The notes beneath the pieces were generated by a model, which was not told where the DNA came from, made no database searches, and was given only the letters and a program-made list of their open reading frames with translations. DNA of 64,000 bases from Mantamonas sphyraenae STR306 (Eukaryota; Protista; CRuMs). Within the stretch, counting starts at the first letter, position 1, and every line of letters starts with the position of its first letter. The position numbers were made by a program, and so were the translations under genes. The DNA lies in the NCBI GenBank assembly GCA_026936335.1, contig JAPMXV010000001.1, forward strand, positions 377,343 to 441,342. The letters run 5' to 3'. This document shows positions 1-64,000 of this stretch, one piece after another.

Positions 1-960
1 ACTGCAAGGGCACCACTTGGTTCTGCGCCTCATGCAGCTGGTCCTGCAGCTTGGCCTTGGCCTTGCTCGCTTCCAGCAGCTTCTCCTGCAGCGAGGCCAC
101 CTGCTCGTTCAAGGAATCGATTTCACTGTCCCGGCTGCTCAGGGTCACCGTCAGGTTGCGTGTCGACTTGTGGTGCTGGGCGGCTTCCTTCTTTGCCGCT
201 TCCAGCTCAGCCTCCTTCTCAGCCAGTGTGGCCTTAAACTTGGCTCGCACGGATGCAAGCGACGCTTGCGTGGCGTCTGAGTGGACACCATGCCACAGTG
301 GGTGTCAGCTGCGCTGGGGATTCGTGTGTTGTGGGCAAACACTTTGCGCCGACGCCACATGTGCTGCGCCGGAAAACGCGCGAACGAAGGAGGGGAAAAC
401 CTACCCTGGCCACTCTGGGCGCTCTTCACCTGAGCCACCTGCTCCTCGGCCGCCTGTGCCTTGGCTTCCGCAGCACGGTACTTCTTTTCCAGGTTCTCAA
501 ACAGTTGGTCTGGAGCGCAGCGACGCGTCCGGGGTGGACGCCCATGGGGTGTCAGACATGGCGCGAACGTCCTCGGCACGATCAGCGGCCGGGGCCGCGT
601 CTCTCTGCACGCTCCGAGTCCTCACGACGAGCCGCCAGGGTTACACACAGTCACATGTGTGCCCCCGAACTGCACATGACTCATCCGTGCTCCACTCACC
701 TGTGTTGAGCCTCTCGCGCTCCATGCTAATGGTCTGTTGCTGGCGTTCGTGTTCAAGCGCAGCCACATGGGCTTCGCACTTGCGCATCAGTGCAGCTAGT
801 TCGCTGCGCACCTGCTCATCCACCTTTTCCAGCGTCTCCTTGGTTTTGGCCGCCTCGGTCTCGCCAAGAAAGTCCAGCATCGCCTGCCTGGTGGATTTGC
901 TGGCGCGGTCGGTGCGACTCCCCGTGGCCACTCGATGTTGCACGATGTCCTCTGTCTCCT
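1..960 (-). CDS. Coiled-coil protein, multi-exon, 3' part runs off the window
   Basis: Minus-strand E/K/Q/A-rich heptad-like segments (MLDFLGETEAAKTKETLEKVDEQVRSELAALMRKCEAHVAALEHERQ; LFENLEKKYRAAEAKAQAAEEQVAQVK) with a GTGAG donor at ~699. Start uncertain (ATG at 880 or upstream). Confidence 0.5.
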
Positions 961-1057
961 TTGCAGGCAAGTGCAGGTGTGAGCGTCCATGCAGCTGAGC
1001 ACGGACACATGCCTGAAGCGTGCATGGGTCCGCGTGGCGAGCCAACTCTTTTTTGGG

Positions 1058-2025
1058 ATGGAAGGCGAAGACGTGGTCGACCTGCAGAACATCAACTCGC
1101 TTAGCGAGTCGATGACCCAGGAGTTTGTCACCATTGTGTTTTCGTTTCTGATTGACCAGCAGAGCAACGAGCTTGTCAATGCCATTGGCGAGTTCTGCGA
1201 CAACAATGGCATCAAGCAAAGTGCCCTGCGCTCGCTGCTCCGCGCCTCCATTCTGTACTTCAAAGCCGCCGTCAGCCAAAACACTCCCGAGAGCCAGCTG
1301 AGCAAGAGCTTGCAGTCAAACGGTGCGTCCCACCCATCCCTGAGACCCTCTCTGCATCCTGTACGGGGTGCCAACCCATCCACGCGTCTGCCCTCCCTCA
1401 CACCGATTCTGCCACTCCCGCCGCTTTCCTGCAACGCACAGGCGTCGACGAAGCACACACGGCAATCATCTGTAAATTGTGGAAGAGCCACTTTGTTGCC
1501 CTTTGTCGCGCCGTCATCTCAAAGACCCTCATGGTCAACAAACTCGTCGACATGGACTGGAAGTTTGGCGGTGCGTGCTCGACTTTTGCCCCTTTTTCGG
1601 CCGTCCGTGTTTTGTTGGCACGCCCTCAACAGCACCCACAGTTGCGAGTGTGCCCCCCACGTGTTGCCACAGAGTGTACAGCATCCGCATGTGCGGGTGC
1701 CTTACCAACGCTTGCTCTCCTGCTCACCCGCCTCGTCCATTCCCTTCTCCGGCGTCCCCTCAGTCACAGCAAGCTCTTCCGAGCTTGAGAGCTCCGGTAG
1801 CACCTTTTTGCAGCTCAAACTGTCGGTGCAGAACGGAAACAATACCGAGGATGTGTTTATGGGTACGTGCATCGTCTGCCTCTTGCGCCCTTGTTTTCTG
1901 TCCGCCTCGTTCACCCTTGTGCTCACACTGATCCATGCAAACCCTCTGCAGAGCTCACTCTGGACCAATTCTACCTGTTCCTGCGCGAGATGGAAACTCT
2001 CAAAGCGAATCTCGAGTATTTTTGA
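1058..2025 (+). CDS. COMMD7: COMM domain-containing protein 7 (4 exons)
   Basis: Spliced product ends ...KTLMVNKLVDMDWKFG|VTASSSELESSGSTFLQLKL...EDVFM|ELTLDQFYLFLREMETLKANLEYF*, the typical COMMD7 COMM domain. GT-AG introns at ~1323-1441, ~1571-1763 and ~1863-1951. Confidence 0.9.
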
Positions 2026-2040
2026 ATGAATCCGCACCCT

Positions 2041-2686
2041 TCAGCTCAGTTTCATTCCCGCCCCGTCGTCTTCGTCGCCTCGGCCGAGCCGGTAGCCCTT
2101 CTTCTTGTTGTCACTCTTTACGTATCGCAGCCGCTCCAGCTTCTCCTTCTTGCGTTTCTCCTCCCGTTCCTTCCACTGTGTGGCCTTTTCCTGCTCCAGC
2201 GCACGCTGCTCCACTTGTTGGCGCAGACGCACTGCCCGCATCTCGTCGTCCAGCTCGTTCCTTTCTTCTTCGCCTGGTTCATTCGCGCGTAATGTCCAGT
2301 GTGTGTGCGTGTGTGTGTGTGTTTGGTTTTGGTGAGCAAGGGATGCCGTGTGCCAGGCCGCTCTCCAACCTTTCATTCCGGCCGCTTTGCGCACGCTTCC
2401 GCCGTCGCTTCCTTGCGGCCAACCTACTGCGTTTATCCTTCCATGCAGCTCTGCGCTCTGCAGCAGTCACCATGCTCTCCTGTTTACGCTTGCGCTTCAC
2501 CAGAAAGTACGCCAACAGCAGCAGCAGCAGCACCTTGAACCCGTGTTGCTCCAAGAAGCCCGTCACCGAGCCTACAGCTGCCCACACGAAGCCCAGGTCT
2601 GGGCTGTGCTCCGGATCTACCTTGACATCCCCTGCACCGCCACCCACACTTCCATCAGCATTGACGCCGTCCACCAGCTGCGACAT
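2041..2686 (-). CDS. Selenoprotein S/VIMP-like single-pass membrane protein (2 exons)
   Basis: TM helix (FLEQHGFKVLLLLLLAYFLVKRK) followed, after a GTAGGT..CAG intron, by a SelS-like coiled coil (DEMRAVRLRQQVEQ...KEREEKRKKEKLERL) and a Gly-rich tail. Confidence 0.55.
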
Positions 2687-2781
2687 TGTCACTCAGTTTT
2701 TTGTGGCAACGGCGCACTCACAGGGACCACGTTCAGATGTACATTCCATGACGACAACACTCCTGGTCACTCACACCCCGC

Positions 2782-5700
2782 CTATCCCTTCTCCTTGAGG
2801 CGTCGGCAGCCTTCCCATCGCTTCGGGCACACATAGTCCGAGCGACCGATGTACTCCAGCAACACCAGCGCTGGGCCGTCGTCGCGACGCACCTTGAGGC
2901 ACCTCGTAAGCTTCTTCAAAGCCTTTCGCCAGTCGCCTAGAATGTAGGCGTCCACTGCTGAGCTGAACGCACGATTGAATGTCACCTTGTCCACAATCAG
3001 CTCATCGTCCGACACCTCCTCAAACCCTGTGTGGCTGTTGCTACTGCTCCTGCGTCGTGCAGCGCCTGTACCCTCCTCCTCGTCATGCAATCCAAACTTG
3101 GCCTTCAGCTCCGCCACCTTTTCCGTGTTTTGATCAAACGCAGGCATGCGGTGCGATAGCTCGCCCCCCACCGACACCCGTTTGCGCCTGTTCCGTAGCG
3201 TCGTCTCGTCTCGCGTCGGGCTCTGCAGCAGATTGTTGTTGGGCAAGAGCTTGCTGCCCGGTTGCAGCGAGCCCGTCCGCGTGCGGCTCGGCGCAAGCAC
3301 TGTTGGATCCAGGAACGACGACGCACCAGACGTTTTCCTCGACGTCAACATCCCCGTGGATGCCGTGCGGTCGCTCATGGGATTTCCCGTGTTCGACAAA
3401 GCCCCCTTGTGCGGCTCCTCCACTTCCTCGTCCTTCTCGTCCTCGGTCTCCTCGCCGTCCCTCGCCAGCTGGGTCTCAAACTCGTCCATCTCGGTCGACG
3501 ACGTTTCGCTCACAAGCTCCGACTCGATGCGACGCCTCACAGAGCTGCTGCGATCAAAGCGGTTGCCCTTTGTCTGTGTCTGCGCACCTGTCTGCGTCTG
3601 CACCTTGTGTTTGCCCTTGCGTGTCCGATCATCCAGCTTCCTCACCGTGCCCACTGCTGTTTCCACACAGTCCAGCGGGTCCAAATCGTACGTGTACAAC
3701 ATCAACGGCTTTGTGGCTCCCTTGAGAATGACACGGTCTACCTTGCGGCATCGCACCTTCATGTGCTGGGGCAGGAGCTTGTAGAACATGTGCGACATCA
3801 GCACTGGCACCCCGTAAATCTTGGTTGCGCTCTCCAGACGCGCGCTCAGATTAACGTGCGGCGACAGATAGCTCGCATCAATCTTAAACTTGCTGCCAAT
3901 GGCACCTTCCACTGCCCAGCCGCTATGCAGGCCAAAGCCCATGCGCGGCAAACCGCCGTCATCGGCCAGAAACTCTTTCAGCTCTGGGTTCCGTTCAATC
4001 ATTCGCTTCAGTGGACGCGAGCGCTCCAAGCGCCGATTCACTGCCTCGAACGACTGCAACGCACGCATTGCCAGCCGTTGTTTCTCCGACTCTAGATCTC
4101 CCCCGGTGATGGGCTTTGCTCCCAGCGTCAGCGGCGCCATCTTGCGCAGATTCTTCATGAAAAGGTTCAAGCCCACGCCGACCACGCCTGTGCTAGGGTC
4201 CACCTGCTTCATGCTTTGTGGCACAAACGTGCGCCCGTGTTTCTCGTCCGGCAACTTCCACACGTTCAGGAACGCGTCGCCGATGTTCTTGTTCGTCGAT
4301 CCCTCGTGTTCATACACACTCTCATGCACCAACTCCGCAATCAGGTTCACAAACGGCATCACGTCCGTCTGCAGAATCTCTGTGGCCCGTGTGAAATTGC
4401 GAATGTCGCAGAAGGAAAAGATGCCCACCACAATTTCACCGCGGCCCTTGGACAGAGTCGTCTTCCAGTCACCGCGCTCTGTCAGATTCTGCGAAATGAT
4501 GCGTGCGCCAGCCTCGCCAAAGCCAATCCGCACCAGCTCGCCCAGTTTGCGCACCATCACTTCCAAGTACCACTGTTCCTTGCTGCTTTTGTTGGCCCTC
4601 ACAGTGGCAAACGGATTCAGCGCAAGCTGCTTGATGGTGGCTGTGATGCGTTGCAGCGGTTGCCAGAACAGAACGTGGATGTCGCGGTTCAGCTTGTACA
4701 CACATACCCAGATGAACACGAGCAACAACGCATTGGCCACGATGCGGAACAGAGCAAACTGTTGGCTGCGACTCAGTCGCGACACCAGCATATACGTGGT
4801 GTTGCTCGACGTGGCTACAACCTGCACCTCGTCCAGCCGTAGTCTCCCTATCTCTGCCTGCTCCGACACCACGATCTGGTCGCGCACACGCAGGAACAGA
4901 ACATTCTCACTGTACATGACGTCCAGGTTGCCCAGGACCAGCTCTCGTGTCACGGTGCCGTTCAATGCCGCTTGCAGCTTCTCCATCAGCACGAGCGAGT
5001 TCACCTCACCCGGCCCGCGGTTGTTGGAAGCCACCAACAGCGCACCCCAGCCCACACCGTATACCACCAGGAACACCACCAGGGCAATCTTGCTCAACTT
5101 GTTCGAGTAGTGGCCTCGCACATCCTCCATCTGCTGGAACGACCTTCGCTGTGGCCGGTTCTGCAGCAATTTTCGCGTGTTGCCCTCGGTGGCCAGCGTC
5201 GACACAGCCGCCATGTCCATGTTCGTGGATGGCAACTGTGTCAACTGCGTCAACTGCGTCATTTGGGTCATGCGGGATTCGGCACGCATCACCGAACTCC
5301 GCCCTGCGTTGCCGTCTGTGTCCCACAAACTCATGCGCGGAATCGGTGACACAGATTGCCTGCCCGCCTGGATTGTCCGGTCGCCTAGCGTCGGAAGGAT
5401 GACCACCTCTCCGTCTTGTGTCGGGTCATCGCGGCCCTCAAACAGCACCATACGCCGACCACACATCGACAAACGCAACCCGTTCGGCCACAGACTCTGG
5501 AAAACGCTACTGATCTGCCTCGAACGGCCCATAAACTCTCCCAACAGCGCCAAACGGCCCGCGCGGGCCATGGAAAACGCCAAAATGTACACTGGGATGT
5601 CCACGGGGGGCGCAAAGAGCGCCACGGCAAAGTAGACTAGCGGTACGGCGCTGATGAGGTCCAGCCAGAAGTAAAGGGAGCGCGCGTAGCTCGGGTCCAG

Positions 5701-7760
5701 ATAGACGACGATGCACAGTTCGATGACAAACACGACGAGGAAGCCAAAGCCTGCGCCGTACACAAACACCTCGTCCCACTCCTTGGGCATGAACGCACGG
5801 GAGATGTCGTACGCATACACCATGTGCACAAACAGCAACCAGACAAGCGTGGTGAATGGCACTGATGTGTACAGGTACAGCATGACCTTGTCCAAGAAGC
5901 CAAGCTCGATCTCCACGTCCAGTACGTCTTCGTCCGCCGATTGATCGACGCCACTTCTGCCCTCGTCGTCCAATGGATCAATCTCGTCGTCATAGATATC
6001 TTCGTAGAGATCCGTGGGCACAGGCACGAGACTGTCCAGGATGTCTGTGACCTGGTGCAGGTTGCTGCTCACTCGCTGCCGCTGCCGAACGCTCGCAGGC
6101 GTCACAAACTTCATCGGGCCCACTGCGTCCACGTCTGAATTCAGAGGCTGCACCTTTCCGTGTCTCTTGCGAATCTCTGCCATCAAGTTGGCACGCACGC
6201 TCTTCTTGCGCGGCGACGGAGCCTCCTGCGACGATGCGCTCGAGCGACGGCGTGGGCTCAATGTCTGAATGGCCACCAGGCTCGGTCTGTGACGAGTCGA
6301 CTTGCTACGTTTGCTCAAGAAGCCACCGCTGTCTCCGCCTCGCTCCAAATCCTCGCTGTCTGTGCGCCGACGGCGCGCACTTGCAAGAGGCGAGTCCAGC
6401 GAGTTGCGAGCTTTCCTGTCTGGCATCGAATGCCGCAACACGCCAGCACCTGCATCTTGGGATTCCTGTGGTTTTACACTGTGTGTGGTTGGGTCGTTTG
6501 GGTGTCCCAGGATCCCGCCCTCGGCTGTGTGAGTGTTTTCGTCGCGTGTGTCCCACACCTTCCGTCTCAAAAGCCGCGCACGCTGCGTCTCATCTCACCG
6601 CACACTTACGCGCTGAACAACTCGTCGTCTTCGTCTTTGTCGTCGTCGATAAGCTGAAACTTGTCGTCAAAGCGCAGGCTGTACGTGCGCTCGGACTTTT
6701 GGTGACGCGGCTGCCTCCGCGGCTTGGGCTGCGTCGTGGCCGGGGCCGCGCCGGGCTGTCTGCTTGTTGTGGTGCGCCTTCCTGCAGGCGGGCTGTCCAT
6801 GACACTGTTTGTGAACGTGTGCGTGGTGTCGGAGAGCACGTCGTCGTCACTACCCTGTTGAGCCTCGCCGCCTGCAAGGTTTGCACCGCCTTCCAAGCCC
6901 AGCTCGTCCTCTTCGATCGATGCCAGTGCTGCAGCCGCTGTGCGTGGCGATTGCAAGTTGGACGCTGTAGATGAGCGTCGCCTTGGCGTAGTTTCGCCTT
7001 CCAGCAACTCGTTCCTGTGTGTTTCGGCGCTGTTTGTGTGAGTTTTGTGCGTTTTCGACGCCGTCCGGAGTCTCCCTGTTTGCACAGGACGCCTGTGCGC
7101 GTGAACAAGCCCCAATCCTGATATGAACTGCCTCACCACACGCACAACCACATCTCATCGCATCTTCAAGGACGCTGTCTTTGCCGCCTGCACTTACAGT
7201 CCTCCGTGTGCGGAAAGAGAGCGCCGAACGTTGCTGCCGTTTCCATCATCGCTCTCGTCCCTGCCTCTGCTTTTGCCAAAGGAGAATCGAGGGTTGCGCT
7301 CAAACTGGGAGCCATGCGACACAGAAGACTCTTGGGAGGCGACCGAATCGTGCGACTGCCGTCGTGAGTCTGTGGAGTTACCGCCTTCCTTGTTTTGCAT
7401 GGTGGTTGCCATCAGCGACGAGAGCAGCGATGAGGAGTTCATGCGACTTCGTCTGCGTGACGAATTTGATGCGACACCTGTGCTGGTGGTGCTACCCATG
7501 CTCCCACCACTACGTGCGCTGTTCTTGCCGTCGCTCCTGTCCACGCTGGCCTCGCTTCCGTGGCTGCGATCTTCGTCGTGCCCTTCTGCCTCCGATTGGG
7601 CTTCCATCCGGTATTTCTTCAACTGTTGATACGGGTCCTCCTCCTTCACTTCATCTTCGCCTCTGTCTGTCGAGCTCACACGCAGTGAGGGTGCGGACAT
7701 GGCCTCGGCGGGCGAGCCGACGCGCTGTGGCTCACCCTCCACATCTGAATCGCTCTGCAT
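2782..7760 (-). CDS. Ion-channel-domain/class III adenylyl cyclase with C-terminal TPR-like tail (ACalpha-type), multi-exon
   Basis: Multiple TM helices (FWLDLISAVPL; MARAGRLA), cyclase motifs FSFCDIRNFT, NKNIGDAFL, MGFGLHSGWAVEGAIGSKFKIDASYLSPHVNLSARLE, and tail AYILGDWRKA...DDGPALVLLEYI...WEGCRRLKEK. Upstream low-complexity ORFs (6606-7151, 7194-7760) end in GTAAGT donors and are inferred 5' exons. Confidence 0.85.
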
Positions 7761-7896
7761 GCTGCCACTCGCCTTGCAGGGTGCTCGAGGTATGTACAAC
7801 GGCTGGGTCAACGGTACCAGTGCACTTTCCCGTTGAGGTGGCTTGCTTTGGCACACAGAGCGCGTGGCCGCCCAAACGCCAGCGGCCGCACCACAC

Positions 7897-10146
7897 ATGG
7901 AGGACTTTGACCACAACGGCCACCTCATCCTGTACAAAGCGCGTGACGTGGTGGTGCGCGAAGTGCCGCAACGTCCGCAAGACGGCCATGTTGAGCAGAC
8001 ATCCGTCGACGTGCTGGTGCTCGGACAAGATGCAGACGAACAGTTTGATTTTCAGGAACTAGAGGAATATCTGAGCGAACGCGTACTGGTGGGTTGCATA
8101 CACATGCGGACACACAAATGCACCGGCGCCTGTGTGTGGTGGATCGTGCTCACATTGTTTTGCTTTCGCACAGCAAGAGCTCACTGGGCAGGTTGATCTG
8201 CACAGCGTCCGCTCGTTGCAGATGGAAGTGGACACGACAGAGAATACCCTGGACGTACTCGGCGAGCGCTGTCCCAATCTCTTTGAACTCAAGATCAACG
8301 ATAGTGTGCTGACCTCTATCAGGTACGGCGTGTTTTCACTTGGCCGCGCGCTTTCTTTTGCCAACCGTTGCAAGCGACGCACGGACCACGCCCCCTGCCC
8401 ATCTGTGATATCAGATACATACCATACGTCGTCTTCGAGTACCCCATCTCCACACATGAGCCCACGCCGCCCAGTGGTCCGACATCGCGTCTGTATCCCC
8501 GCGTACGTGCCAACTCACGCGCAACAACCTTCTCGCTCACAGAGATCTGGGCACCGGACTCGCCAACCTGCAAGTTTTGTTTGCTTCTCGCTGTCAACTC
8601 ACAGACCTTGACGGTCTAAGTGCATTTCCGGCGTTGAAGGAGCTCTACGTCTCCTACAACGATATCCGCGACCTCAGTTCGCTCGTGTACGCCGACCAAC
8701 TTGTGGTTCTGGACCTTGAATCGTATGTTGTGCACCTGCCCAGTTCATGCACACGCGCCCAAAGGCACACGTACCACACCTATTGTCTCTTTGTGCTCCT
8801 CGCACATCGTCCACTGACTCTCTTTGCCTCCCCACAGCAACCTGGTGGAGGAGTTTGACCACGTGGAGTTCCTGCTCAGTTTGCCTGCGCTCGAGTCTCT
8901 CACCCTGGAGGCCAATCCGGTGAACACGGTGGCCAACTATCGCGAGCGAGTGATTTGCACCCTTCCGGATCTGCGTATGCTTGACGGCGTGGCCATCACA
9001 GGTGACGAACGTGCACGTGCTGCGCTCAAGCTCCAAGCAGGCTCCAACTCCAGCCACCATGACACAGACAGGTCTGACAACGCCACAATGGCGTCATACG
9101 ACACGTTGGACGATGGCCTGCAAGATGACAGGGAGTTTTTGCGCCAAATGATGCAGGAACGTGCCCAGCTGGATGCGAGCATCAAGCACGCCAAACAGCT
9201 GGATCTGGATCTCAGGCCTGTGGGCGACGACGCAACTTTGACCTCTGGAGTCTGGCGTCCCACCACCGCGTCCTACCGCGACCGCGTCACATACCAGCAG
9301 GGTGCACCTGGACTGGACATCAGCGTGCGGCCTGTTTCGGCTCTCATGCGCGCACGCACAGCATCGGCACGTCCCACAACGTCTCTCGGCATTCGTCGTC
9401 CTGACACCCAGCGCGGTCGAAGGGCCAGTTCCAATTCGGGCCCGGGAGGCACCCCGCCGCGCAAAGTCCAAAGCGCCGTCGACGCTGCCAGTGTCCTTAC
9501 ACAGGGTTCTAGCGAGGCCTTTCGCGGTTCCCTTGTCAATAGCAGGCGTCACATTCCTTTGTACAGCAGCAACAGCAGCAACGAGAGCGGGGAGGATGAC
9601 GAAACAAGTTCCAGCTCGTCCAACGCAGTCAACACGGGCTCAGGCTTGAACAGGAGCTTCGATGCATCAACAACACACGCAAGCGATGATCAGGATCCCG
9701 TAGAAGAAGACGAGGTGGACGACAAGCGTCTACTGGAGGAACTACGCGCGTGGCAGGCATCGTACAACGAAAAGTTGGCAAAGCTCTCGGCGCAGTTTGA
9801 GGACCCGCATCGGCGCCGGCAACCACGAGAAGACGAAGACTTTGCCGAGGCTGAGGCATTCATTTTTGAAGACGATGATGAGGAGGAAGAAGACCCGGAA
9901 GGCGAAGACGAGGAACCGGAAGCAGAAAACGACGAGCAGAACAGAAACAATGCCGGGGACGAGAGCGTTGAAGATGCACACATGGGCACCAGCAGCACGG
10001 GAGGAGGAACCAGCGCACGGGGCGATGGACGGCAACGGCCCGCGAAACCGACAAAACCCAAGAAACCACGCGCTCCCAAGGCCATGCGCCCTCCACAGGG
10101 ACCCAGGCCCACTACCGCACCGGGAAGGAGGAGGTTTGCAGGCTGA
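7897..10146 (+). CDS. LRRC56: Leucine-rich repeat protein 56 (ODA8-like, ciliary dynein assembly), 4 exons
   Basis: Spliced LRR region LQELTGQVDLHSVRSLQMEVDT...LGERCPNLFELKINDSVLTSIRDLGTGLANLQVLFASRCQLTDLDGL...LVVLDLESNLVEEFDHVEFL...LTLEANPV matches the LRRC56 pattern, then a disordered tail. Confidence 0.85.
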
Positions 10147-10213
10147 AAGACGAATGCACAGTGGAAAGAGACGTCGCAATGGCAATGGACTTTTTCAATT
10201 CCGCTCACCTTCC

Positions 10214-13200
10214 TCAAAGCTTGGCTTGCTGCAGCAGCTTGAGCTCACGCTCAAAGCGCTGTGCAACTACAATCATGCCTTTGAACTTGAGACGCTTGGC
10301 CATGTAAGCCTTGGTGGAGTTGAGCTTGCCCTGACTCATGAGCACAAAGTCCTCGTCGCTCACTTCAAGGGTGCAGTCCACCTTGACTGGCTCGCCACGC
10401 GTTACACTGCCGCTGCCATTCTTGAGGTCCACAATCCAGGAGCGCTTCTCCTCACCATCCACAAGGATGCGCCAATGGATGATGCCACGCACGCGTTGCA
10501 CAAGGGCAGAGCCCTGGCTGCTGTTCAGCACCGAGCCTAGCTGTGCAAACAGGGCGTCGCTCTGCAAAGGCTCCTCGCCTTCGTGTTGCTCCATGGACTG
10601 GGTGTCCCCGTTGCCCTCACCCTCCATGGGCTCAATGGTGACTACCGCATTGGACAAGACTGTCGTGCCGCGCTCCTTGCACGAGCACGTAAACACAATG
10701 GTGTCTGGCGCCGTCTGCCACATGGATGTGATGATGGTTTCGCCAGGATACAGGTGCTTTGCAAAGCGCACCTTGATGGACTTGAAGCGTGCCGGGTCGC
10801 CGCCGCAAAAGGTGTCAATGATGTGCCGGCCAGCATATCCAAAGGTGCAGAGTCCATGAAGGATGGGTTTGTCAAAGCCACCCATTCCTGCCATCTCTGG
10901 GTCAATGTGAAGCGGGTTGTAGTCCCGCGAACCCAGACGGTAAAGAATGGCTTGGTTTGGCGCGGTGGCTTCCTCGACCACTGCGTCAGGCTTGCGCTCT
11001 GGAGGGTTGTTCACATTTGTGCTGGGACCACGAGGGCCATCAAAGCCACCAAGTCCACGAATGAACAGGGTAAACTGGTTGAACAGCACTTCGTCTCCAG
11101 CCTCGTCGCGAGAGATTGCATCCACAAGCACCAGCGCTCCGGAGCCCTTGTCGTATATGGCAGAAATGTGTGCGGTGGTCTCAAAGGTGCCCTTGACTGG
11201 GATGGGTTTGCGCACTTCCATGTACTGCTCGCCGTGCAGCAGCTGCATAGGGTTGAACTCAAACCCGTCCACCTCGAGCTCCGCGAAGCCCATGAGCGTG
11301 TCAAACGGAATGACCACGCCAAACGTGGGCAAGGCACGGAAGCCATCGTTATGAAGCTCATACACCAGACGCAGATCCTTGACGTTCATCGGATCCGACG
11401 CAGCGCCTGCTCCCAGCGCGTACAACGCCACGTCCATCTCGTCGTACGAAAACGTCTGCGCAGGCAGCTTCAGGCCAATCACATGCGAGTACGCGTGCGT
11501 TGGCTCTGCCGACGACGATGACGACGACGACGACGAAGCGGAGGACGACGAGGACTCTGCGTTTTCCGTGAGGCGCTCGATGAGCGGTCCCAGTGAGTCC
11601 TGCGGTGTCTCTGGATACGTCGGGTCCACGTCAAAGTCCGTCACCTCCTCCCAGCTCTCGGCCACCTGTTCAGGCGTCATCGCTCCTTTCAGATCGTAAA
11701 ACACCCCTTTCGTCCGCTGCCAGCGCAACTTTGACACAAACCCGGCCCCGACCTCAAACACCCCACCCGTCTCTTCGCAGTCTTCGTGACACAACCACCC
11801 CACAAGCGGTGCCACATACTCGGGCTTCAGTGCTGCAACAATCTCGGGCGGAAGAACGGTCTCCGTCAGCCGCGAACCTGCAATCGGTGCAATCGTGTTG
11901 ACGTGGATGTTGCGCGACTCGCCTTCCACAGCCAGCGTGTTGCTGAAGCCCAGCAAGCCCAGTTTGGCTGCGCTGTAGTTGGCTTGTCCAAAGTTGCCAT
12001 ACAGGCCAGCTGCGCTCGCCGTCATCACAATGCGTCCGTACTGCTGCTCTCGCATCACCGCCCACGCTGCCTTGGTCACTGAGTATGCACCACGCACATG
12101 CACCTTGTACACAAGGTCCCAGTCCACGTCCCGCATGCGTGCAAAGCTCGCGTCGCGCAGGATGCCTGCGTTGTTGATGACAATGTCCAGGCGACCCCAC
12201 GTATCCAGAGCTGTGGCCACCAGTCGCTCACCGTACTCCACCGAGTCGTAGTTGGCCACGGCCTCGCCACCCGCTTCACGAATCTCGTTCACCACAAGGT
12301 CTGCAGCACGCGTGGAAGCGCCTTCGCCCTTCATCGACCCTCCCAGGTCGTTGACCACCACACGGGCACCACGGCTGGCAAACATCAGCGCGTACGCCTT
12401 GCCCAAGCCACCGCCTGCACCTGTCACAAGCACAACCTTGCCGTCGAAGCGCACCTTGTCCGTGGCGCCGCTTCCGCTGAAACCTGAGAGGGCCGACGAC
12501 GAAGAGTTGGACTCATCGGGTGTGAGGCGCTCGATGAGCGGTCCCAATGAGTCCTGCGGTGTCTCTGGATACGTTGGGTCCACGTCAAAGTCCGTCACCT
12601 CCTCCCAGCTCTCGGCCACCTGTTCAGGCGTCATCGCTCCTTTCAGATCGTAAAACACCCCTTTCGTCCGCTGCCAGCGCAACTTTGACACAAACCCGGC
12701 CCCGACCTCAAACACCCCACCCGTCTCTTCGCAGTCTTCGTGACACAACCACCCCACAAGCGGTGCCACATACTCGGGCTTCAGTGCTGCAACAATCTCG
12801 GGCGGAAGAACGGTCTCCGTCAGCCGCGAACCTGCAATCGGTGCAATCGTGTTGACGTGGATGTTGCGCGACTCGCCTTCCACAGCCAGCGTGTTGCTGA
12901 AGCCCAGCAAGCCCAGTTTGGCTGCGCTGTAGTTGGCTTGTCCAAAGTTGCCATACAGGCCAGCTGCGCTTGCCGTCATCACAATGCGTCCGTACTGCTG
13001 CTCTCGCATCACCGCCCACGCTGCCTTGGTCACTGAGTATGCGCCGCGCACATGCACCTTGTACACAAGGTCCCAGTCCACGTCCCGCATGCGTGCAAAG
13101 CTCGCGTCGCGCAGGATGCCCGCGTTGTTGATGACAATGTCCAGGCGACCCCACGTGTCCAGAGCTGTGGCCACCAGTCGCTCACCGTACTCCACCGAGT

Positions 13201-13417
13201 CGTAGTTGGCCACGGCCTCGCCACCCGCGTCACGAATCTCGTTCACCACAAGGTCTGCAGCACGCGTGGAAGCGCCTTCGCCCTTCATCGACCCTCCCAG
13301 GTCGTTGACCACCACACGGGCACCACGGCTGGCAAACATCAGCGCGTACGCCTTGCCCAAGCCACCGCCTGCACCTGTCACAAGCACAACCTTGCCGTCA
13401 AAGCGCAATTCGGACAT
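10214..13417 (-). CDS. HSD17B4: Peroxisomal multifunctional enzyme type 2 (2x SDR dehydrogenase + hydratase-2 + SCP2, PTS1 -AKL)
   Basis: MSELRFDGKVVLVTGAGGGLG, NNAGILRD and YSAAK occur twice; hydratase-2 motif YRLGSRDYNPLHIDPEMA...ILHGLCT; C-terminal SCP2 (WIVDLKNGSG...GKLNSTKAYMAKRLKFKG); ends AKL. Confidence 0.95.
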   Translation of the reverse strand: MSELRFDGKVVLVTGAGGGLGKAYALMFASRGARVVVNDLGGSMKGEGASTRAADLVVNEIRDAGGEAVANYDSVEYGERLVATALDTWGRLDIVINNAGILRDASFARMRDVDWDLVYKVHVRGAYSVTKAAWAVMREQQYGRIVMTASAAGLYGNFGQANYSAAKLGLLGFSNTLAVEGESRNIHVNTIAPIAGSRLTETVLPPEIVAALKPEYVAPLVGWLCHEDCEETGGVFEVGAGFVSKLRWQRTKGVFYDLKGAMTPEQVAESWEEVTDFDVDPTYPETPQDSLGPLIERLTPDESNSSSSALSGFSGSGATDKVRFDGKVVLVTGAGGGLGKAYALMFASRGARVVVNDLGGSMKGEGASTRAADLVVNEIREAGGEAVANYDSVEYGERLVATALDTWGRLDIVINNAGILRDASFARMRDVDWDLVYKVHVRGAYSVTKAAWAVMREQQYGRIVMTASAAGLYGNFGQANYSAAKLGLLGFSNTLAVEGESRNIHVNTIAPIAGSRLTETVLPPEIVAALKPEYVAPLVGWLCHEDCEETGGVFEVGAGFVSKLRWQRTKGVFYDLKGAMTPEQVAESWEEVTDFDVDPTYPETPQDSLGPLIERLTENAESSSSSASSSSSSSSSAEPTHAYSHVIGLKLPAQTFSYDEMDVALYALGAGAASDPMNVKDLRLVYELHNDGFRALPTFGVVIPFDTLMGFAELEVDGFEFNPMQLLHGEQYMEVRKPIPVKGTFETTAHISAIYDKGSGALVLVDAISRDEAGDEVLFNQFTLFIRGLGGFDGPRGPSTNVNNPPERKPDAVVEEATAPNQAILYRLGSRDYNPLHIDPEMAGMGGFDKPILHGLCTFGYAGRHIIDTFCGGDPARFKSIKVRFAKHLYPGETIITSMWQTAPDTIVFTCSCKERGTTVLSNAVVTIEPMEGEGNGDTQSMEQHEGEEPLQSDALFAQLGSVLNSSQGSALVQRVRGIIHWRILVDGEEKRSWIVDLKNGSGSVTRGEPVKVDCTLEVSDEDFVLMSQGKLNSTKAYMAKRLKFKGMIVVAQRFERELKLLQQAKL
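11568..13407. repeat. Near-identical direct repeat (~886 bp, period 954) encoding the two dehydrogenase domains of MFE-2
   Basis: 11568-12453 vs 12522-13407 differ at about 9 positions by eye and are separated by a unique 68-nt linker. Confidence 0.95.
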
Positions 13418-13488
13418 CGCAACACGAGAGGGAACGATCGAAATGTAAAAGAGGTGGCAGCAATCGCGCATTGCATTGAAGCTCCCAG

Positions 13489-15581
13489 CTATGGTCCTGC
13501 GCACAACCCCACCACACTGCAAAAGCCGAATTGGCAGTCGGCACAAGCCTGGTAGGCGACGATGGCGGCGACGAGTACGACGGGCACAATTCGAAACAGG
13601 GTACCGGAAAGACCCCACGAGCTGAGCTTGTTGGACAGAGCAGTGCAGGTGATTTGACACATTTCGATGTCTTTGCGATCAAAGGTCAGTTCCTCGTCGT
13701 CGTCGAGCCCCAGGTGGCGCAGGTGAGCGCGGGTGTCGTCGTCGAGATGGGCTGTGTGTTCGCTTGCCTCGTATGCGTCTGCCAGCACGGCGGTGTTGAC
13801 CTTTTCGAAAAAGGCGAGCGTGTCACACAGGGCGCTCGACGCGCCCGAAAGCATGCTCTGGTGCTTGGGATAGTTGAGGAGAAGATAGAGCATGAGGTTG
13901 TTGCTCTGGGCGACAAAGTGCGGGTAGAGGTGGCGCCACAGAGTCATGCAGCTATCTGTATCCATGGCAATACACCGTGTGAGGGTGGACAACACATGGT
14001 CTCGCAGAGGCTTGGCTGCAGAGGCGGCGTGGCTGAGAAGCATGCCAAAGAAGCGCCGAGGCTCGTTGCTGTGGCCCTCGGCAGGACGGGTACTGAAAAA
14101 GATGCTGAGTGCTTCGACGGTGTCAAACACCGAGTGCAGCTTGGTGCGCAGAGCTTGTGTGTCGCGTGCGGAGGAGCACTTGAGCAGGAGCAGTTTCTCG
14201 TACGAGCGCACGCTGATGTACGTACGGACGCTGGGGGAGCCGAGGAGGCGTGTGCGCCAACCCTTGTTGCTGAACAGGTGTTCAATGAACCCGAGGCACT
14301 GTTCGCGTGCAGCCAGGGGCACATTGTCGTCCAGGAGCTGCGGGAGCAGGAGGCGGGCCCAGGCTTCGAAGGAGGCACTCGGCATGGAGCCATTGGCCTG
14401 TGCAAAGGCCCATGTGAACACGGGCGTGAGTGCGCCTGGGGCACCCAACTTTTGGGAGAACAGGTTGGTGCCGGAGAAGAACTTGTGGCGAATCTGCTCA
14501 AGGGATTCAGAGAGGATGGAACCGTCGCGACGCAGAGTGACCTGCAGAAGGAGGCGCAGACCAAGACCTGCATTGGGGGTGGCCGACGGTTGATCTGTGG
14601 ACGCGCGACGAGGGTATCGGGGGAGGAGAAGGTTGTGGCCGGGAGCCGTGTGAGTGAACAAAAGCTGTGGGCTGGCTTTCCCCTCTCCGCCTGCAAAAAC
14701 GCACTGTCCATGATTTCAATGATGTTGAAAATGAGAAAGATCACAAAGTTGACCTGCTCGTGCTTGGGAATGGTGTCGAGGAAGTTGACGAGGGCGCGCT
14801 TGAGCGGCTTGGATATGAAACAGAGCGGCGATTCTGTGCGGGGTTCCAATCGACGTCAGCGCTGCGTGGACTTTGTGTTGCGTGCCGGAAAAGCGTCCGC
14901 CACACACACAGGGACGGCCAACGGGTACAGGGAGAACGGAAGAGGGGCAGAGGGCAGAGAGAGGGCAGAGGGACACAACGTGCGAGATGGAGGTGGCCTG
15001 AATGATGACTTACCGAGGCCGTTGATGCCGCTTGAAGTTCGGACTTGGCTGAGCGGATCTTCAAAGTACTCGGTAACTTTCTTGAGTTGGATGGAATACT
15101 TGCCCGAGTAGCTGGAGGCCAGTGAGGCAATGTGGTCGTTGAGTTCCGTCTCGTCGAGGTCCTGGACGACTTCGTCGATGGGGCGCAGAGTGACGGAGCT
15201 GCTACTGCTGCTGCTGCCCGCCGTGTTCTTCTTCTTGCTGCGGCGCTTGCGCTTGCCCTGGCCAGGCGAAACTTGCATACGCTTCCAGGCCTCCTCACGT
15301 TCCTCGGCTTGCTCCGACTCGCGTCGTTCGGCTCGAAGTTGCTTGCCCGACGGCAGCGAGCGTGGATCGTCCATTGCGGCTGCGATCTGCTCGTCGCGAA
15401 CAGCCGTCAACGCGGCCGCGTCCTCGTGTGCATACTGATCAAAGTCGTCAAACTCTGCGTCAAAGCCGTAGAGGTCGCGTGACGTCTCTGACGACGAGCT
15501 GTTCTTCTTCTTCTTCTTCTTCTTGCTGTTCGTCGACGGTTTGCCATTGCGCACCGTGGTCCACTTTTCCTCGTCCGCCAT
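13489..15581 (-). CDS. TMEM214: Transmembrane protein 214 homolog (multi-exon)
   Basis: N-terminal WTTV..KKKK motif, LKKVTEYFE, PLCFISKPL, GLRLLLQ, FTWAFAQA..EAWARLLLP, CIAMDTDSCMTLWRHLYPHFVAQSNNLMLYL and a C-terminal TM fit TMEM214 (DUF2359). Confidence 0.8.
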
Positions 15582-15766
15582 GCTGTCTGGGAGCTGGTCA
15601 CGATGGCGCATGATCCATGATCCGTGAAGAATTGGAGGGGGTGTGAGAGCGAGCGAGAGAGATGTTGGATCCTCCACGTGCTGCCTGCATCATGCATCAT
15701 GCGAGAGCTGAGCGCCGGGGTCATGCGCTGGCAGAGACAAGACGACCTTCAATTTCCTCTCTGCCA

Positions 15767-18507
15767 ATGTCATCGTCCTCCAGCTCCTCCAACGACGACT
15801 CGGAGTACGTCAACATGGACGACATTAGCTCGTGGTCGCGCATTGTGCCGCTGCGCGACATGCCCTTGTACGCACTCGATTTGGGAGAACCGCGGCACGT
15901 CGATTACCTGCTCTTTGCCGAGTTTGACATCGACAAGGGCTCCATCCTCAAGTACCAGTATCCAGAAGAGACTGGGGTAGACGAACAAGAACTGGCAGAA
16001 CTCATGCTTCCAGATGGCGCCCACAATCGGGAGAACGACTGGACCACGTTTTTCCTCAATCGGGACGCCGAAACAAACGCCGTCAACACAGCCAAGGAGA
16101 TGGAAAAGGCCATGGTTCGTTGTCGCCCTGAACTCCACGTGCAATGTCGAGTGTGCGCATGTCGTCCAGCTCTCGTGCACATCCGCCTCCCGTCCATACT
16201 GCACCCGAGGTCAACCCTCCCAGAAAAGGGCCCCTGACACACCCTTCCCTCCCGCTCGCCACAGCAACAGGACAAAGACAGCGGCACCAAACCCAAACGA
16301 CGCGAGGAGATCGTCGAAGCCTTTGTGTACCAGGTTGGTTCACACGTGTTGGCATGCTCTGTCGTGGCCAGAAGCGCAACCTGTACCCACGCTCACGCCA
16401 TTTCACGTCCCTTGCCCTGCCGCCTGCTCACAGTGTGAGGATTCCAGCAAAGGCTGGGAGTTGCTCAGCGACGAGCGCAAGTTTATCTTTTTCCACCCGA
16501 CGCGCTTGTTCATCCGCAACAAGGACAAAACCGATTTCAAAGTAATGTGCGTTGAGCGGGTTTTGGCCTTCAGGCTCCTCCGCCGGCGAGAGCCTGTCTA
16601 TTCGCAAAGGAGGGGGCGAGGGCAGGAGAGAAGAGGCACAGATAGAGAGAGAGTGTGTGTGTGCGCACGCGCGCGTGTCCGTGAGAAGGTCGTGACACCG
16701 GTGACTGACACCTGGGTGTGTGCGTAGTGAACGACACGACCAGCTGCAGTACACCGTGCTTGGGGAAAACTTTGCGTGCGTGTTTGATGAAGAAGGGGTG
16801 GCCATCGGCCTGCGCTTCCTCACCGAAGAGGATAGCCTGCGATTCGAGGAGTATGAAAAGGTGTTCCGTGACCCAGAGGCGTCGGAAGAACGGTGGGGGC
16901 ATCTGGTGACCAAGATGCACCTCATCAAAGCCAAACCCATGCTGTACTGCCTCAACCTGGTGAAAACCAAGCTGGACAGCAGTGTGCGGCGTGGTGCACG
17001 CGTCAAAGCCATGGCCGTGTGCACACGTTCGCAGTACTATCACATCTTCCGGCCGCTCCTCGTGTTGGGTTTGAACAAGTTCTTCGACCGCGACGACATT
17101 GGCATTCTGGAAGAGCTGTACGAAAGCATCAACGCCATGGACCTCAGTGGCTTCCCTCACTACCCACTGGCACGCCGCATTGCATACCGCACAACCGACA
17201 CCGCGCCGCCAGATTTCATTGCACACATCCGCTACACAGGCGCGAAACTCAGCGTCAAGGTACCACAGGCCATGCTTCCAGACGAAGTGGGTGACGGCTC
17301 CATCATCGAGCTCGAAAAGGTGTTTAAAGAGCAAATCATGACCATCTACAACGCGCTACTGCAGCAGAAGCGCATTCTGATCCTCGGATACAGCCGGGCG
17401 GCCCAGGAGGTGTGCACGTACACCATCTCATGCATCTACATGGTTATCCCCACACTGCGGGGCTTCCTCAAGCGGTGCTACCCGTATGCCAATCTTGTGA
17501 TGCTGGATTTTCTGAGCACGCCAGGGTACATTGCGGGCGTGACGAATTCCATTTTCGAGGAGCACAAGGAGTGGTGGGATGTGCTTTGCGACATCAACAC
17601 GGGCAAGGTGGTGCTGGCTGAGCGTGTGAGCAAGGAGGTGCCCGTGAAGGACCAGCAGCCCGTGGCTCTGAATCCGCTGGACGCCGCATTCTACAAACAC
17701 CTCAGCGCGTGTTTGGAGTCAAACAATGCGGCGGATGAGAAGCGCGTGCGCTCGTTGTTCAAGGACTACACCCAGCAGATGGTCGACGTGGCTTTTGGTG
17801 ACTACACGTTCGTCAACGCAGAGGAAAGGGCCACGCTGACCGAGGGCCTTCAGGAGCGCATCACCAAGTTCACCATCACCGACATGTATGCCAACTACAC
17901 GCTGGACAGGGAGAACCGCAAGATCACAAGCAAACTGAAGTTGGAAACGCTGGGTGACAATGTGCAGAAGTTGCGCACCCAAGACGACCTGTCCCTGGAC
18001 CAGGTGCGCAAGTTTTACCAGGAGTTTGTGTCGTTTGTGCGCACAGAAGACGAAATTGTGGAGTTTTTGGGCTTTCTGCCTGAATCGCAGGGCGGACTGT
18101 ACCCCGTGGCCACAGGGTTGTTTTCGTCCGACCCGAGTGTGCGCGACGCGACGGTGACGCTGCTGAAGCGCATCGACACGATTCGCATGGGCACGGCAGC
18201 CATCAACCAGATGAACTTTTTCCTGGTGCTTGCGTACGATAGGCACGTGCGCGAGATGCTTCTTGTAGAAGAGGCAACGGGTGAGGAACAGCCAATTGCC
18301 GAGGAAGCCGAAATGCAAGAAGCACAGCAGGAGCACACTTGGGCCTCGTCTGACGAGGCAGTGCAAGAGACAGAGACGCCTAGGCGCAAGAAGCGTTCCG
18401 AGAGTGGGATCAATGGGGCGCGCAGTCTCTTCAAGAAGGACAGCAGCGACGACTTGGTGACCGAGGTGCACAAGAGGCGAATGACCATCGAGCGATCGTA
18501 CAGGTAG
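15767..18507 (+). CDS. Afi1/MesA-family DENN-related polarity protein (4 exons)
   Basis: VDYLLFAEFDIDKGSILKYQYP...LAELMLPDGAHNRENDWTTFFL (Afi1 uDENN), LYCLNLVKTKLDSSVRRGARVKAMA, IYNALLQQKRILILG, YPYANL...PGYIAGVTNSIFEEHKEWWDVLCDINTGKV, EFLGFLPESQGGLYPVATGLF. Confidence 0.88.
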
Positions 18508-18522
18508 GCAGCGGGTTGTCAG

Positions 18523-21500
18523 TCATTCATTGGTGTGTGCGGCGCCGAGAAGGTGAACTTCCACGGTTAGCGAGTCGTCCTCAATGAAGCCAGCCGTCGT
18601 GTAGCACTCGGAGAAGAGTTTGAACTTGTGGAGGCCCCAATCCTTGTCGGGCTCAAACGCGTGTTTGAACGCCTTGATCTCGGAGCGCGCATACCCTCCT
18701 GGGCCAAAGTCGCTCAAGGAGTTGTCCTTGTGATTGACAATCTTGAGGGCAAAGTGGACGGTGCGAGTCTTGCGTGCGTTGGCAGAGCCAAGGTACAGGG
18801 AGATGTAGCCCTTGGAGGTGTCCGAATCCGGCTGAACTATGCGTACGTTGAGTGTCCAGCAAGTGCCATCTGCAATCTGAAAGACCTCACTCTGGCGGAA
18901 GGAGGTAGTGTGCTTGAGATCGGTAATCCGCCAGCGCCATACTTCGCAACGGTCGGTGTGGCCAGAATCAATACACTTGGCGGGTGTTACCTTGTCCGGC
19001 ACCTTGAATCCAATGCGGGGCACCAGACGCTGCACGCTGAGCTCAGTCTGTGCCTCTTCCTCGCTGGTCATTGCGTGCGGAACGCAGTGAGAGCGGTAGG
19101 CCTCGAGAACCAACTCGGCAGGAACGATCCCTGATGGCTCCACAATGGAGAACAACTCCACGGGGCTCATTTGCGGGAAACGGATGTGCGGTAGCAGGCG
19201 CCGAATTCGAGCACGCAGGGCTTGGCGGAAGTGAATGCTTCGTACAGCTTGGCGTTCTTCATCCTCCTCGGCCACGTGCTCCTCCTCCAACATGTGGATG
19301 CGCTTGCGAAGTTCATCCTTCTGCTGTTGAACCAACGAGGAGGAGGAGGCAGACGACGAGGACGACGAGGACGACGAGGATGACGAGGCCGCTGCAAGAT
19401 CTTCTTGCTGGTATTGCGTTGACGGGGAGGAGGAGGAGGAGGCCATCGCATGGGTGGATGAGCTGGTAGAGGCACTTCCGCGTGTGCTGCTGGTACCCCC
19501 ATGGGTATGGCGAGAGTCCTGCAACAGTCGCTTGGTGCCCCACTCGATGACAAAGTCAAACAGCTTGATCTCTTTGACGTTCAACTTGTCGTTGCAGATG
19601 ATGGCCTCGACAAGCTCCTCAGAGAGACCCATGGCACTCTTTTGTCCGGCCTGACCGAGAATGCGGTCTGCATGGCGGCAGACAAAGTCAAAAACGGTGT
19701 CATAGAGGCGCTCGGTGCCCACAATGCGTGGAGTGACGTGCTGGAGGACGTCGCATGCGTTTTGGATGCTCGTGTGGGTTCGGAGAAAGGCGACGCAAAG
19801 ATCGGTACCGTGGCCAAACAGGTACTGGTCCAGGGCCAGGTACAATTCGCACAAACAGCTGCACAGATGCAAACTCAGCTTTCCCGTGTACACGTACAAA
19901 AGCAGCTGGCGGAACACATAGGCGGAGATGTTGGGCACCTTGATTTCGCCTGTCTGCCCTTCGCTCCAGCCGCCGCCCTGCAGCGGAGGTGGAGAGGAGG
20001 AAGAGGAAGAGGAAGATGCAGACGACATCGACGCCTCCGGCTCAGGGGAACCAGACTGATGTGGCTGGTCAGACTCTGCGCCTTGTTGCAGACCGAGCAT
20101 GGAGGCAAAGACCTCGCTGCGTGCACAGAGTACAGCACGGTGAGCAGGTATGCGCTCGACCTGCTCGGGATCGTCCATGTCTACAGGTTGCCCTGCATAG
20201 AAGACACCTCCGTGCTTTGCGACAATAAAAACAACGTCTGGAGGATCCATGCGCGTGACGATCCGCTGCTCAGACAGCAACGGATTGGAGGGATGATTGG
20301 AGGAGGACTCGCTGCCGAGAGCGTTGACAATGATGCTATCGGAGGAGGTTGCGTCGTCGCCGGGTGCATCCCCGTATGGAAACAAGTCGTCCGTGGTTTG
20401 AACTCGCTGTCCACAGGCATAGAACTTGGGGCGGCTCTGCTGAGGCGGCTGGGTACTCTTGATGCCAAATCGAGCCACAGGGGCCTTGTTGGCGGATGTG
20501 CTGACGAGCACAGGGGAGGAGGACAGACTCTTTCGCAATCGAGACCGCCTTTTGGGCGATAGCGACGAAGGAGGCATGTCGGAGGAGATGGATGAGGAAG
20601 AAACGAGATCCAGGTGATCGGATGAGGTGCGGGGAAGAGCGGATGGGGCGCTGTCGAGCGAGTGGCGTGTGGAGACATCGAGGCCACGGCGGGCGGTCAC
20701 GGATCGCATAGTGCCGCCGTTCCAGGAGGTGGAGACAGAGCGAGGGAGAGGGCTGCGGGCGGTGTGTGGGCGCGGTGGAGTGGCGTTGGGACTGCGAGAC
20801 AGAGCTGTGCCGAGGGACGGGTTGCTTGTGCGAGCGGCCTGTTCGACCGCAGACTCTGTGTGCCTCCTGCCCTCGAGCACGATGACAGGCTGCGACAACC
20901 CTTGCTGTTTGTCTTGTGGAGCATTCGTAGTCGAGTGGCTGTACAATCCGCTATCGCTGTGGTAGCGGGATGTGCGTGACTTGAGGACTGTGCTGCTGGC
21001 AACCTCACCTTCTGCGTCTGTGTGTGCTTCCTGTTGGGCGCCTGTGTCTGTGCCATCCTGTTGTTCATCTGCATCGGGTGTGTGAAGCCGAAATGTGAAG
21101 CTTCCCTGTCGTGTATCGCCACTCTGGCGACGCTGAGGCCGTGCGGATCGGCGAGAGCGACGCCTGCCGCTGCGGGTCCTGTTTTGCGAACCACGGGCGC
21201 GCACTTGAAGGTCGGGCACATTGACTACGAGTGGCTCTTCCGGGCCCTCATTGTCCCGTGGCCTGAGTTCATCGAAATCGACGGCGACGTTTGCCTCCAG
21301 GAAGTTTACCTCTAGGACATTGTCGAGATCTGCGATTCGTCCCATACGACGCATCATGTTGTCTTCTTGTTCTTGGAGGTGCAGTCGAAAGCGTGCAAAG
21401 CTCTCGAGATCCTGCTGGCGCATCAGGCGCATGCCATCTTGGTCTTCGTCGCGGTCCTCGTCGTCGTCCAAGGCACCGAGCAGCACCACATCGTCGTGGA

Positions 21501-21694
21501 CATCTTGATCAAAGAGCTGGCCACGCATCAAATCCAGCATGTGCGCGTCGACGTCGTTCAGGTCCAGCTCTCCCTGTAATTCCAGCTGAGCAAGGGCACG
21601 CGCTCCTGGATCATCGTCGGCTTCACGATCCTCCTCGTCCAAGTCACCTTCCTCCTCGTCCTCATCATCGTGCTCATCTTCATCTTCATCGTCG

Positions 21695-21738
<44 letters not shown>

Positions 21739-23775
21739 GTTGTCTGGTGACGAGGCAAACTGATAGCGCAGCATGCCCTCACGAGTTTCATCGTCCATAC
21801 CCCAAGCCTGGCGTACATGAAAGCGAGCTGCATGTCGCATGGCGAGGTTGCGTTCGTGCTGGACGGCCATGTCGTCGTGATCGTTGCGGCGGTGTCGCAG
21901 ATAGTTTGCACGCAGTCGCGTGCGGTAGCCACCACGTGCAGTGCTGGAGACATCGTCATCGTCATCGTCATCGTCATCCTCATCGTCGTCAACGTCCTCC
22001 CTGCTGCTGTCACGGTCATCTTCCTCCTCCTCCTCCTCTTCCTCGTCGTCGTCGTCGTTGCAAATGGAGGTGTCCAGGTCGGTGGGTTTGGACACGATGG
22101 AATGGGCGTCGTCGTCATCAATGTCGGCATTGTCATCTTCGTCGTCGTCATGGATGATGTCGTCGTTGCTGAGCTCCAACGGGTGGCGGTGGGGGTTGCT
22201 GAGGCCGGCGAGGCGATGTTGCAGCTGAGCGTTCATCTCTTGCAAGCGGCTTTGACGAGCCGCGGACTGCATGTGCCTTTGCTTGAGACGCGTATACTCG
22301 AGCTCCAGCCGGCCAACCTCATCACTGGCACGTGTGTGCGGCTCTGGATCCATTTCAGAGCGGGAGTCGTCCATCTCGGGCTCGTCGTCGTCGTTTCGCT
22401 CGGCAATTGTATAGGCCTGCTGAGCAAGCCGAACTTTGGACATGGCTTTGAGACGGTCCAAAAAACACGAGTGTAGCAGCTCCTCGCTAGCGGAGAGGAG
22501 GTCGAGGTCGGGTTCACTCGATTCGTCGTCGTTCTCATCGTCGTCGCCGTCGTAGGAGAGGGATGCAACATGCCTGTGCACACCCATGCCCCCGAGGGTG
22601 ACTTGAGGCAGCTCGTCGCGCTGAAAGGCCCGCCGTGTGCGATCCCAGTCGTCTGATTTCCGCAGGGTGTTTGTCAGCAGACGGTCGGTGTTTGTGAAGA
22701 GGGAGCGAGAGCTGGGGCTCATCGAAGTTGGCATGGAATGACCATGGATGGCATTGGTGGAGGAGGTGGTGGAGGAGGTGGTAGCTGTGGTGGTGCTATG
22801 ACGTTGTGTGTCTGCGACCGACTCTGCTTCGTCGTCGCCTTCGGCAGCAAGCTCATCGATGTCGTCGCTGAGCACAGAGTTTAGGTGGTTGGAGGTGGAT
22901 GTGGTGAATACACGTTGGTGGGTGTCCAGCTGTGTCGGGTACGTGGCATCTGTGTTGGGGGAGTCGTGGATGGTTGTGTCGTTGCTGCGTTGGGTACGCT
23001 CTGGATACTCCTGGGAACTCATAACCTGGACTGTTTCCGTTTCCTGTGCCCAGTTGGAGACATCCGAGTGGTTTTGGGCGTGGTGTGAACGCTGGTTGGT
23101 GCGTGTGGCGTTGCGTTTCCTGCGCCAGCGCCTGCCCGAGCTGCGGCGCTCAACGGCGTGTGCTATGAGCTGGCGCCCACGTTCCGAGATGTAGTTCTCG
23201 TCCAGGTGGATGTTGAGAGGCGATTTGAACGCGTGCAGGTTTGCTGCGATGTACTCTGCGCCTTCATCGTCGATTTGGTTGCCCCGCAGAAACAAGTCGG
23301 TGAGTTGGGTGTGGTCGGGACGCAACTCTTCGCACAGCGCCACCAAGCCTGTGTTGCTGATCAGATTCTGGTTAAGTCGCAACTCCTGCAACATTTCGCA
23401 CTCGTATAGCCTTTCGGCGAGCTTCTGTGCACCGTAGTCACCTGCAGACGGGCAAAAACGGAGAAGGAAATCACGCACGAGTGAGCGTTTCAACGGCTGG
23501 CCTGCAAAAATCCGCCGGCTCTTCTTACCTATTGTGTTTGCGTTGAGATCCAGGATGACCAAGTGATGCATGAGACTTGCCAAAAGCATGGCGCCTGTGC
23601 TGCTGATGAGATTCTCTGCAAGAAAGAGCTTGGATATGGTGGGGCGTACGCTGTGGCAGGCGAGGACGAGTTCCTGCACGCCCTGGTCGTCGATGTCAAA
23701 GCCGTTCAGATGCAACTCGCTAATGCGTGGATCTTCTTGGAGCTGCTCGACCACGGCAGCCAATAGCTCATTCAT
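18523..23775 (-). CDS. LRR(RI-like)-acidic region-BTB/POZ-BACK-MATH protein
   Basis: N-terminal 28-aa LRRs (LxLxxNxIxxxG), poly-Asp/Glu tracts, BTB (PDVVFIV...IPAHRAVLCARSEVFASML; FRQLLLYVYTG), BACK-like (LNVKEIKLFDFVIEWG; LLPHIRFPQMSP), C-terminal MATH (WRWRITD...YISLYL...DWGLHKF...GFIEDDSLTVEV). One in-frame intron at 23442-23528. Confidence 0.8.
21655..22057. repeat. Coding trinucleotide microsatellites (TCG/TCA/TCC)n encoding poly-Asp/Glu
   Basis: Runs such as gtcgtcgtcatcgtcgtcgtcg at 21690-21740 and 21953-21990. Confidence 0.8.
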
Positions 23776-24831
23776 TGGAGGTGTACTCGCGAGGCAAAAC
23801 GTTTGCCTCGACCAGGGCATCGTAGATGGTGCCCAGGGACGGTGCATACCAGCGTGGCACGCTATGGTCGTCCCATGTGAGGGCATCCTTGTACGAGTCG
23901 ACACCCGAGCCGACCAAGAGCCCGTCGACGCCACAGGAGCGACCAAACTCAATGTCGTGATCCTTGTCGCCGACCATAAGGGTTTTGGACGGCTCCATGG
24001 CAAATCTGTGGGATGGGGGCGGGAGGAGTGGCAGGTGTAAGGTGGGGTCAGGCCAAGTTGGTGAACGACGTGCTGCCAAGAGATGTGAGCGACGCACTTA
24101 TCGAGGATGTGCTCCATCATGAACGGAGTGGGTTTGCCAATGGTGGCAAAGGTGCGCGGGGCAAAGGCACACTCCATGGATGCGACGATGCTACCTCCGC
24201 CGGGAAGCAGGTAGTCGCCGGCTGGGTAGGTGTTGTCGCGGTTGGTACAGAGGAGCAGGAGATCGCGGCCTTTCTCCTGGGCCTTTTGCAGAGCCAGGAG
24301 GGCGTAAGAGGACTTGAAATAGGAAAAATAGCGGTCAAAGCCGATGACAACGACGCCAATGTCCTCGTCAATGGGCTGGTCGAGCAGTTCGTTGGGCCCA
24401 GCGCCGTACTGCTCTTTGTGGTCTTCGCCTCCAACGACGACATAGCCAGCGGCTTCGAGTTCATCGACGAGACCCTGTTGACCCACGACATAGACCTTGA
24501 GAGAAGTGTCGACGCCGTGGGCATGGAGATAGGCGCCGACGGCATAGGAGCTGGTAAACACTTGATCGACGTCAGCGTCCATGCCCTGAGCGAGGATTTT
24601 GTCGAGACAGGTAGCACGAGAGCGAGTGCTGTTGTTTGTGGCAAAGGCGACAGTTTTGCCTGCGCTGGCGAGGTAGTTGACAAGCGCGGCGGCGCCGGGG
24701 ATGGGTTCGCTGCCACGCCACAGGACGCCGTCGCAGTCAAAGACAAAGTGGTCGTAGGCGTCGAGAAAGTCAAGGACAGCCTTTGTGTTGGAGGCGTCGA
24801 GGACGGTGATGTCTTGGGTGGTGAGAGACAT
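23768..24831 (-). CDS. PGP: Phosphoglycolate/pyridoxal phosphatase, HAD subfamily IIA (2 exons)
   Basis: FVFDCDGVLWRG, ATNNSTRSR, VVIGFD, CTNRD, PGGGS, IGKPTP, then after the 24006-24097 intron TLMVGDKDHDIEFG. Confidence 0.9.
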
Positions 24832-24896
24832 GGTGGGAGGTGTTGGGGGATGCGGTGGTGGAGGCAGGGCAGGTTCTGGTCAGCAGCAAGAGCAGC

Positions 24897-25988
24897 ATGT
24901 TCTGGGGCGGCGGCAACGGGGCGGACAAGGGGGAGGACGAACAGTCACTGAACCAAGGGAAGCGCAACACGTATGGAAGCGCAGGGGAGAAACAGGAGGG
25001 GCAGGAAAGGCAGGAGACGAGGAAAAGTGAAAGCTGGGGCGAATGGTTGTCGTCGACGCTGTGGCCAGGGAGCAGCAGCAGCAGCAACAGCAACAGCAAC
25101 AGTGATGAAAGCGATGCTTTCAAGTCCATTCTGACGGCTCAGGGCAAAGAGTCCACAGAGAGGACGCTGGCGACGGTGCGGCGGCCAGAGCGGAAGAAGC
25201 GAGCAGAAGCGGACGAGGAGCGTGTGCGTGCACAGGAGAGGGAGGCGGCGATGAAGTCTCTGGAGGAGTCTGGCGAGCCATTGTACTATACGTACGTGGT
25301 CGAGGACGGGGACACGTTGCAGGGGATTGCGCTGAAGCACAACGTGACGGTGAACGACCTGAAACGGAGCAACAATCTGTACGGCAGCGAGCTGTTCCAG
25401 AGTGAGCTGATCATTCCGCTGTCAGCAGACCACCCGAACTATGCGGCGACATTCGAGGCGCAACGAAGGGAGCAACTGCGGAAGCGTTTCGTGCAGGAAC
25501 AGGAAGAGGCGAGCGAAGAGTAGGTTTTTGGCACTGGGTGGGGGGCTGTGCAAGGAGTGGTTTGACGCGTGCTGACACGTGAATGGGGTGCACACTGGTG
25601 TTTGCATGCAACACGGGCACGTTTGTGTGTTGTTGGGTGTAGGGATGCGGAGCACTTTCTTTGCGAGGCACTGTACAATTACAAGGAGGCTGTGGAAGCG
25701 TTTCAACGCGCTTGCGTGAACGACCTGCGGCGGCTGAGCAAGCCAAGCTCGGCCGTTCTGAGAGACCGGAAGGAGATTGAGAGCGCGGCGGACAATGAGG
25801 ATGAAGGGGACGGGACGCAGATGCTCAAGAGGCGCATGCGTGAGGAGAGTAGCGGCAGTGTTGGGGAGAGTGGGAAGCGGTCGTTGTCGACGTCGTCGTC
25901 GTCGCCATCTGCATCCACGTCGTCGCCCATGTCGTCTCAACGGGCCAACACGCCTAAATTTTCCACGGACGACATGTTTGAGTTGTGA
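24897..25988 (+). CDS. LysM-domain protein (2 exons)
   Basis: YVVEDGDTLQGIALKHNVTVNDLKRSNNLYGSELFQSELIIP is a canonical LysM. Intron ~25520-25642, followed by a UBA-like helix (DAEHFLCEALYNYKEAVEAF). Confidence 0.8.
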
Positions 25989-26050
25989 GGAGGGATTTGG
26001 AAGCGTGGAGAAAGAGGGATCACATCGAGCCAACAATGTCTTTGTTAGTT

Positions 26051-27325
26051 TTACGAAAGGGAATCGATGAGCGACTTGCGCATGTCCTTGAGGATGTTTG
26101 TGGGCTGTGCATCCTCGAGCTTAAAGATGTGCTCGAGGACAGCAATCTCTGTGGAGGTTGTGTCGAGGCCGCAAAAGGCGGACCAGTCGTTGGCGACAAT
26201 GCCCGAACCGAGCTGCTCAGAGCCTCGGTTGACGGTACCAGCCACGAGGGGCACCTGGAGAAGCTTGGAAAGCTCGTCGAGCTCCTCGACTGTGGTTTGA
26301 GGGTGGACAATTCCGCCGTTGTTGGTGAAGCGACAGTAGGTTCCGACGAGCGAGTTGCTCGCGATGCTGTGAGTACAGAATGGGTAGATGGGTAGGTTGG
26401 AGGTGGGTTTGGGTTGGTGAGAGTTAGTGGGCAGGCTGTGCGGCCGTGCGGCCGTGCACGGAACGAGAGTTGGTTGTGTACACACCTCTGTTGAAAGACC
26501 TCGACGCCAAGGACGTCGGCTACGATCTCTTCTGTCTCCTGAGGGTGGAGAGAGGGTCACAAAGAGGGAAAGACGGGCGGAGTGTGTGCAGTGTGAGCAG
26601 ATGGACGAGGGTGAGGAGCAAGGGGGTGGGGAAGACGGAATCGGACGCATTTCGACGCACCCTATCAAGGTCGGGATGGGACAACGCCACATAGTCGTTG
26701 CAGGCAATGCAGTTGCCGAGGGCAGAGAGGCGCTCTTCAACGCGCTGTAGGGAGAAAGGCGGTGTGCAGAACCAGAGGCACAAGCGGGGGTTGAGAGTGT
26801 TAGCCAATCTTTCCGTGAAAACGCAAGCAGGAAGGAGCCCTGCGTTCGGACGTGGCAGGAGGAGCACAGCGTGCATGGAGGCAGGTGAAACAGACCTGAA
26901 CAACCACTTCGTCTGGAAGAGAGTTGCGAATGTGGAGCAACTCCTGGTCGCTGCAGGTGTTTGGCAGCAGGAGGCCGTTCTTGTTGCCTGGCCGGACCCG
27001 AGGCAAAGGGTTGGGTTAGCACAAGGTGCACACGCGAAGGATACAGGCAAGGCGGAAGCGAAGGTGAAGAAGCACGGGAGGAGAAGGGACGATGCTTGTT
27101 TGGGAGCGGGGTGGGAGGGCGCGACATACCGACACAGAGGTTGCCGACGAGAGCGGAATCGGCGACGTCGGCATGGATGACGGGGATCTTGCTCTCGTCC
27201 AGCTCGTTCTCAAACACCGAGTAGAAGTTCTGCGAACCTCCATTGGCCACCAGACAGTAGCTGTTGGTAAGGAGGGAGAACACACCGATCTCGGAAGAGT
27301 TTTCGTACTCGCAACGAACTGCCAT
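26051..27325 (-). CDS. EIF6: Eukaryotic translation initiation factor 6 (multi-exon)
   Basis: [101 protein letters not shown]. Confidence 0.97.
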
Positions 27326-27467
27326 GGTGTTCTTGTGTGGATTTGGGTGGTTTGACCAGGGCTGGGCATTCTTCGAGGCATGGATGGTGCTGCCAGGTTG
27401 AGAGAAAAGAGAAAGCATGTGTCCCAGGTGAAGTGAGAGTTGGAATGGAGGGGGGGGGGTTCGGAGG

Positions 27468-28872
27468 ATGATGTCGATGGGCTGGGCCGCTGGACTCGCC
27501 AACCTCGCCAACCGAAACAACACGCGAATGTTTGTGCGCCAGAGCGTCCGAAAGGCAGGCTTGGTTCAGACGAGCCGGGCAGGAGTGAGCTGTTTGAAGG
27601 TGGATGTGGCTGGAGAAGGCGAGGGGCGGCGGGGTATGGCGTCGGCAGCCGGGTTTGGTGGTCGGTCGTCGGTGAGCGGCATCACGGCAACGGTGTTTGG
27701 CGCAACAGGGTTTGTGGGCCGATACGTGGTGGGCCGCCTAGGCCGCATTGGGTCGCAGGTGGTTGTGCCGCACCGAGGAGACGAGCACGATGTGCGTCAC
27801 CTCAAGGTGATGGGCGACCTGGGCCAAATTGTGCCTGTACCTTTCCATGCGCGTGACCGGGAGTCGATTGCACGTGCGGTGGAGCATTCGAACGTGGTGA
27901 TCAACCTGGCGTCGCGCGACTACGAGACAAAGAACTTCAAGTTTGCGGACGTGAACTGCACGCTGGCGCATACGATTGCCGAGGTGTGTGCCGAGGCGCC
28001 GAATGTCGAGCGGTTTATTCACGTCTCTGCACTGGCAGCAGACGAGGACTCGGCATCCGAGTGGGCTCGCACAAAGGTACGTGGTGGCGACGTGGTGTGT
28101 AGGGTGTCTTTGCGTGCATGGGACTCGGTGCGCAGGTGCAAGGGGCGCAAGAGGGCCTTTTCAATGCGCGCAGAGCGAAAAAGCAGCGTGGAAGCGGAAC
28201 TGGTCTGAGCAGGCGTAGAGAGACAGCGGCTGACACAGAAAGGCACGTGTGGGGGCAAAACACCTGGCGTACACACGGATGGACGTTGTGCGTGGGCACA
28301 CACAGGCTGTGGGCGAGGTGCAGGTGCGTAGCGCGTTTCCGAACGCAACGGTGCTGCGGCCGGCGGACATTTTCGGCCACGAGGACCGCTTCATCAACTT
28401 CTTTGGGTGGCTGCTTAGCAACTTCAACCGCGTGATGGCGTACAATGACGGACAGACGAAGCACCAGCCCGTGCACGTGAGCGACGTGGTGACGGCAGTG
28501 ATGCACGCACTGCGGGACCCGTCGACAGTGGGACAGGTGTACGACCTGGCTGGCCCTCGCACATACACGCAGGACGATATTTGCGAAATGATCTGCGCGG
28601 AAACGAAGCGGGACTTCAACAAGCTGACCGTGCCCAAGCTTGCACATAAGCTGTCGAGCCGCGTGTGGAACCTGGCGCCGCACCCGCAGGTGAACCCGTC
28701 CAAGGTGGAGCTGCTGTACGCAGACAATCTGCTGGACGCCAACACGCCGAACAAGGTGTTTGCCGACCTTGGCATCGAGCCCGAGGCGCTGGAGGAGCAC
28801 ATCACCAACTACGCACGCCGCTACATGAAGCTCACGCGCATGATGGGTGTCAACATGGATTCCCAGGCATGA
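27468..28872 (+). CDS. NDUFA9: Complex I 39-kDa subunit (2 exons)
   Basis: GGRSSVSGITATVFGATGFVGRYVV, HLKVMGDLGQIV, SNVVINL..RDYETKNF, RPADIFGHEDRF, QPVHVSDV; mitochondrial presequence-like N-terminus. Confidence 0.95.
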
Positions 28873-29028
28873 GTGCAAAGTCTCAATGGCGCTGTGCGGA
28901 GACGGGAAACTGGGAGGGAGGGAGGAGGAGCGTGTGTTGCAATGGGTCGGAAAGGTTCTCGAGGACCGCGCCGTCGAAACAAAAGCAATCCCTGCCCAAG
29001 AGCCTCTGATATTTATTTGGCAAAAGAG

Positions 29029-32000
29029 ATGGCATCGACAGATCGCAACGCAGATCTGTCGACGCGTCCATCGCGCATGATGTCGGATGCGGTGCCCATG
29101 TTTGACCTGGAGGAGCTTGCAACTTCGTCCAGCAACGAGTCGGAAGGGCGCAGCAGAGTGCATGCGATGCTGCACTCGCACAGTACGCGTGAGCGTACGC
29201 TGTCGCAGAGCTCGAGCGGTAGCGCGGACAGAGTTGGCGTGTCGCCGATTCCTTTGCTCAACCTGGATCGGCGCCAAAGCGTGCACGGGTCGATTGCAAC
29301 CCCCGAACAGTCCACATACGGACAACGATCGAAATCGAGCTTGTCACAACTAACCAGCCCGGCACGAGGGATGAGTAGGGCACCGTCTTTGGGCTCGGGC
29401 AGCCCTGTACAGCATCCAGGGTCGGTGGCACGACGGATGAGCGCCTCTGGGTTTGGCAAACAGTTTTCGCCACGCATCCAACGGCAAATAGCCAACTTTG
29501 TGGGGTCGGACAGTGTCGCAGAAGAAAGCCACATGGAAGGGGTAACGGAACGCACAAGTTCTCGAGTACACAGTGTGGAAGAAGAGACGAATGAGGAAAG
29601 CGGGGTGGAGCCGTTGGTGGACGTCGTGGCGGAGGAGCTGGAGAACGGTGTACAGGTGGAAATGGCACTACAGCCGCTACTCAACACAAGCGATGGCCTG
29701 AGCAGCATGTTGGACAACCTGTCGATGAAGACAGTGCGGCTTCAGTTTGATCAGGAGGAGTTGGAACGGTCGTTCCAAGCAAACCTGCCCGAGCTCACGG
29801 CTCACTACTTGCCCTTTCTTCTCCTCTTCCTCTTTGTGTTTGCCAACGCAGAGCAGATGACACTATTCGCCGAGCACTTTTCCGGGCAGTCGTGGATGAG
29901 CATGCCCGGCATTGCGTATCTCGTGTTTATTGGCGTTGTGTATTCTCTCGCCGTTTCGCTGCTGGGAGTCCGGACAAGGCAGGCGTCGCACAGTGTGCAC
30001 GGCCAGACGCGTGCGGTGCTGCTCATCATTGCTGCGGGCTCTCTCGTGCTGCAGATGATATTCGTGCAGCGCCTGTATATCGCCACGCAGGTAGCGGTGG
30101 CGGCGGCCAGTTTCACGCTGACGGGCTTTGCGTCCTACTCAAGTTTGTACTTGGCGGTGGCGTATGTGCTTCTCCCTGTGCTTGTGTTTGCAATGGGTTT
30201 TGTGGTGGACCCGGTGGCAGCAGAGGCAGTGATGTCCTCGCGGGCATTTTGGCTCAGCTTTGCGCTGCTGGCGAACATTGTGCTCATGTTGTACCTGAGC
30301 ATGCGGCTGGTAGAGAGCGACGCCCGCGAACAGTTTCTATTTGACTACTTCCGGCTGCTGTATCTGGAAGAAGTGGAGGCGCAGAGGGCTATCAACGATC
30401 GGTACCTGGGCAACATTCTGCCGAGCGCCATCATCGCCAAGCTGGAAGCAGACCCGTCGCTGATTGCGGAACCGCACGACGACGTGTCGGTGATGTTTTG
30501 TCGCTTCCAAGGCCTGGACATGCCGAAGGACAGGGAGGAGGTGGCAGACCTGCTGCGCACGTTTGCCAAGATTCTCAAGGTGACGGACGAGCTGACGGAC
30601 GCGCACGAGGCGGAAAAGATCAAAACGATTGGATCGAACACAGTGATGATTGTTGCTGGGGTTCCTGAGCAGAGGGAGAAGCATGCGCGTGTGCTGGTGG
30701 ACCTTGCGTTGGATTTGCGGGACGCCTTGAACACGCTGTACGAGCAGGGGCGCATCAGGAGAGTACACTGCCAAATCGGTATCAACAGTGGGTCATTGGT
30801 GGCCGGTGTGCTGTCCACGCGCGCAGGCTTGTCGTTTGACGTGTTTGGTGACTGTGTAAACACCGCGGCGCGGATGCAGTCGCACGGAGCGATTGACCGC
30901 ATCCACGTGTCGTCGTCGACATACTTACATGTGAAGGACGACTTTCCGTTTGTTGTTCGCGAACCGATGGACATCAAGGGGAAGGGTGTCATGCAGACGT
31001 ACTTTGTGGACACAGAGCAGCTGGAGCGAAAGCAGCCAACGACGAGCACAGCGACCAGAGCAACGGATGCGTCTGCGGACTCATCCAAAGGAGGTGTGCG
31101 CGCCTCGTTGATGTCACGTGCACACAGTCTTCGCACAGTGAAGGCCAGCAGAGCGAAACGGATGGCCAAGGGCATGGCCGAGGAAGAGGAGAGAGAAAGC
31201 AAGGTGGTGGAGAAACCGCAGCGGGCAAGGAGACGCAGCAGCGCCAGTGGCAGCCAAAGTTCCGATTATTCGAGTCCGAGGCGATTCCGCATGGAGAGTT
31301 TGATGGAAATACCAGAAACAGGGCTGGGCGAGGAGGAGGACGTGGAGACGGGGGAGGCTGGGGAGGCGGCAGTGTTGCAAAAGTCTGGGTCAAGTACGGG
31401 ATCGGATGGGTTGGAAATGCGATGGGAAGACGTGCGCCCGTCGGAAGATAACGAAGAGATGGAGGAAGGAGATGGATTCGACGTGATGTTCAGCAACCCG
31501 GAGCTGTGGCGTACGCGGGTGCGTGCGGCACGCCTGCCAAGCCAAGGGTCGTTGGGGAGGATGGAGATACCAGCAGGACAGACGCGTGTGCAACGAACGC
31601 TGAAGTTTAGCGGTCTGACGTACGAGCGAGAGGCGTTTCGGACGACGCGACGGCTGCGGTCGTCGACGATTGACTCGGGGTCATCGCGGGGCACAGAGGA
31701 CACAGGTACGGTTGAAGGGGGCGAATGGGATGGCCAGGGTGCAACCAGTAGCGACGTGCGCGCTTTGGTATCGCCAAAGAGGACTCGGCTGGAGCGACGC
31801 GGTCGGGCGATGAGCGAAGCGTCGGGAAGCCCACCAAAACGACGGCACGTTGGTGCAACGGTGGCGCCGATTGTTGGGGACGTGAGACAAGAGTCGGAGG
31901 TGGAGAGAGGTGACAGAGGAGGAGATGATGGGACCCTGGATGCGGTGTTGGTGGGGTCGCTGAGACCCGAGGCAGCACGCGCAAACGCACCGCGACGCAA

Positions 32001-33627
32001 TTCACACATCAACATGAGCGAAACATTGAAGCGAGGCAGCTTATCACAAATTGCAGGCCGCAAAGGGAGTACGAACAGTGACAAGGGAGGAGAGGGCAAC
32101 GTGGCGCCTGGAGCGAACCATGAGGCTCTGATGCGGCGTGCGTCGACGCGGAACATCATGGCACGGACAGCAGGCAAGAAGGAACGCAAGGTGAACAAAC
32201 ACTTGCAGTCGATGCTGAACCAGGGGACGCAGGGTGTTGGAGAGGAGGGGCGGGTGGCTATGGGGCTGATTACGCTGTGGTTCGAGAGTGACGAGCTGGA
32301 GTCCAAGTACAGGGAGATGCGTGTGGAGCAGGAGGCACGAGAGACGGTGGTGTTGGCAAGGGCGGTGTTGCTGTTGATGGTGAGCATCGGAGTCATCGAG
32401 GTGGCAATGGTGGCAATGGTGGAAGATTTGCAAGGGATCACGGGGACAACAGTGGGCCTTGTGCTGCGTGTGGTTCTGTTGATGGTGGCGTGTGTGTACA
32501 TGCTGGCGGGGAGCCAACAGGAGCGGCGAGATCGGTCACGGATGACCAATCCGTTCCGTGTGGCGACACAAGGGACCGAATGGACGCGACGGGTGTGCAG
32601 CCAGTGGAGCCGAGTGGGGTTGCTGGTGGCTGTGCTGGCGCTGCAAGCGGCGCAAGTTTGGTTGTACGAGGAAGAGCTGTATTTGAGTTCGCTGTGCCTG
32701 CCGATTTTGGTTGCGTTCATGTTTAGCGGGGTGGAGTTTGTGACGACAATGAGCCTGATGACGGCAGGGGTTGTGTTTATGGTGGTGCTGATGTCGGTGC
32801 AAGAGTACAGCAACTTGGGCTGGGTGGAAGCATTGGTGAGCTACATGGGGGTGTGTACTGGGGGAGCGTTTGCGCTGTATCATTGGGAGACGTCGTTGCG
32901 TGTGACGTTCCTGACTGGGCTGTCGCTGGAAAAGGACAAACGAGACCTTGTACGAGAGCAGCAACGCACGGATGCGCTGCTAAGCAGCATCATGCCATCG
33001 CTGATGCTGAAGCAGATGCGGAGCAGCAGCGAGTCGGCGGCGATCTCGACGTTTTCGGTGTACTTTCCGGACGCATGCATTCTGGTGGCAGACTTGGTTG
33101 GGTTCACGCCTCTGTGCAACCGGTTGAGCGCTGTGGAAGTGGTGGAGATTCTGAACGACGTGTTTGGCCTGTACGACAAGGTGGCCCACAAGCACGGGGT
33201 GCAAAAGATCAAGACGCTGGGCGATGCGGTGGTGATTGCGTCGAGTCCGTATCTGGGCGTAAAGGGCAATCCGGCACATGCGCTGGCGCGGACTGCGCTG
33301 GACCTTGTACGCGTGACAAAGGAGTACCAGGGCCGGGATGGGGTGGAGCTGAAGGTTCGTGTGGGCATAGACTGTGGCCCTGTGGTGGCGGGTATTCTGG
33401 GCAAGACCAAGGTGTCGTGGGATCTGTATGGACAAGCGGTGGACACGGCGACGGCGATGGAATCGAGCTCCGAGACAGGGCGCATTCACGTGACCGAAGC
33501 GTTTGCAAAGTTGGTGGACGAAGTGTACGTTGTGGAGAAGCGTGGGCGTGTGGCATTGGACGTGCACGGGGAAACGCGCGTGATGGAGAGTTGGTTTCTT
33601 GGGGAGAAGCGGCGGACGGCGTGGTGA
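29029..33627 (+). CDS. Membrane adenylyl cyclase, 2x(TM cluster + class III catalytic domain)
   Basis: Two TM blocks, each followed by a cyclase domain: EKIKTIGSNTVM/FDVFGDCVNTAARMQSHG and ILVADLVGFT/KIKTLGDA/WDLYGQAVDTATAMES. Intronless ORF; start could be 28942. Confidence 0.9.
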   Translation: MASTDRNADLSTRPSRMMSDAVPMFDLEELATSSSNESEGRSRVHAMLHSHSTRERTLSQSSSGSADRVGVSPIPLLNLDRRQSVHGSIATPEQSTYGQRSKSSLSQLTSPARGMSRAPSLGSGSPVQHPGSVARRMSASGFGKQFSPRIQRQIANFVGSDSVAEESHMEGVTERTSSRVHSVEEETNEESGVEPLVDVVAEELENGVQVEMALQPLLNTSDGLSSMLDNLSMKTVRLQFDQEELERSFQANLPELTAHYLPFLLLFLFVFANAEQMTLFAEHFSGQSWMSMPGIAYLVFIGVVYSLAVSLLGVRTRQASHSVHGQTRAVLLIIAAGSLVLQMIFVQRLYIATQVAVAAASFTLTGFASYSSLYLAVAYVLLPVLVFAMGFVVDPVAAEAVMSSRAFWLSFALLANIVLMLYLSMRLVESDAREQFLFDYFRLLYLEEVEAQRAINDRYLGNILPSAIIAKLEADPSLIAEPHDDVSVMFCRFQGLDMPKDREEVADLLRTFAKILKVTDELTDAHEAEKIKTIGSNTVMIVAGVPEQREKHARVLVDLALDLRDALNTLYEQGRIRRVHCQIGINSGSLVAGVLSTRAGLSFDVFGDCVNTAARMQSHGAIDRIHVSSSTYLHVKDDFPFVVREPMDIKGKGVMQTYFVDTEQLERKQPTTSTATRATDASADSSKGGVRASLMSRAHSLRTVKASRAKRMAKGMAEEEERESKVVEKPQRARRRSSASGSQSSDYSSPRRFRMESLMEIPETGLGEEEDVETGEAGEAAVLQKSGSSTGSDGLEMRWEDVRPSEDNEEMEEGDGFDVMFSNPELWRTRVRAARLPSQGSLGRMEIPAGQTRVQRTLKFSGLTYEREAFRTTRRLRSSTIDSGSSRGTEDTGTVEGGEWDGQGATSSDVRALVSPKRTRLERRGRAMSEASGSPPKRRHVGATVAPIVGDVRQESEVERGDRGGDDGTLDAVLVGSLRPEAARANAPRRNSHINMSETLKRGSLSQIAGRKGSTNSDKGGEGNVAPGANHEALMRRASTRNIMARTAGKKERKVNKHLQSMLNQGTQGVGEEGRVAMGLITLWFESDELESKYREMRVEQEARETVVLARAVLLLMVSIGVIEVAMVAMVEDLQGITGTTVGLVLRVVLLMVACVYMLAGSQQERRDRSRMTNPFRVATQGTEWTRRVCSQWSRVGLLVAVLALQAAQVWLYEEELYLSSLCLPILVAFMFSGVEFVTTMSLMTAGVVFMVVLMSVQEYSNLGWVEALVSYMGVCTGGAFALYHWETSLRVTFLTGLSLEKDKRDLVREQQRTDALLSSIMPSLMLKQMRSSSESAAISTFSVYFPDACILVADLVGFTPLCNRLSAVEVVEILNDVFGLYDKVAHKHGVQKIKTLGDAVVIASSPYLGVKGNPAHALARTALDLVRVTKEYQGRDGVELKVRVGIDCGPVVAGILGKTKVSWDLYGQAVDTATAMESSSETGRIHVTEAFAKLVDEVYVVEKRGRVALDVHGETRVMESWFLGEKRRTAW

Positions 33628-33683
33628 GACAAGAGAGTGGTTGTGGGAAGCATGGAATGGAAGGAAAGATGCATTCAGTGCGA

Positions 33684-35945
33684 TCACAGGCCCTTGACAG
33701 TGAGAAAGGCGTCTTTCGAGGGGTCGCGTCCGAGAAAGTCGACGAGGGCATCCATGGAGTCGCGGGAGCCGCCGGTGCCGAGGATGTACTTGCGGTACTT
33801 TGCGCCCATGTCTGTGTTCATGACGCCGTTCTGCTTGAACTGGAGGAACATGTCTGCGGAAAAGACCTCTGACCAGAGGTAGCCGTAGTAGCCAGCGTCG
33901 TAGCCGCCCATGAGGTGGCCAAATGCGGCGACGGGGTTTGTGCCCGGGGTGTGCTCGACCTTTGTGATGTCTGTGCGCAGGGACTCCCAAAGAGTCTCAG
34001 AGGGGCCCTGGAGCTGGTTTGTGTGGACGGTCATGTCAAAGACGCCAAAGAAGATCTGGCGGAGGGTGAGGAGGGCGACGTTTGCGTTCTTTGCGGCGAC
34101 CATGCGGTCGATGGTGTCCTTGGGCAGTTTGTCGTCAGTGTTCTTGTAGTGACCACTCATGCGCTCGAGGATCTCGGGCTGCCAGACCCAGTTTTCGAGC
34201 ATCTGGGACGGGGCCTCGACAAAGTCGCGCTCGACGTTTGTGCCTGCAAAGCGGGCGTACTTGGCCTGTGTGCAGAGGCCGTGCATGACGTGGCCAAACT
34301 CGTGGAAGTAGGTGACGACCTCGTTGTGGTTGAGGAGGGAAGGCTTGTCTTCGGTTGGCTGGTTGAAGTTGCAGACCATGGCTGCGGCGGGTTTCTGACG
34401 GGTGGAGCCGTCTTGGGAGAGGCAGCCCGGCTGGAGCGGGAAGCAGGCGGCGTGTGTGTACTTGCCGTCGCGCGGGTGGAGGTCGAGGTAAAAGTGGCCA
34501 ACAAAGTCGTTTGAGGCAGCGTCGTGGACCTGGAAGAGCTGGACGTCCTTGTGCCAGACTTGGGGCTGGTCGACTTGAGTGAACACGAGGCCGAGAAGCT
34601 CCTGGTAGATGTCGAGGAGAGCCTTGGTGACGATCTGGATGGGGAAGTACTGGCGGATGGCCTCGTCGTCGACCTGGTACTCGGTTTCGAGGAGCTTGTG
34701 GTGGTAGTAGCGGAAGTCCCATGCGTTGAGCTTGCCGTCAAAGTCGACGCCGTTGTCTTTGCACTCCTGTTCCTTGAGCTGGAGGAGCTTTTCCTTCTCT
34801 GCGGCGGCGGCGGGCTGGAGTTTCTCGATGAGCTCGTTCTCCATGTCCATGACGGCGTCCGAGTTCTTGGCCATCTTGACCTCGAGCTTGTAGGCGGCGT
34901 GGTGTTGGTAGCCCATGAGTTCGGCAATCTGCTGGCGAAGCTGGACGGCGCGCTCAAAGAGGGGCACGTTCTCGTCGATGAGCTTGGAGGAGTTTGTGAC
35001 CTCCATGGTTTTGCGAGTGGCCTCGACCTGGCACTTGTCCATGACGGGAAGTAGGTCGGGGTACTTGAGAGTGAAGACGTACTTGCCGTCGTCGTCGAGC
35101 GGGTGGCTCTTGACAAAGTCGTCGGGGAGACCGGTGAGCTCGTCGGCGGAGAAATGGAGCTTGGTGACCTCTTCGTTCATGTTTTTGGAAAACTCGATGC
35201 ATGCGTCGGAGAGTTCCTTCTTGAGCTCCTTGATCTTGTCCTGGGTTTCCTGATCGAGCTCGAGGCCGTTGCGCTTGTAGCCGAGGAGGACCTTTTCCAT
35301 GAAGCGCTTGTCCTCGTCGTCGAGATCGAGGTCGCCTGGGTTGGCAAGGATGCGCTGGTGGGCGGCGGAGAGCTTGAGAAAGACGTCCTGACGCATGCCG
35401 TCGTCAATGTCAAACTGCGAGAGTTTGCGGTCTGCTTCTGTGCTTGCCTCGCGGATGGCCTTGTCCTCGCAGACGTACTGTGGGAAGTGGATGCTAGAGC
35501 CTTGCGTGCGGGACCAGCGCTCGACGTCTGCGATGGCCTGGAAGGTGTTTTCCCAGGTGAGGGCGTCTGGACGGAAACGGGAGGAGGATTGGGGGAGTGG
35601 CAAACGGGGAAGAGGCGGACGGAAGGCGGAGGGGGAACCGGGAGGGGGGGGGGGGGTAGGGGAGCAGGAAGGGTGAGTGCGTGGGCAAAGGTGGTGAGGA
35701 GAGGCGTAGGTGAAACGAGGAGGAAGCAGGAAAGTGTGTGGAGGGGCGGGAGGGCGGAAGAGGGATTCGCGGGGGCAACTCCCTGGGGAGTTGGAGTTGG
35801 AGGGGAACATACCGTCGTCGAGGGCGGCAATGGAGTCAGAAACAGCCTGGACCTTTTCGATGATCTCGTCCGCCTTTTGGGCGATCTGATCTGCAGTGAG
35901 AGTCCAGTCGAGGAATTCCGGGGCGGCGTATGCGTCGGAGGACAT
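33684..35945 (-). CDS. THOP1: Thimet oligopeptidase/neurolysin, peptidase M3A (2 exons)
   Basis: FYLDLHPRDGKYTHAA, VTYFHEFGHVMH (HExxH), VERDFVEAPSQMLENW, FGHLMGGYDAGYYGYLWSEVFSADMF. Confidence 0.93.
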   Translation of the reverse strand: MSSDAYAAPEFLDWTLTADQIAQKADEIIEKVQAVSDSIAALDDGMFPSNSNSPGSCPRESLFRPPAPPHTFLLPPRFTYASPHHLCPRTHPSCSPTPPPPPGSPSAFRPPLPRLPLPQSSSRFRPDALTWENTFQAIADVERWSRTQGSSIHFPQYVCEDKAIREASTEADRKLSQFDIDDGMRQDVFLKLSAAHQRILANPGDLDLDDEDKRFMEKVLLGYKRNGLELDQETQDKIKELKKELSDACIEFSKNMNEEVTKLHFSADELTGLPDDFVKSHPLDDDGKYVFTLKYPDLLPVMDKCQVEATRKTMEVTNSSKLIDENVPLFERAVQLRQQIAELMGYQHHAAYKLEVKMAKNSDAVMDMENELIEKLQPAAAAEKEKLLQLKEQECKDNGVDFDGKLNAWDFRYYHHKLLETEYQVDDEAIRQYFPIQIVTKALLDIYQELLGLVFTQVDQPQVWHKDVQLFQVHDAASNDFVGHFYLDLHPRDGKYTHAACFPLQPGCLSQDGSTRQKPAAAMVCNFNQPTEDKPSLLNHNEVVTYFHEFGHVMHGLCTQAKYARFAGTNVERDFVEAPSQMLENWVWQPEILERMSGHYKNTDDKLPKDTIDRMVAAKNANVALLTLRQIFFGVFDMTVHTNQLQGPSETLWESLRTDITKVEHTPGTNPVAAFGHLMGGYDAGYYGYLWSEVFSADMFLQFKQNGVMNTDMGAKYRKYILGTGGSRDSMDALVDFLGRDPSKDAFLTVKGL

Positions 35946-36128
35946 GTTTGTGGATGTTTCGGGTGGGTGGGACGGCGTGTGAAGCGTGCGAGGTGTGGAT
36001 GACGGAAAGGGGGAAGGGGTAGGGGGGGTAGGATGGGTGGGTAGGGGCAGGGGGTCAAGGGTGATGTGGAGAGTCGGGAGACGGAATGGAAGGAGCGGAG
36101 TCGCAGGCAACCCAAGCACACGACGAGC

Positions 36129-37787
36129 ATGAGCCAGACGGAAGAAGAAGACTACGAAGAGCCGCCCACGAACCTGATCAAGGCACTGGTGAGCCAGCTG
36201 GGCAAGGGAGCGGATCTGACCAAGGTTGGTTGTGGGATGGAGGAGGAGAGCGTTTGGTTTGGGATCATGCATCTCGGCAGTCGCTGACGTAGGAGGTCGG
36301 GGCCGGAAAAAAACGCACTCACACGGGCGAACAGGTGACGATCCCGGCCGAGTTTCTGGAACCGCGGTCACTGCTGGAGATGTACTCGGACATGAACGGG
36401 TACCCGCAGCTGTTGGCAGAGTAGGTTGGGCTGGAGCGGAGGCGGGAGAAATGGGGCACGCGGTGGGAGAGCGAGAGGGTTTCGAGGCTGACCGCCGTTT
36501 TTCGGGCTGGACGGGTGAACGGGGCGTGCTTTGCACAGGTGCACAGAGCCTGACGACGAGGTGGAGCGCATGATTGCCGTGCTGCGGTGGTATTTTTCGT
36601 CTGTGGGTCGTCGACGCGGCACAAAGAAGCCGTACAACCCGCTGCTGGGCGAGATGTACCGGTGAGTTTGTGCGGGAGGGGCAAGGCAGAACGAGGTGGA
36701 AACGCGAGTGCAGGTTGGAGAGGAGACATGCTGACGCAAGGGGAACTTGGCATGTGTGTGGAATGGTGTGTGTGCTTGTGTGTGTGTGTGTGCGTGTGTG
36801 TGTGTGGCACGGGTGTGGACGCATGTGCGTGGACGTGGTGTGCATGGTTTTGTAGATGCGAATGGGATTTGGAAGAGTTTGGTGCGGGCAAGTCGTACTT
36901 TCTGGCGGAGCAGGTGTCGCACCATCCGCCCACGTCTGCGTTCTACGTGGAGAACCCGGAGAAGCAAGTGATGTACATTGGTCACATCACGACGCGGTCC
37001 AAGTTTTACGTGACGTCTGCGGGCGTGATCAACGAGGGCAAGGGCTTCATCCTGCTGAAGGACCGTGACGACGAGGAGTACGTGCTGACGTATCCTGCAG
37101 GATACATCCGCAACCTGCTTGTGGGCACGATGCGTTTCGAACTGGGCGGCTCTGTGCAGGTGCTGTGCGAAGCGACGGGTCTGCAGGCGGACATCGAGTT
37201 TAAGACGAAGGGCATGCTGTGGGGCGACTGGGACCAGGTGGAGGGAAGCATCAGCACGACGGACGGCACGAAGCTGTACACGTTGGACGGAAACTGGAAG
37301 GAGCAGATCAACATGACGGACAAGTCGACAGGCGAAACGACGGTTCTGTTTGATTTTGCTGACCAGCAGCTGGTTGCCAAGACGGATGTGCCGCTTGAGG
37401 AGCAGGCGAGTGTGGAGAGCCAGAAGTAAGTGGCGAGGGGACGAGGTGGGGGGCGGGGCAAGTGTTGAGGAGGGAGTTGGAAGCTGACACTGTGTGTGTG
37501 TGTGTGTGTGCGTGTGCATGGGTATCAACAGCAAATGGAAGCACGTGACGGCTGCGTTGAAGGAGAAGGATGTGCACACGGCGAACGAGCACAAGCACGA
37601 GCTGGAGGAGATCCAGCGTGCGGAGAAGAAAGAGCGTGATGCAGAGAGCCGCGAGTGGGAAACGCGCTTCTTCCACTACGAGGAGGATGTGGACAAGTGG
37701 CAATACGACGACTTTGGCCGCTATGTGGAGGTCAAGGACAAGTTTGGGGCCACTCTGAAGGAGATGGTGGGCGACGACAAGGAATAG
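36129..37787 (+). CDS. Short oxysterol-binding protein (ORD only), multi-exon
   Basis: GADLTK|VTIPAEFLEPRSLLE, KKPYNPLLGE, LAEQVSHHPP signature, ADIEFKTKG, ES-KWKHVTAAL, ANEHKHELEEIQR. Confidence 0.92.
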
Positions 37788-37975
37788 TTTGGGGCCATGT
37801 TGGGCCGGGGTTGGAGAGAAGCATCGAGCAGTGGAAACGACAATGAATTCATGGCTTGATTTCATGAGGGAAGATGAGGGATGGAGGAAACAGGGTTGTT
37901 GGGGAAAGCGGACAGGCACTGCGAGCGCTCGGCGACGAGGAGGGAATGAGGGAATGCGGGAGGATGGGCTGTTGG

Positions 37976-38158
37976 CTACCTCCTGCGGGCAGCAGTCTTG
38001 AAGCAGGTGGAGAGGGCTTGAAATTCTTTGTCGCATGCGCCGCGGTGGATGTTGTTGGTGGTGTCGACAATGGCAGCCATGCAGGCGCCGTAGGCTGTGG
38101 CTTGCGCTGAGCAGGTGGCCAGGGCAGTGGCGAGACGTGTGCGCGGAGTGTTTGGCAT
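37976..38158 (-). CDS. NDUFAF8: Twin CX9C complex I assembly factor NDUFAF8-like (60 aa)
   Basis: MPNTPRTRLATALATCSAQATAYGACMAA...GACDKEFQALSTCFKTAARRR*: twin CX9C with the AYG-C and C..EF.AL..CF pattern. Confidence 0.8.
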   Translation of the reverse strand: MPNTPRTRLATALATCSAQATAYGACMAAIVDTTNNIHRGACDKEFQALSTCFKTAARRR

Positions 38159-38304
38159 GGGTGGAAGAGGTGGCGTGGAAGGTAGCAGAGACGGTGGATG
38201 CGGGAGGGGGGTTTGTGCAGGGACGGAAGCGGGGGAGCGTTTTTTGCGGTGTTTGCGGAGGCGCGATATGGGACGCAACGAAAGAAGAGGCTTCGGAGCG
38301 CGTG

Positions 38305-40375
38305 ATGGACGACGAGAAGAAGAGGAAGCGGCTGTTGCAGGAGCTGACGGAGGTGGGAGTGGACGAAGCAGTGGCGTTGAAGGCGCTGGAGGCGACGTTC
38401 TACTTGTCGACAGACTTTGCGTGGGAATACATGAACGAGGAGGGAAGCAGTGGGCAAGAGAGGGTTGTGGAGCGGGCAAAGAAGCGGCTGGAGCGGAGGC
38501 TGTCGCAGCTGGCAGAGGAAGGCGAGTCCGAGTCGGTGGGGCTGGATCGTGAAGAGAGCTCAGAGTCGTTCTATTTCGAGGACGAGGACAGCGAGGCGCT
38601 GGACGAGGGCGACGACTATCTGGACGAAGACGACGACGCAATCTACGGGCTATCGTGTAAGTGAGCGGGGAGAGAAGTTGGGGGCAAAGGGGGTCGTGCA
38701 ATGCAGAGGGCCGGAGAGAGGCGGAAGAGCAAGGTGAATTCCGGCGAGAGGGCTGACGCGCAGCTGGGGGCCGCAACAACGGCGGCCTGACGGTGGATGC
38801 GGGTGCTGGGATGTGTGGCGAATAGCGAGTCTGGCGAGCCAGCAGAAGAAGGATTTCCGAGTGCTGGACGAGAAGCTGATTGTGCAGGCGCGTGAGGACA
38901 CGCTGGAGGCGTGTGCGAAGCGTTTCGGGCTGAGCCTGGCGGTGACGGCGGCGCTGCTGAAGTACTTTGAATGGGACATCAGCGCATTTGATGAAGCTAT
39001 GGAACAGGATGCGCAAGAGGTGTTTGACAAGGCAGGCGTGCACCCTGAGCAAACGGTGAACAACCGAAAGGGCAAGGGCAAGGTGTCGCAAGGAGGGTCG
39101 ATCTACCTGGCGTCTGTGCTGGAAGAGAAGACGGGCACGTGTCCGATTTGCTTTGAAGACGCCATGCAGCTGTCTGCGCTCGAGGTGAGTTGGAGTGGGA
39201 GGATGTTGGGGTGTTTGGGGCGCTGGGAACTGACGGAGCTGAGGTCGCACGGGCACACAGTGTGGGCACTTTGTGTGCAACGAGTGCTGGGAGTATGGCC
39301 TGACGCTGAAGATCAACGAGTCGGAGGTGACGGGCCTGAGGTGCATGGGACACGCAAAGTGTAACCTGGTGGTGCCGGAGGCGCTGATTGAATCGCTGGT
39401 GTCGAGCGATGTGTACGAAAAGTACCTGCGCTTCCTGATGGCTTCGTACGTGAAAGAAAGCAAGCTGGTGAAGTGGTGTCCGCGGCCGGGCTGCGAGAAC
39501 GCAGTGGCGGGGGTCAGCAAGTCGAAGCTGGGCAAAGGGGTCACGGTGAAGTGTTCGTGCGGCTTCAAGTTTTGCTACGACTGCAACAACGAAGCGCATG
39601 CGCCAGCGACGTGTGCACAGGTGCGTCTGTGGAAGGAGAAGTTTGACAGTGACGAAGAGACACAAAAGTACATGAAGGTGTACGTGAAGCGTAAGTTGTG
39701 GACGGAGATGGGGTGGGGTGGGCAAATGGTTGTGTGTAGGGAGAAGGGAGAAGGCGCCTCTGACACGAGAGTGTGTGCGCAGCGTGCCCGAAATGTGGCG
39801 TGCTGGTGAAGAAGGAGGAAGGGTGCAATCACATCTGGAACGACCCGTGCGGGTTTCATTGGTGCTGGGTGTGCAACCAGGCGTGGGAGGGCCACGACGA
39901 CTACTACAACTGCAACAAGTTTACGGCTGAGAAGCAGAAGGAGATCAAGAACGAGCAGGACGAGGCGCTGGCGGCACTGGAAAAGTGGAAGCACTACAGC
40001 GAGCGGTACGCAGACAACATGATGAGCGAGGAGCTGGAAAGGAAGAACAGGGACAAGGCAGAAGCAAAGATGAAGGAGCTGGTGGACCATTCGGGGTCGT
40101 ACATCGACGCACAATTTCTGTTGAAAGCGGTGGAACAGCTGGAAGAGTGCCGGCGGCTGCTGAAGTACACGTATCTGCACGCGTTCTTTCTGGGGGACAC
40201 GGAGCGAGAGCTGTTTGAGTTTCACCAGAAAGACCTGCTGGCGATCACAGACAAGTTGAGCGAGACGCTGACGATGCCTGTGGACCGGCTTGTGGAACCT
40301 GAAGGAGTGAGCAGGATCAACAATCTGATCAGTGTGGCGCGCAAGAATTTCGAGAACATGGAGGTGCGTAAGTGA
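38305..40375 (+). CDS. Ariadne-family RBR E3 ubiquitin ligase (4 exons)
   Basis: UBA-like N-terminus, acidic tract, RING1 (CPICFE...CGHFVCNECW), IBR (KWCPRPGC...CSCGFKFCYDCNNEAHAPATC), RING2 (CPKCGVLVKKEEGCNHI...CGFHWCWVC), Ariadne domain (LEECRRLLKYTY). Confidence 0.92.
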
Positions 40376-40621
40376 AGAGGGGCGAGAGGCAATGAAGAAC
40401 GGTTGGAGGTCATGTTTTCTGTGGGGCCGGGGAGACGGCAGGGTGGGCCGCGGGGCTTTTCATTTTCAACACAAACTCGGTTTGTTGCGTGCCGCGCGGT
40501 TGGAAGACCAGCAGACGGGTGCATGGTATGCCAGTGCAGATTGGGAGAGGGTTATTGTGGGGTACGTGTGATTGAAGTACGCTGAGCAGACCTGTGTGGA
40601 GTTGGGAGCCTGCGGCCGGAA

Positions 40622-40995
40622 GTGGAGGGGTACGTGGAGACGACGCGCTTCGAGTACGCGCAGTACGGCATCACGCAGGTGCTGGTGGAGCCCGGAGGAG
40701 CAGGCACCAACTTCTTCAGCAACCTCCTGCCTGGCTCGAACAGCGAGGCGGCCGAGAAGTATCCGGAGGGACAGAAGGGTACCAGGCATCGTTCATGGCG
40801 TTCGCTTCGTCTGGCGCCATGCTGAAGGGCCCCGAGGTGTCGGAGCTGTTTGCAGAAATTGTCAACACCGAGAAGCCCAAGTTCCGCTACGTGATTGGCC
40901 CGAACGATGCGGAAATCAGCACGCCTGCGATCAACGAACTGTCTGAGGAGGTGTACACCAAGACTCTTGGCAACTTTGGCCTGAGCCTGGAGTGA
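40622..40995 (+). pseudogene. 5'-truncated, frameshifted short-chain dehydrogenase (SDR) fragment
   Basis: VEGYVETTRFEYAQYGITQVLVEPGGAGTNF, then a frameshift near 40770 to PEVSELFAEIVNTEKPKFRYVIGPNDA. No Rossmann or YxxxK part upstream. Confidence 0.6.
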
Positions 40996-41027
40996 TGGGA
41001 AGAGCGAACAATGGACAATGGACACAA

Positions 41028-43004
41028 CTACTTTGGCGTACTTGCATTCTTCTGCTGCTTGAGTTGGCCACGCACCTTTTTCCACTTTGCACCTGCTGTG
41101 ACACTGACGTTGTTGCCTTTTGCAAGCGCCTCTTTGGCACGCTTGCCAAAGAGTTTGACCTTGTCGCCGGCCTTGTTGGAGGAAGAGGCGTCGCTGTTGC
41201 CTCTCCTTCGGCCACGGAGAAAATCCATGCTGGAGCGCGATGGGGATGGAGTGGGGAGGGCCGCGGCGGTGGATGCGTCTGTGTCGGCCTGGGGTCTGGT
41301 TTGGGCGTCGTCGTCATCGTCAGTGGATGAACGGGACAGGTCCAGGTCGGAGGAGATGGAGGAGGAGCTGGTGGTTCGTGTGGACCTTGTGTCAATCTGG
41401 GCTTCGTCGGAGGTGGTAGGGGCAGCAGCTGCTTTGTCTTTGCGTGAGAGGCGTGTACGTAGGCTGGCAAGGCGCTTTTTCTCTTTCTGGGCCTCGCGCT
41501 GCTGCATCTCGTGGCGCAGGCGTGCGAGGTCGCGCTTGACGCTGTCCTGTTCACCGAGCTCTTCGGCAAGCTGATTCTTTGTGTCTATGAGGCCACGGTA
41601 GGCTTCTTCGAGTTGTGTTTCGAGGTCTTTGATGCGTGCATGAGCGGCATCGAGCTGTGTGGTGGCGTCGTCGCGCTGGGAAAGAGCGAGCGAGGTTGCC
41701 TCCTCGGCAGCCTCGATCTGTGCGGCGTGCGCGCTGCGGAGGACAAGCAGATCTGTGCGTTGCTGGTCCTGTGCGGTTTCCAGCTCACGCAGCTGGTCGG
41801 CAAGGTTGACCATTTCGGCAAACATGCGTTCGCTGCGCACACCGGCGTCGACGGCTTCAAGGCGTCCGTGGAGCCGATCAAGCTCGCGCTGCTGCTTCAG
41901 TTGTTCTTGTGCGTGCTCATGGAGCTCTTGGTCCATGACATGCATGCTGAGCTTGCTTGCGGCGAGCTGTGCTTCCAGCTCCTCCTTTTCGATGGCCAAA
42001 TTGTTGGAGCGTGTGCGCTCGTGTTGGAGTTCGATGTCTGCGTGCTGGAGATGGGCGACGCGATGGCGCAGGTCTTGCACCTCGAGGTCGAGTTCGGCGG
42101 TGTTGAGCTTGCTGCCGATCAGCTGCTGCTCGAGGGTTTTGATTTCGGCCTGTGCGCGGGCCTCGCCCGAGGCTATGATGGCGCCAACACGGCGGACGAG
42201 ATCTGTGGCGACGCGGGGGTCGAGGATGGCGTGTTGCATGTCGTCCAGCAGCAACTCAAGGTCGTCGGCTTCGTCGTGCTGTGCGTCGACGCCTGCAGCA
42301 TCGAGGAGGTTGGAGGCGCGAGCACGACGCAGCTGCTTCTGTTCGGTGAGGAGCTGATGGATGGGCTCGATGACTTCGACAAGAACGGCGTACTGCTCCT
42401 TGGTGAGGGTGGTCTGGAGGTTTGTGACGAGAACGGCGGCGGCAATGGAAAAGGACTTTGCGGTGATGCGGTCTTGGGTGAGCATCTGGTCGAGGTCGAG
42501 GTCAAAGTGCAGGCGGACGGGTTCGAGAAGGGTGGCGAGACGTTCGTTGCGGAGTGCGTCGTGGATGGCGACCTGGAGGTCGGTGCACTCGACGTGGCCG
42601 ACAAGGTGAAAGTCGGGGAGGCCATCGGCGGTGGTGTTGGAGTCCTCCAGGGCAGCAATGGAATCGATGTTGAGGCTGAGCAAGGTCATGTCCAAGCGGA
42701 TGCCGCGTGTTTCGGGGGTGTCTGTCTCGGAGGCGACGGGAGCAGGCGGGAGGACAAAAGACGGGCTGGCAATGCGTACAATTAGGCGAATGCGAGGAGT
42801 GTGGCGTGTGGAGGGTGGTTTGAGGTAGAGGAGTTTGACGTCGTGGACGAAAAAGTCAAGGAGCTCGCGGACGGTGTCCATGTCGCTGACGAGGGTGAGC
42901 GGGTTGACAAAGGCACGTGCGTTGACATCGCCCTGTTCGGGAAAGAGGAGTAGATCTGTAAAGTCAGCCGAGGGGTCGGACGAGTCGGACGGGTCGGACG
43001 GGTG

Positions 43005-43039
<35 letters not shown>

Positions 43040-44799
43040 TGAGAACGAGGTCGTCGTTGGTTGTGGTGGCAGCAATGGCCATGAGCTCGCTGTCAAAGAG
43101 GCCACGGTGGGCCTGGATGTGCTCGCGGGTGGCGTTGCTCCAAGAGCGGATCTGGGCACGGAGGCTGACGAGACAGTCAGCCGAGATATGTTTGGCCCAC
43201 TCGAGGCTGGACGAGGCACTGTTGCGCGCTGTGGGAGGCTTGCCAGCGGGAGGAAGAGGCGGGGGTTGGAGAGTGTCGGTGGAGCGGGAAGACTGGTCGA
43301 GGAGGACTTGGTTGATGAGGGCCTCCTTGGTTGCAGAGAGGGGCTCGGGCATGAGGAGAAGGGAATAGTGACTGTGTTTGAGGGGGGAAGAGGGCACCTC
43401 CTGCATGGTGACCTGGCCGACGCGAACTTCGAGGACCTGCTTGAAGTAGCCAAGGACGTGTTGGTGGTCACTGGCGTTGGAAAGGCGGTCGAGACTACGT
43501 CGTTCGAGGTCGACGGAGCGGCGGGCAAGGTCAGAGTCTGTGGAGTCGTCCAGCGGGCCGGTGGTGGCGAAGCGATCCTCGACCAGGGAGGCGACGGAAG
43601 AGAAGGAAGAGACGCGGAACATGGTGCGTGTGTCTGTGCCAGATGAGTGCTCGGCGAGGATGGGGTTTGCGCGATGGAAGGAGCGGATGGAGGCGAGATG
43701 GAGGTCGGTGAGCATGACAACGTAGCCACGCATGATGTCGCGTGAGTGTTCGCCGTAGAGGAGGTTGAGGAGGAATTGCGGGAGCGTGAGACGGAAGGAG
43801 ATGGCCGGTGTGTTGTGTTCGTCAGTGTGGATGGGGTCGGGAAGGATTTCTGGGTCGATGGGGACGTCGGAGGCGTGTGTGATCGTCGTTTGCGCCGCGT
43901 TCAAGGGCGGCATTGACAGAGTCGACAAAGAGGAGAAGGGCGCGCCAGTCTGGACGAGGCAGCACGAGTTCGATGACGTCAAAGATGACGTCTATGTGAG
44001 TGGAAATGGCCTGGTTGGTGTCTGAGCGGACGTTGGAGGAGATGCGTAGCTGGAAACTCATCTTTTCGAGAAAGGTGTGGGCGCGTGGGGCAAGGGAGTC
44101 TGCGTCTGGCGGGTGGAGGACGCTCATGGTAACACTGTCAACCTGCGCGAGGCGGTAGAGGGGAGTGACGGGGCCCCCTTCGGCGGCAGCGCGAATGTCC
44201 TGAACGGTGGTTTGCTCCCAGTTTGCGTTTGTGCTGAGGAGGGCAATGTTGGAGAGCTGCAGGCGGATACCAGGGGCTTTTCGGAGCGGATCGTTGCGCA
44301 GACGGGGCGTAAACTCGACGCAGATGTCGTTGATATGGATCTGGAGGTTGTCGATGACCTCTTCGGCAAGGCCACGGTCGGACTGGGAAGGGGAAGGGGA
44401 GGATGAAGAGGAAGAAGAAGAGGATGAGGATGCAGAAGGGTCCTGGAGCTGCTGGCGAGCAGCCTCGAGGTCTTGGGCGGCGGCCTCGGGGTCGAGCCAG
44501 AGGTCCTCGTCGGGGCTGATCTCTTCCAGGACGAGGGTGACGGTGTCGAGGTCGACAGTGACGCTCTCAGTCTTGAGTTTTGTGTAGGGGATTTTGAGGG
44601 CAATGCGAGAGACGCTTGCGGTGACGATGCGTAGATTGTTGGGCAGGTGGAGGAGGTGGTGGAGGACGACGGTGTTCAGTTTGAGATCAGTGAGCTCCGC
44701 CCTGCCTGTGAGGAGTTTGAGGGAGAGGTTTTCCGGAGCAAAGTCCTTGACAAAGAGGGCTAATTTGGATGCCAGGGCCTTTGCGACGATGTTGGACAT
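41028..44799 (-). CDS. BLTP3: Bridge-like lipid transfer protein (UHRF1BP1/BLTP3-like, Chorein_N) with C-terminal coiled coil; one apparent frameshift at ~43880
   Basis: MSNIVAKALASKLALFVKDFAPENLSLKLLTGRAELTDLKLN...IALKIPYTKLKTE and LLSTNANWE. Continues in a second frame (41028-43982) with beta-rich segments and a long coiled coil. Confidence 0.75.
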
Positions 44800-44974
44800 G
44801 TGGGAGGAGTTGGGGGGTGGGGGAGGGGCGAAAAGGGTTGGCGGGGAGGGAGGGAAGGGGGGGTGATGGGAAGGGATGTGAGAGGGAGGGAGGTGGAGGG
44901 AGGGAGGGAAGGAATGTGACAGGGGGGGCGATGGTGCGCCGGAGAAGGCAAACAAAGGAAAGGAAACGAGGAAG

Positions 44975-45680
44975 ATGAAAGACATCTTGGGAAACCTGCG
45001 AGAGAATGAAGGACAGGAGCTGCCGATGACGCAGAAGGAGGGAAAGGTTGGAGAGAGGGGTGCAGAGTCGGAGACGGCGAACAAAGTGTTTGTGGCGTCG
45101 CTGGAACGGCTGCGGGAAAGGCTGCGGCCGTGGGGAGAATTCTTTGCCAAGGACGGGTTTTCGAAGCCTGAGGGAGACGCAATGGAGAGGGCAAAGGCAA
45201 ACTATGCGAGGTTCCAGGTGAACTATCTGTGTGTGGGCTTTTTGATGTTTGCGTACAGCGCGTAGGTTCCGCGCGAGAGGCGAATGCTGGGGTGGCGGGG
45301 CGTTGGGAAAAGAGCGGGCGGAAAAAGGGCAACGGGAGCAGGAGACGGGCTGACACGGGGTGACATGGGCTTTGTGTGGACACAGTGTAACCAATCCGTC
45401 GTTCTTGATCGGGTTTGTGATCATCACGGTGGGATGGGGCGTGATTGTGGTGCGGCACGAGCCGTTGACGGTGGGAAGCACGACACTGACGGTGGCGCAG
45501 CTGCGCGGGATCATGGTGGGCGTCACACTGTGTGCCATCTTGTTTTCCAGTGTGGGGCCGACGTTCTTTTGGAGCCTGGGGATGGCAGGCTTGCTGGTCG
45601 GGGCACACGCGGTGCTGCGGAAACCGGTGGAGGAGGCTGACTGGAGCCTGGAGGCCATGGAGGACAAGCTGGGAGGGTGA
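44975..45680 (+). CDS. PRA1 family Rab acceptor (2 exons)
   Basis: LRPWGEFF...FSKP...RAKANYARFQVNY, hydrophobic hairpins, LLVGAHAVLRKP. Intron 45262-45385. Confidence 0.9.
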
Positions 45681-45724
45681 AGTGGAGAAGGAGGTGAATG
45701 GACACATGGTTGAATTCATGGAAA

Positions 45725-47291
45725 TTAGCGGCGGCGACGCTTGGGGCGTGCGCGAGGCTTGTCTTCAAGGCGCTGTGCAGTTTCGTGCAGCTTGCGCAGC
45801 TGGGCAGGGGTCACGCTGGTGCCGACGACAGGTGTGTTGTCATTGTCCGAGGCAAACTTGCGGGCCATGTCGTTGAGAGGCACGCCGCCGGAACGGCTCT
45901 TGCGCTTGTTGCGTGCGGGCTTGACGGCGCCACTGGGGCTGAGCTCGCTCTCGTCTTCGATGTCGCTGACAGTTGCCTCTCGTGCAGAGATGAACTGGCG
46001 TGACTGGAACTTGTCGACCTGTGTGCTCTTACCTGTGCGCAGGAGTTTCTTTCGCTTGGCGAGTTCGCGGGAAGAGAGATGGCGTGTGGAGAGGAGGTCA
46101 TCGTCGGGTTTGGGCAGTTTGATACCCTTGGACTTGGGCTTGGGTTTAGGCTTGGTGCGGGGTTTGGGTTTGGGCTTGGGTTTGGTGCGGGGTTTGGGTG
46201 CGACCGGCTCTTCTTCGGAGCTGACGAGGGAGGATGGGAGGCGGCGCGAATCGGAGGGCTTGTAGGAGGCGGTGGCAGCACGGCGGCGGCCATGTTGGGA
46301 TGTCTTTTTGGCCATGGGATCGGCGTAGGGGTTGGGGACTTCCATGTCGGACGGGAGCTCAATGTCACTGACGGTAGGAATCTTCTTGGCCGGGGGAGCA
46401 GAAGCGGTGCGGCTGGGCTTGGTGGGTCGGGCACGGCGTGCGGGCTTGGCGGGCTTGGTGCGCTTGGTTGGCTGGGCGCGGCGTGCGGGCTTGGTGCGGA
46501 CGGGGTAGGGCGAATCTACCTCGGAGGGGACGGCAGGAGGCTCGTCGTCGCTGATGGGCGGGGACACGGAGGGACGGCGACGGTTTTGACGGCCCTTGGG
46601 GCGGGAAGATCGAGTGGGGTTCGTGTAGGGGGCGTCGAGGTCGGACGGGAGGTCGTTCTCGCTGACGGGCGCCCGGGAACGGGTTGCCTTGGCCGCCGAG
46701 GGCGCGGGAGGGACGCGAGGGGCGCGAGGGACGGTCACGAGCAAAGGAGTCGGAGGGGATGTCAACGTCGCTGATGCCGCTGGGAGCCGGGTGGGCAACG
46801 GATTTGGAACGGCGGAATGCGCCGTTTCTTTGTTTGCCGGGAGGGGCTCGGACACGGGGTGAGCCACGGGTGCGTTTGGAGGATGCGTAGGAGGCGCGAG
46901 CCGGAGAGGCGTAGGCGATGTCGTCCTGGTCGTCGTCGCTGATGTCCTCAGAAGCGTATACGCGAGAGGAACGGGAAGAGGAGCGTCTGGGCGCCTGGTT
47001 CGCGTCGTCCTCCATGTCGCTGGGCAGTTCAGACTCGACGTCGCTCGGGTAGGCGGCGGAGCGGGAGCCACGGCGAGCAGCAGCATAGGAGCGAGCCGAG
47101 TCGCGAGTACGGGAGACAACCAGGGCGTCGTCATCCAGGCCCACCTCTTCGGAGACGGCGCCGTCGTCGTCGCTGACGTCACTCACGTCGCTGACGGAGG
47201 CGTAGCGAGAGGCTGCATGCACAGGGTGCAGTGAAGCCACACAAAGAAGCACAGAAGCCAGCAGCACAAGCAGAGACAGGCGACTATGCAT
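45725..47291 (-). CDS. Putative secreted low-complexity S/D/P/R/K-rich protein; apparent frameshift at ~46705
   Basis: Signal peptide MHSRLSLLVLLASVLLCVASLHPVHA. Repeated (E/D)(L/I)PSD motifs occur on both sides of the frame change; (PK)n tract. Confidence 0.6.
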
Positions 47292-47376
47292 GTGGTTTTG
47301 TACGGGAAGTGCCAGAAAGGGATGGGCCAAGGAGCGCGGCTGCGGAGGCAACATAGCCAACACAGCCAACGCCACC

Positions 47377-50300
47377 ATGACGACCACGAGTGAGTTTTCA
47401 TCGTCGCTCGGTGACGATGACATCTTTGCGTGGATGGAGGCGGCCGAGGCAGCCGAGCAGCAGATGCTGGAAGCATCGCAGCGGTCGGATCGCTCACCGA
47501 AGCGAATGCTAGAGGAGGGGGAGGAGGCATCGCATGTGCAGCAGGATGTGAAGCGGACACGCGTGTGCTCGGAGGACTCTGAAACGAGCGTGCCTGTGGC
47601 ATGGTCAAACCGCAGTATGAGCAGTGAAGAGATGACGAGCGCACGCAGCAGCTCGAGTTCGAGGTGAGCGATTCCCGAAAAACATTCTTTTCGTGTGTTT
47701 TTTGGCGGGAAGGCGGCGGGAACGGGCAGCGCTAACACCGACAGAAACAGCAGCAGCGCTGAGCAAGAAACAAGGGACCAAGGAGGGATGCCGCACATGG
47801 GCAACGATGACTTGGCGTTGCTGAACGCGAAGCTGAAGGAATACTACGGATACGCAAAAGTGCGATCGTTTCAGCGGAACGCAATCGCGTGTGTGCTGAG
47901 TGGGCGCGACAGCTTTGTGCTGATGGCCACGGGAGCAGGCAAGTCGCTGTGTTTCCAGCTGCCGCACATGGTGTCTGGCAAGATCACGCTCGTGGTGTCG
48001 CCTCTGATCTCGCTGATGGCCGATCAGGTGAACGCACTCGAGGAAAACGGGATCCGTGCATGCTCGCTTGGCTCGACGACGCCGCTGGAGACGTTGCGAG
48101 GCGCAGAAAGGGGCGAGTACGACCTGGTGTACCTGACGCCGGAAAAGGTGAGCGTTTGGACGCAGGGCCTAAAGTCGATGCACGCGCAGCGGGAAATCGG
48201 GCTGATTGCCATCGACGAGGCACACTGTGTGTCGGAGTGGGGCCACGACTTTCGTCCAGAGTACAGGCAGCTTGCAGCTGTGCGTGAACATTTGCCAGGA
48301 GTGCCGATGATGGCGCTGACGGCGACGGCGACGCCGAGGGTGGGCGAAGACATCATCCGCAACCTACAGCTGGCCAATGTGTGGGTGGAACGGTCTTCGT
48401 TCAATCGCAGCAACCTGTTTTACGAGGTGCGGCGCAAAGCAAGCGGGGCAAATCAAGTGTACAACTCGCTTGCGTTTATGCTGCCACGCAGGGACGGTGG
48501 GGACTCGCTGGTGGTGGGTACGCACTCGCCGTACTTCAAGGCGTTTGCAGGGACGCAACTGAGCCTGTTGACGGGCGTGTCTGTGGTGTACTGCAGCACG
48601 CAAAGAACGACCGAGGCCGTGGCAAACATGCTGAGCAACAACGGTCTGCGTGCACGTGCGTACCACGCGGGGCTGCCTCTGTCGGAACGAGAGGAGGTGC
48701 ACAAGGCGTTCATGAACGATGAGCTGGACGCGCTGGTGGCGACGACTGCGTTTGGGATGGGCATCGACAAGGGAGACATCCGGCGCGTGGTGCACTACGG
48801 TCTGCCCACGAGCGTGGAAGAATACTTCCAGCAGACAGGGAGGGCCGGGCGTGACGGACTGCCTGCAGAGTGCATCCTTGTGGCCGGGGACGGAGACGCA
48901 CTCACGGCGGCGCGTGTGATTGAAAAGTACAACCCCAACTCGACGGGGCACCTGATGAGCTTGCTGGTGGTGATGAAGCAGTACCTGCACACGCGCAAGT
49001 GCAGGCGGGCGATGATTCTGGAGTACTTTGGAGAGGAAGGCCAATGCGAGAGCGCGAGTGCGTTGGCAGGGCAGGCGCCGGAAAACAACTGCGCAGGGTG
49101 CGACAACTGCTTGCGTGAGATGCGGCTGCCTGGTACGTCTGTGCGTGGCTCTGGTGTGCGCAACGTGGGCCAGGAGGCGTATGTGCTTTTGGCCACGGTG
49201 GTGCAGATGAACGAACACTTTGGTCTGTCGCTGGTGGTGGACGTGTTGCGCGGGTCGCGGAGCAAGAGGGTGCTGCAGTACGACATGGACGAGAAGCCCA
49301 TGTACGGAAAGGGCAGCCGGTTCACAAAGAACTGGTGGAAGAGCCTTGCGCATCTGCTGTGCGATGAGGGATACCTGGAGGAAGTGAGCAAGGACAAGTT
49401 TACCGTGTGGATGTGCTCGTCCAAGGGCCGTGCGTTCCTGGACAAGAACAGGTACTATGAGCGGGGCTCGGAGCAGTATCGGCGGCAGTACGACCACGTG
49501 GGTACACTGGAACTGCCGCTGAACAAGGTGCTGCTGATGGAGCACGACCGCGTGCATCGATACCGATCACCGACGCAGCACGGAAGCAAGGAGGTACTGG
49601 AGACGCCTGCGTTCCGTGTGGAGGGCAGTGAAGACACGAGGCAGGGGGCTGGGCGAGCGCTGCAGGAGGATGAGCGGGTTCTGTTTCGCAAGCTGCTCAA
49701 GGTGCGCACGGAGGAGGCGGCCAAGGCCAACGTGGCAGGAATGAGTGTGATGGACACGCACACACTGCAGCTGCTTGCGATGCAGCGGCCTGTGGACAGG
49801 GAGCACATGTTGGGTGTGGAGGGCGTGGGTGTGGTGAAGCTGGAAAAGTACGGGGCAGCGTTCTGCGAGGCGATCGCAGCGTTTGCGGAGGAGCACAACA
49901 TGAGCACGAACGTGAGCAGCGAGGCGCTGGAGGCGCAGAGCGAGGCAAACACGCAGTTGCTACGCAACCTGGGCAGCAGGTTGGACGGGAGCGTGACGGC
50001 ACCGAGGATGACGCCTGTTCGGGAAGAGGCGATGTCGCTGCTGAGACACACGCAACTGGGTGCGGAAGAGATGGCACAGCAGCGTGGAGTGCAGACGCAA
50101 ACGCTGCTCGGGTATCTGAGCGACGGATTCCTTGCGCTTCCAAACGGCAAGGAGCTGATGATGGAGCACTGGGAAAGGCTGCAGGTGCGGCAAGAGGACT
50201 TTGTGCGCGTGGCAAACGCAGCCAAGGCGTTCAAGACGCAGCACGGCCTGGAGTCGTACAGGGAGGTGCGTTTGGGTGCGCTGAAGCAAACGATCGGGGA

Positions 50301-50511
50301 CGACGGCGTGGGGTTTGGTCTGATGCGGATTGTGCTGGTGGCGCTGGAACTGGGAGTGAATGGAGGGGAAGAGGAAGTGGAGGTGGAGGATGCCGAGGAC
50401 ACGTTGATTCGGGAGCTGCGGGAGGAGGTTGCGCGAAAGGACGCGCTGATTGCGGACCAGCTGGCACAGTTGCAGGAGCTGCGACAACAGCTGGAGGGGC
50501 GGGGCAGGTAG
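47377..50511 (+). CDS. RecQ family DNA helicase (WRN-helicase-like: DEAH, RQC, HRDC, C-terminal HTH), 2 exons
   Basis: MATGAGKSLCFQ, AIDEAHCVSEWGHDFRPEY, ALTATAT, ATTAFGMGIDKGDIR, QQTGRAGRDG, CRRAMILEYFGE...CDNC, HRDC. Intron 47664-47744 with a GCTAAC branch site. Confidence 0.95.
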
Positions 50512-51672
50512 TGCAGGATCATTCTTGTGTGTGCGCTGGCGCTTGATGTCCGAGGAGGTGGACGCGGAAAGAGTGCGCTTGCGTGGGCCGGTTCGAATCG
50601 ACTGGAGGGGGGCGGCCGAGGCGTCGTAGACAGAGCGAATGAAAAAGTGGCGGTCGCCAAACATACGAAGACCAGCGAATTTGTACAGGGGCGCGTCGTG
50701 TGCGGAAAAGCCCGGATGGAGGGTGTCTGCGGCAGTGGATTGGAGGAAACGCGGGCGCTCGGAGCCCAAAGTGTTGCGTAGGCCACAGACAAGGCCAGAA
50801 AAGGTGGCTCGGATCTCGTCAATGAGACGGTCGTTGAGAAGGGAGGCAATGGTTGCGCCACCGGCGGCGACGTCGACAAAGCGCACGTTGTGGGTGCCGC
50901 GAAGGTGCTGGAGAATCCAGGGTAGAGAGAGGCGGTCTGTGCGGGCGTCGTCGGGCTGGGCAAGGACGATGGAGAGGTTGAAGGTGTCGCGAAGGACAGC
51001 GTCGAGGGTGTCGTCGTCAGCGTGGAGGGGCAGGTCTTGGGAGTCGAGGTGGGCGTCGAGGTGGGCGAGCAGAGTGCTGCGGCCTTGTTCGGAGGTGTAG
51101 ACGACTGCGGGGAGGTCTGGTCCGAGGACAGGGTGTTCGGGAGGCAGGTTGCCGGAGTAGGTGACGACGGCTTGGAGAGGCGGGTCGGTGGAGCGCGTTT
51201 GGGAGCGGTGCTCCACGAGATCGTCGTCTTGGGGCGCGTAGCGAGCACCAGGCTCGAGGCGCAGCTGGCCGCCACTGAGAAGGACGGCGTCGGCAAGGGC
51301 CCAACCAAAGTTGAGGAGGCGCCAGTCTGCAGCAGAGCCTGCCTCGCCGTCAGGGACGTGTGCGAGGGCGATGTGTTTCGAGTCGCTCGCGCCTTTGTCT
51401 AGGAAGGAGGTGATGCCGTCTGCGGGGGGGAAGGGGGGTGGTTAGGGTGGGGGGGGGAACAAGGGAAGGAGGGGGGAGGGGAGAGGGGGGTGATTACCGA
51501 GGGAGGAGACAGAGTTGCTCCAGATGTAGGGGCGGGTTTCAGGGACGGTGACGTGGTCGAGGGAGTAGAACTCGCACATGTCTGCAAGGGAGATGCGACC
51601 CGCGTCGTCTGTGGTAAAGTCGCCGAGGCGTGCGATGGGGGTTGACACGGCGGAGGAGGAGGAGGAGGTCAT
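49960..51672 (-). CDS. RibD C-terminal (pyrimidine reductase/DHFR-fold) domain protein (2 exons); C-terminus uncertain
   Basis: Spliced RPYIWSNSVSSL|DGITSF, ADAVLLSGGQLRLEP, PLQAVVTYSGNLP, VDVAAGGATIASLLNDRLIDEIRAT. The frame stays open antisense into RecQ until 49960. Confidence 0.75.
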
Positions 51673-51702
51673 GTGTGGGTTGGCGGACTGCGCGCCAGCC
51701 AA

Positions 51703-52554
51703 ATGGAACATGTGGAGCTGGTGGGGAGGCTGGACGAACGTGGGTGGTCCGAAATGAGAGATCGGATGCAGGAGATGGTGTCGCTGAGGTCACTGGTGTG
51801 GCTGGACAGCGGGTGCGACGAAGAAAGGGTAAGGGAGTTGGTGGAGCTGGTCAAGAAGCACAAAGGAGTCGTCAGCGTGGCACTGCACTCTCATCAATGC
51901 GGAGACGTTGGCCTGCTGGGAAGTTTGTACGAGGCAACTCAGGAAAACCTGCGTGGAATGGACGAGCTGGAGGCCGGGATTGAGTGTGGAGACGTGCAGG
52001 AGGTCAGTCGGTGTTTGCGGCATGGCACGCCAGTGCAAAGGCGGGTGTTGCGGAAATGTGTGATGGCAAATGATGGGGTTGTGTTGAATGTGCTGTTGGA
52101 GCACGGGGGCGATCCGGAGGAGGCTGTGGAGAAGGCGGCAGGGTTTGGGCGGCCGGCACTGGTGTTTGTGGCCCTGTGGCACGGTGCTACGCCGCCGGCG
52201 GGTGTGCGATATGGAGGGCAGCGGTTGGTTTGCGAGATGTTGGTGGAGGGGTGGAAGAGGCAGGATCTGAGAGAGTTGTTTGAATGCGAGGAAAGGGTCG
52301 CTTTTGAGGGGATTCAGGGGTGCATGATGCCGGTACAGGTACAGTGGAGTGAGGATGTACATTGGATGTGGAGTGGACACATGGATAGAGCGGTGGAGGT
52401 GGCGTTGGTGATGAACGGGGAGGAGAGGGAGGCGATGTTTGCGTGTGGAGGGATGGAGGAGTATGTGGAGGAGGGTGGGTGGGATGGGTGGGTGACACTG
52501 CCGGATGAGGTGATGGAGAGGGTGATTGGGTGGATGGGGAAGGGATGGTGGTGA
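51703..52554 (+). CDS. Hypothetical protein with degenerate ankyrin-like repeats and a C-terminal F-box/SOCS-like motif
   Basis: GDVQEVSRCLRHG, VLNVLLEHGGDP, AAGFGRPALVFVALWHGA; ends WVTLPDEVMERVIGWM. Confidence 0.55.
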   Translation: MEHVELVGRLDERGWSEMRDRMQEMVSLRSLVWLDSGCDEERVRELVELVKKHKGVVSVALHSHQCGDVGLLGSLYEATQENLRGMDELEAGIECGDVQEVSRCLRHGTPVQRRVLRKCVMANDGVVLNVLLEHGGDPEEAVEKAAGFGRPALVFVALWHGATPPAGVRYGGQRLVCEMLVEGWKRQDLRELFECEERVAFEGIQGCMMPVQVQWSEDVHWMWSGHMDRAVEVALVMNGEEREAMFACGGMEEYVEEGGWDGWVTLPDEVMERVIGWMGKGWW

Positions 52555-52816
52555 CGGCGAGTGGTGGAGGGGGGAAGAGGTGAGGGAGGAAGTGCAATTT
52601 TCCCGACTCGAAGTGGAGCAAAATGAAGTTGGATCCGTTTTATGGATGGGTGATCGACCCCTGGCGCAAGGAGACAAGTGGAAGGCCGTGTGCAAAAGCG
52701 CGACTCAAGCGATGAGGAGAACGTGAGGACAAGACTTTTCCACACGTGCGATGGTGAAACAGTGGGCATCCCAGGGTGCAGTGGAGTGGTCGTGGGGAGT
52801 GTGGGAATGAAGGGGT

Positions 52817-55763
52817 TCATTCGAGGCGCTGGCGTTTGGAGGAGGAGGAGGAGGAGGAGGAAGGGTCTTTGCGCTTGGGGAGGGTGAAGGAGGGGATGGG
52901 GTAGGCGTTGACGAGTGCGGTGGTGGTGGGACGGGTGTTGATGTGGGGTGTAATGCGGTCGATGAGTGTGTGGAGGAGGGTGTGCAGTGTGGCGTCGCTG
53001 GGTTTGGGGGTGTCGAGCCAGGCGATCTTGAGGGAAAGGGAGGTGACACCACGGGTGAGGGTGTTGCTGATGGCAAGTTGTACCTGCTGGTAGGTGAAGT
53101 GTGGCCTGAGGAGGCGGACAAAGAAGGCCAGGTCGACAGGCGGCACGCCAACGTTGCCAAAGCGCCAGGATGATGTGTCGCAGCAGGGAGTTCAAGCTGC
53201 CGTTGTTGATCAGATCGCGCAGTGCCTGGAGCTCGTGTGTGTGCTGATGGCGAGGGTGCTTGGCTGCGCGTGCCTTCATGTGTGCCAGCAGCGTCTTGAA
53301 CTCCCGCGCCGTGCAGCTGCCACGCTCGTCGCTGTTGGCGCTGCTCCAGCCACTGCGCACAGAATCGGGATGCCACTTGTCCACCTTGTTGGTGGTGAAG
53401 TGCTGGTCGTAGTCGCATTGCGTCCAGTGTGGGTCGCTGTCGTTGTCAGCAGGGCGTCGTGCTTCCTGCAGCCACACCTGGGTCTGCTCGTGTTCCTTCC
53501 AGGTGCTGGGATGGGTCCTGTTGCCGAGTGTGTCCATCTCTGTCATGAGCAGGTGGAGAGGAGGGCGTAGTTGGGGTTGCCGTGGTCGTGTGGCTCCTCC
53601 AGCCAGCACACCTTCAACCCAGCCTTTGACACACCCATGGCCAGACCAGCGTTGTTGATGGCATGGCTGCACGCTTCTTGATCCATGCCACGTCCGAGCA
53701 GGATGAGGCAGAGTGCCATGTCGCCCTGGGAGAGGGGAATGTTGCCCAGAGCGAGCTGAATCTGTCGGACCAGCGTGGTCGAGGTGCCATGGCAGACCAC
53801 AACACGCGCCTGCAGGGTCATGAGGTCGGGGATGTCGTCGATGGGATGCTCGTTGGCCAGGGTGTGCAAGTGCTTCAGCAGTGCCGTGTGCTCCTTCTTG
53901 TTGCTGTGCATGCGCTCGCTCTTGCGCCAGTTTGTCCAACCACTGCGCACAACGCCATCTGGCAGTCCCTCCTCCACGGCCATCAACTCCTCCTCTGTGG
54001 GCTCGGGCAGAACAAGCTTGGGTATGCGGAGGGTGTTGACGAGTGCGGTGGTGGTGGGGCGGGTGGTGATGTGGGGTGCGATGCGGTCGATGAGGGTGTG
54101 CAGGAGGGTGTGCAGTGTGGCGTCGCTGGGTTGGGGTTGTCAAGCCAGGCGATCTTGAGGGAGAGGGAGGTGACACCCCGAGCGAGGGTGGCGCTGACGG
54201 CATCGGCAACGTGGTGGTAGGTGAGGTGTGGCCTGAGAAGACGGACAAAGAAGGCCAGGTCGACAGGCGGCACGCCAACGTTGCCTAGCGCCAGGATGAT
54301 GTGTCGCACAAGGGACTGCTTGCTGCCGTTGTTGATCAGCTCACGCAATGCATGGTGCTCGTGTGAGTACTGATGGCGAGGGCACTTGGCTGCGCGTGCC
54401 TGCATGTGTGCCAACAGCGTTTCGAACTCCCGCGCCGTGCAGCTGCCACGCTCGTCGCTGTTGGCTTTGCTCCAGCCACTGCGCACAGACTCAGGATGCC
54501 ACTTGTCCACCTTGGTTGTGATGAGGTGATGGTCGTAGTCGCATTGTGTCCAGTGTGGGTCGCTGTTGTTGTCAGCAGGGCGTCGTGCTTTCTGCAGCCA
54601 CAGCTGGGTCTGCTGGTGCTCCTTCCAGGTCGTGGGATGGCGTCTGTCGCCAAGAGTGTCCATCTCTGTCATGAGCAGGTGGAGGAGGGCGTAGTTGGGG
54701 TCGCTGTGGTCGTGTGGCTCCTCCAGCCAGCACACCTTCAACCCAGCCTCTGTCACACCCACGGCCAGACCAGCGTCACGGATGGCGAATCTGCACGCCT
54801 GTTGATCCATGTCACGGCTGAGAAGGGTGAGGCAGAAGGCCATGTCACCCTGGGAGAGGGGAATGTTGCCCAGAGCGAGCAGAATCTGTCGGACCAGCGT
54901 GGTCGTGGTGCCATGGCAGACCACAACACGCACCTGCAGGGTCACGAGGTCGGGGATGTTGTCGATGGGATGCTCGTTGGCCAGGGTGTGCATGTGGTTC
55001 AGCAGTGCCGTGTGCTCCTTTTTGTTTCTGTGGCTGCGCTCGTCGCTGAGTCCCCCTGTCCACCCTTTGCGCACAACTCCATCTGGCAACTTGCTCGTCT
55101 TGTCACGCCTGCTTTCTTCCGTGCACCGTTGTCTCCGTTCTTGGCCCCCCTTGCCCGTGTGCTCGACGTTCCTGTCTCCGTGCCACTGCCAGTCGTGACC
55201 CTGTGCCCGTGCTTTCCATTCCATGTGCTGCTTTGTGTCCCAGAGCGACATCCGCTGCGGCCCCTCTGTCGTGTGCGGCGACTGCTTCGTTTGGGCAGCG
55301 ACTGTTCATCCATGTTCTCCTGCTCCATGTCGTCTGTGTCGTCATCGCTATTGTCCCCAGGTATGGAATCCCCATCTATAGTGGTTGTTGACGTTGTGGT
55401 CGTGGCTGTGTGGTCTTGCGAGACGGGCTGAGCCCAGGCCTCGTCGCTCGCCTCGACATACCGGAGCACGTCATCCTGAGTCATCCAATCGGTGTCGTGG
55501 AAGCGGTAGAAGCGCCCTGCGGGTTGTGCGGTGTCCACATACAGCGTTCCAGGCTCGTTGAAGCGTTCGGAGGAAAGGTTAGACATATTGCGGCGCGCAG
55601 CAGGCGCAGGCGGCGGGGGAGGAGTGGTGTTGGATGTGTGCCGGCGGTTCGGATAGTGTAACAGAACAGGAACCCACACAAAGGACTGCATGGAGTTCTG
55701 TGGAGACGCGTAGCCGGGTGGGGAAAGATGATGCCGAGGAATGTAGCCTCGTTGCAGGTTCAT
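52817..55763 (-). pseudogene. Subtelomeric repeat-domain gene, copy 1 (four apparent indels; divergent N-terminus)
   Basis: Collinear with copy 3 from ~55340 to the stop at 52817. Frame breaks at ~55104, ~54133, ~53558 and ~53160, some in homopolymers (may be assembly errors). Start approximate. Confidence 0.7.
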
Positions 55764-56112
55764 TGGACCGAAACTGAGTGGAACACGATAGGGGGTAGGT
55801 TGGGATGGGCGTGTAATGATGCATGTGCGTGAAGGTTGGAGGATGGTTAGCATAGCGTGGACGGTTGGGCGCAACGAGGGACCTTTGAAGGCGGATGGAG
55901 CGGCAAGTGTGTGCAAAGGACGGTTGACGGAACCGAGATGCGAAACATGGAAGGGTACTTACACGGAGTAGGGATGGTATGAGCGGAAGGGGGAACTGGT
56001 GTTGCTGTGAATGGTGAGAAGTTGTTGTTGGAAACGTTGGTTGGGCAGGTGAGGGTGAGTGGAATTTCGCACACGCCACTGAGGACAAAGGTGCGTGTGA
56101 TACGTGTGAGTG

Positions 56113-59100
56113 TTACTCTAGGCGTTGGCGTTTGGAGGAGGAGGAGGAGGAGGAGGAGGAAGGGTCTTTGCGCTTGGGCAGGGTGAAGGAAGGGATGGGG
56201 TAGGCGTTGACGAGTGCGATGGTAGTGGGACGGGTGGTGATGTGGGGTGTGATGCGGTCGATGAGGGTGTGGAGGAGGGTGTGCAGTGTGGCGTCGCTGC
56301 GTTGGGGTTTGTCGAGCCAGGCGATCTTGAGGGAGAGTGTGGTGACGCCGCGGGTGAGGATGTTGCTGATGGCACCCACGACTTGCTGGTAGTTGAGGTG
56401 TGGCCTGAGGAGGCGGACAAAGAAGGCCAGGTCGACAGGCGGCACGCCAACGTTGCCCAGCGCAAGGATGACGTGTCGCAGCAGGGACAGCAGGCTGCCG
56501 TTGTTGATCAGCTCACGCAGTGCATGGTGCTCGTGTGCATGCTGATGGCGAGGTTGATTGGCTGCGCGTGCCTTCATGTGTGCCAGCAGCGTCTGGAACT
56601 CTCGCGCCGTGCAGCTACCACGCTCGTCGCTGAGAGAGTGCGCTGCCCAGCCACTGCGCACAGACTCGGGATGCCACTTGTCCACCTTGGTGGTGGTGAG
56701 GTGGTGATCGTAGTCGCATTGTGTCCAGTGCTGGTCGCTGTCGTTGTCAACAGGGCGTCGTGCTTTCTGCAGCCGCAGCTGGGTCTGCTTGTGCTCCTTC
56801 CAGGAGGTGGGATGGGGCCTGTCGCCGAGAGTGTCCATCTCTGTCATGATAAGGTGGAGGAGGGCGTAGTTGGGGTCGCCGTGGTCGTGTGGCTCCTCCA
56901 GCCAGCACACCTTCAACCCAGTCTTTGTCACACCTGTGGCCAGACCAGCGTGGTTGATGGTAACGCTGCACGCCTGATGATCCACATTACGGCCGAGGAG
57001 GATGAGGCAGAAGGACATGTCGCCCTGGGAGAGGGGAATGTTGCCCAGAGCGAGCTGAATCTGTCGGACCAGCGTGCGCAGGGTGCCATGGCAGACCACA
57101 ACACGCGCCTGCAGGGTCATGAGGTCGGAGATGTCGTCGATGCGGTGCTCGTTGGCCAGGGTGTGCATGTGGTTCAGCAGTGCCGTGTGCTCCTTCTTGT
57201 TGCTGTGCATGCGCTCGCTCTTGCGCCAGTGACGTCCAGCCACTGCGCACAACGCCATCTGGCAGTCCCTCCTCCACGGCCATCAACTCCTCCTCTGTGG
57301 GCTCGGGCAGAACAAGCTCAGCGATGTCTATGGCGTTGACTGCGTCAACGGTGGTGGGACGTGTGGTGATGTGGGGTTTGATGCGGTCGATGAGGGTGTG
57401 GAGGAGGGTGTGCAGTGTGGCGTCGCTGGGTTTGGGGTTGTCCAGCCAGGCGATCTTGAGGGAGAGGGATGTGACGCCGCGAGTGAGGGTGTTGCTGATG
57501 GCACCGTTCACATGCTCGTAGGTGAGGTGTGGCCGGAGGAGGCGGACAAAGAAGGCCAGGTCGACAGGGGGGACGCCAACGTTGCCCAGCGCCAGGATGA
57601 TGTGTCGCACAAGGGACAGCTGGCTACCGGTGTTGATCAGCTCACGCAGTGCATGGTGCTCGTCTGTGTGCTCATGGCGAGGGTACTTGGCTGCGCGTGC
57701 CTTCATGTGTGCCAGCAGCGTCTGGAACTCCCGTGCCGTGCAGCTGCCACGCTCGTCGCATGTTGCAGCACCGGTCCAGCCACTGCGCACGGACTCAGGG
57801 CGCCATTGTTCCTCGGTGGTGGTGAGGTGGTGGTCGTAGTCGCATTGTGTCCAGTGTGGGTCGCTGTCGTTATCAGCAGGGCGTCGTGCTTTCTGCAGCC
57901 ACAGCTGGGTCTGCTTGTGCTCCTTCCAGGTGGTGGGATGGGGTATGTCTCCGAGAGTGTCCATCTCTGTCATGAGCAGGTGGAGGAGGGCGTAGTTGGG
58001 GTCGCCGTGGTCGTGTGGTTCCTCCAGCCAGCACACCTTCAACCCAGCCTCTGTCACACCCATGGCCAGACCAGCGTCTTTGATGGAATGGCTGCACGCC
58101 TGTTGATCCAACTCACGGCCGAGAAGGGTGAGGCAGAAGGCCATGTCGCCCTGGGAGAGGGGAATGTTGCCCAGAGCGAGCTGAATCTGTCGGACCAGCG
58201 TCAACTGGGCGCCGTGGCAGACCACAACACGCGCCTGCAGGACCATGAGATCGGAGATGTTGTCTATGGGATGCTCGTTGGCCAGGGTGTGCATGTGTCT
58301 CAGCAGTGCCGTGTGCTCCTTCTTGTTGCTGTGGCTGCGCTCGTCACTGATTCCCGCTGTCCACCCTTTGCGCGCAACACCATCTGGCAACTTGTTCGTC
58401 TTGTCCACCCCTGCGTTCTTCCGTGCGCCGTTGTCTCCGTTCTTGGCCCTCCCTGCCCGTGTGCTCGACGTTCCTGTCTCTGTGCCACTGCCAGGCGTGA
58501 CCCTGACCCTGCGCTGACCGCTGCCTTTCATATTTTGTGGACCAGTCTGTCGGCTAATGTGGCCTCTGCGTCGTCGTGTGCGGACTCTTCTTGTGCACCT
58601 CGGCTGCCATTCGTCCGTGTTCTCCTGCTCCATGTCGTCTGTGTCGTCGTCGCTGTCTTCTTGCGGCATGTACTCCTCATCCATGGCATCACCAGCATCT
58701 GCAAAGCTAAGTGTGCCCTGAGTTTCCGACTCGTCATCCGCGTGCTGCTGGGTTGCATGGTTTGCCTCGCCGTCTTCATCGTACGCCTCCATCCCTGAGC
58801 TGGTCATCCACTCTGAGTTGCTGGAGATTGACCGTGGTGCACGGTGGCCAAAGTTCAGGAACATCAGGTCCTCCACGTCGCCGGTGTCATGTGTGGCTGT
58901 GTCTTGGTCTGCGTCGTCGTCGTCGCTGTCTCCGGTCTGCCGTGTGCCCTGCTGGGTGGAGGACGACGATGTGGTGGTGGATGTGGTCCGTGTGATGCCG
59001 ACAAAAGCAGGGCTGATGCGTTTGGGGACACTGTTGTGGTTTGTGGTGGGTTGAGCAGGCGGAGGGTGCAACGGAGGCTGAGCGAAGTGCACCTGGGCGG

Positions 59101-59296
59101 TTTGTCGCGGCTGAGGAGGCGGCGGAGGAGGGTAGGGGTAGTATGGGTGGCCCTGATGAGCATATGCGTGTTGCTGCTGGGGATGGGTGTTGACAGGGAC
59201 CCACATGATGGGTGGTTGTGGGTTCTGGTACGGGTTTTGTACGCCAGAAACGGGCAGCATGTTCGGAAACGGCTGGGCAGCCACGGGAGGGACCAT
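56113..59296 (-). pseudogene. Subtelomeric repeat-domain gene, copy 2 (one apparent +1 indel at ~57232)
   Basis: MVPPVAAQPFPNML...KRQRLE*, full-length paralog of copy 3 split between ORFs 56987-59797 and 56113-57258. Confidence 0.7.
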
Positions 59297-59990
59297 GTAC
59301 GCGTAGCTGTGGGGGGAGACGGGGAGGGGCAGGGCGGAGTGGGACTGGTGAGCGGAAGGCGGAACGGACGCCGTCAGAGCAGAAGCGGGGGTGAAGGGAG
59401 GCTGGAACGAGCAGGGAGGGAAAAGATGGAAGGAGGGAGGCAGACGCGGAAACTGGCCACGGGGAGGGCAGTGACAGGGGAGAGGGAATCGGAGAAGAGC
59501 GGAGAAGGCAGCGACGGTGGTAATGGGGATGTGCAGATGCAGGGAAGGAGGGCAGGGAAGCGACGCAGGCATGGAGGAGGCAAGCAAGCGGGAGAAGCGG
59601 GCAGTCAGAAAACGGAGTGGAAGGCAGAACGCACGCTGTGTAGGTGTTGGGTGTGTGTTGTTGCTTGGGAGTGCTTGAGTAGTCTTTGTCCATGATTGTG
59701 GTGGTGGTAGTGGAGTGTAAGTGGATTGTATTGGACTGGTGGAGGGTGTTGTGGGTGTTGGTGACGTTTTGGTTGAAGGCGGATGGGTGGGGTGCACAGG
59801 TGTACGAGGCTAAAGAGACGGGGTTGGTGATGAACGGGGAGGAGGGGGAGGCAATGTTTGGGTGTGGTAGGATGGAGGAGTATGAACCGACTGCACAGTG
59901 GATGACACTGCCGGAGGAGGAGATGGAGAGGGTGGTTGGGTGGGTGGGGAGGGAGGGTGAGTGGGAAGGGTGTGGGAATGAAAGGGTGGT

Positions 59991-62900
59991 TCATTCGAGG
60001 CGTTGGCGTTTGGAGGAGGAGGAGGAGGAGGAGGAGGAGGAGGAGGAGGAGGAGGAGGAGGAGGAAGGGTCTTTGCGCTTGGGCAGGGTGAAGGAGGGGA
60101 TGGGGTAGGCGTCGACGAGTGCAGGGGTGGTGGGACGGGTGGTGATGTGGGGTGTGATGCGGTCGAGGAGGGTGTGCAGGAGGGTGTGCAGTGTGGCGTC
60201 GTTGCGTTTGGGCTTGTCGAGCCAGGCGATCTTGAGGGAGAGGGAGGTGACACCGCGGGTGAGGGTGTCGCTGATGGCAGGTTGCAACCGCTTGTAGGTG
60301 AGTTGTGGCCTGAGGAGGCGGACAAAGAAGGCCAGGTCAACAGGCGGCACGCCCACGTTGCCCAGCGCCAGGATGATGTGTCGCAGCAGGGACATCTTGC
60401 TGCCGTTGTTGATCAGCTCACGCAGTGCATGGTGCTCGTGTGTGTGCTGATGGCGAGGGTGCTTGGCTGCGCGTGTCTTCATGTGTGCCAGCAGCGTCTG
60501 GAACTCCCGCGCCGTGCAGCTGCCTCGCTCGTCTCCGGTCTTGCTCCAGCCACTGCGCACAGACACGGGATGCCACTTTTCCACCTTGGTGGTGGTGAGA
60601 TGGTGGTCGTAGTCGCCTTGTGTCCAGTGTGGGTCGCCGTCGTTGTCAGCAGGGCGTCGTTCTTCCTGCAGCCGCAGCTGGGTCTGCTCGTGCTCCTTCC
60701 AGGTGGTGGGATGGGGCCTGTCGCCGAGAGTGTCCATCTCAATCATGATGAGGTGGAGGAGGGCGTAGTTGGGGTCGCCGTGGTCATGTGGCTCATCCAG
60801 CCAGCACACCTTCAACCCCGCCTTTGTCACACCCATGGCCAGACCAGCGTCGTGGATGGCGAGTCTGCAGACCTGTTGATCCATATCATGGCCGAGAAGG
60901 GTGAGGCAGAAGGCCATGTCACCCTGTGAGAGGGGAATGTTGCCCAGAGCGAGCTGAATCTGTCGGATCAGCGTGGTCGTGGTGCCATGACAGACCACAA
61001 CACGCGCCTGCAGGGTCATGAGGTCGAGGATGTTGTCGATGGGATGCTCGTTGGCCAGAGTGTGCATGTACTTCAGCAGTGCCGTGTGCTCCTTCTTGTT
61101 GCTGTGCATGCGCTCGCTCTTGCGCCAGTTTGTCCAGCCACTGCGCACAACGCCATCTGGCAGTCCATCCTCCACGGCCAGCATCTCCTCTTCTGTGGGC
61201 TCAGGAAGAAGAAGCTTGGGGATGTCGAGGGTGTTGACAGCGTCGGCGGTGGTGGGGCGGGTGGTAATGTGGGGTGTAATGCGGTCGATGAGGGTGTGGA
61301 GGAGGGTGTGCAGCGTGGCGTCGCTGGGTTGGGGGTTGTCAAGCCAGGCGATCTTGAGAGAGAGGGAGGTGACACCGCGGGTGAGGGTGTCGCTGATGGC
61401 AGGTTGCACCTGCTTGTAGGTGAGTCGTGGCCGGAGGAGGCGGACAAAGAAGGCCAGGTCGACAGGCGGCACGCCAACGTTGCCCAGCGCCAGGATGATG
61501 TGTCGCAGCAGGGACAGCAGGCTGCCGTTGTTGACCAGCTCACGCAGTGCATGGTTCTCGTGTGTGTGTTGATGGCGAGGGTGCTTGGCTGCGCGTGCCT
61601 TCATGTGTGCCAGCAGCGTCTGGAACTCCCGCGCCGTGCAGCTGCCACGCTCGTCTGCGGTGTGGCTCCAGCCACTGCGCACAGACTCAGGATGCCAATT
61701 ATCCACCGTGGTGGTGGCGAGGTGGTGGTCGTAGTCGCATTGAGTCCAGTGTGGGTCGCTGTCGTTGTCAGCAGGGCGTCGTGCTTCCTGCAGCCGCAGC
61801 TGGGTCTGCCGGTGCTCCTTCCAGGTGGTGGGATGGGACTTGTTGCCGAAAGTGTCCATCTCAGTCATGATCAGGTGGAGGAGGGCGTAGTTGGGGTCGC
61901 CATGGTCGTGTGGCTCCTCCAGCCAGCACACCTTCAACTCAGCCTTTGTCACACCCACGGCCAGACCAGCGTATCGGATGGCATCGCTGGTCCCTATGTG
62001 ATCCATGTCATGGCCCAGAAGGATGAGGCAGAAGGCCATGTCACCCTGGGAGAGGGGAATGTTGCCCAAACAGAGCTGAATCTGTCGAACCAGCGTGTTC
62101 AAGGTGCCATGGCAGACCACAACACGCGCCTGCAGGGTTCTGAGGTCGGGGATGTTGTCAATGGGATGATCGTTGGCCAGGGTGTGCATGTGGTTCAGCA
62201 GTGCCGTGTGCTCCTTCTGGTTGCTGCGGCTGCGCTCGTCGCTGGGTCCCTTTGTCCACCCTTTGCGCACAACGCCATCTGGCAACTTGTTCGTCTTGTC
62301 CACGACTGATTTCTTCCGTGCGCCGTTGTCTCCGTTCTTGGCCCTCCTTGCCCGTGTGCTCGACGTTCCTGTCTCTGTGCCACTGCCAGCCGTGGCTCTG
62401 ATTCTGCGCTGTCCGCTGCCTTTCGTCTGTTGTGGACCAGTGCGACGGCTGGTCTGGCCTCTGCGACGTTGTGTGCAGACTCTACTGGTGCGCCTCGGCT
62501 GCCACTCGTCCGTGTCCTCCTGCTCCGTGTCGTCTGCGTCGTCGCTGTCGTCTTGCAGCATGTACTCCTCATCCATGGCATCACCAGTCTCTGCAATGAA
62601 GAGTGCACCCTGAGTATCCAACTCGTCGTCCACGTGCTGCTGTGTTGCCTCGTTTGCCTCGCCGTATTCTTCGTACGCCTCCATCCATGAGCTGGTCATC
62701 CACTCTGAGTTGCTGGAGGTTGTTCGTGGTTCTCGGTGGCCGAAGTTCAGGAACATCAGATCCTCCACGTCGCCAGTGTCATGTGTGTGTGTGTCCTGGT
62801 CTGCGTCGTCGTCGTCGCTGTCTCCAGTCTGCTGTGTGACCTGGTGGGAGGACGACGACGATGTGGTGGTGGATGTGGTCCGTGTGATGCCCACAAAGGC

Positions 62901-63173
62901 AGGACTGATGCGTTTTGGGACGCGGTTGTGGTTTGTGGTGGGTTGAGCAGGCGGAGGGTGCGACGGAGGCTGGGCGTTTTGTCGCGGTTGAGGAGGCGGG
63001 GGCGGAGGGTAGGCGTAGTATGGGTGGCCCTGATGAGCATATGCGTGGTGCTGCTGAGGGTGGGTGGTGACAGGGATCCAGATGATGGGTGGTTGTGGGT
63101 GCTGGTACGGGTTTTGTACGCCAGAGACGGGCAGCATGTTCGGAAACGGCTGGGCAGCCATGGGAGGGACCAT
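59991..63173 (-). CDS. Subtelomeric repeat-domain gene, copy 3 (intact, 1060 aa): P/Q-rich + acidic N-terminus, 2x ~374-aa domains, NLS-like tail; putative HTH DNA-binding protein
   Basis: Uninterrupted ORF. LPDGVVR(K/S)GW starts each domain (62285 and 61163, period 1122 nt); ends PKRKDP(S)18KRQRLE. No family recognised; function is inference. Confidence 0.85.
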   Translation of the reverse strand: MVPPMAAQPFPNMLPVSGVQNPYQHPQPPIIWIPVTTHPQQHHAYAHQGHPYYAYPPPPPPQPRQNAQPPSHPPPAQPTTNHNRVPKRISPAFVGITRTTSTTTSSSSSHQVTQQTGDSDDDDADQDTHTHDTGDVEDLMFLNFGHREPRTTSSNSEWMTSSWMEAYEEYGEANEATQQHVDDELDTQGALFIAETGDAMDEEYMLQDDSDDADDTEQEDTDEWQPRRTSRVCTQRRRGQTSRRTGPQQTKGSGQRRIRATAGSGTETGTSSTRARRAKNGDNGARKKSVVDKTNKLPDGVVRKGWTKGPSDERSRSNQKEHTALLNHMHTLANDHPIDNIPDLRTLQARVVVCHGTLNTLVRQIQLCLGNIPLSQGDMAFCLILLGHDMDHIGTSDAIRYAGLAVGVTKAELKVCWLEEPHDHGDPNYALLHLIMTEMDTFGNKSHPTTWKEHRQTQLRLQEARRPADNDSDPHWTQCDYDHHLATTTVDNWHPESVRSGWSHTADERGSCTAREFQTLLAHMKARAAKHPRHQHTHENHALRELVNNGSLLSLLRHIILALGNVGVPPVDLAFFVRLLRPRLTYKQVQPAISDTLTRGVTSLSLKIAWLDNPQPSDATLHTLLHTLIDRITPHITTRPTTADAVNTLDIPKLLLPEPTEEEMLAVEDGLPDGVVRSGWTNWRKSERMHSNKKEHTALLKYMHTLANEHPIDNILDLMTLQARVVVCHGTTTTLIRQIQLALGNIPLSQGDMAFCLTLLGHDMDQQVCRLAIHDAGLAMGVTKAGLKVCWLDEPHDHGDPNYALLHLIMIEMDTLGDRPHPTTWKEHEQTQLRLQEERRPADNDGDPHWTQGDYDHHLTTTKVEKWHPVSVRSGWSKTGDERGSCTAREFQTLLAHMKTRAAKHPRHQHTHEHHALRELINNGSKMSLLRHIILALGNVGVPPVDLAFFVRLLRPQLTYKRLQPAISDTLTRGVTSLSLKIAWLDKPKRNDATLHTLLHTLLDRITPHITTRPTTPALVDAYPIPSFTLPKRKDPSSSSSSSSSSSSSSSSSSKRQRLE

Positions 63174-63839
63174 GTACCCGTAGCTGTTGGGAGAAGCGGA
63201 GGGGCAGGGTGGGGTGGGAACGGTGAGTGGAAGGCGGACTGGACGCTGTCAGAGCAGAAGCGGGGTGAAGGGAGGCTGGAACGAGCAGAGAGGGAAAACG
63301 GAGGAGATTGGCAGACGGGAAAATGGCAACGGGGAGGGCAGTGACAGGGGAGAGGGGATCGGAGAAGAGCGGAAAAGGCAGCAGGGGTGGTGATGGGGAA
63401 GTGGAGATGCAGGGGAGGAGTGCAGGGAAGCGACGGAGGCATGGAGGAGGCAAGGAAGCGGGGGAAGCGGGCAGTCAGAAAACGGAGTGGAAGGCAGAAC
63501 GCACGCTGGGTAGGTGTTGGGTGTGTGTTGTTGCTTCGGAGTGCTTGAGTAGTCTTTGTCCATGGTGGTGGTGGTGGTACTGGGATGTATGCGGATTGTG
63601 TTGGACAGGTGGAGGGTGTTGTGGGTGTTGGTGATACTTCGGTTGAAGGCGGATGGGCAGTGCTGACTGCACGGCGTTGCAGGACCACGGCCACTCACCA
63701 GCAACATTCCCACTCCCACCCATTGCCCACTGCCTCATGTCACCACCCTACTCAGCCACTGTGTCAGCGAACGCAATCACAACTCACCTGACCTAGACCT
63801 GACTCATCACATCAAGTTTCAACCCACCCAAGATAAGGG

Positions 63840-64000
63840 TTAGGGTTAGCGTTAGCGTTAGGGTTAGGGTTAGGGTTAGGGTTAGGGTTAGGGTTAGGGT
63901 TAGGGTTAGGGTTAGGGTTAGGGTTAGGGTTAGGGTTAGGGTTAGGGTTAGGGTTAGGGTTAGGGTTAGGGTTAGGTTAGGGTTAGGGTTAGGGTTAGGT
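63840..64000 (+). repeat. Telomeric repeat (TTAGGG)n, right chromosome end
   Basis: Tandem TTAGGG to the end of the window, G-strand on +. Proximal variants TAAGGG and 2x TTAGCG, plus one TTAGG. Confidence 0.98.

What the first reader, a model, noticed from the sequence alone, without database searches (positions are those of the whole stretch)
52817..63173. Candidate new system: telomere-adjacent array of modular HTH-like proteins with diversifying recognition helices
Seen: three tandem ~1060-aa paralogs directly beside the telomere, each with a P/Q-rich and acidic disordered N-terminus, basic tracts, four related ~185-aa modules and a PKRK..KRQR tail. Established patterns: module 1 LSQGDMAFCLxLLGxxMDQQACxxAIxxAGL has the helix-G-turn-helix-GL spacing of Tc1/IS630/Clr5- and POU-specific-type HTHs. 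Module 2 PVDLAFFVRLLRPHLTYxxVxxAISN resembles the PGLT..V/LT..QV turn plus recognition helix of GARP-Myb and homeodomains. RGSCTAREFQTLL recalls Myb helix 1. Inference: a nuclear multi-module DNA reader whose specificity is being re-tuned, conceptually like PRDM9/KRAB-ZNF/TALE arrays but on a different fold. Possible roles include anti-transposon or antiviral defence, drive, or telomere regulation. I do not recognise the family.
Basis: partly seen in the sequence, partly recalled or inferred. Interest (0 to 1): 0.9.

Follow-up and report, generated by a model that had tools for sequence, protein, structure and literature searches.

The report
Orphan subtelomeric four-module gene array
The last three genes before a chromosome end of a mantamonad-like protist are tandem copies (one intact, two broken) of a protein family with no detectable relatives, built of four related all-helical modules; the DNA-reading role proposed for it remains untested.

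Summary
The sequence features are real. Next to a TTAGGG telomere lie three head-to-tail copies of a gene on the minus strand. Each encodes a P/Q-rich, then acidic, then basic N-terminus, four homologous modules in the order A-B-A-B, and a KRK...poly-Ser...KRQR tail.

Only copy 1 (59991-63173) is intact. Copy 2 has one frameshift. Copy 3 has at least four frameshifts and a different N-terminal third.

The minus-strand frame is coding (dN/dS 0.54 between copies 1 and 2, and no stops only in that frame). The window fits Mantamonas sphyraenae or a close relative.

The family is an orphan. It has no hit in Pfam, NCBIfam, PHROGs, PDB sequences, 1.84 billion representative proteins or JGI metagenome contigs. 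The better AlphaFold model (pLDDT 61) is a seven-helix domain with no significant Foldseek match, so an HTH fold is neither shown nor excluded.

Three surface-like patches vary at the same positions in both module types, with omega about 1.0-1.5 against 0.4-0.7 elsewhere. This suggests diversification but does not prove it.

Best reading: a lineage-specific subtelomeric gene family that turns over by segmental duplication, gene conversion and decay, encoding a probably nuclear multi-module binding protein. DNA reading is plausible but untested.

The parts
63836..64000 (+). Telomere: TTAGGG repeats running to the end of the window. Two TTAGCG variants sit at the inner edge and there is one short unit near 63975.
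63658..63835 (.). Unique junction sequence between the array and the telomere repeats. It is not repeated elsewhere in the window.
63174..63657 (-). Upstream region of copy 1, pyrimidine-rich on the coding strand. It is repeated upstream of copy 2 (59297-59787) at p-distance 0.097.
59991..63173 (-). Copy 1: the only intact gene, 1060 aa. It has a P/Q-rich, then acidic, then basic N-terminus, modules A1-B1-A2-B2, and a KRK-polySer-KRQR tail.
61698..62288 (-). Copy 1 module A1 (residues 296-492).
61167..61697 (-). Copy 1 module B1 (residues 493-669). Residues 1-150 of this module gave the AlphaFold model with pLDDT 61 and seven helices.
60576..61166 (-). Copy 1 module A2 (residues 670-866).
60084..60575 (-). 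Copy 1 module B2 (residues 867-1030).
61971..62012 (-). Variable patch P3 in module A1 (residues 388-401). It covers the loop and the first turns of the helix that follows the conserved LL-G motif.
61389..61427 (-). Variable patch P3 in module B1 (residues 583-595), at the same alignment columns as in A1. In the model it maps to the loop plus the N-terminal half of helix 94-104.
59820..59963 (+). Spacer fragment that copies 52401-52553, the 3' end of the plus-strand ORF 51673-52554 (80% identity). It marks a DNA-level segmental duplication.
56113..59296 (-). Copy 2: same start and stop as copy 1, with one +1 frameshift near 57232-57243 at the start of module A2. The stop-free pieces are 57245-59296 and 56116-57243.
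52817..55916 (-). Copy 3: a pseudogene. Its N-terminal ~260 codons are divergent. Frameshifts lie near 55104 (-1), 54136 (-1, in a C run), 53558 (+2) and 53160 (+1). It ends in the same KRQRLE stop.
51673..52554 (+). Convergent neighbour ORF (293 aa, no family match). Its 3' end was carried into the array spacer.

Best explanation
SHOWN
- This is a real, protein-coding, lineage-specific gene family at the extreme end of a chromosome of a Mantamonas-like protist. The species is most probably M. sphyraenae.
- An ancestral gene that already carried the four modules (A-B-A-B) was copied at the DNA level into a head-to-tail array.
- The copies then exchanged segments by gene conversion.
- The two copies farther from the telomere have decayed. 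One intact gene is left 660 bp from the telomere repeats.

INFERRED
- The product is a nuclear protein. A low-complexity P/Q-rich, acidic and basic N-terminus acts as an interaction, activation or targeting region. NLS-like basic clusters carry the protein into the nucleus.
- The four ~150-aa all-helical modules each act as a binding unit. Three exposed patches differ between modules and paralogs and set what is bound.
- The most likely ligand is nucleic acid or chromatin, possibly subtelomeric. A protein ligand is almost as likely.

The confidence given below is for the inferred mechanism. For the shown parts (real orphan subtelomeric family evolving by duplication, conversion and decay) I would put about 0.85.
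For: - Coding and constrained: dN/dS between copies 1 and 2 is 0.54 overall and 0.24 in the P/Q N-terminus. Conserved cores have pN/pS 0-0.2. The sense frame is the only frame without stops.
- A and B modules keep a common pattern at 33% identity (E=2e-16), so protein-level selection has lasted a long time.
- Codon GC3 is 0.76, like neighbouring host genes at 0.68-0.81.
- Duplication history: the unit-1 halves of all copies cluster together against the unit-2 halves (support 1.0). The nearest neighbour changes along the sequence, which indicates conversion.
- The spacer carries a piece of the neighbour gene's 3' end. There are no poly(A) tracts or telomere repeats between copies.
- Decay increases away from the telomere.
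- Nuclear or binding hints: charge blocks of -35 and +17, and the KRK...KRQR tail.
- Both AlphaFold runs predict all-helical modules.
- Variable patches coincide between module types, with omega 1.0-1.5 against 0.37-0.71 elsewhere.
- Taxon: the neighbouring thimet oligopeptidase is 72% identical to Mantamonas plastica. The window's GC content, TTAGGG end and mono-exonic genes match the M. sphyraenae genome description (PMC10492846).
Against: - No similarity to any DNA-binding family, by sequence or by fold.
- The models have low to moderate confidence (pLDDT 41 and 61).
- Omega in the hot patches is not significantly above 1, and synonymous divergence is also raised there. Relaxed constraint on loops explains the data as well as diversifying selection does.
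- Two of three copies are broken and overall dN/dS is high (0.54-0.70), so the family may be under weak selection.
- There is no expression, localisation or binding data.
- No homologue was found even among Mantamonas plastica transcriptome proteins, which are part of the searched collection.
Confidence: 0.3

Rival explanations
1. It is the protein of an unclassified selfish repeat: a subtelomeric repeat element or a non-autonomous transposon or retroelement ORF1/Gag-like gene. It multiplies at chromosome ends and has no host function.
For: - The copies are in head-to-tail order with their 5' ends toward the telomere. Established knowledge says telomeric retroelements such as HeT-A/TART sit this way.
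- The newest-looking copy is the outermost and the older ones are decayed.
- The family is an orphan.
- The M. sphyraenae paper reports 12% repeats, mostly unclassified, masked before gene prediction. That would explain why no such protein is in the databases.
Against: - No reverse transcriptase, endonuclease, transposase or zinc-knuckle match.
- No inverted repeats in 51000-64000.
- No poly(A) tracts or telomere repeats at copy junctions.
- The spacer contains a fragment of the neighbouring host ORF, which indicates segmental duplication.
- Codon usage is host-like.
- No other copy in the remaining 52 kb of the window.
Confidence: 0.2
2. It is a protein-protein interaction scaffold or adaptor, cytoplasmic or nuclear. 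The helical modules bind proteins, not nucleic acids. The variable patches reflect changing partners or simply loose constraint.
For: - An all-helical seven-helix module with no HTH-type structural match.
- Loops between the candidate HTH helices are 5-6 residues in the model, which is longer than a classical tight turn.
- Long disordered, low-complexity regions typical of hub proteins.
Against: - The strongly basic tract next to the modules and the NLS-like tail fit a nucleic-acid or nuclear role at least as well.
- No match to any known protein-binding helical repeat either.
Confidence: 0.25
3. The family is dying. All three copies are non-functional or nearly so, and copy 1 is merely the one that has not yet been hit.
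For: - Copies 2 and 3 are frameshifted.
- Overall pN/pS is 0.55-0.70.
- No homologue in the related M. plastica transcriptome proteins.
Against: - dN/dS between copies 1 and 2 is clearly below 1 (0.54), and 0.24 in the N-terminus.
- Core segments show pN/pS 0-0.2 across twelve modules.
- Copy 1 has a 3183-nt open frame. Start and stop are conserved in all three copies.
Confidence: 0.15
4. Part of what is seen is an assembly artefact. The frameshifts in copies 2 and 3, or the copy number itself, may be errors of long-read assembly and polishing in a repeated chromosome end.
For: - The published assembly used PacBio reads with FALCON, Racon and Pilon.
- One copy 3 frameshift lies in a C run and one lies in a CT repeat.
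- Repeated ends are hard to polish.
Against: - The copy 2 frameshift and the copy 3 frameshift at 53160 are not in homopolymers.
- Copies differ by 10-14% in nucleotide sequence, enough for reads to be placed uniquely.
- Long neighbouring ORFs of up to 2102 aa are intact.
Confidence: 0.1

Closest known systems
Lineage-specific subtelomeric multigene families that evolve by duplication, gene conversion and decay. Examples are yeast Y' elements, fungal telomere-linked helicase genes, Trypanosoma brucei RHS genes and Plasmodium PHIST (all from established knowledge; not tested for homology).
   Same: - Position directly next to the telomere, with tandem paralogs.
- A mix of intact and frameshifted copies.
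- A mosaic pattern typical of gene conversion.
- Like PHIST, the repeated unit is a ~150-aa all-helical domain with conserved tryptophans.
   Different: - No sequence or fold similarity to any of them.
- No helicase or RHS domain, and no signal or export motif seen.
- Presence at other chromosome ends could not be checked.
Arrays of DNA-reading modules with variable specificity residues: TALE repeats, PRDM9 and KRAB zinc-finger arrays.
   Same: - Tandem homologous modules within one protein.
- Variation concentrated in a few positions that recur in every module.
- Basic, NLS-like regions and an acidic region.
   Different: - Only four modules of ~180 aa, in two old types (33% identity), rather than many near-identical short repeats.
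- A different, unidentified fold.
- Omega in the variable patches is only about 1-1.5.
- DNA binding is not shown.
Helix-turn-helix domains of the Tc1/IS630, psq/CENP-B, AraC, Myb and homeodomain kinds.
   Same: - By eye, the core has helix-Gly-loop-helix spacing.
- A stretch ending in G-V-T followed by a helix with conserved L-K-x-x-W-L resembles the helix2-turn-helix3 pattern.
- The only HTH hit is an AraC-type domain at E=0.64.
   Different: - No significant profile or fold match.
- Modelled inter-helix loops are 5-6 residues long.
- If the G-V-T register is the true HTH, the recognition helix is the conserved one and the variable patch lies in helix 2.
Telomere-targeted retrotransposons (HeT-A/TART/TAHRE, SART/TRAS).
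   Same: - Head-to-tail copies at the chromosome end, with 3' ends toward the centromere.
- The outermost copy is the least decayed.
   Different: - No RT, endonuclease or Gag zinc knuckles.
- No poly(A) tract or telomere-repeat junctions.
- The spacer contains host-gene sequence.

Membership tests
HTH DNA-binding domains (Tc1/IS630, psq/CENP-B, Myb/SANT, homeodomain, AraC) | Significant sequence-profile match to a curated HTH family | tested here: not met
   Pfam on the full protein and on 13 modules at E<=10 found no HTH family. PDB profile searches gave an AraC-type domain at E=0.64 as the best HTH hit.
HTH DNA-binding domains (Tc1/IS630, psq/CENP-B, Myb/SANT, homeodomain, AraC) | Tri-helical fold with a tight turn and an exposed recognition helix | tested here: inconclusive
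   AlphaFold gave pLDDT 41 for the A module and 61 for the B module, both all-helical. Loops between candidate helices are 5-6 residues. Foldseek gave best E=0.69 and TM<=0.34, with no HTH among the top hits.
HTH DNA-binding domains (Tc1/IS630, psq/CENP-B, Myb/SANT, homeodomain, AraC) | Sequence-specific DNA binding | not testable with these tools
   Needs EMSA, SELEX or DAP-seq.
Subtelomeric multigene family evolving by duplication, conversion and decay | Tandem paralogs directly next to telomere repeats | tested here: met
   Three copies lie between 52817 and 63173, and the telomere starts at 63836.
Subtelomeric multigene family evolving by duplication, conversion and decay | Mix of intact genes and pseudogenes, with mosaic similarity from gene conversion | tested here: met
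   Frameshift map. Tree and sliding nearest-neighbour analysis.
Subtelomeric multigene family evolving by duplication, conversion and decay | Members at several chromosome ends | not testable with these tools
   The genome is not in any searchable collection here. There was no exact or homologous protein and no metagenome match.
Telomeric non-LTR retrotransposon | Reverse transcriptase, endonuclease or Gag zinc knuckle encoded | tested here: not met
   Each unit contains only the one ORF.
Telomeric non-LTR retrotransposon | Poly(A) tract or telomere-repeat junction at the 3' end of each copy | tested here: not met
   Spacer sequences were read directly.
DNA transposon | Terminal inverted repeats and a transposase domain | tested here: not met
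   No inverted repeat of 25 nt or more in 51000-64000. No transposase match.
Diversifying reader arrays (TALE, PRDM9, KZFP-like) | Specificity positions under positive selection (omega significantly above 1) | tested here: inconclusive
   The hot columns are shared by A and B modules (rho 0.22, p=0.007). Cross-validated omega is 1.0-1.5 against 0.37-0.71 elsewhere. There are too few sequences, two copies are pseudogenes, and pS is also raised in the patch.

The most novel reading that the evidence does not exclude
The four-helical-module protein is a new kind of programmable nucleic-acid reader. Each ~150-aa module would recognise DNA or RNA through the variable face of one helix plus two neighbouring patches. 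The subtelomeric array would be a nursery in which duplication and gene conversion generate new specificities, for control of mobile elements or viruses, or for regulation of chromosome ends. It would be a functional analogue of TALE or KRAB-ZNF arrays, on an unrelated fold, in a deep-branching eukaryote.
Probability: 0.1. Interest if true: 0.8.

Novelty: new variant of a known kind. Interest (0 to 1): 0.4.

Why it matters
Mantamonads belong to CRuMs, a group near the base of Amorphea, and almost nothing is known about their chromosome ends.

If the family sits at many of the ~130 chromosome ends, it would be the main subtelomeric element of this lineage. It would also be a new protein domain with an unknown fold.

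If the modules bind nucleic acid through the variable patches, it would be an independent invention of a modular reader.

As it stands, it is a well-defined orphan family with a clear duplication, conversion and decay history and no functional evidence. Orphan families are common in poorly sampled protists.

Tried and rejected
SEARCHES THAT FOUND NOTHING USEFUL
- Pfam on the full protein gave only GemA at E=0.029, below the cut-off.
- Pfam on 13 modules, PHROGs and NCBIfam found nothing.
- PDB sequence search with the single protein and with two profiles found nothing significant.
- The word-seeded search of 5.8 billion proteins with residues 300-1030 gave no hit.
- The exact-sequence look-up showed the protein is not in the collection.
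- phmmer of the four-module region against 1.84 billion representatives gave 0 hits at E<=0.001.
- Related-locus scans failed with the module alignment, which had no stretch conserved enough. The single-protein scan of metagenome contigs gave 41 pattern matches, none confirmed.
- AlphaFold on module A gave pLDDT 41. Its Foldseek result is meaningless, with all E>3.
- Foldseek of the module B model against PDB and BFVD gave nothing significant.
- Rfam and tRNA scans of the window found nothing.
- A first global MAFFT alignment of the three units was scrambled by the internal duplication. I replaced it with tblastn and pairwise alignment.

READINGS CONSIDERED AND REJECTED
- Kinetoplastid origin. 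GC content and pyrimidine tracts suggested it, but the neighbour's best hit is Mantamonas.
- Fungal telomere-linked RecQ context. The RecQ here has full RQC and HRDC domains and its nearest relatives are algal, Paulinella and bacterial.
- Retroelement and DNA transposon (see the membership tests).
- Antisense ORFs as the real genes.
- A helix-hairpin-helix reading of the L-G-N-x-G motif. Checked by eye, the glycine spacing does not fit, and the second glycine is absent in A modules.

SAFEGUARDS
- The contig is not human.
- No toxin, effector or virus gene is involved.


Full report
WHAT THE WINDOW IS

The window ends in 27.5 TTAGGG units (63836 to the end). Its GC content is about 0.59-0.60, and it carries long uninterrupted ORFs for ordinary eukaryotic proteins. 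These include peptidase M3, MFE-2, adenylate cyclases, eIF6, a VPS13-like N-terminal region and RecQ.

The thimet oligopeptidase at 33687-35798(-) has its best hit, at 72% identity, in a EukProt protein of Mantamonas plastica. The next hits are at 54% or less, from Balamuthia, animals and chytrids.

The published description of the Mantamonas sphyraenae genome matches the window. It reports GC 59.19%, TTAGGG at both ends of 59 of 78 contigs, mostly mono-exonic genes, and about 66 small chromosomes (PMC10492846).

I take the window to be a chromosome end of M. sphyraenae or a close relative. This is an inference. It is not human. That paper also states that repeats (12% of the genome, mostly unclassified) were masked before gene prediction. 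This may explain why no protein of this array is in any collection.

CHECKING THE OBSERVATION

A self-comparison shows three head-to-tail units on the minus strand at 88-90% nucleotide identity. Each unit has an internal duplication of about 1040 nt.

- Copy 1 (59991-63173) is an intact 1060-aa ORF with an ATG start.
- Copy 2 (56113-59296) has the same start and stop. It carries one +1 frameshift near 57232-57243, at the beginning of its third module. The two pieces are otherwise stop-free.
- Copy 3 (52817 to about 55916) has uncompensated frameshifts near 55104, 54136, 53558 and 53160. Its first ~260 codons are only 39-44% identical to copy 1, although they keep the same P-rich, acidic, basic order.

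So there is one gene and two broken copies, with more damage farther from the telomere.

The composition claims hold:
- residues 1-95 have 28% P and 12% Q;
- residues 96-225 have net charge -35;
- residues 226-295 have net charge +17;
- the tail is 60% Ser between KRK and KRQR.

The four modules start at residues ~296, 493, 670 and 867. They are of two types in the order A-B-A-B. A and B are homologous (E=2e-16, 33% identity over 135 aa). They share about 25 nearly invariant positions.

No further copy or fragment exists in the other 52 kb of the window.

IS IT A GENE?

Between copies 1 and 2 the annotated frame is the only one of six without stops, and its pN/pS is 0.56. One antisense frame, whose third positions coincide with those of the sense frame, has the same ratio (0.57) but 29 stops.

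dN/dS is 0.54 overall, 0.24 in the P/Q-rich N-terminus and 0.37-0.75 in the modules. Across all twelve modules the conserved cores have pN/pS of 0-0.2. GC3 is 0.76, like the neighbouring genes.

The gene is therefore real and has been under protein-level constraint. The constraint is rather weak.

HOW THE ARRAY AROSE

In a tree of the six A-B half-genes, the first halves of all three copies group against the second halves (support 1.0). The four-module gene therefore existed before it was copied.

Along the sequence the nearest relative changes. For example, the middle of copy 1's first half is closest to its own second half, at 0.93-0.95. This is the signature of gene conversion.

The spacer between copies 1 and 2 contains an 80%-identical copy of 52401-52553, the 3' end of the convergent plus-strand ORF 51673-52554. 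There are no poly(A) tracts, no telomere repeats and no inverted repeats at the junctions.

This is DNA-level segmental duplication. It is not retroposition or cut-and-paste transposition.

WHAT THE PROTEIN IS

Every homology search was blank:
- Pfam, where only GemA appeared at E=0.029, below the cut-off;
- PHROGs and NCBIfam;
- PDB sequences, with the single protein and with two profiles;
- 5.8 billion proteins by the word-seeded search;
- 1.84 billion representatives read in full by phmmer, with 0 hits at E<=0.001;
- JGI metagenome contigs.

The searched collection includes the M. plastica transcriptome proteins. The family is therefore either very fast-evolving or restricted to a narrow lineage.

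AlphaFold with the 13-module alignment gave pLDDT 41 for module A. For module B it gave pLDDT 61 and pTM 0.56. Both are all-helical. The B model has seven helices: 22-37, 45-57, 60-70, 78-88, 94-104, 111-119 and 126-145.

Foldseek found nothing significant in PDB (best E=0.69, TM<=0.34; the top hits are a viral VP30 C-terminal domain, a TetR-type regulator and a HEPN domain) or in BFVD.

The only HTH hit is an AraC-type domain at E=0.64.

By eye I see two possible HTH registers:
- A second register has the variable helix followed by a G-V-T turn and the conserved L-K-x-x-W-L helix. In this register the recognition helix would be the conserved one.

The modelled loops are 5-6 residues long, which is longer than a classical turn. 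With models of this quality the question stays open.

IS SPECIFICITY BEING RETUNED?

Variation is concentrated in three patches:
- P1, directly after the conserved G-W;
- P2, two residues at the start of helix 60-70;
- P3, the loop plus the first turns of helix 94-104. The spacing of its variable residues (i, i+1, i+3, i+4, i+8) suggests one exposed face.

The same columns vary in A and B modules. Spearman rho is 0.22 (p=0.007) for nonsynonymous change and is not significant for synonymous change.

I defined hot columns in one module type and measured them in the other. This gives omega 1.0-1.5, against 0.37-0.71 for the remaining columns. The result fits diversifying selection on a binding surface. 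It fits unconstrained loops equally well.

Synonymous divergence is also raised in P3. Only 11-13 sequences are available, several of them from pseudogenes.

MOST LIKELY MECHANISM

Shown: this is a lineage-specific subtelomeric gene family that turns over by segmental duplication, gene conversion and decay.

Inferred (about 0.3): the product is a nuclear, multi-module binding protein. The variable patches define the ligand, and nucleic acid or chromatin is the leading candidate because of the adjacent basic tract and the NLS-like tail.

Rivals, with my estimates:
- a protein-binding scaffold (0.25);
- an unclassified selfish subtelomeric repeat (0.2);
- a dying family (0.15);
- for the frameshifts only, assembly error (0.1).

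COMPARISON AND NOVELTY

As a genomic phenomenon it resembles other subtelomeric paralog families, such as Y' elements, telomere-linked helicases, RHS and PHIST. As an idea it resembles TALE, PRDM9 and KZFP arrays. It is a member of none of them (see the membership tests).

The domain is new in the sense that nothing detectable resembles it. Orphan families are common in poorly sampled protists, and no function is shown. I therefore rate interest at 0.4.

They are listed under next steps.

Noticed in passing
window 14000-64000: The plus strand is G-rich over C for about 50 kb up to the telomere (GC skew 0.1-0.38). Third codon positions follow the DNA strand, not the gene. Minus-strand genes have C3>G3 (for example 0.61 against 0.21) and plus-strand genes have G3>C3 (for example 0.54 against 0.25). 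This points to a strand-wise mutational bias toward the chromosome end, perhaps replication-related.
   Followed up: partly
window 47695-50508 (+): A complete RecQ helicase (DEAD, Helicase_C, RecQ Zn-binding, RQC, HRDC) lies 13 kb from the chromosome end. Its nearest relatives are only 36-40% identical (the snow alga Sanguina, and Paulinella), followed by bacterial RecQ. It may be a bacterial-type or organelle-related RecQ rather than a fungal-style telomere-linked helicase.
   Followed up: partly
window 51673-52554 (+) and 59820-59963: A 293-aa plus-strand ORF with no family match converges on copy 3. Its last ~150 nt are copied, at 80% identity, into the spacer between copies 1 and 2.
   Followed up: partly
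window 63836-64000: The innermost telomere units include two TTAGCG variants, and one unit near 63975 lacks a G. The 178 nt before the repeats (63658-63835) switch to C/A-rich composition and are unique in the window. They may be a telomere-associated sequence.
   Followed up: no
window 18526-24831 (-): A single 2102-aa ORF combines a HAD-type hydrolase domain, leucine-rich repeats, BTB, BACK and MATH domains. It is either an unusual fusion protein or several genes read through.
   Followed up: no
window 62274-62400, 58379-58500, 55100-55200 (-): A block of about 25 residues just before the first module (G-S-G-T-E-T-G ... N-G-D-N-G-A-R-K-K) is nearly identical in all three copies, including the otherwise divergent copy 3. 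It coincides with the point where copy 3 regains ~90% nucleotide identity to copy 1 (62394). Copy 3 therefore looks chimeric.
   Followed up: partly
window 2785-6570 (-) and 28873-33624 (+): Two large adenylate/guanylate cyclase genes lie in the same 64 kb. The second has two catalytic-domain matches.
   Followed up: no
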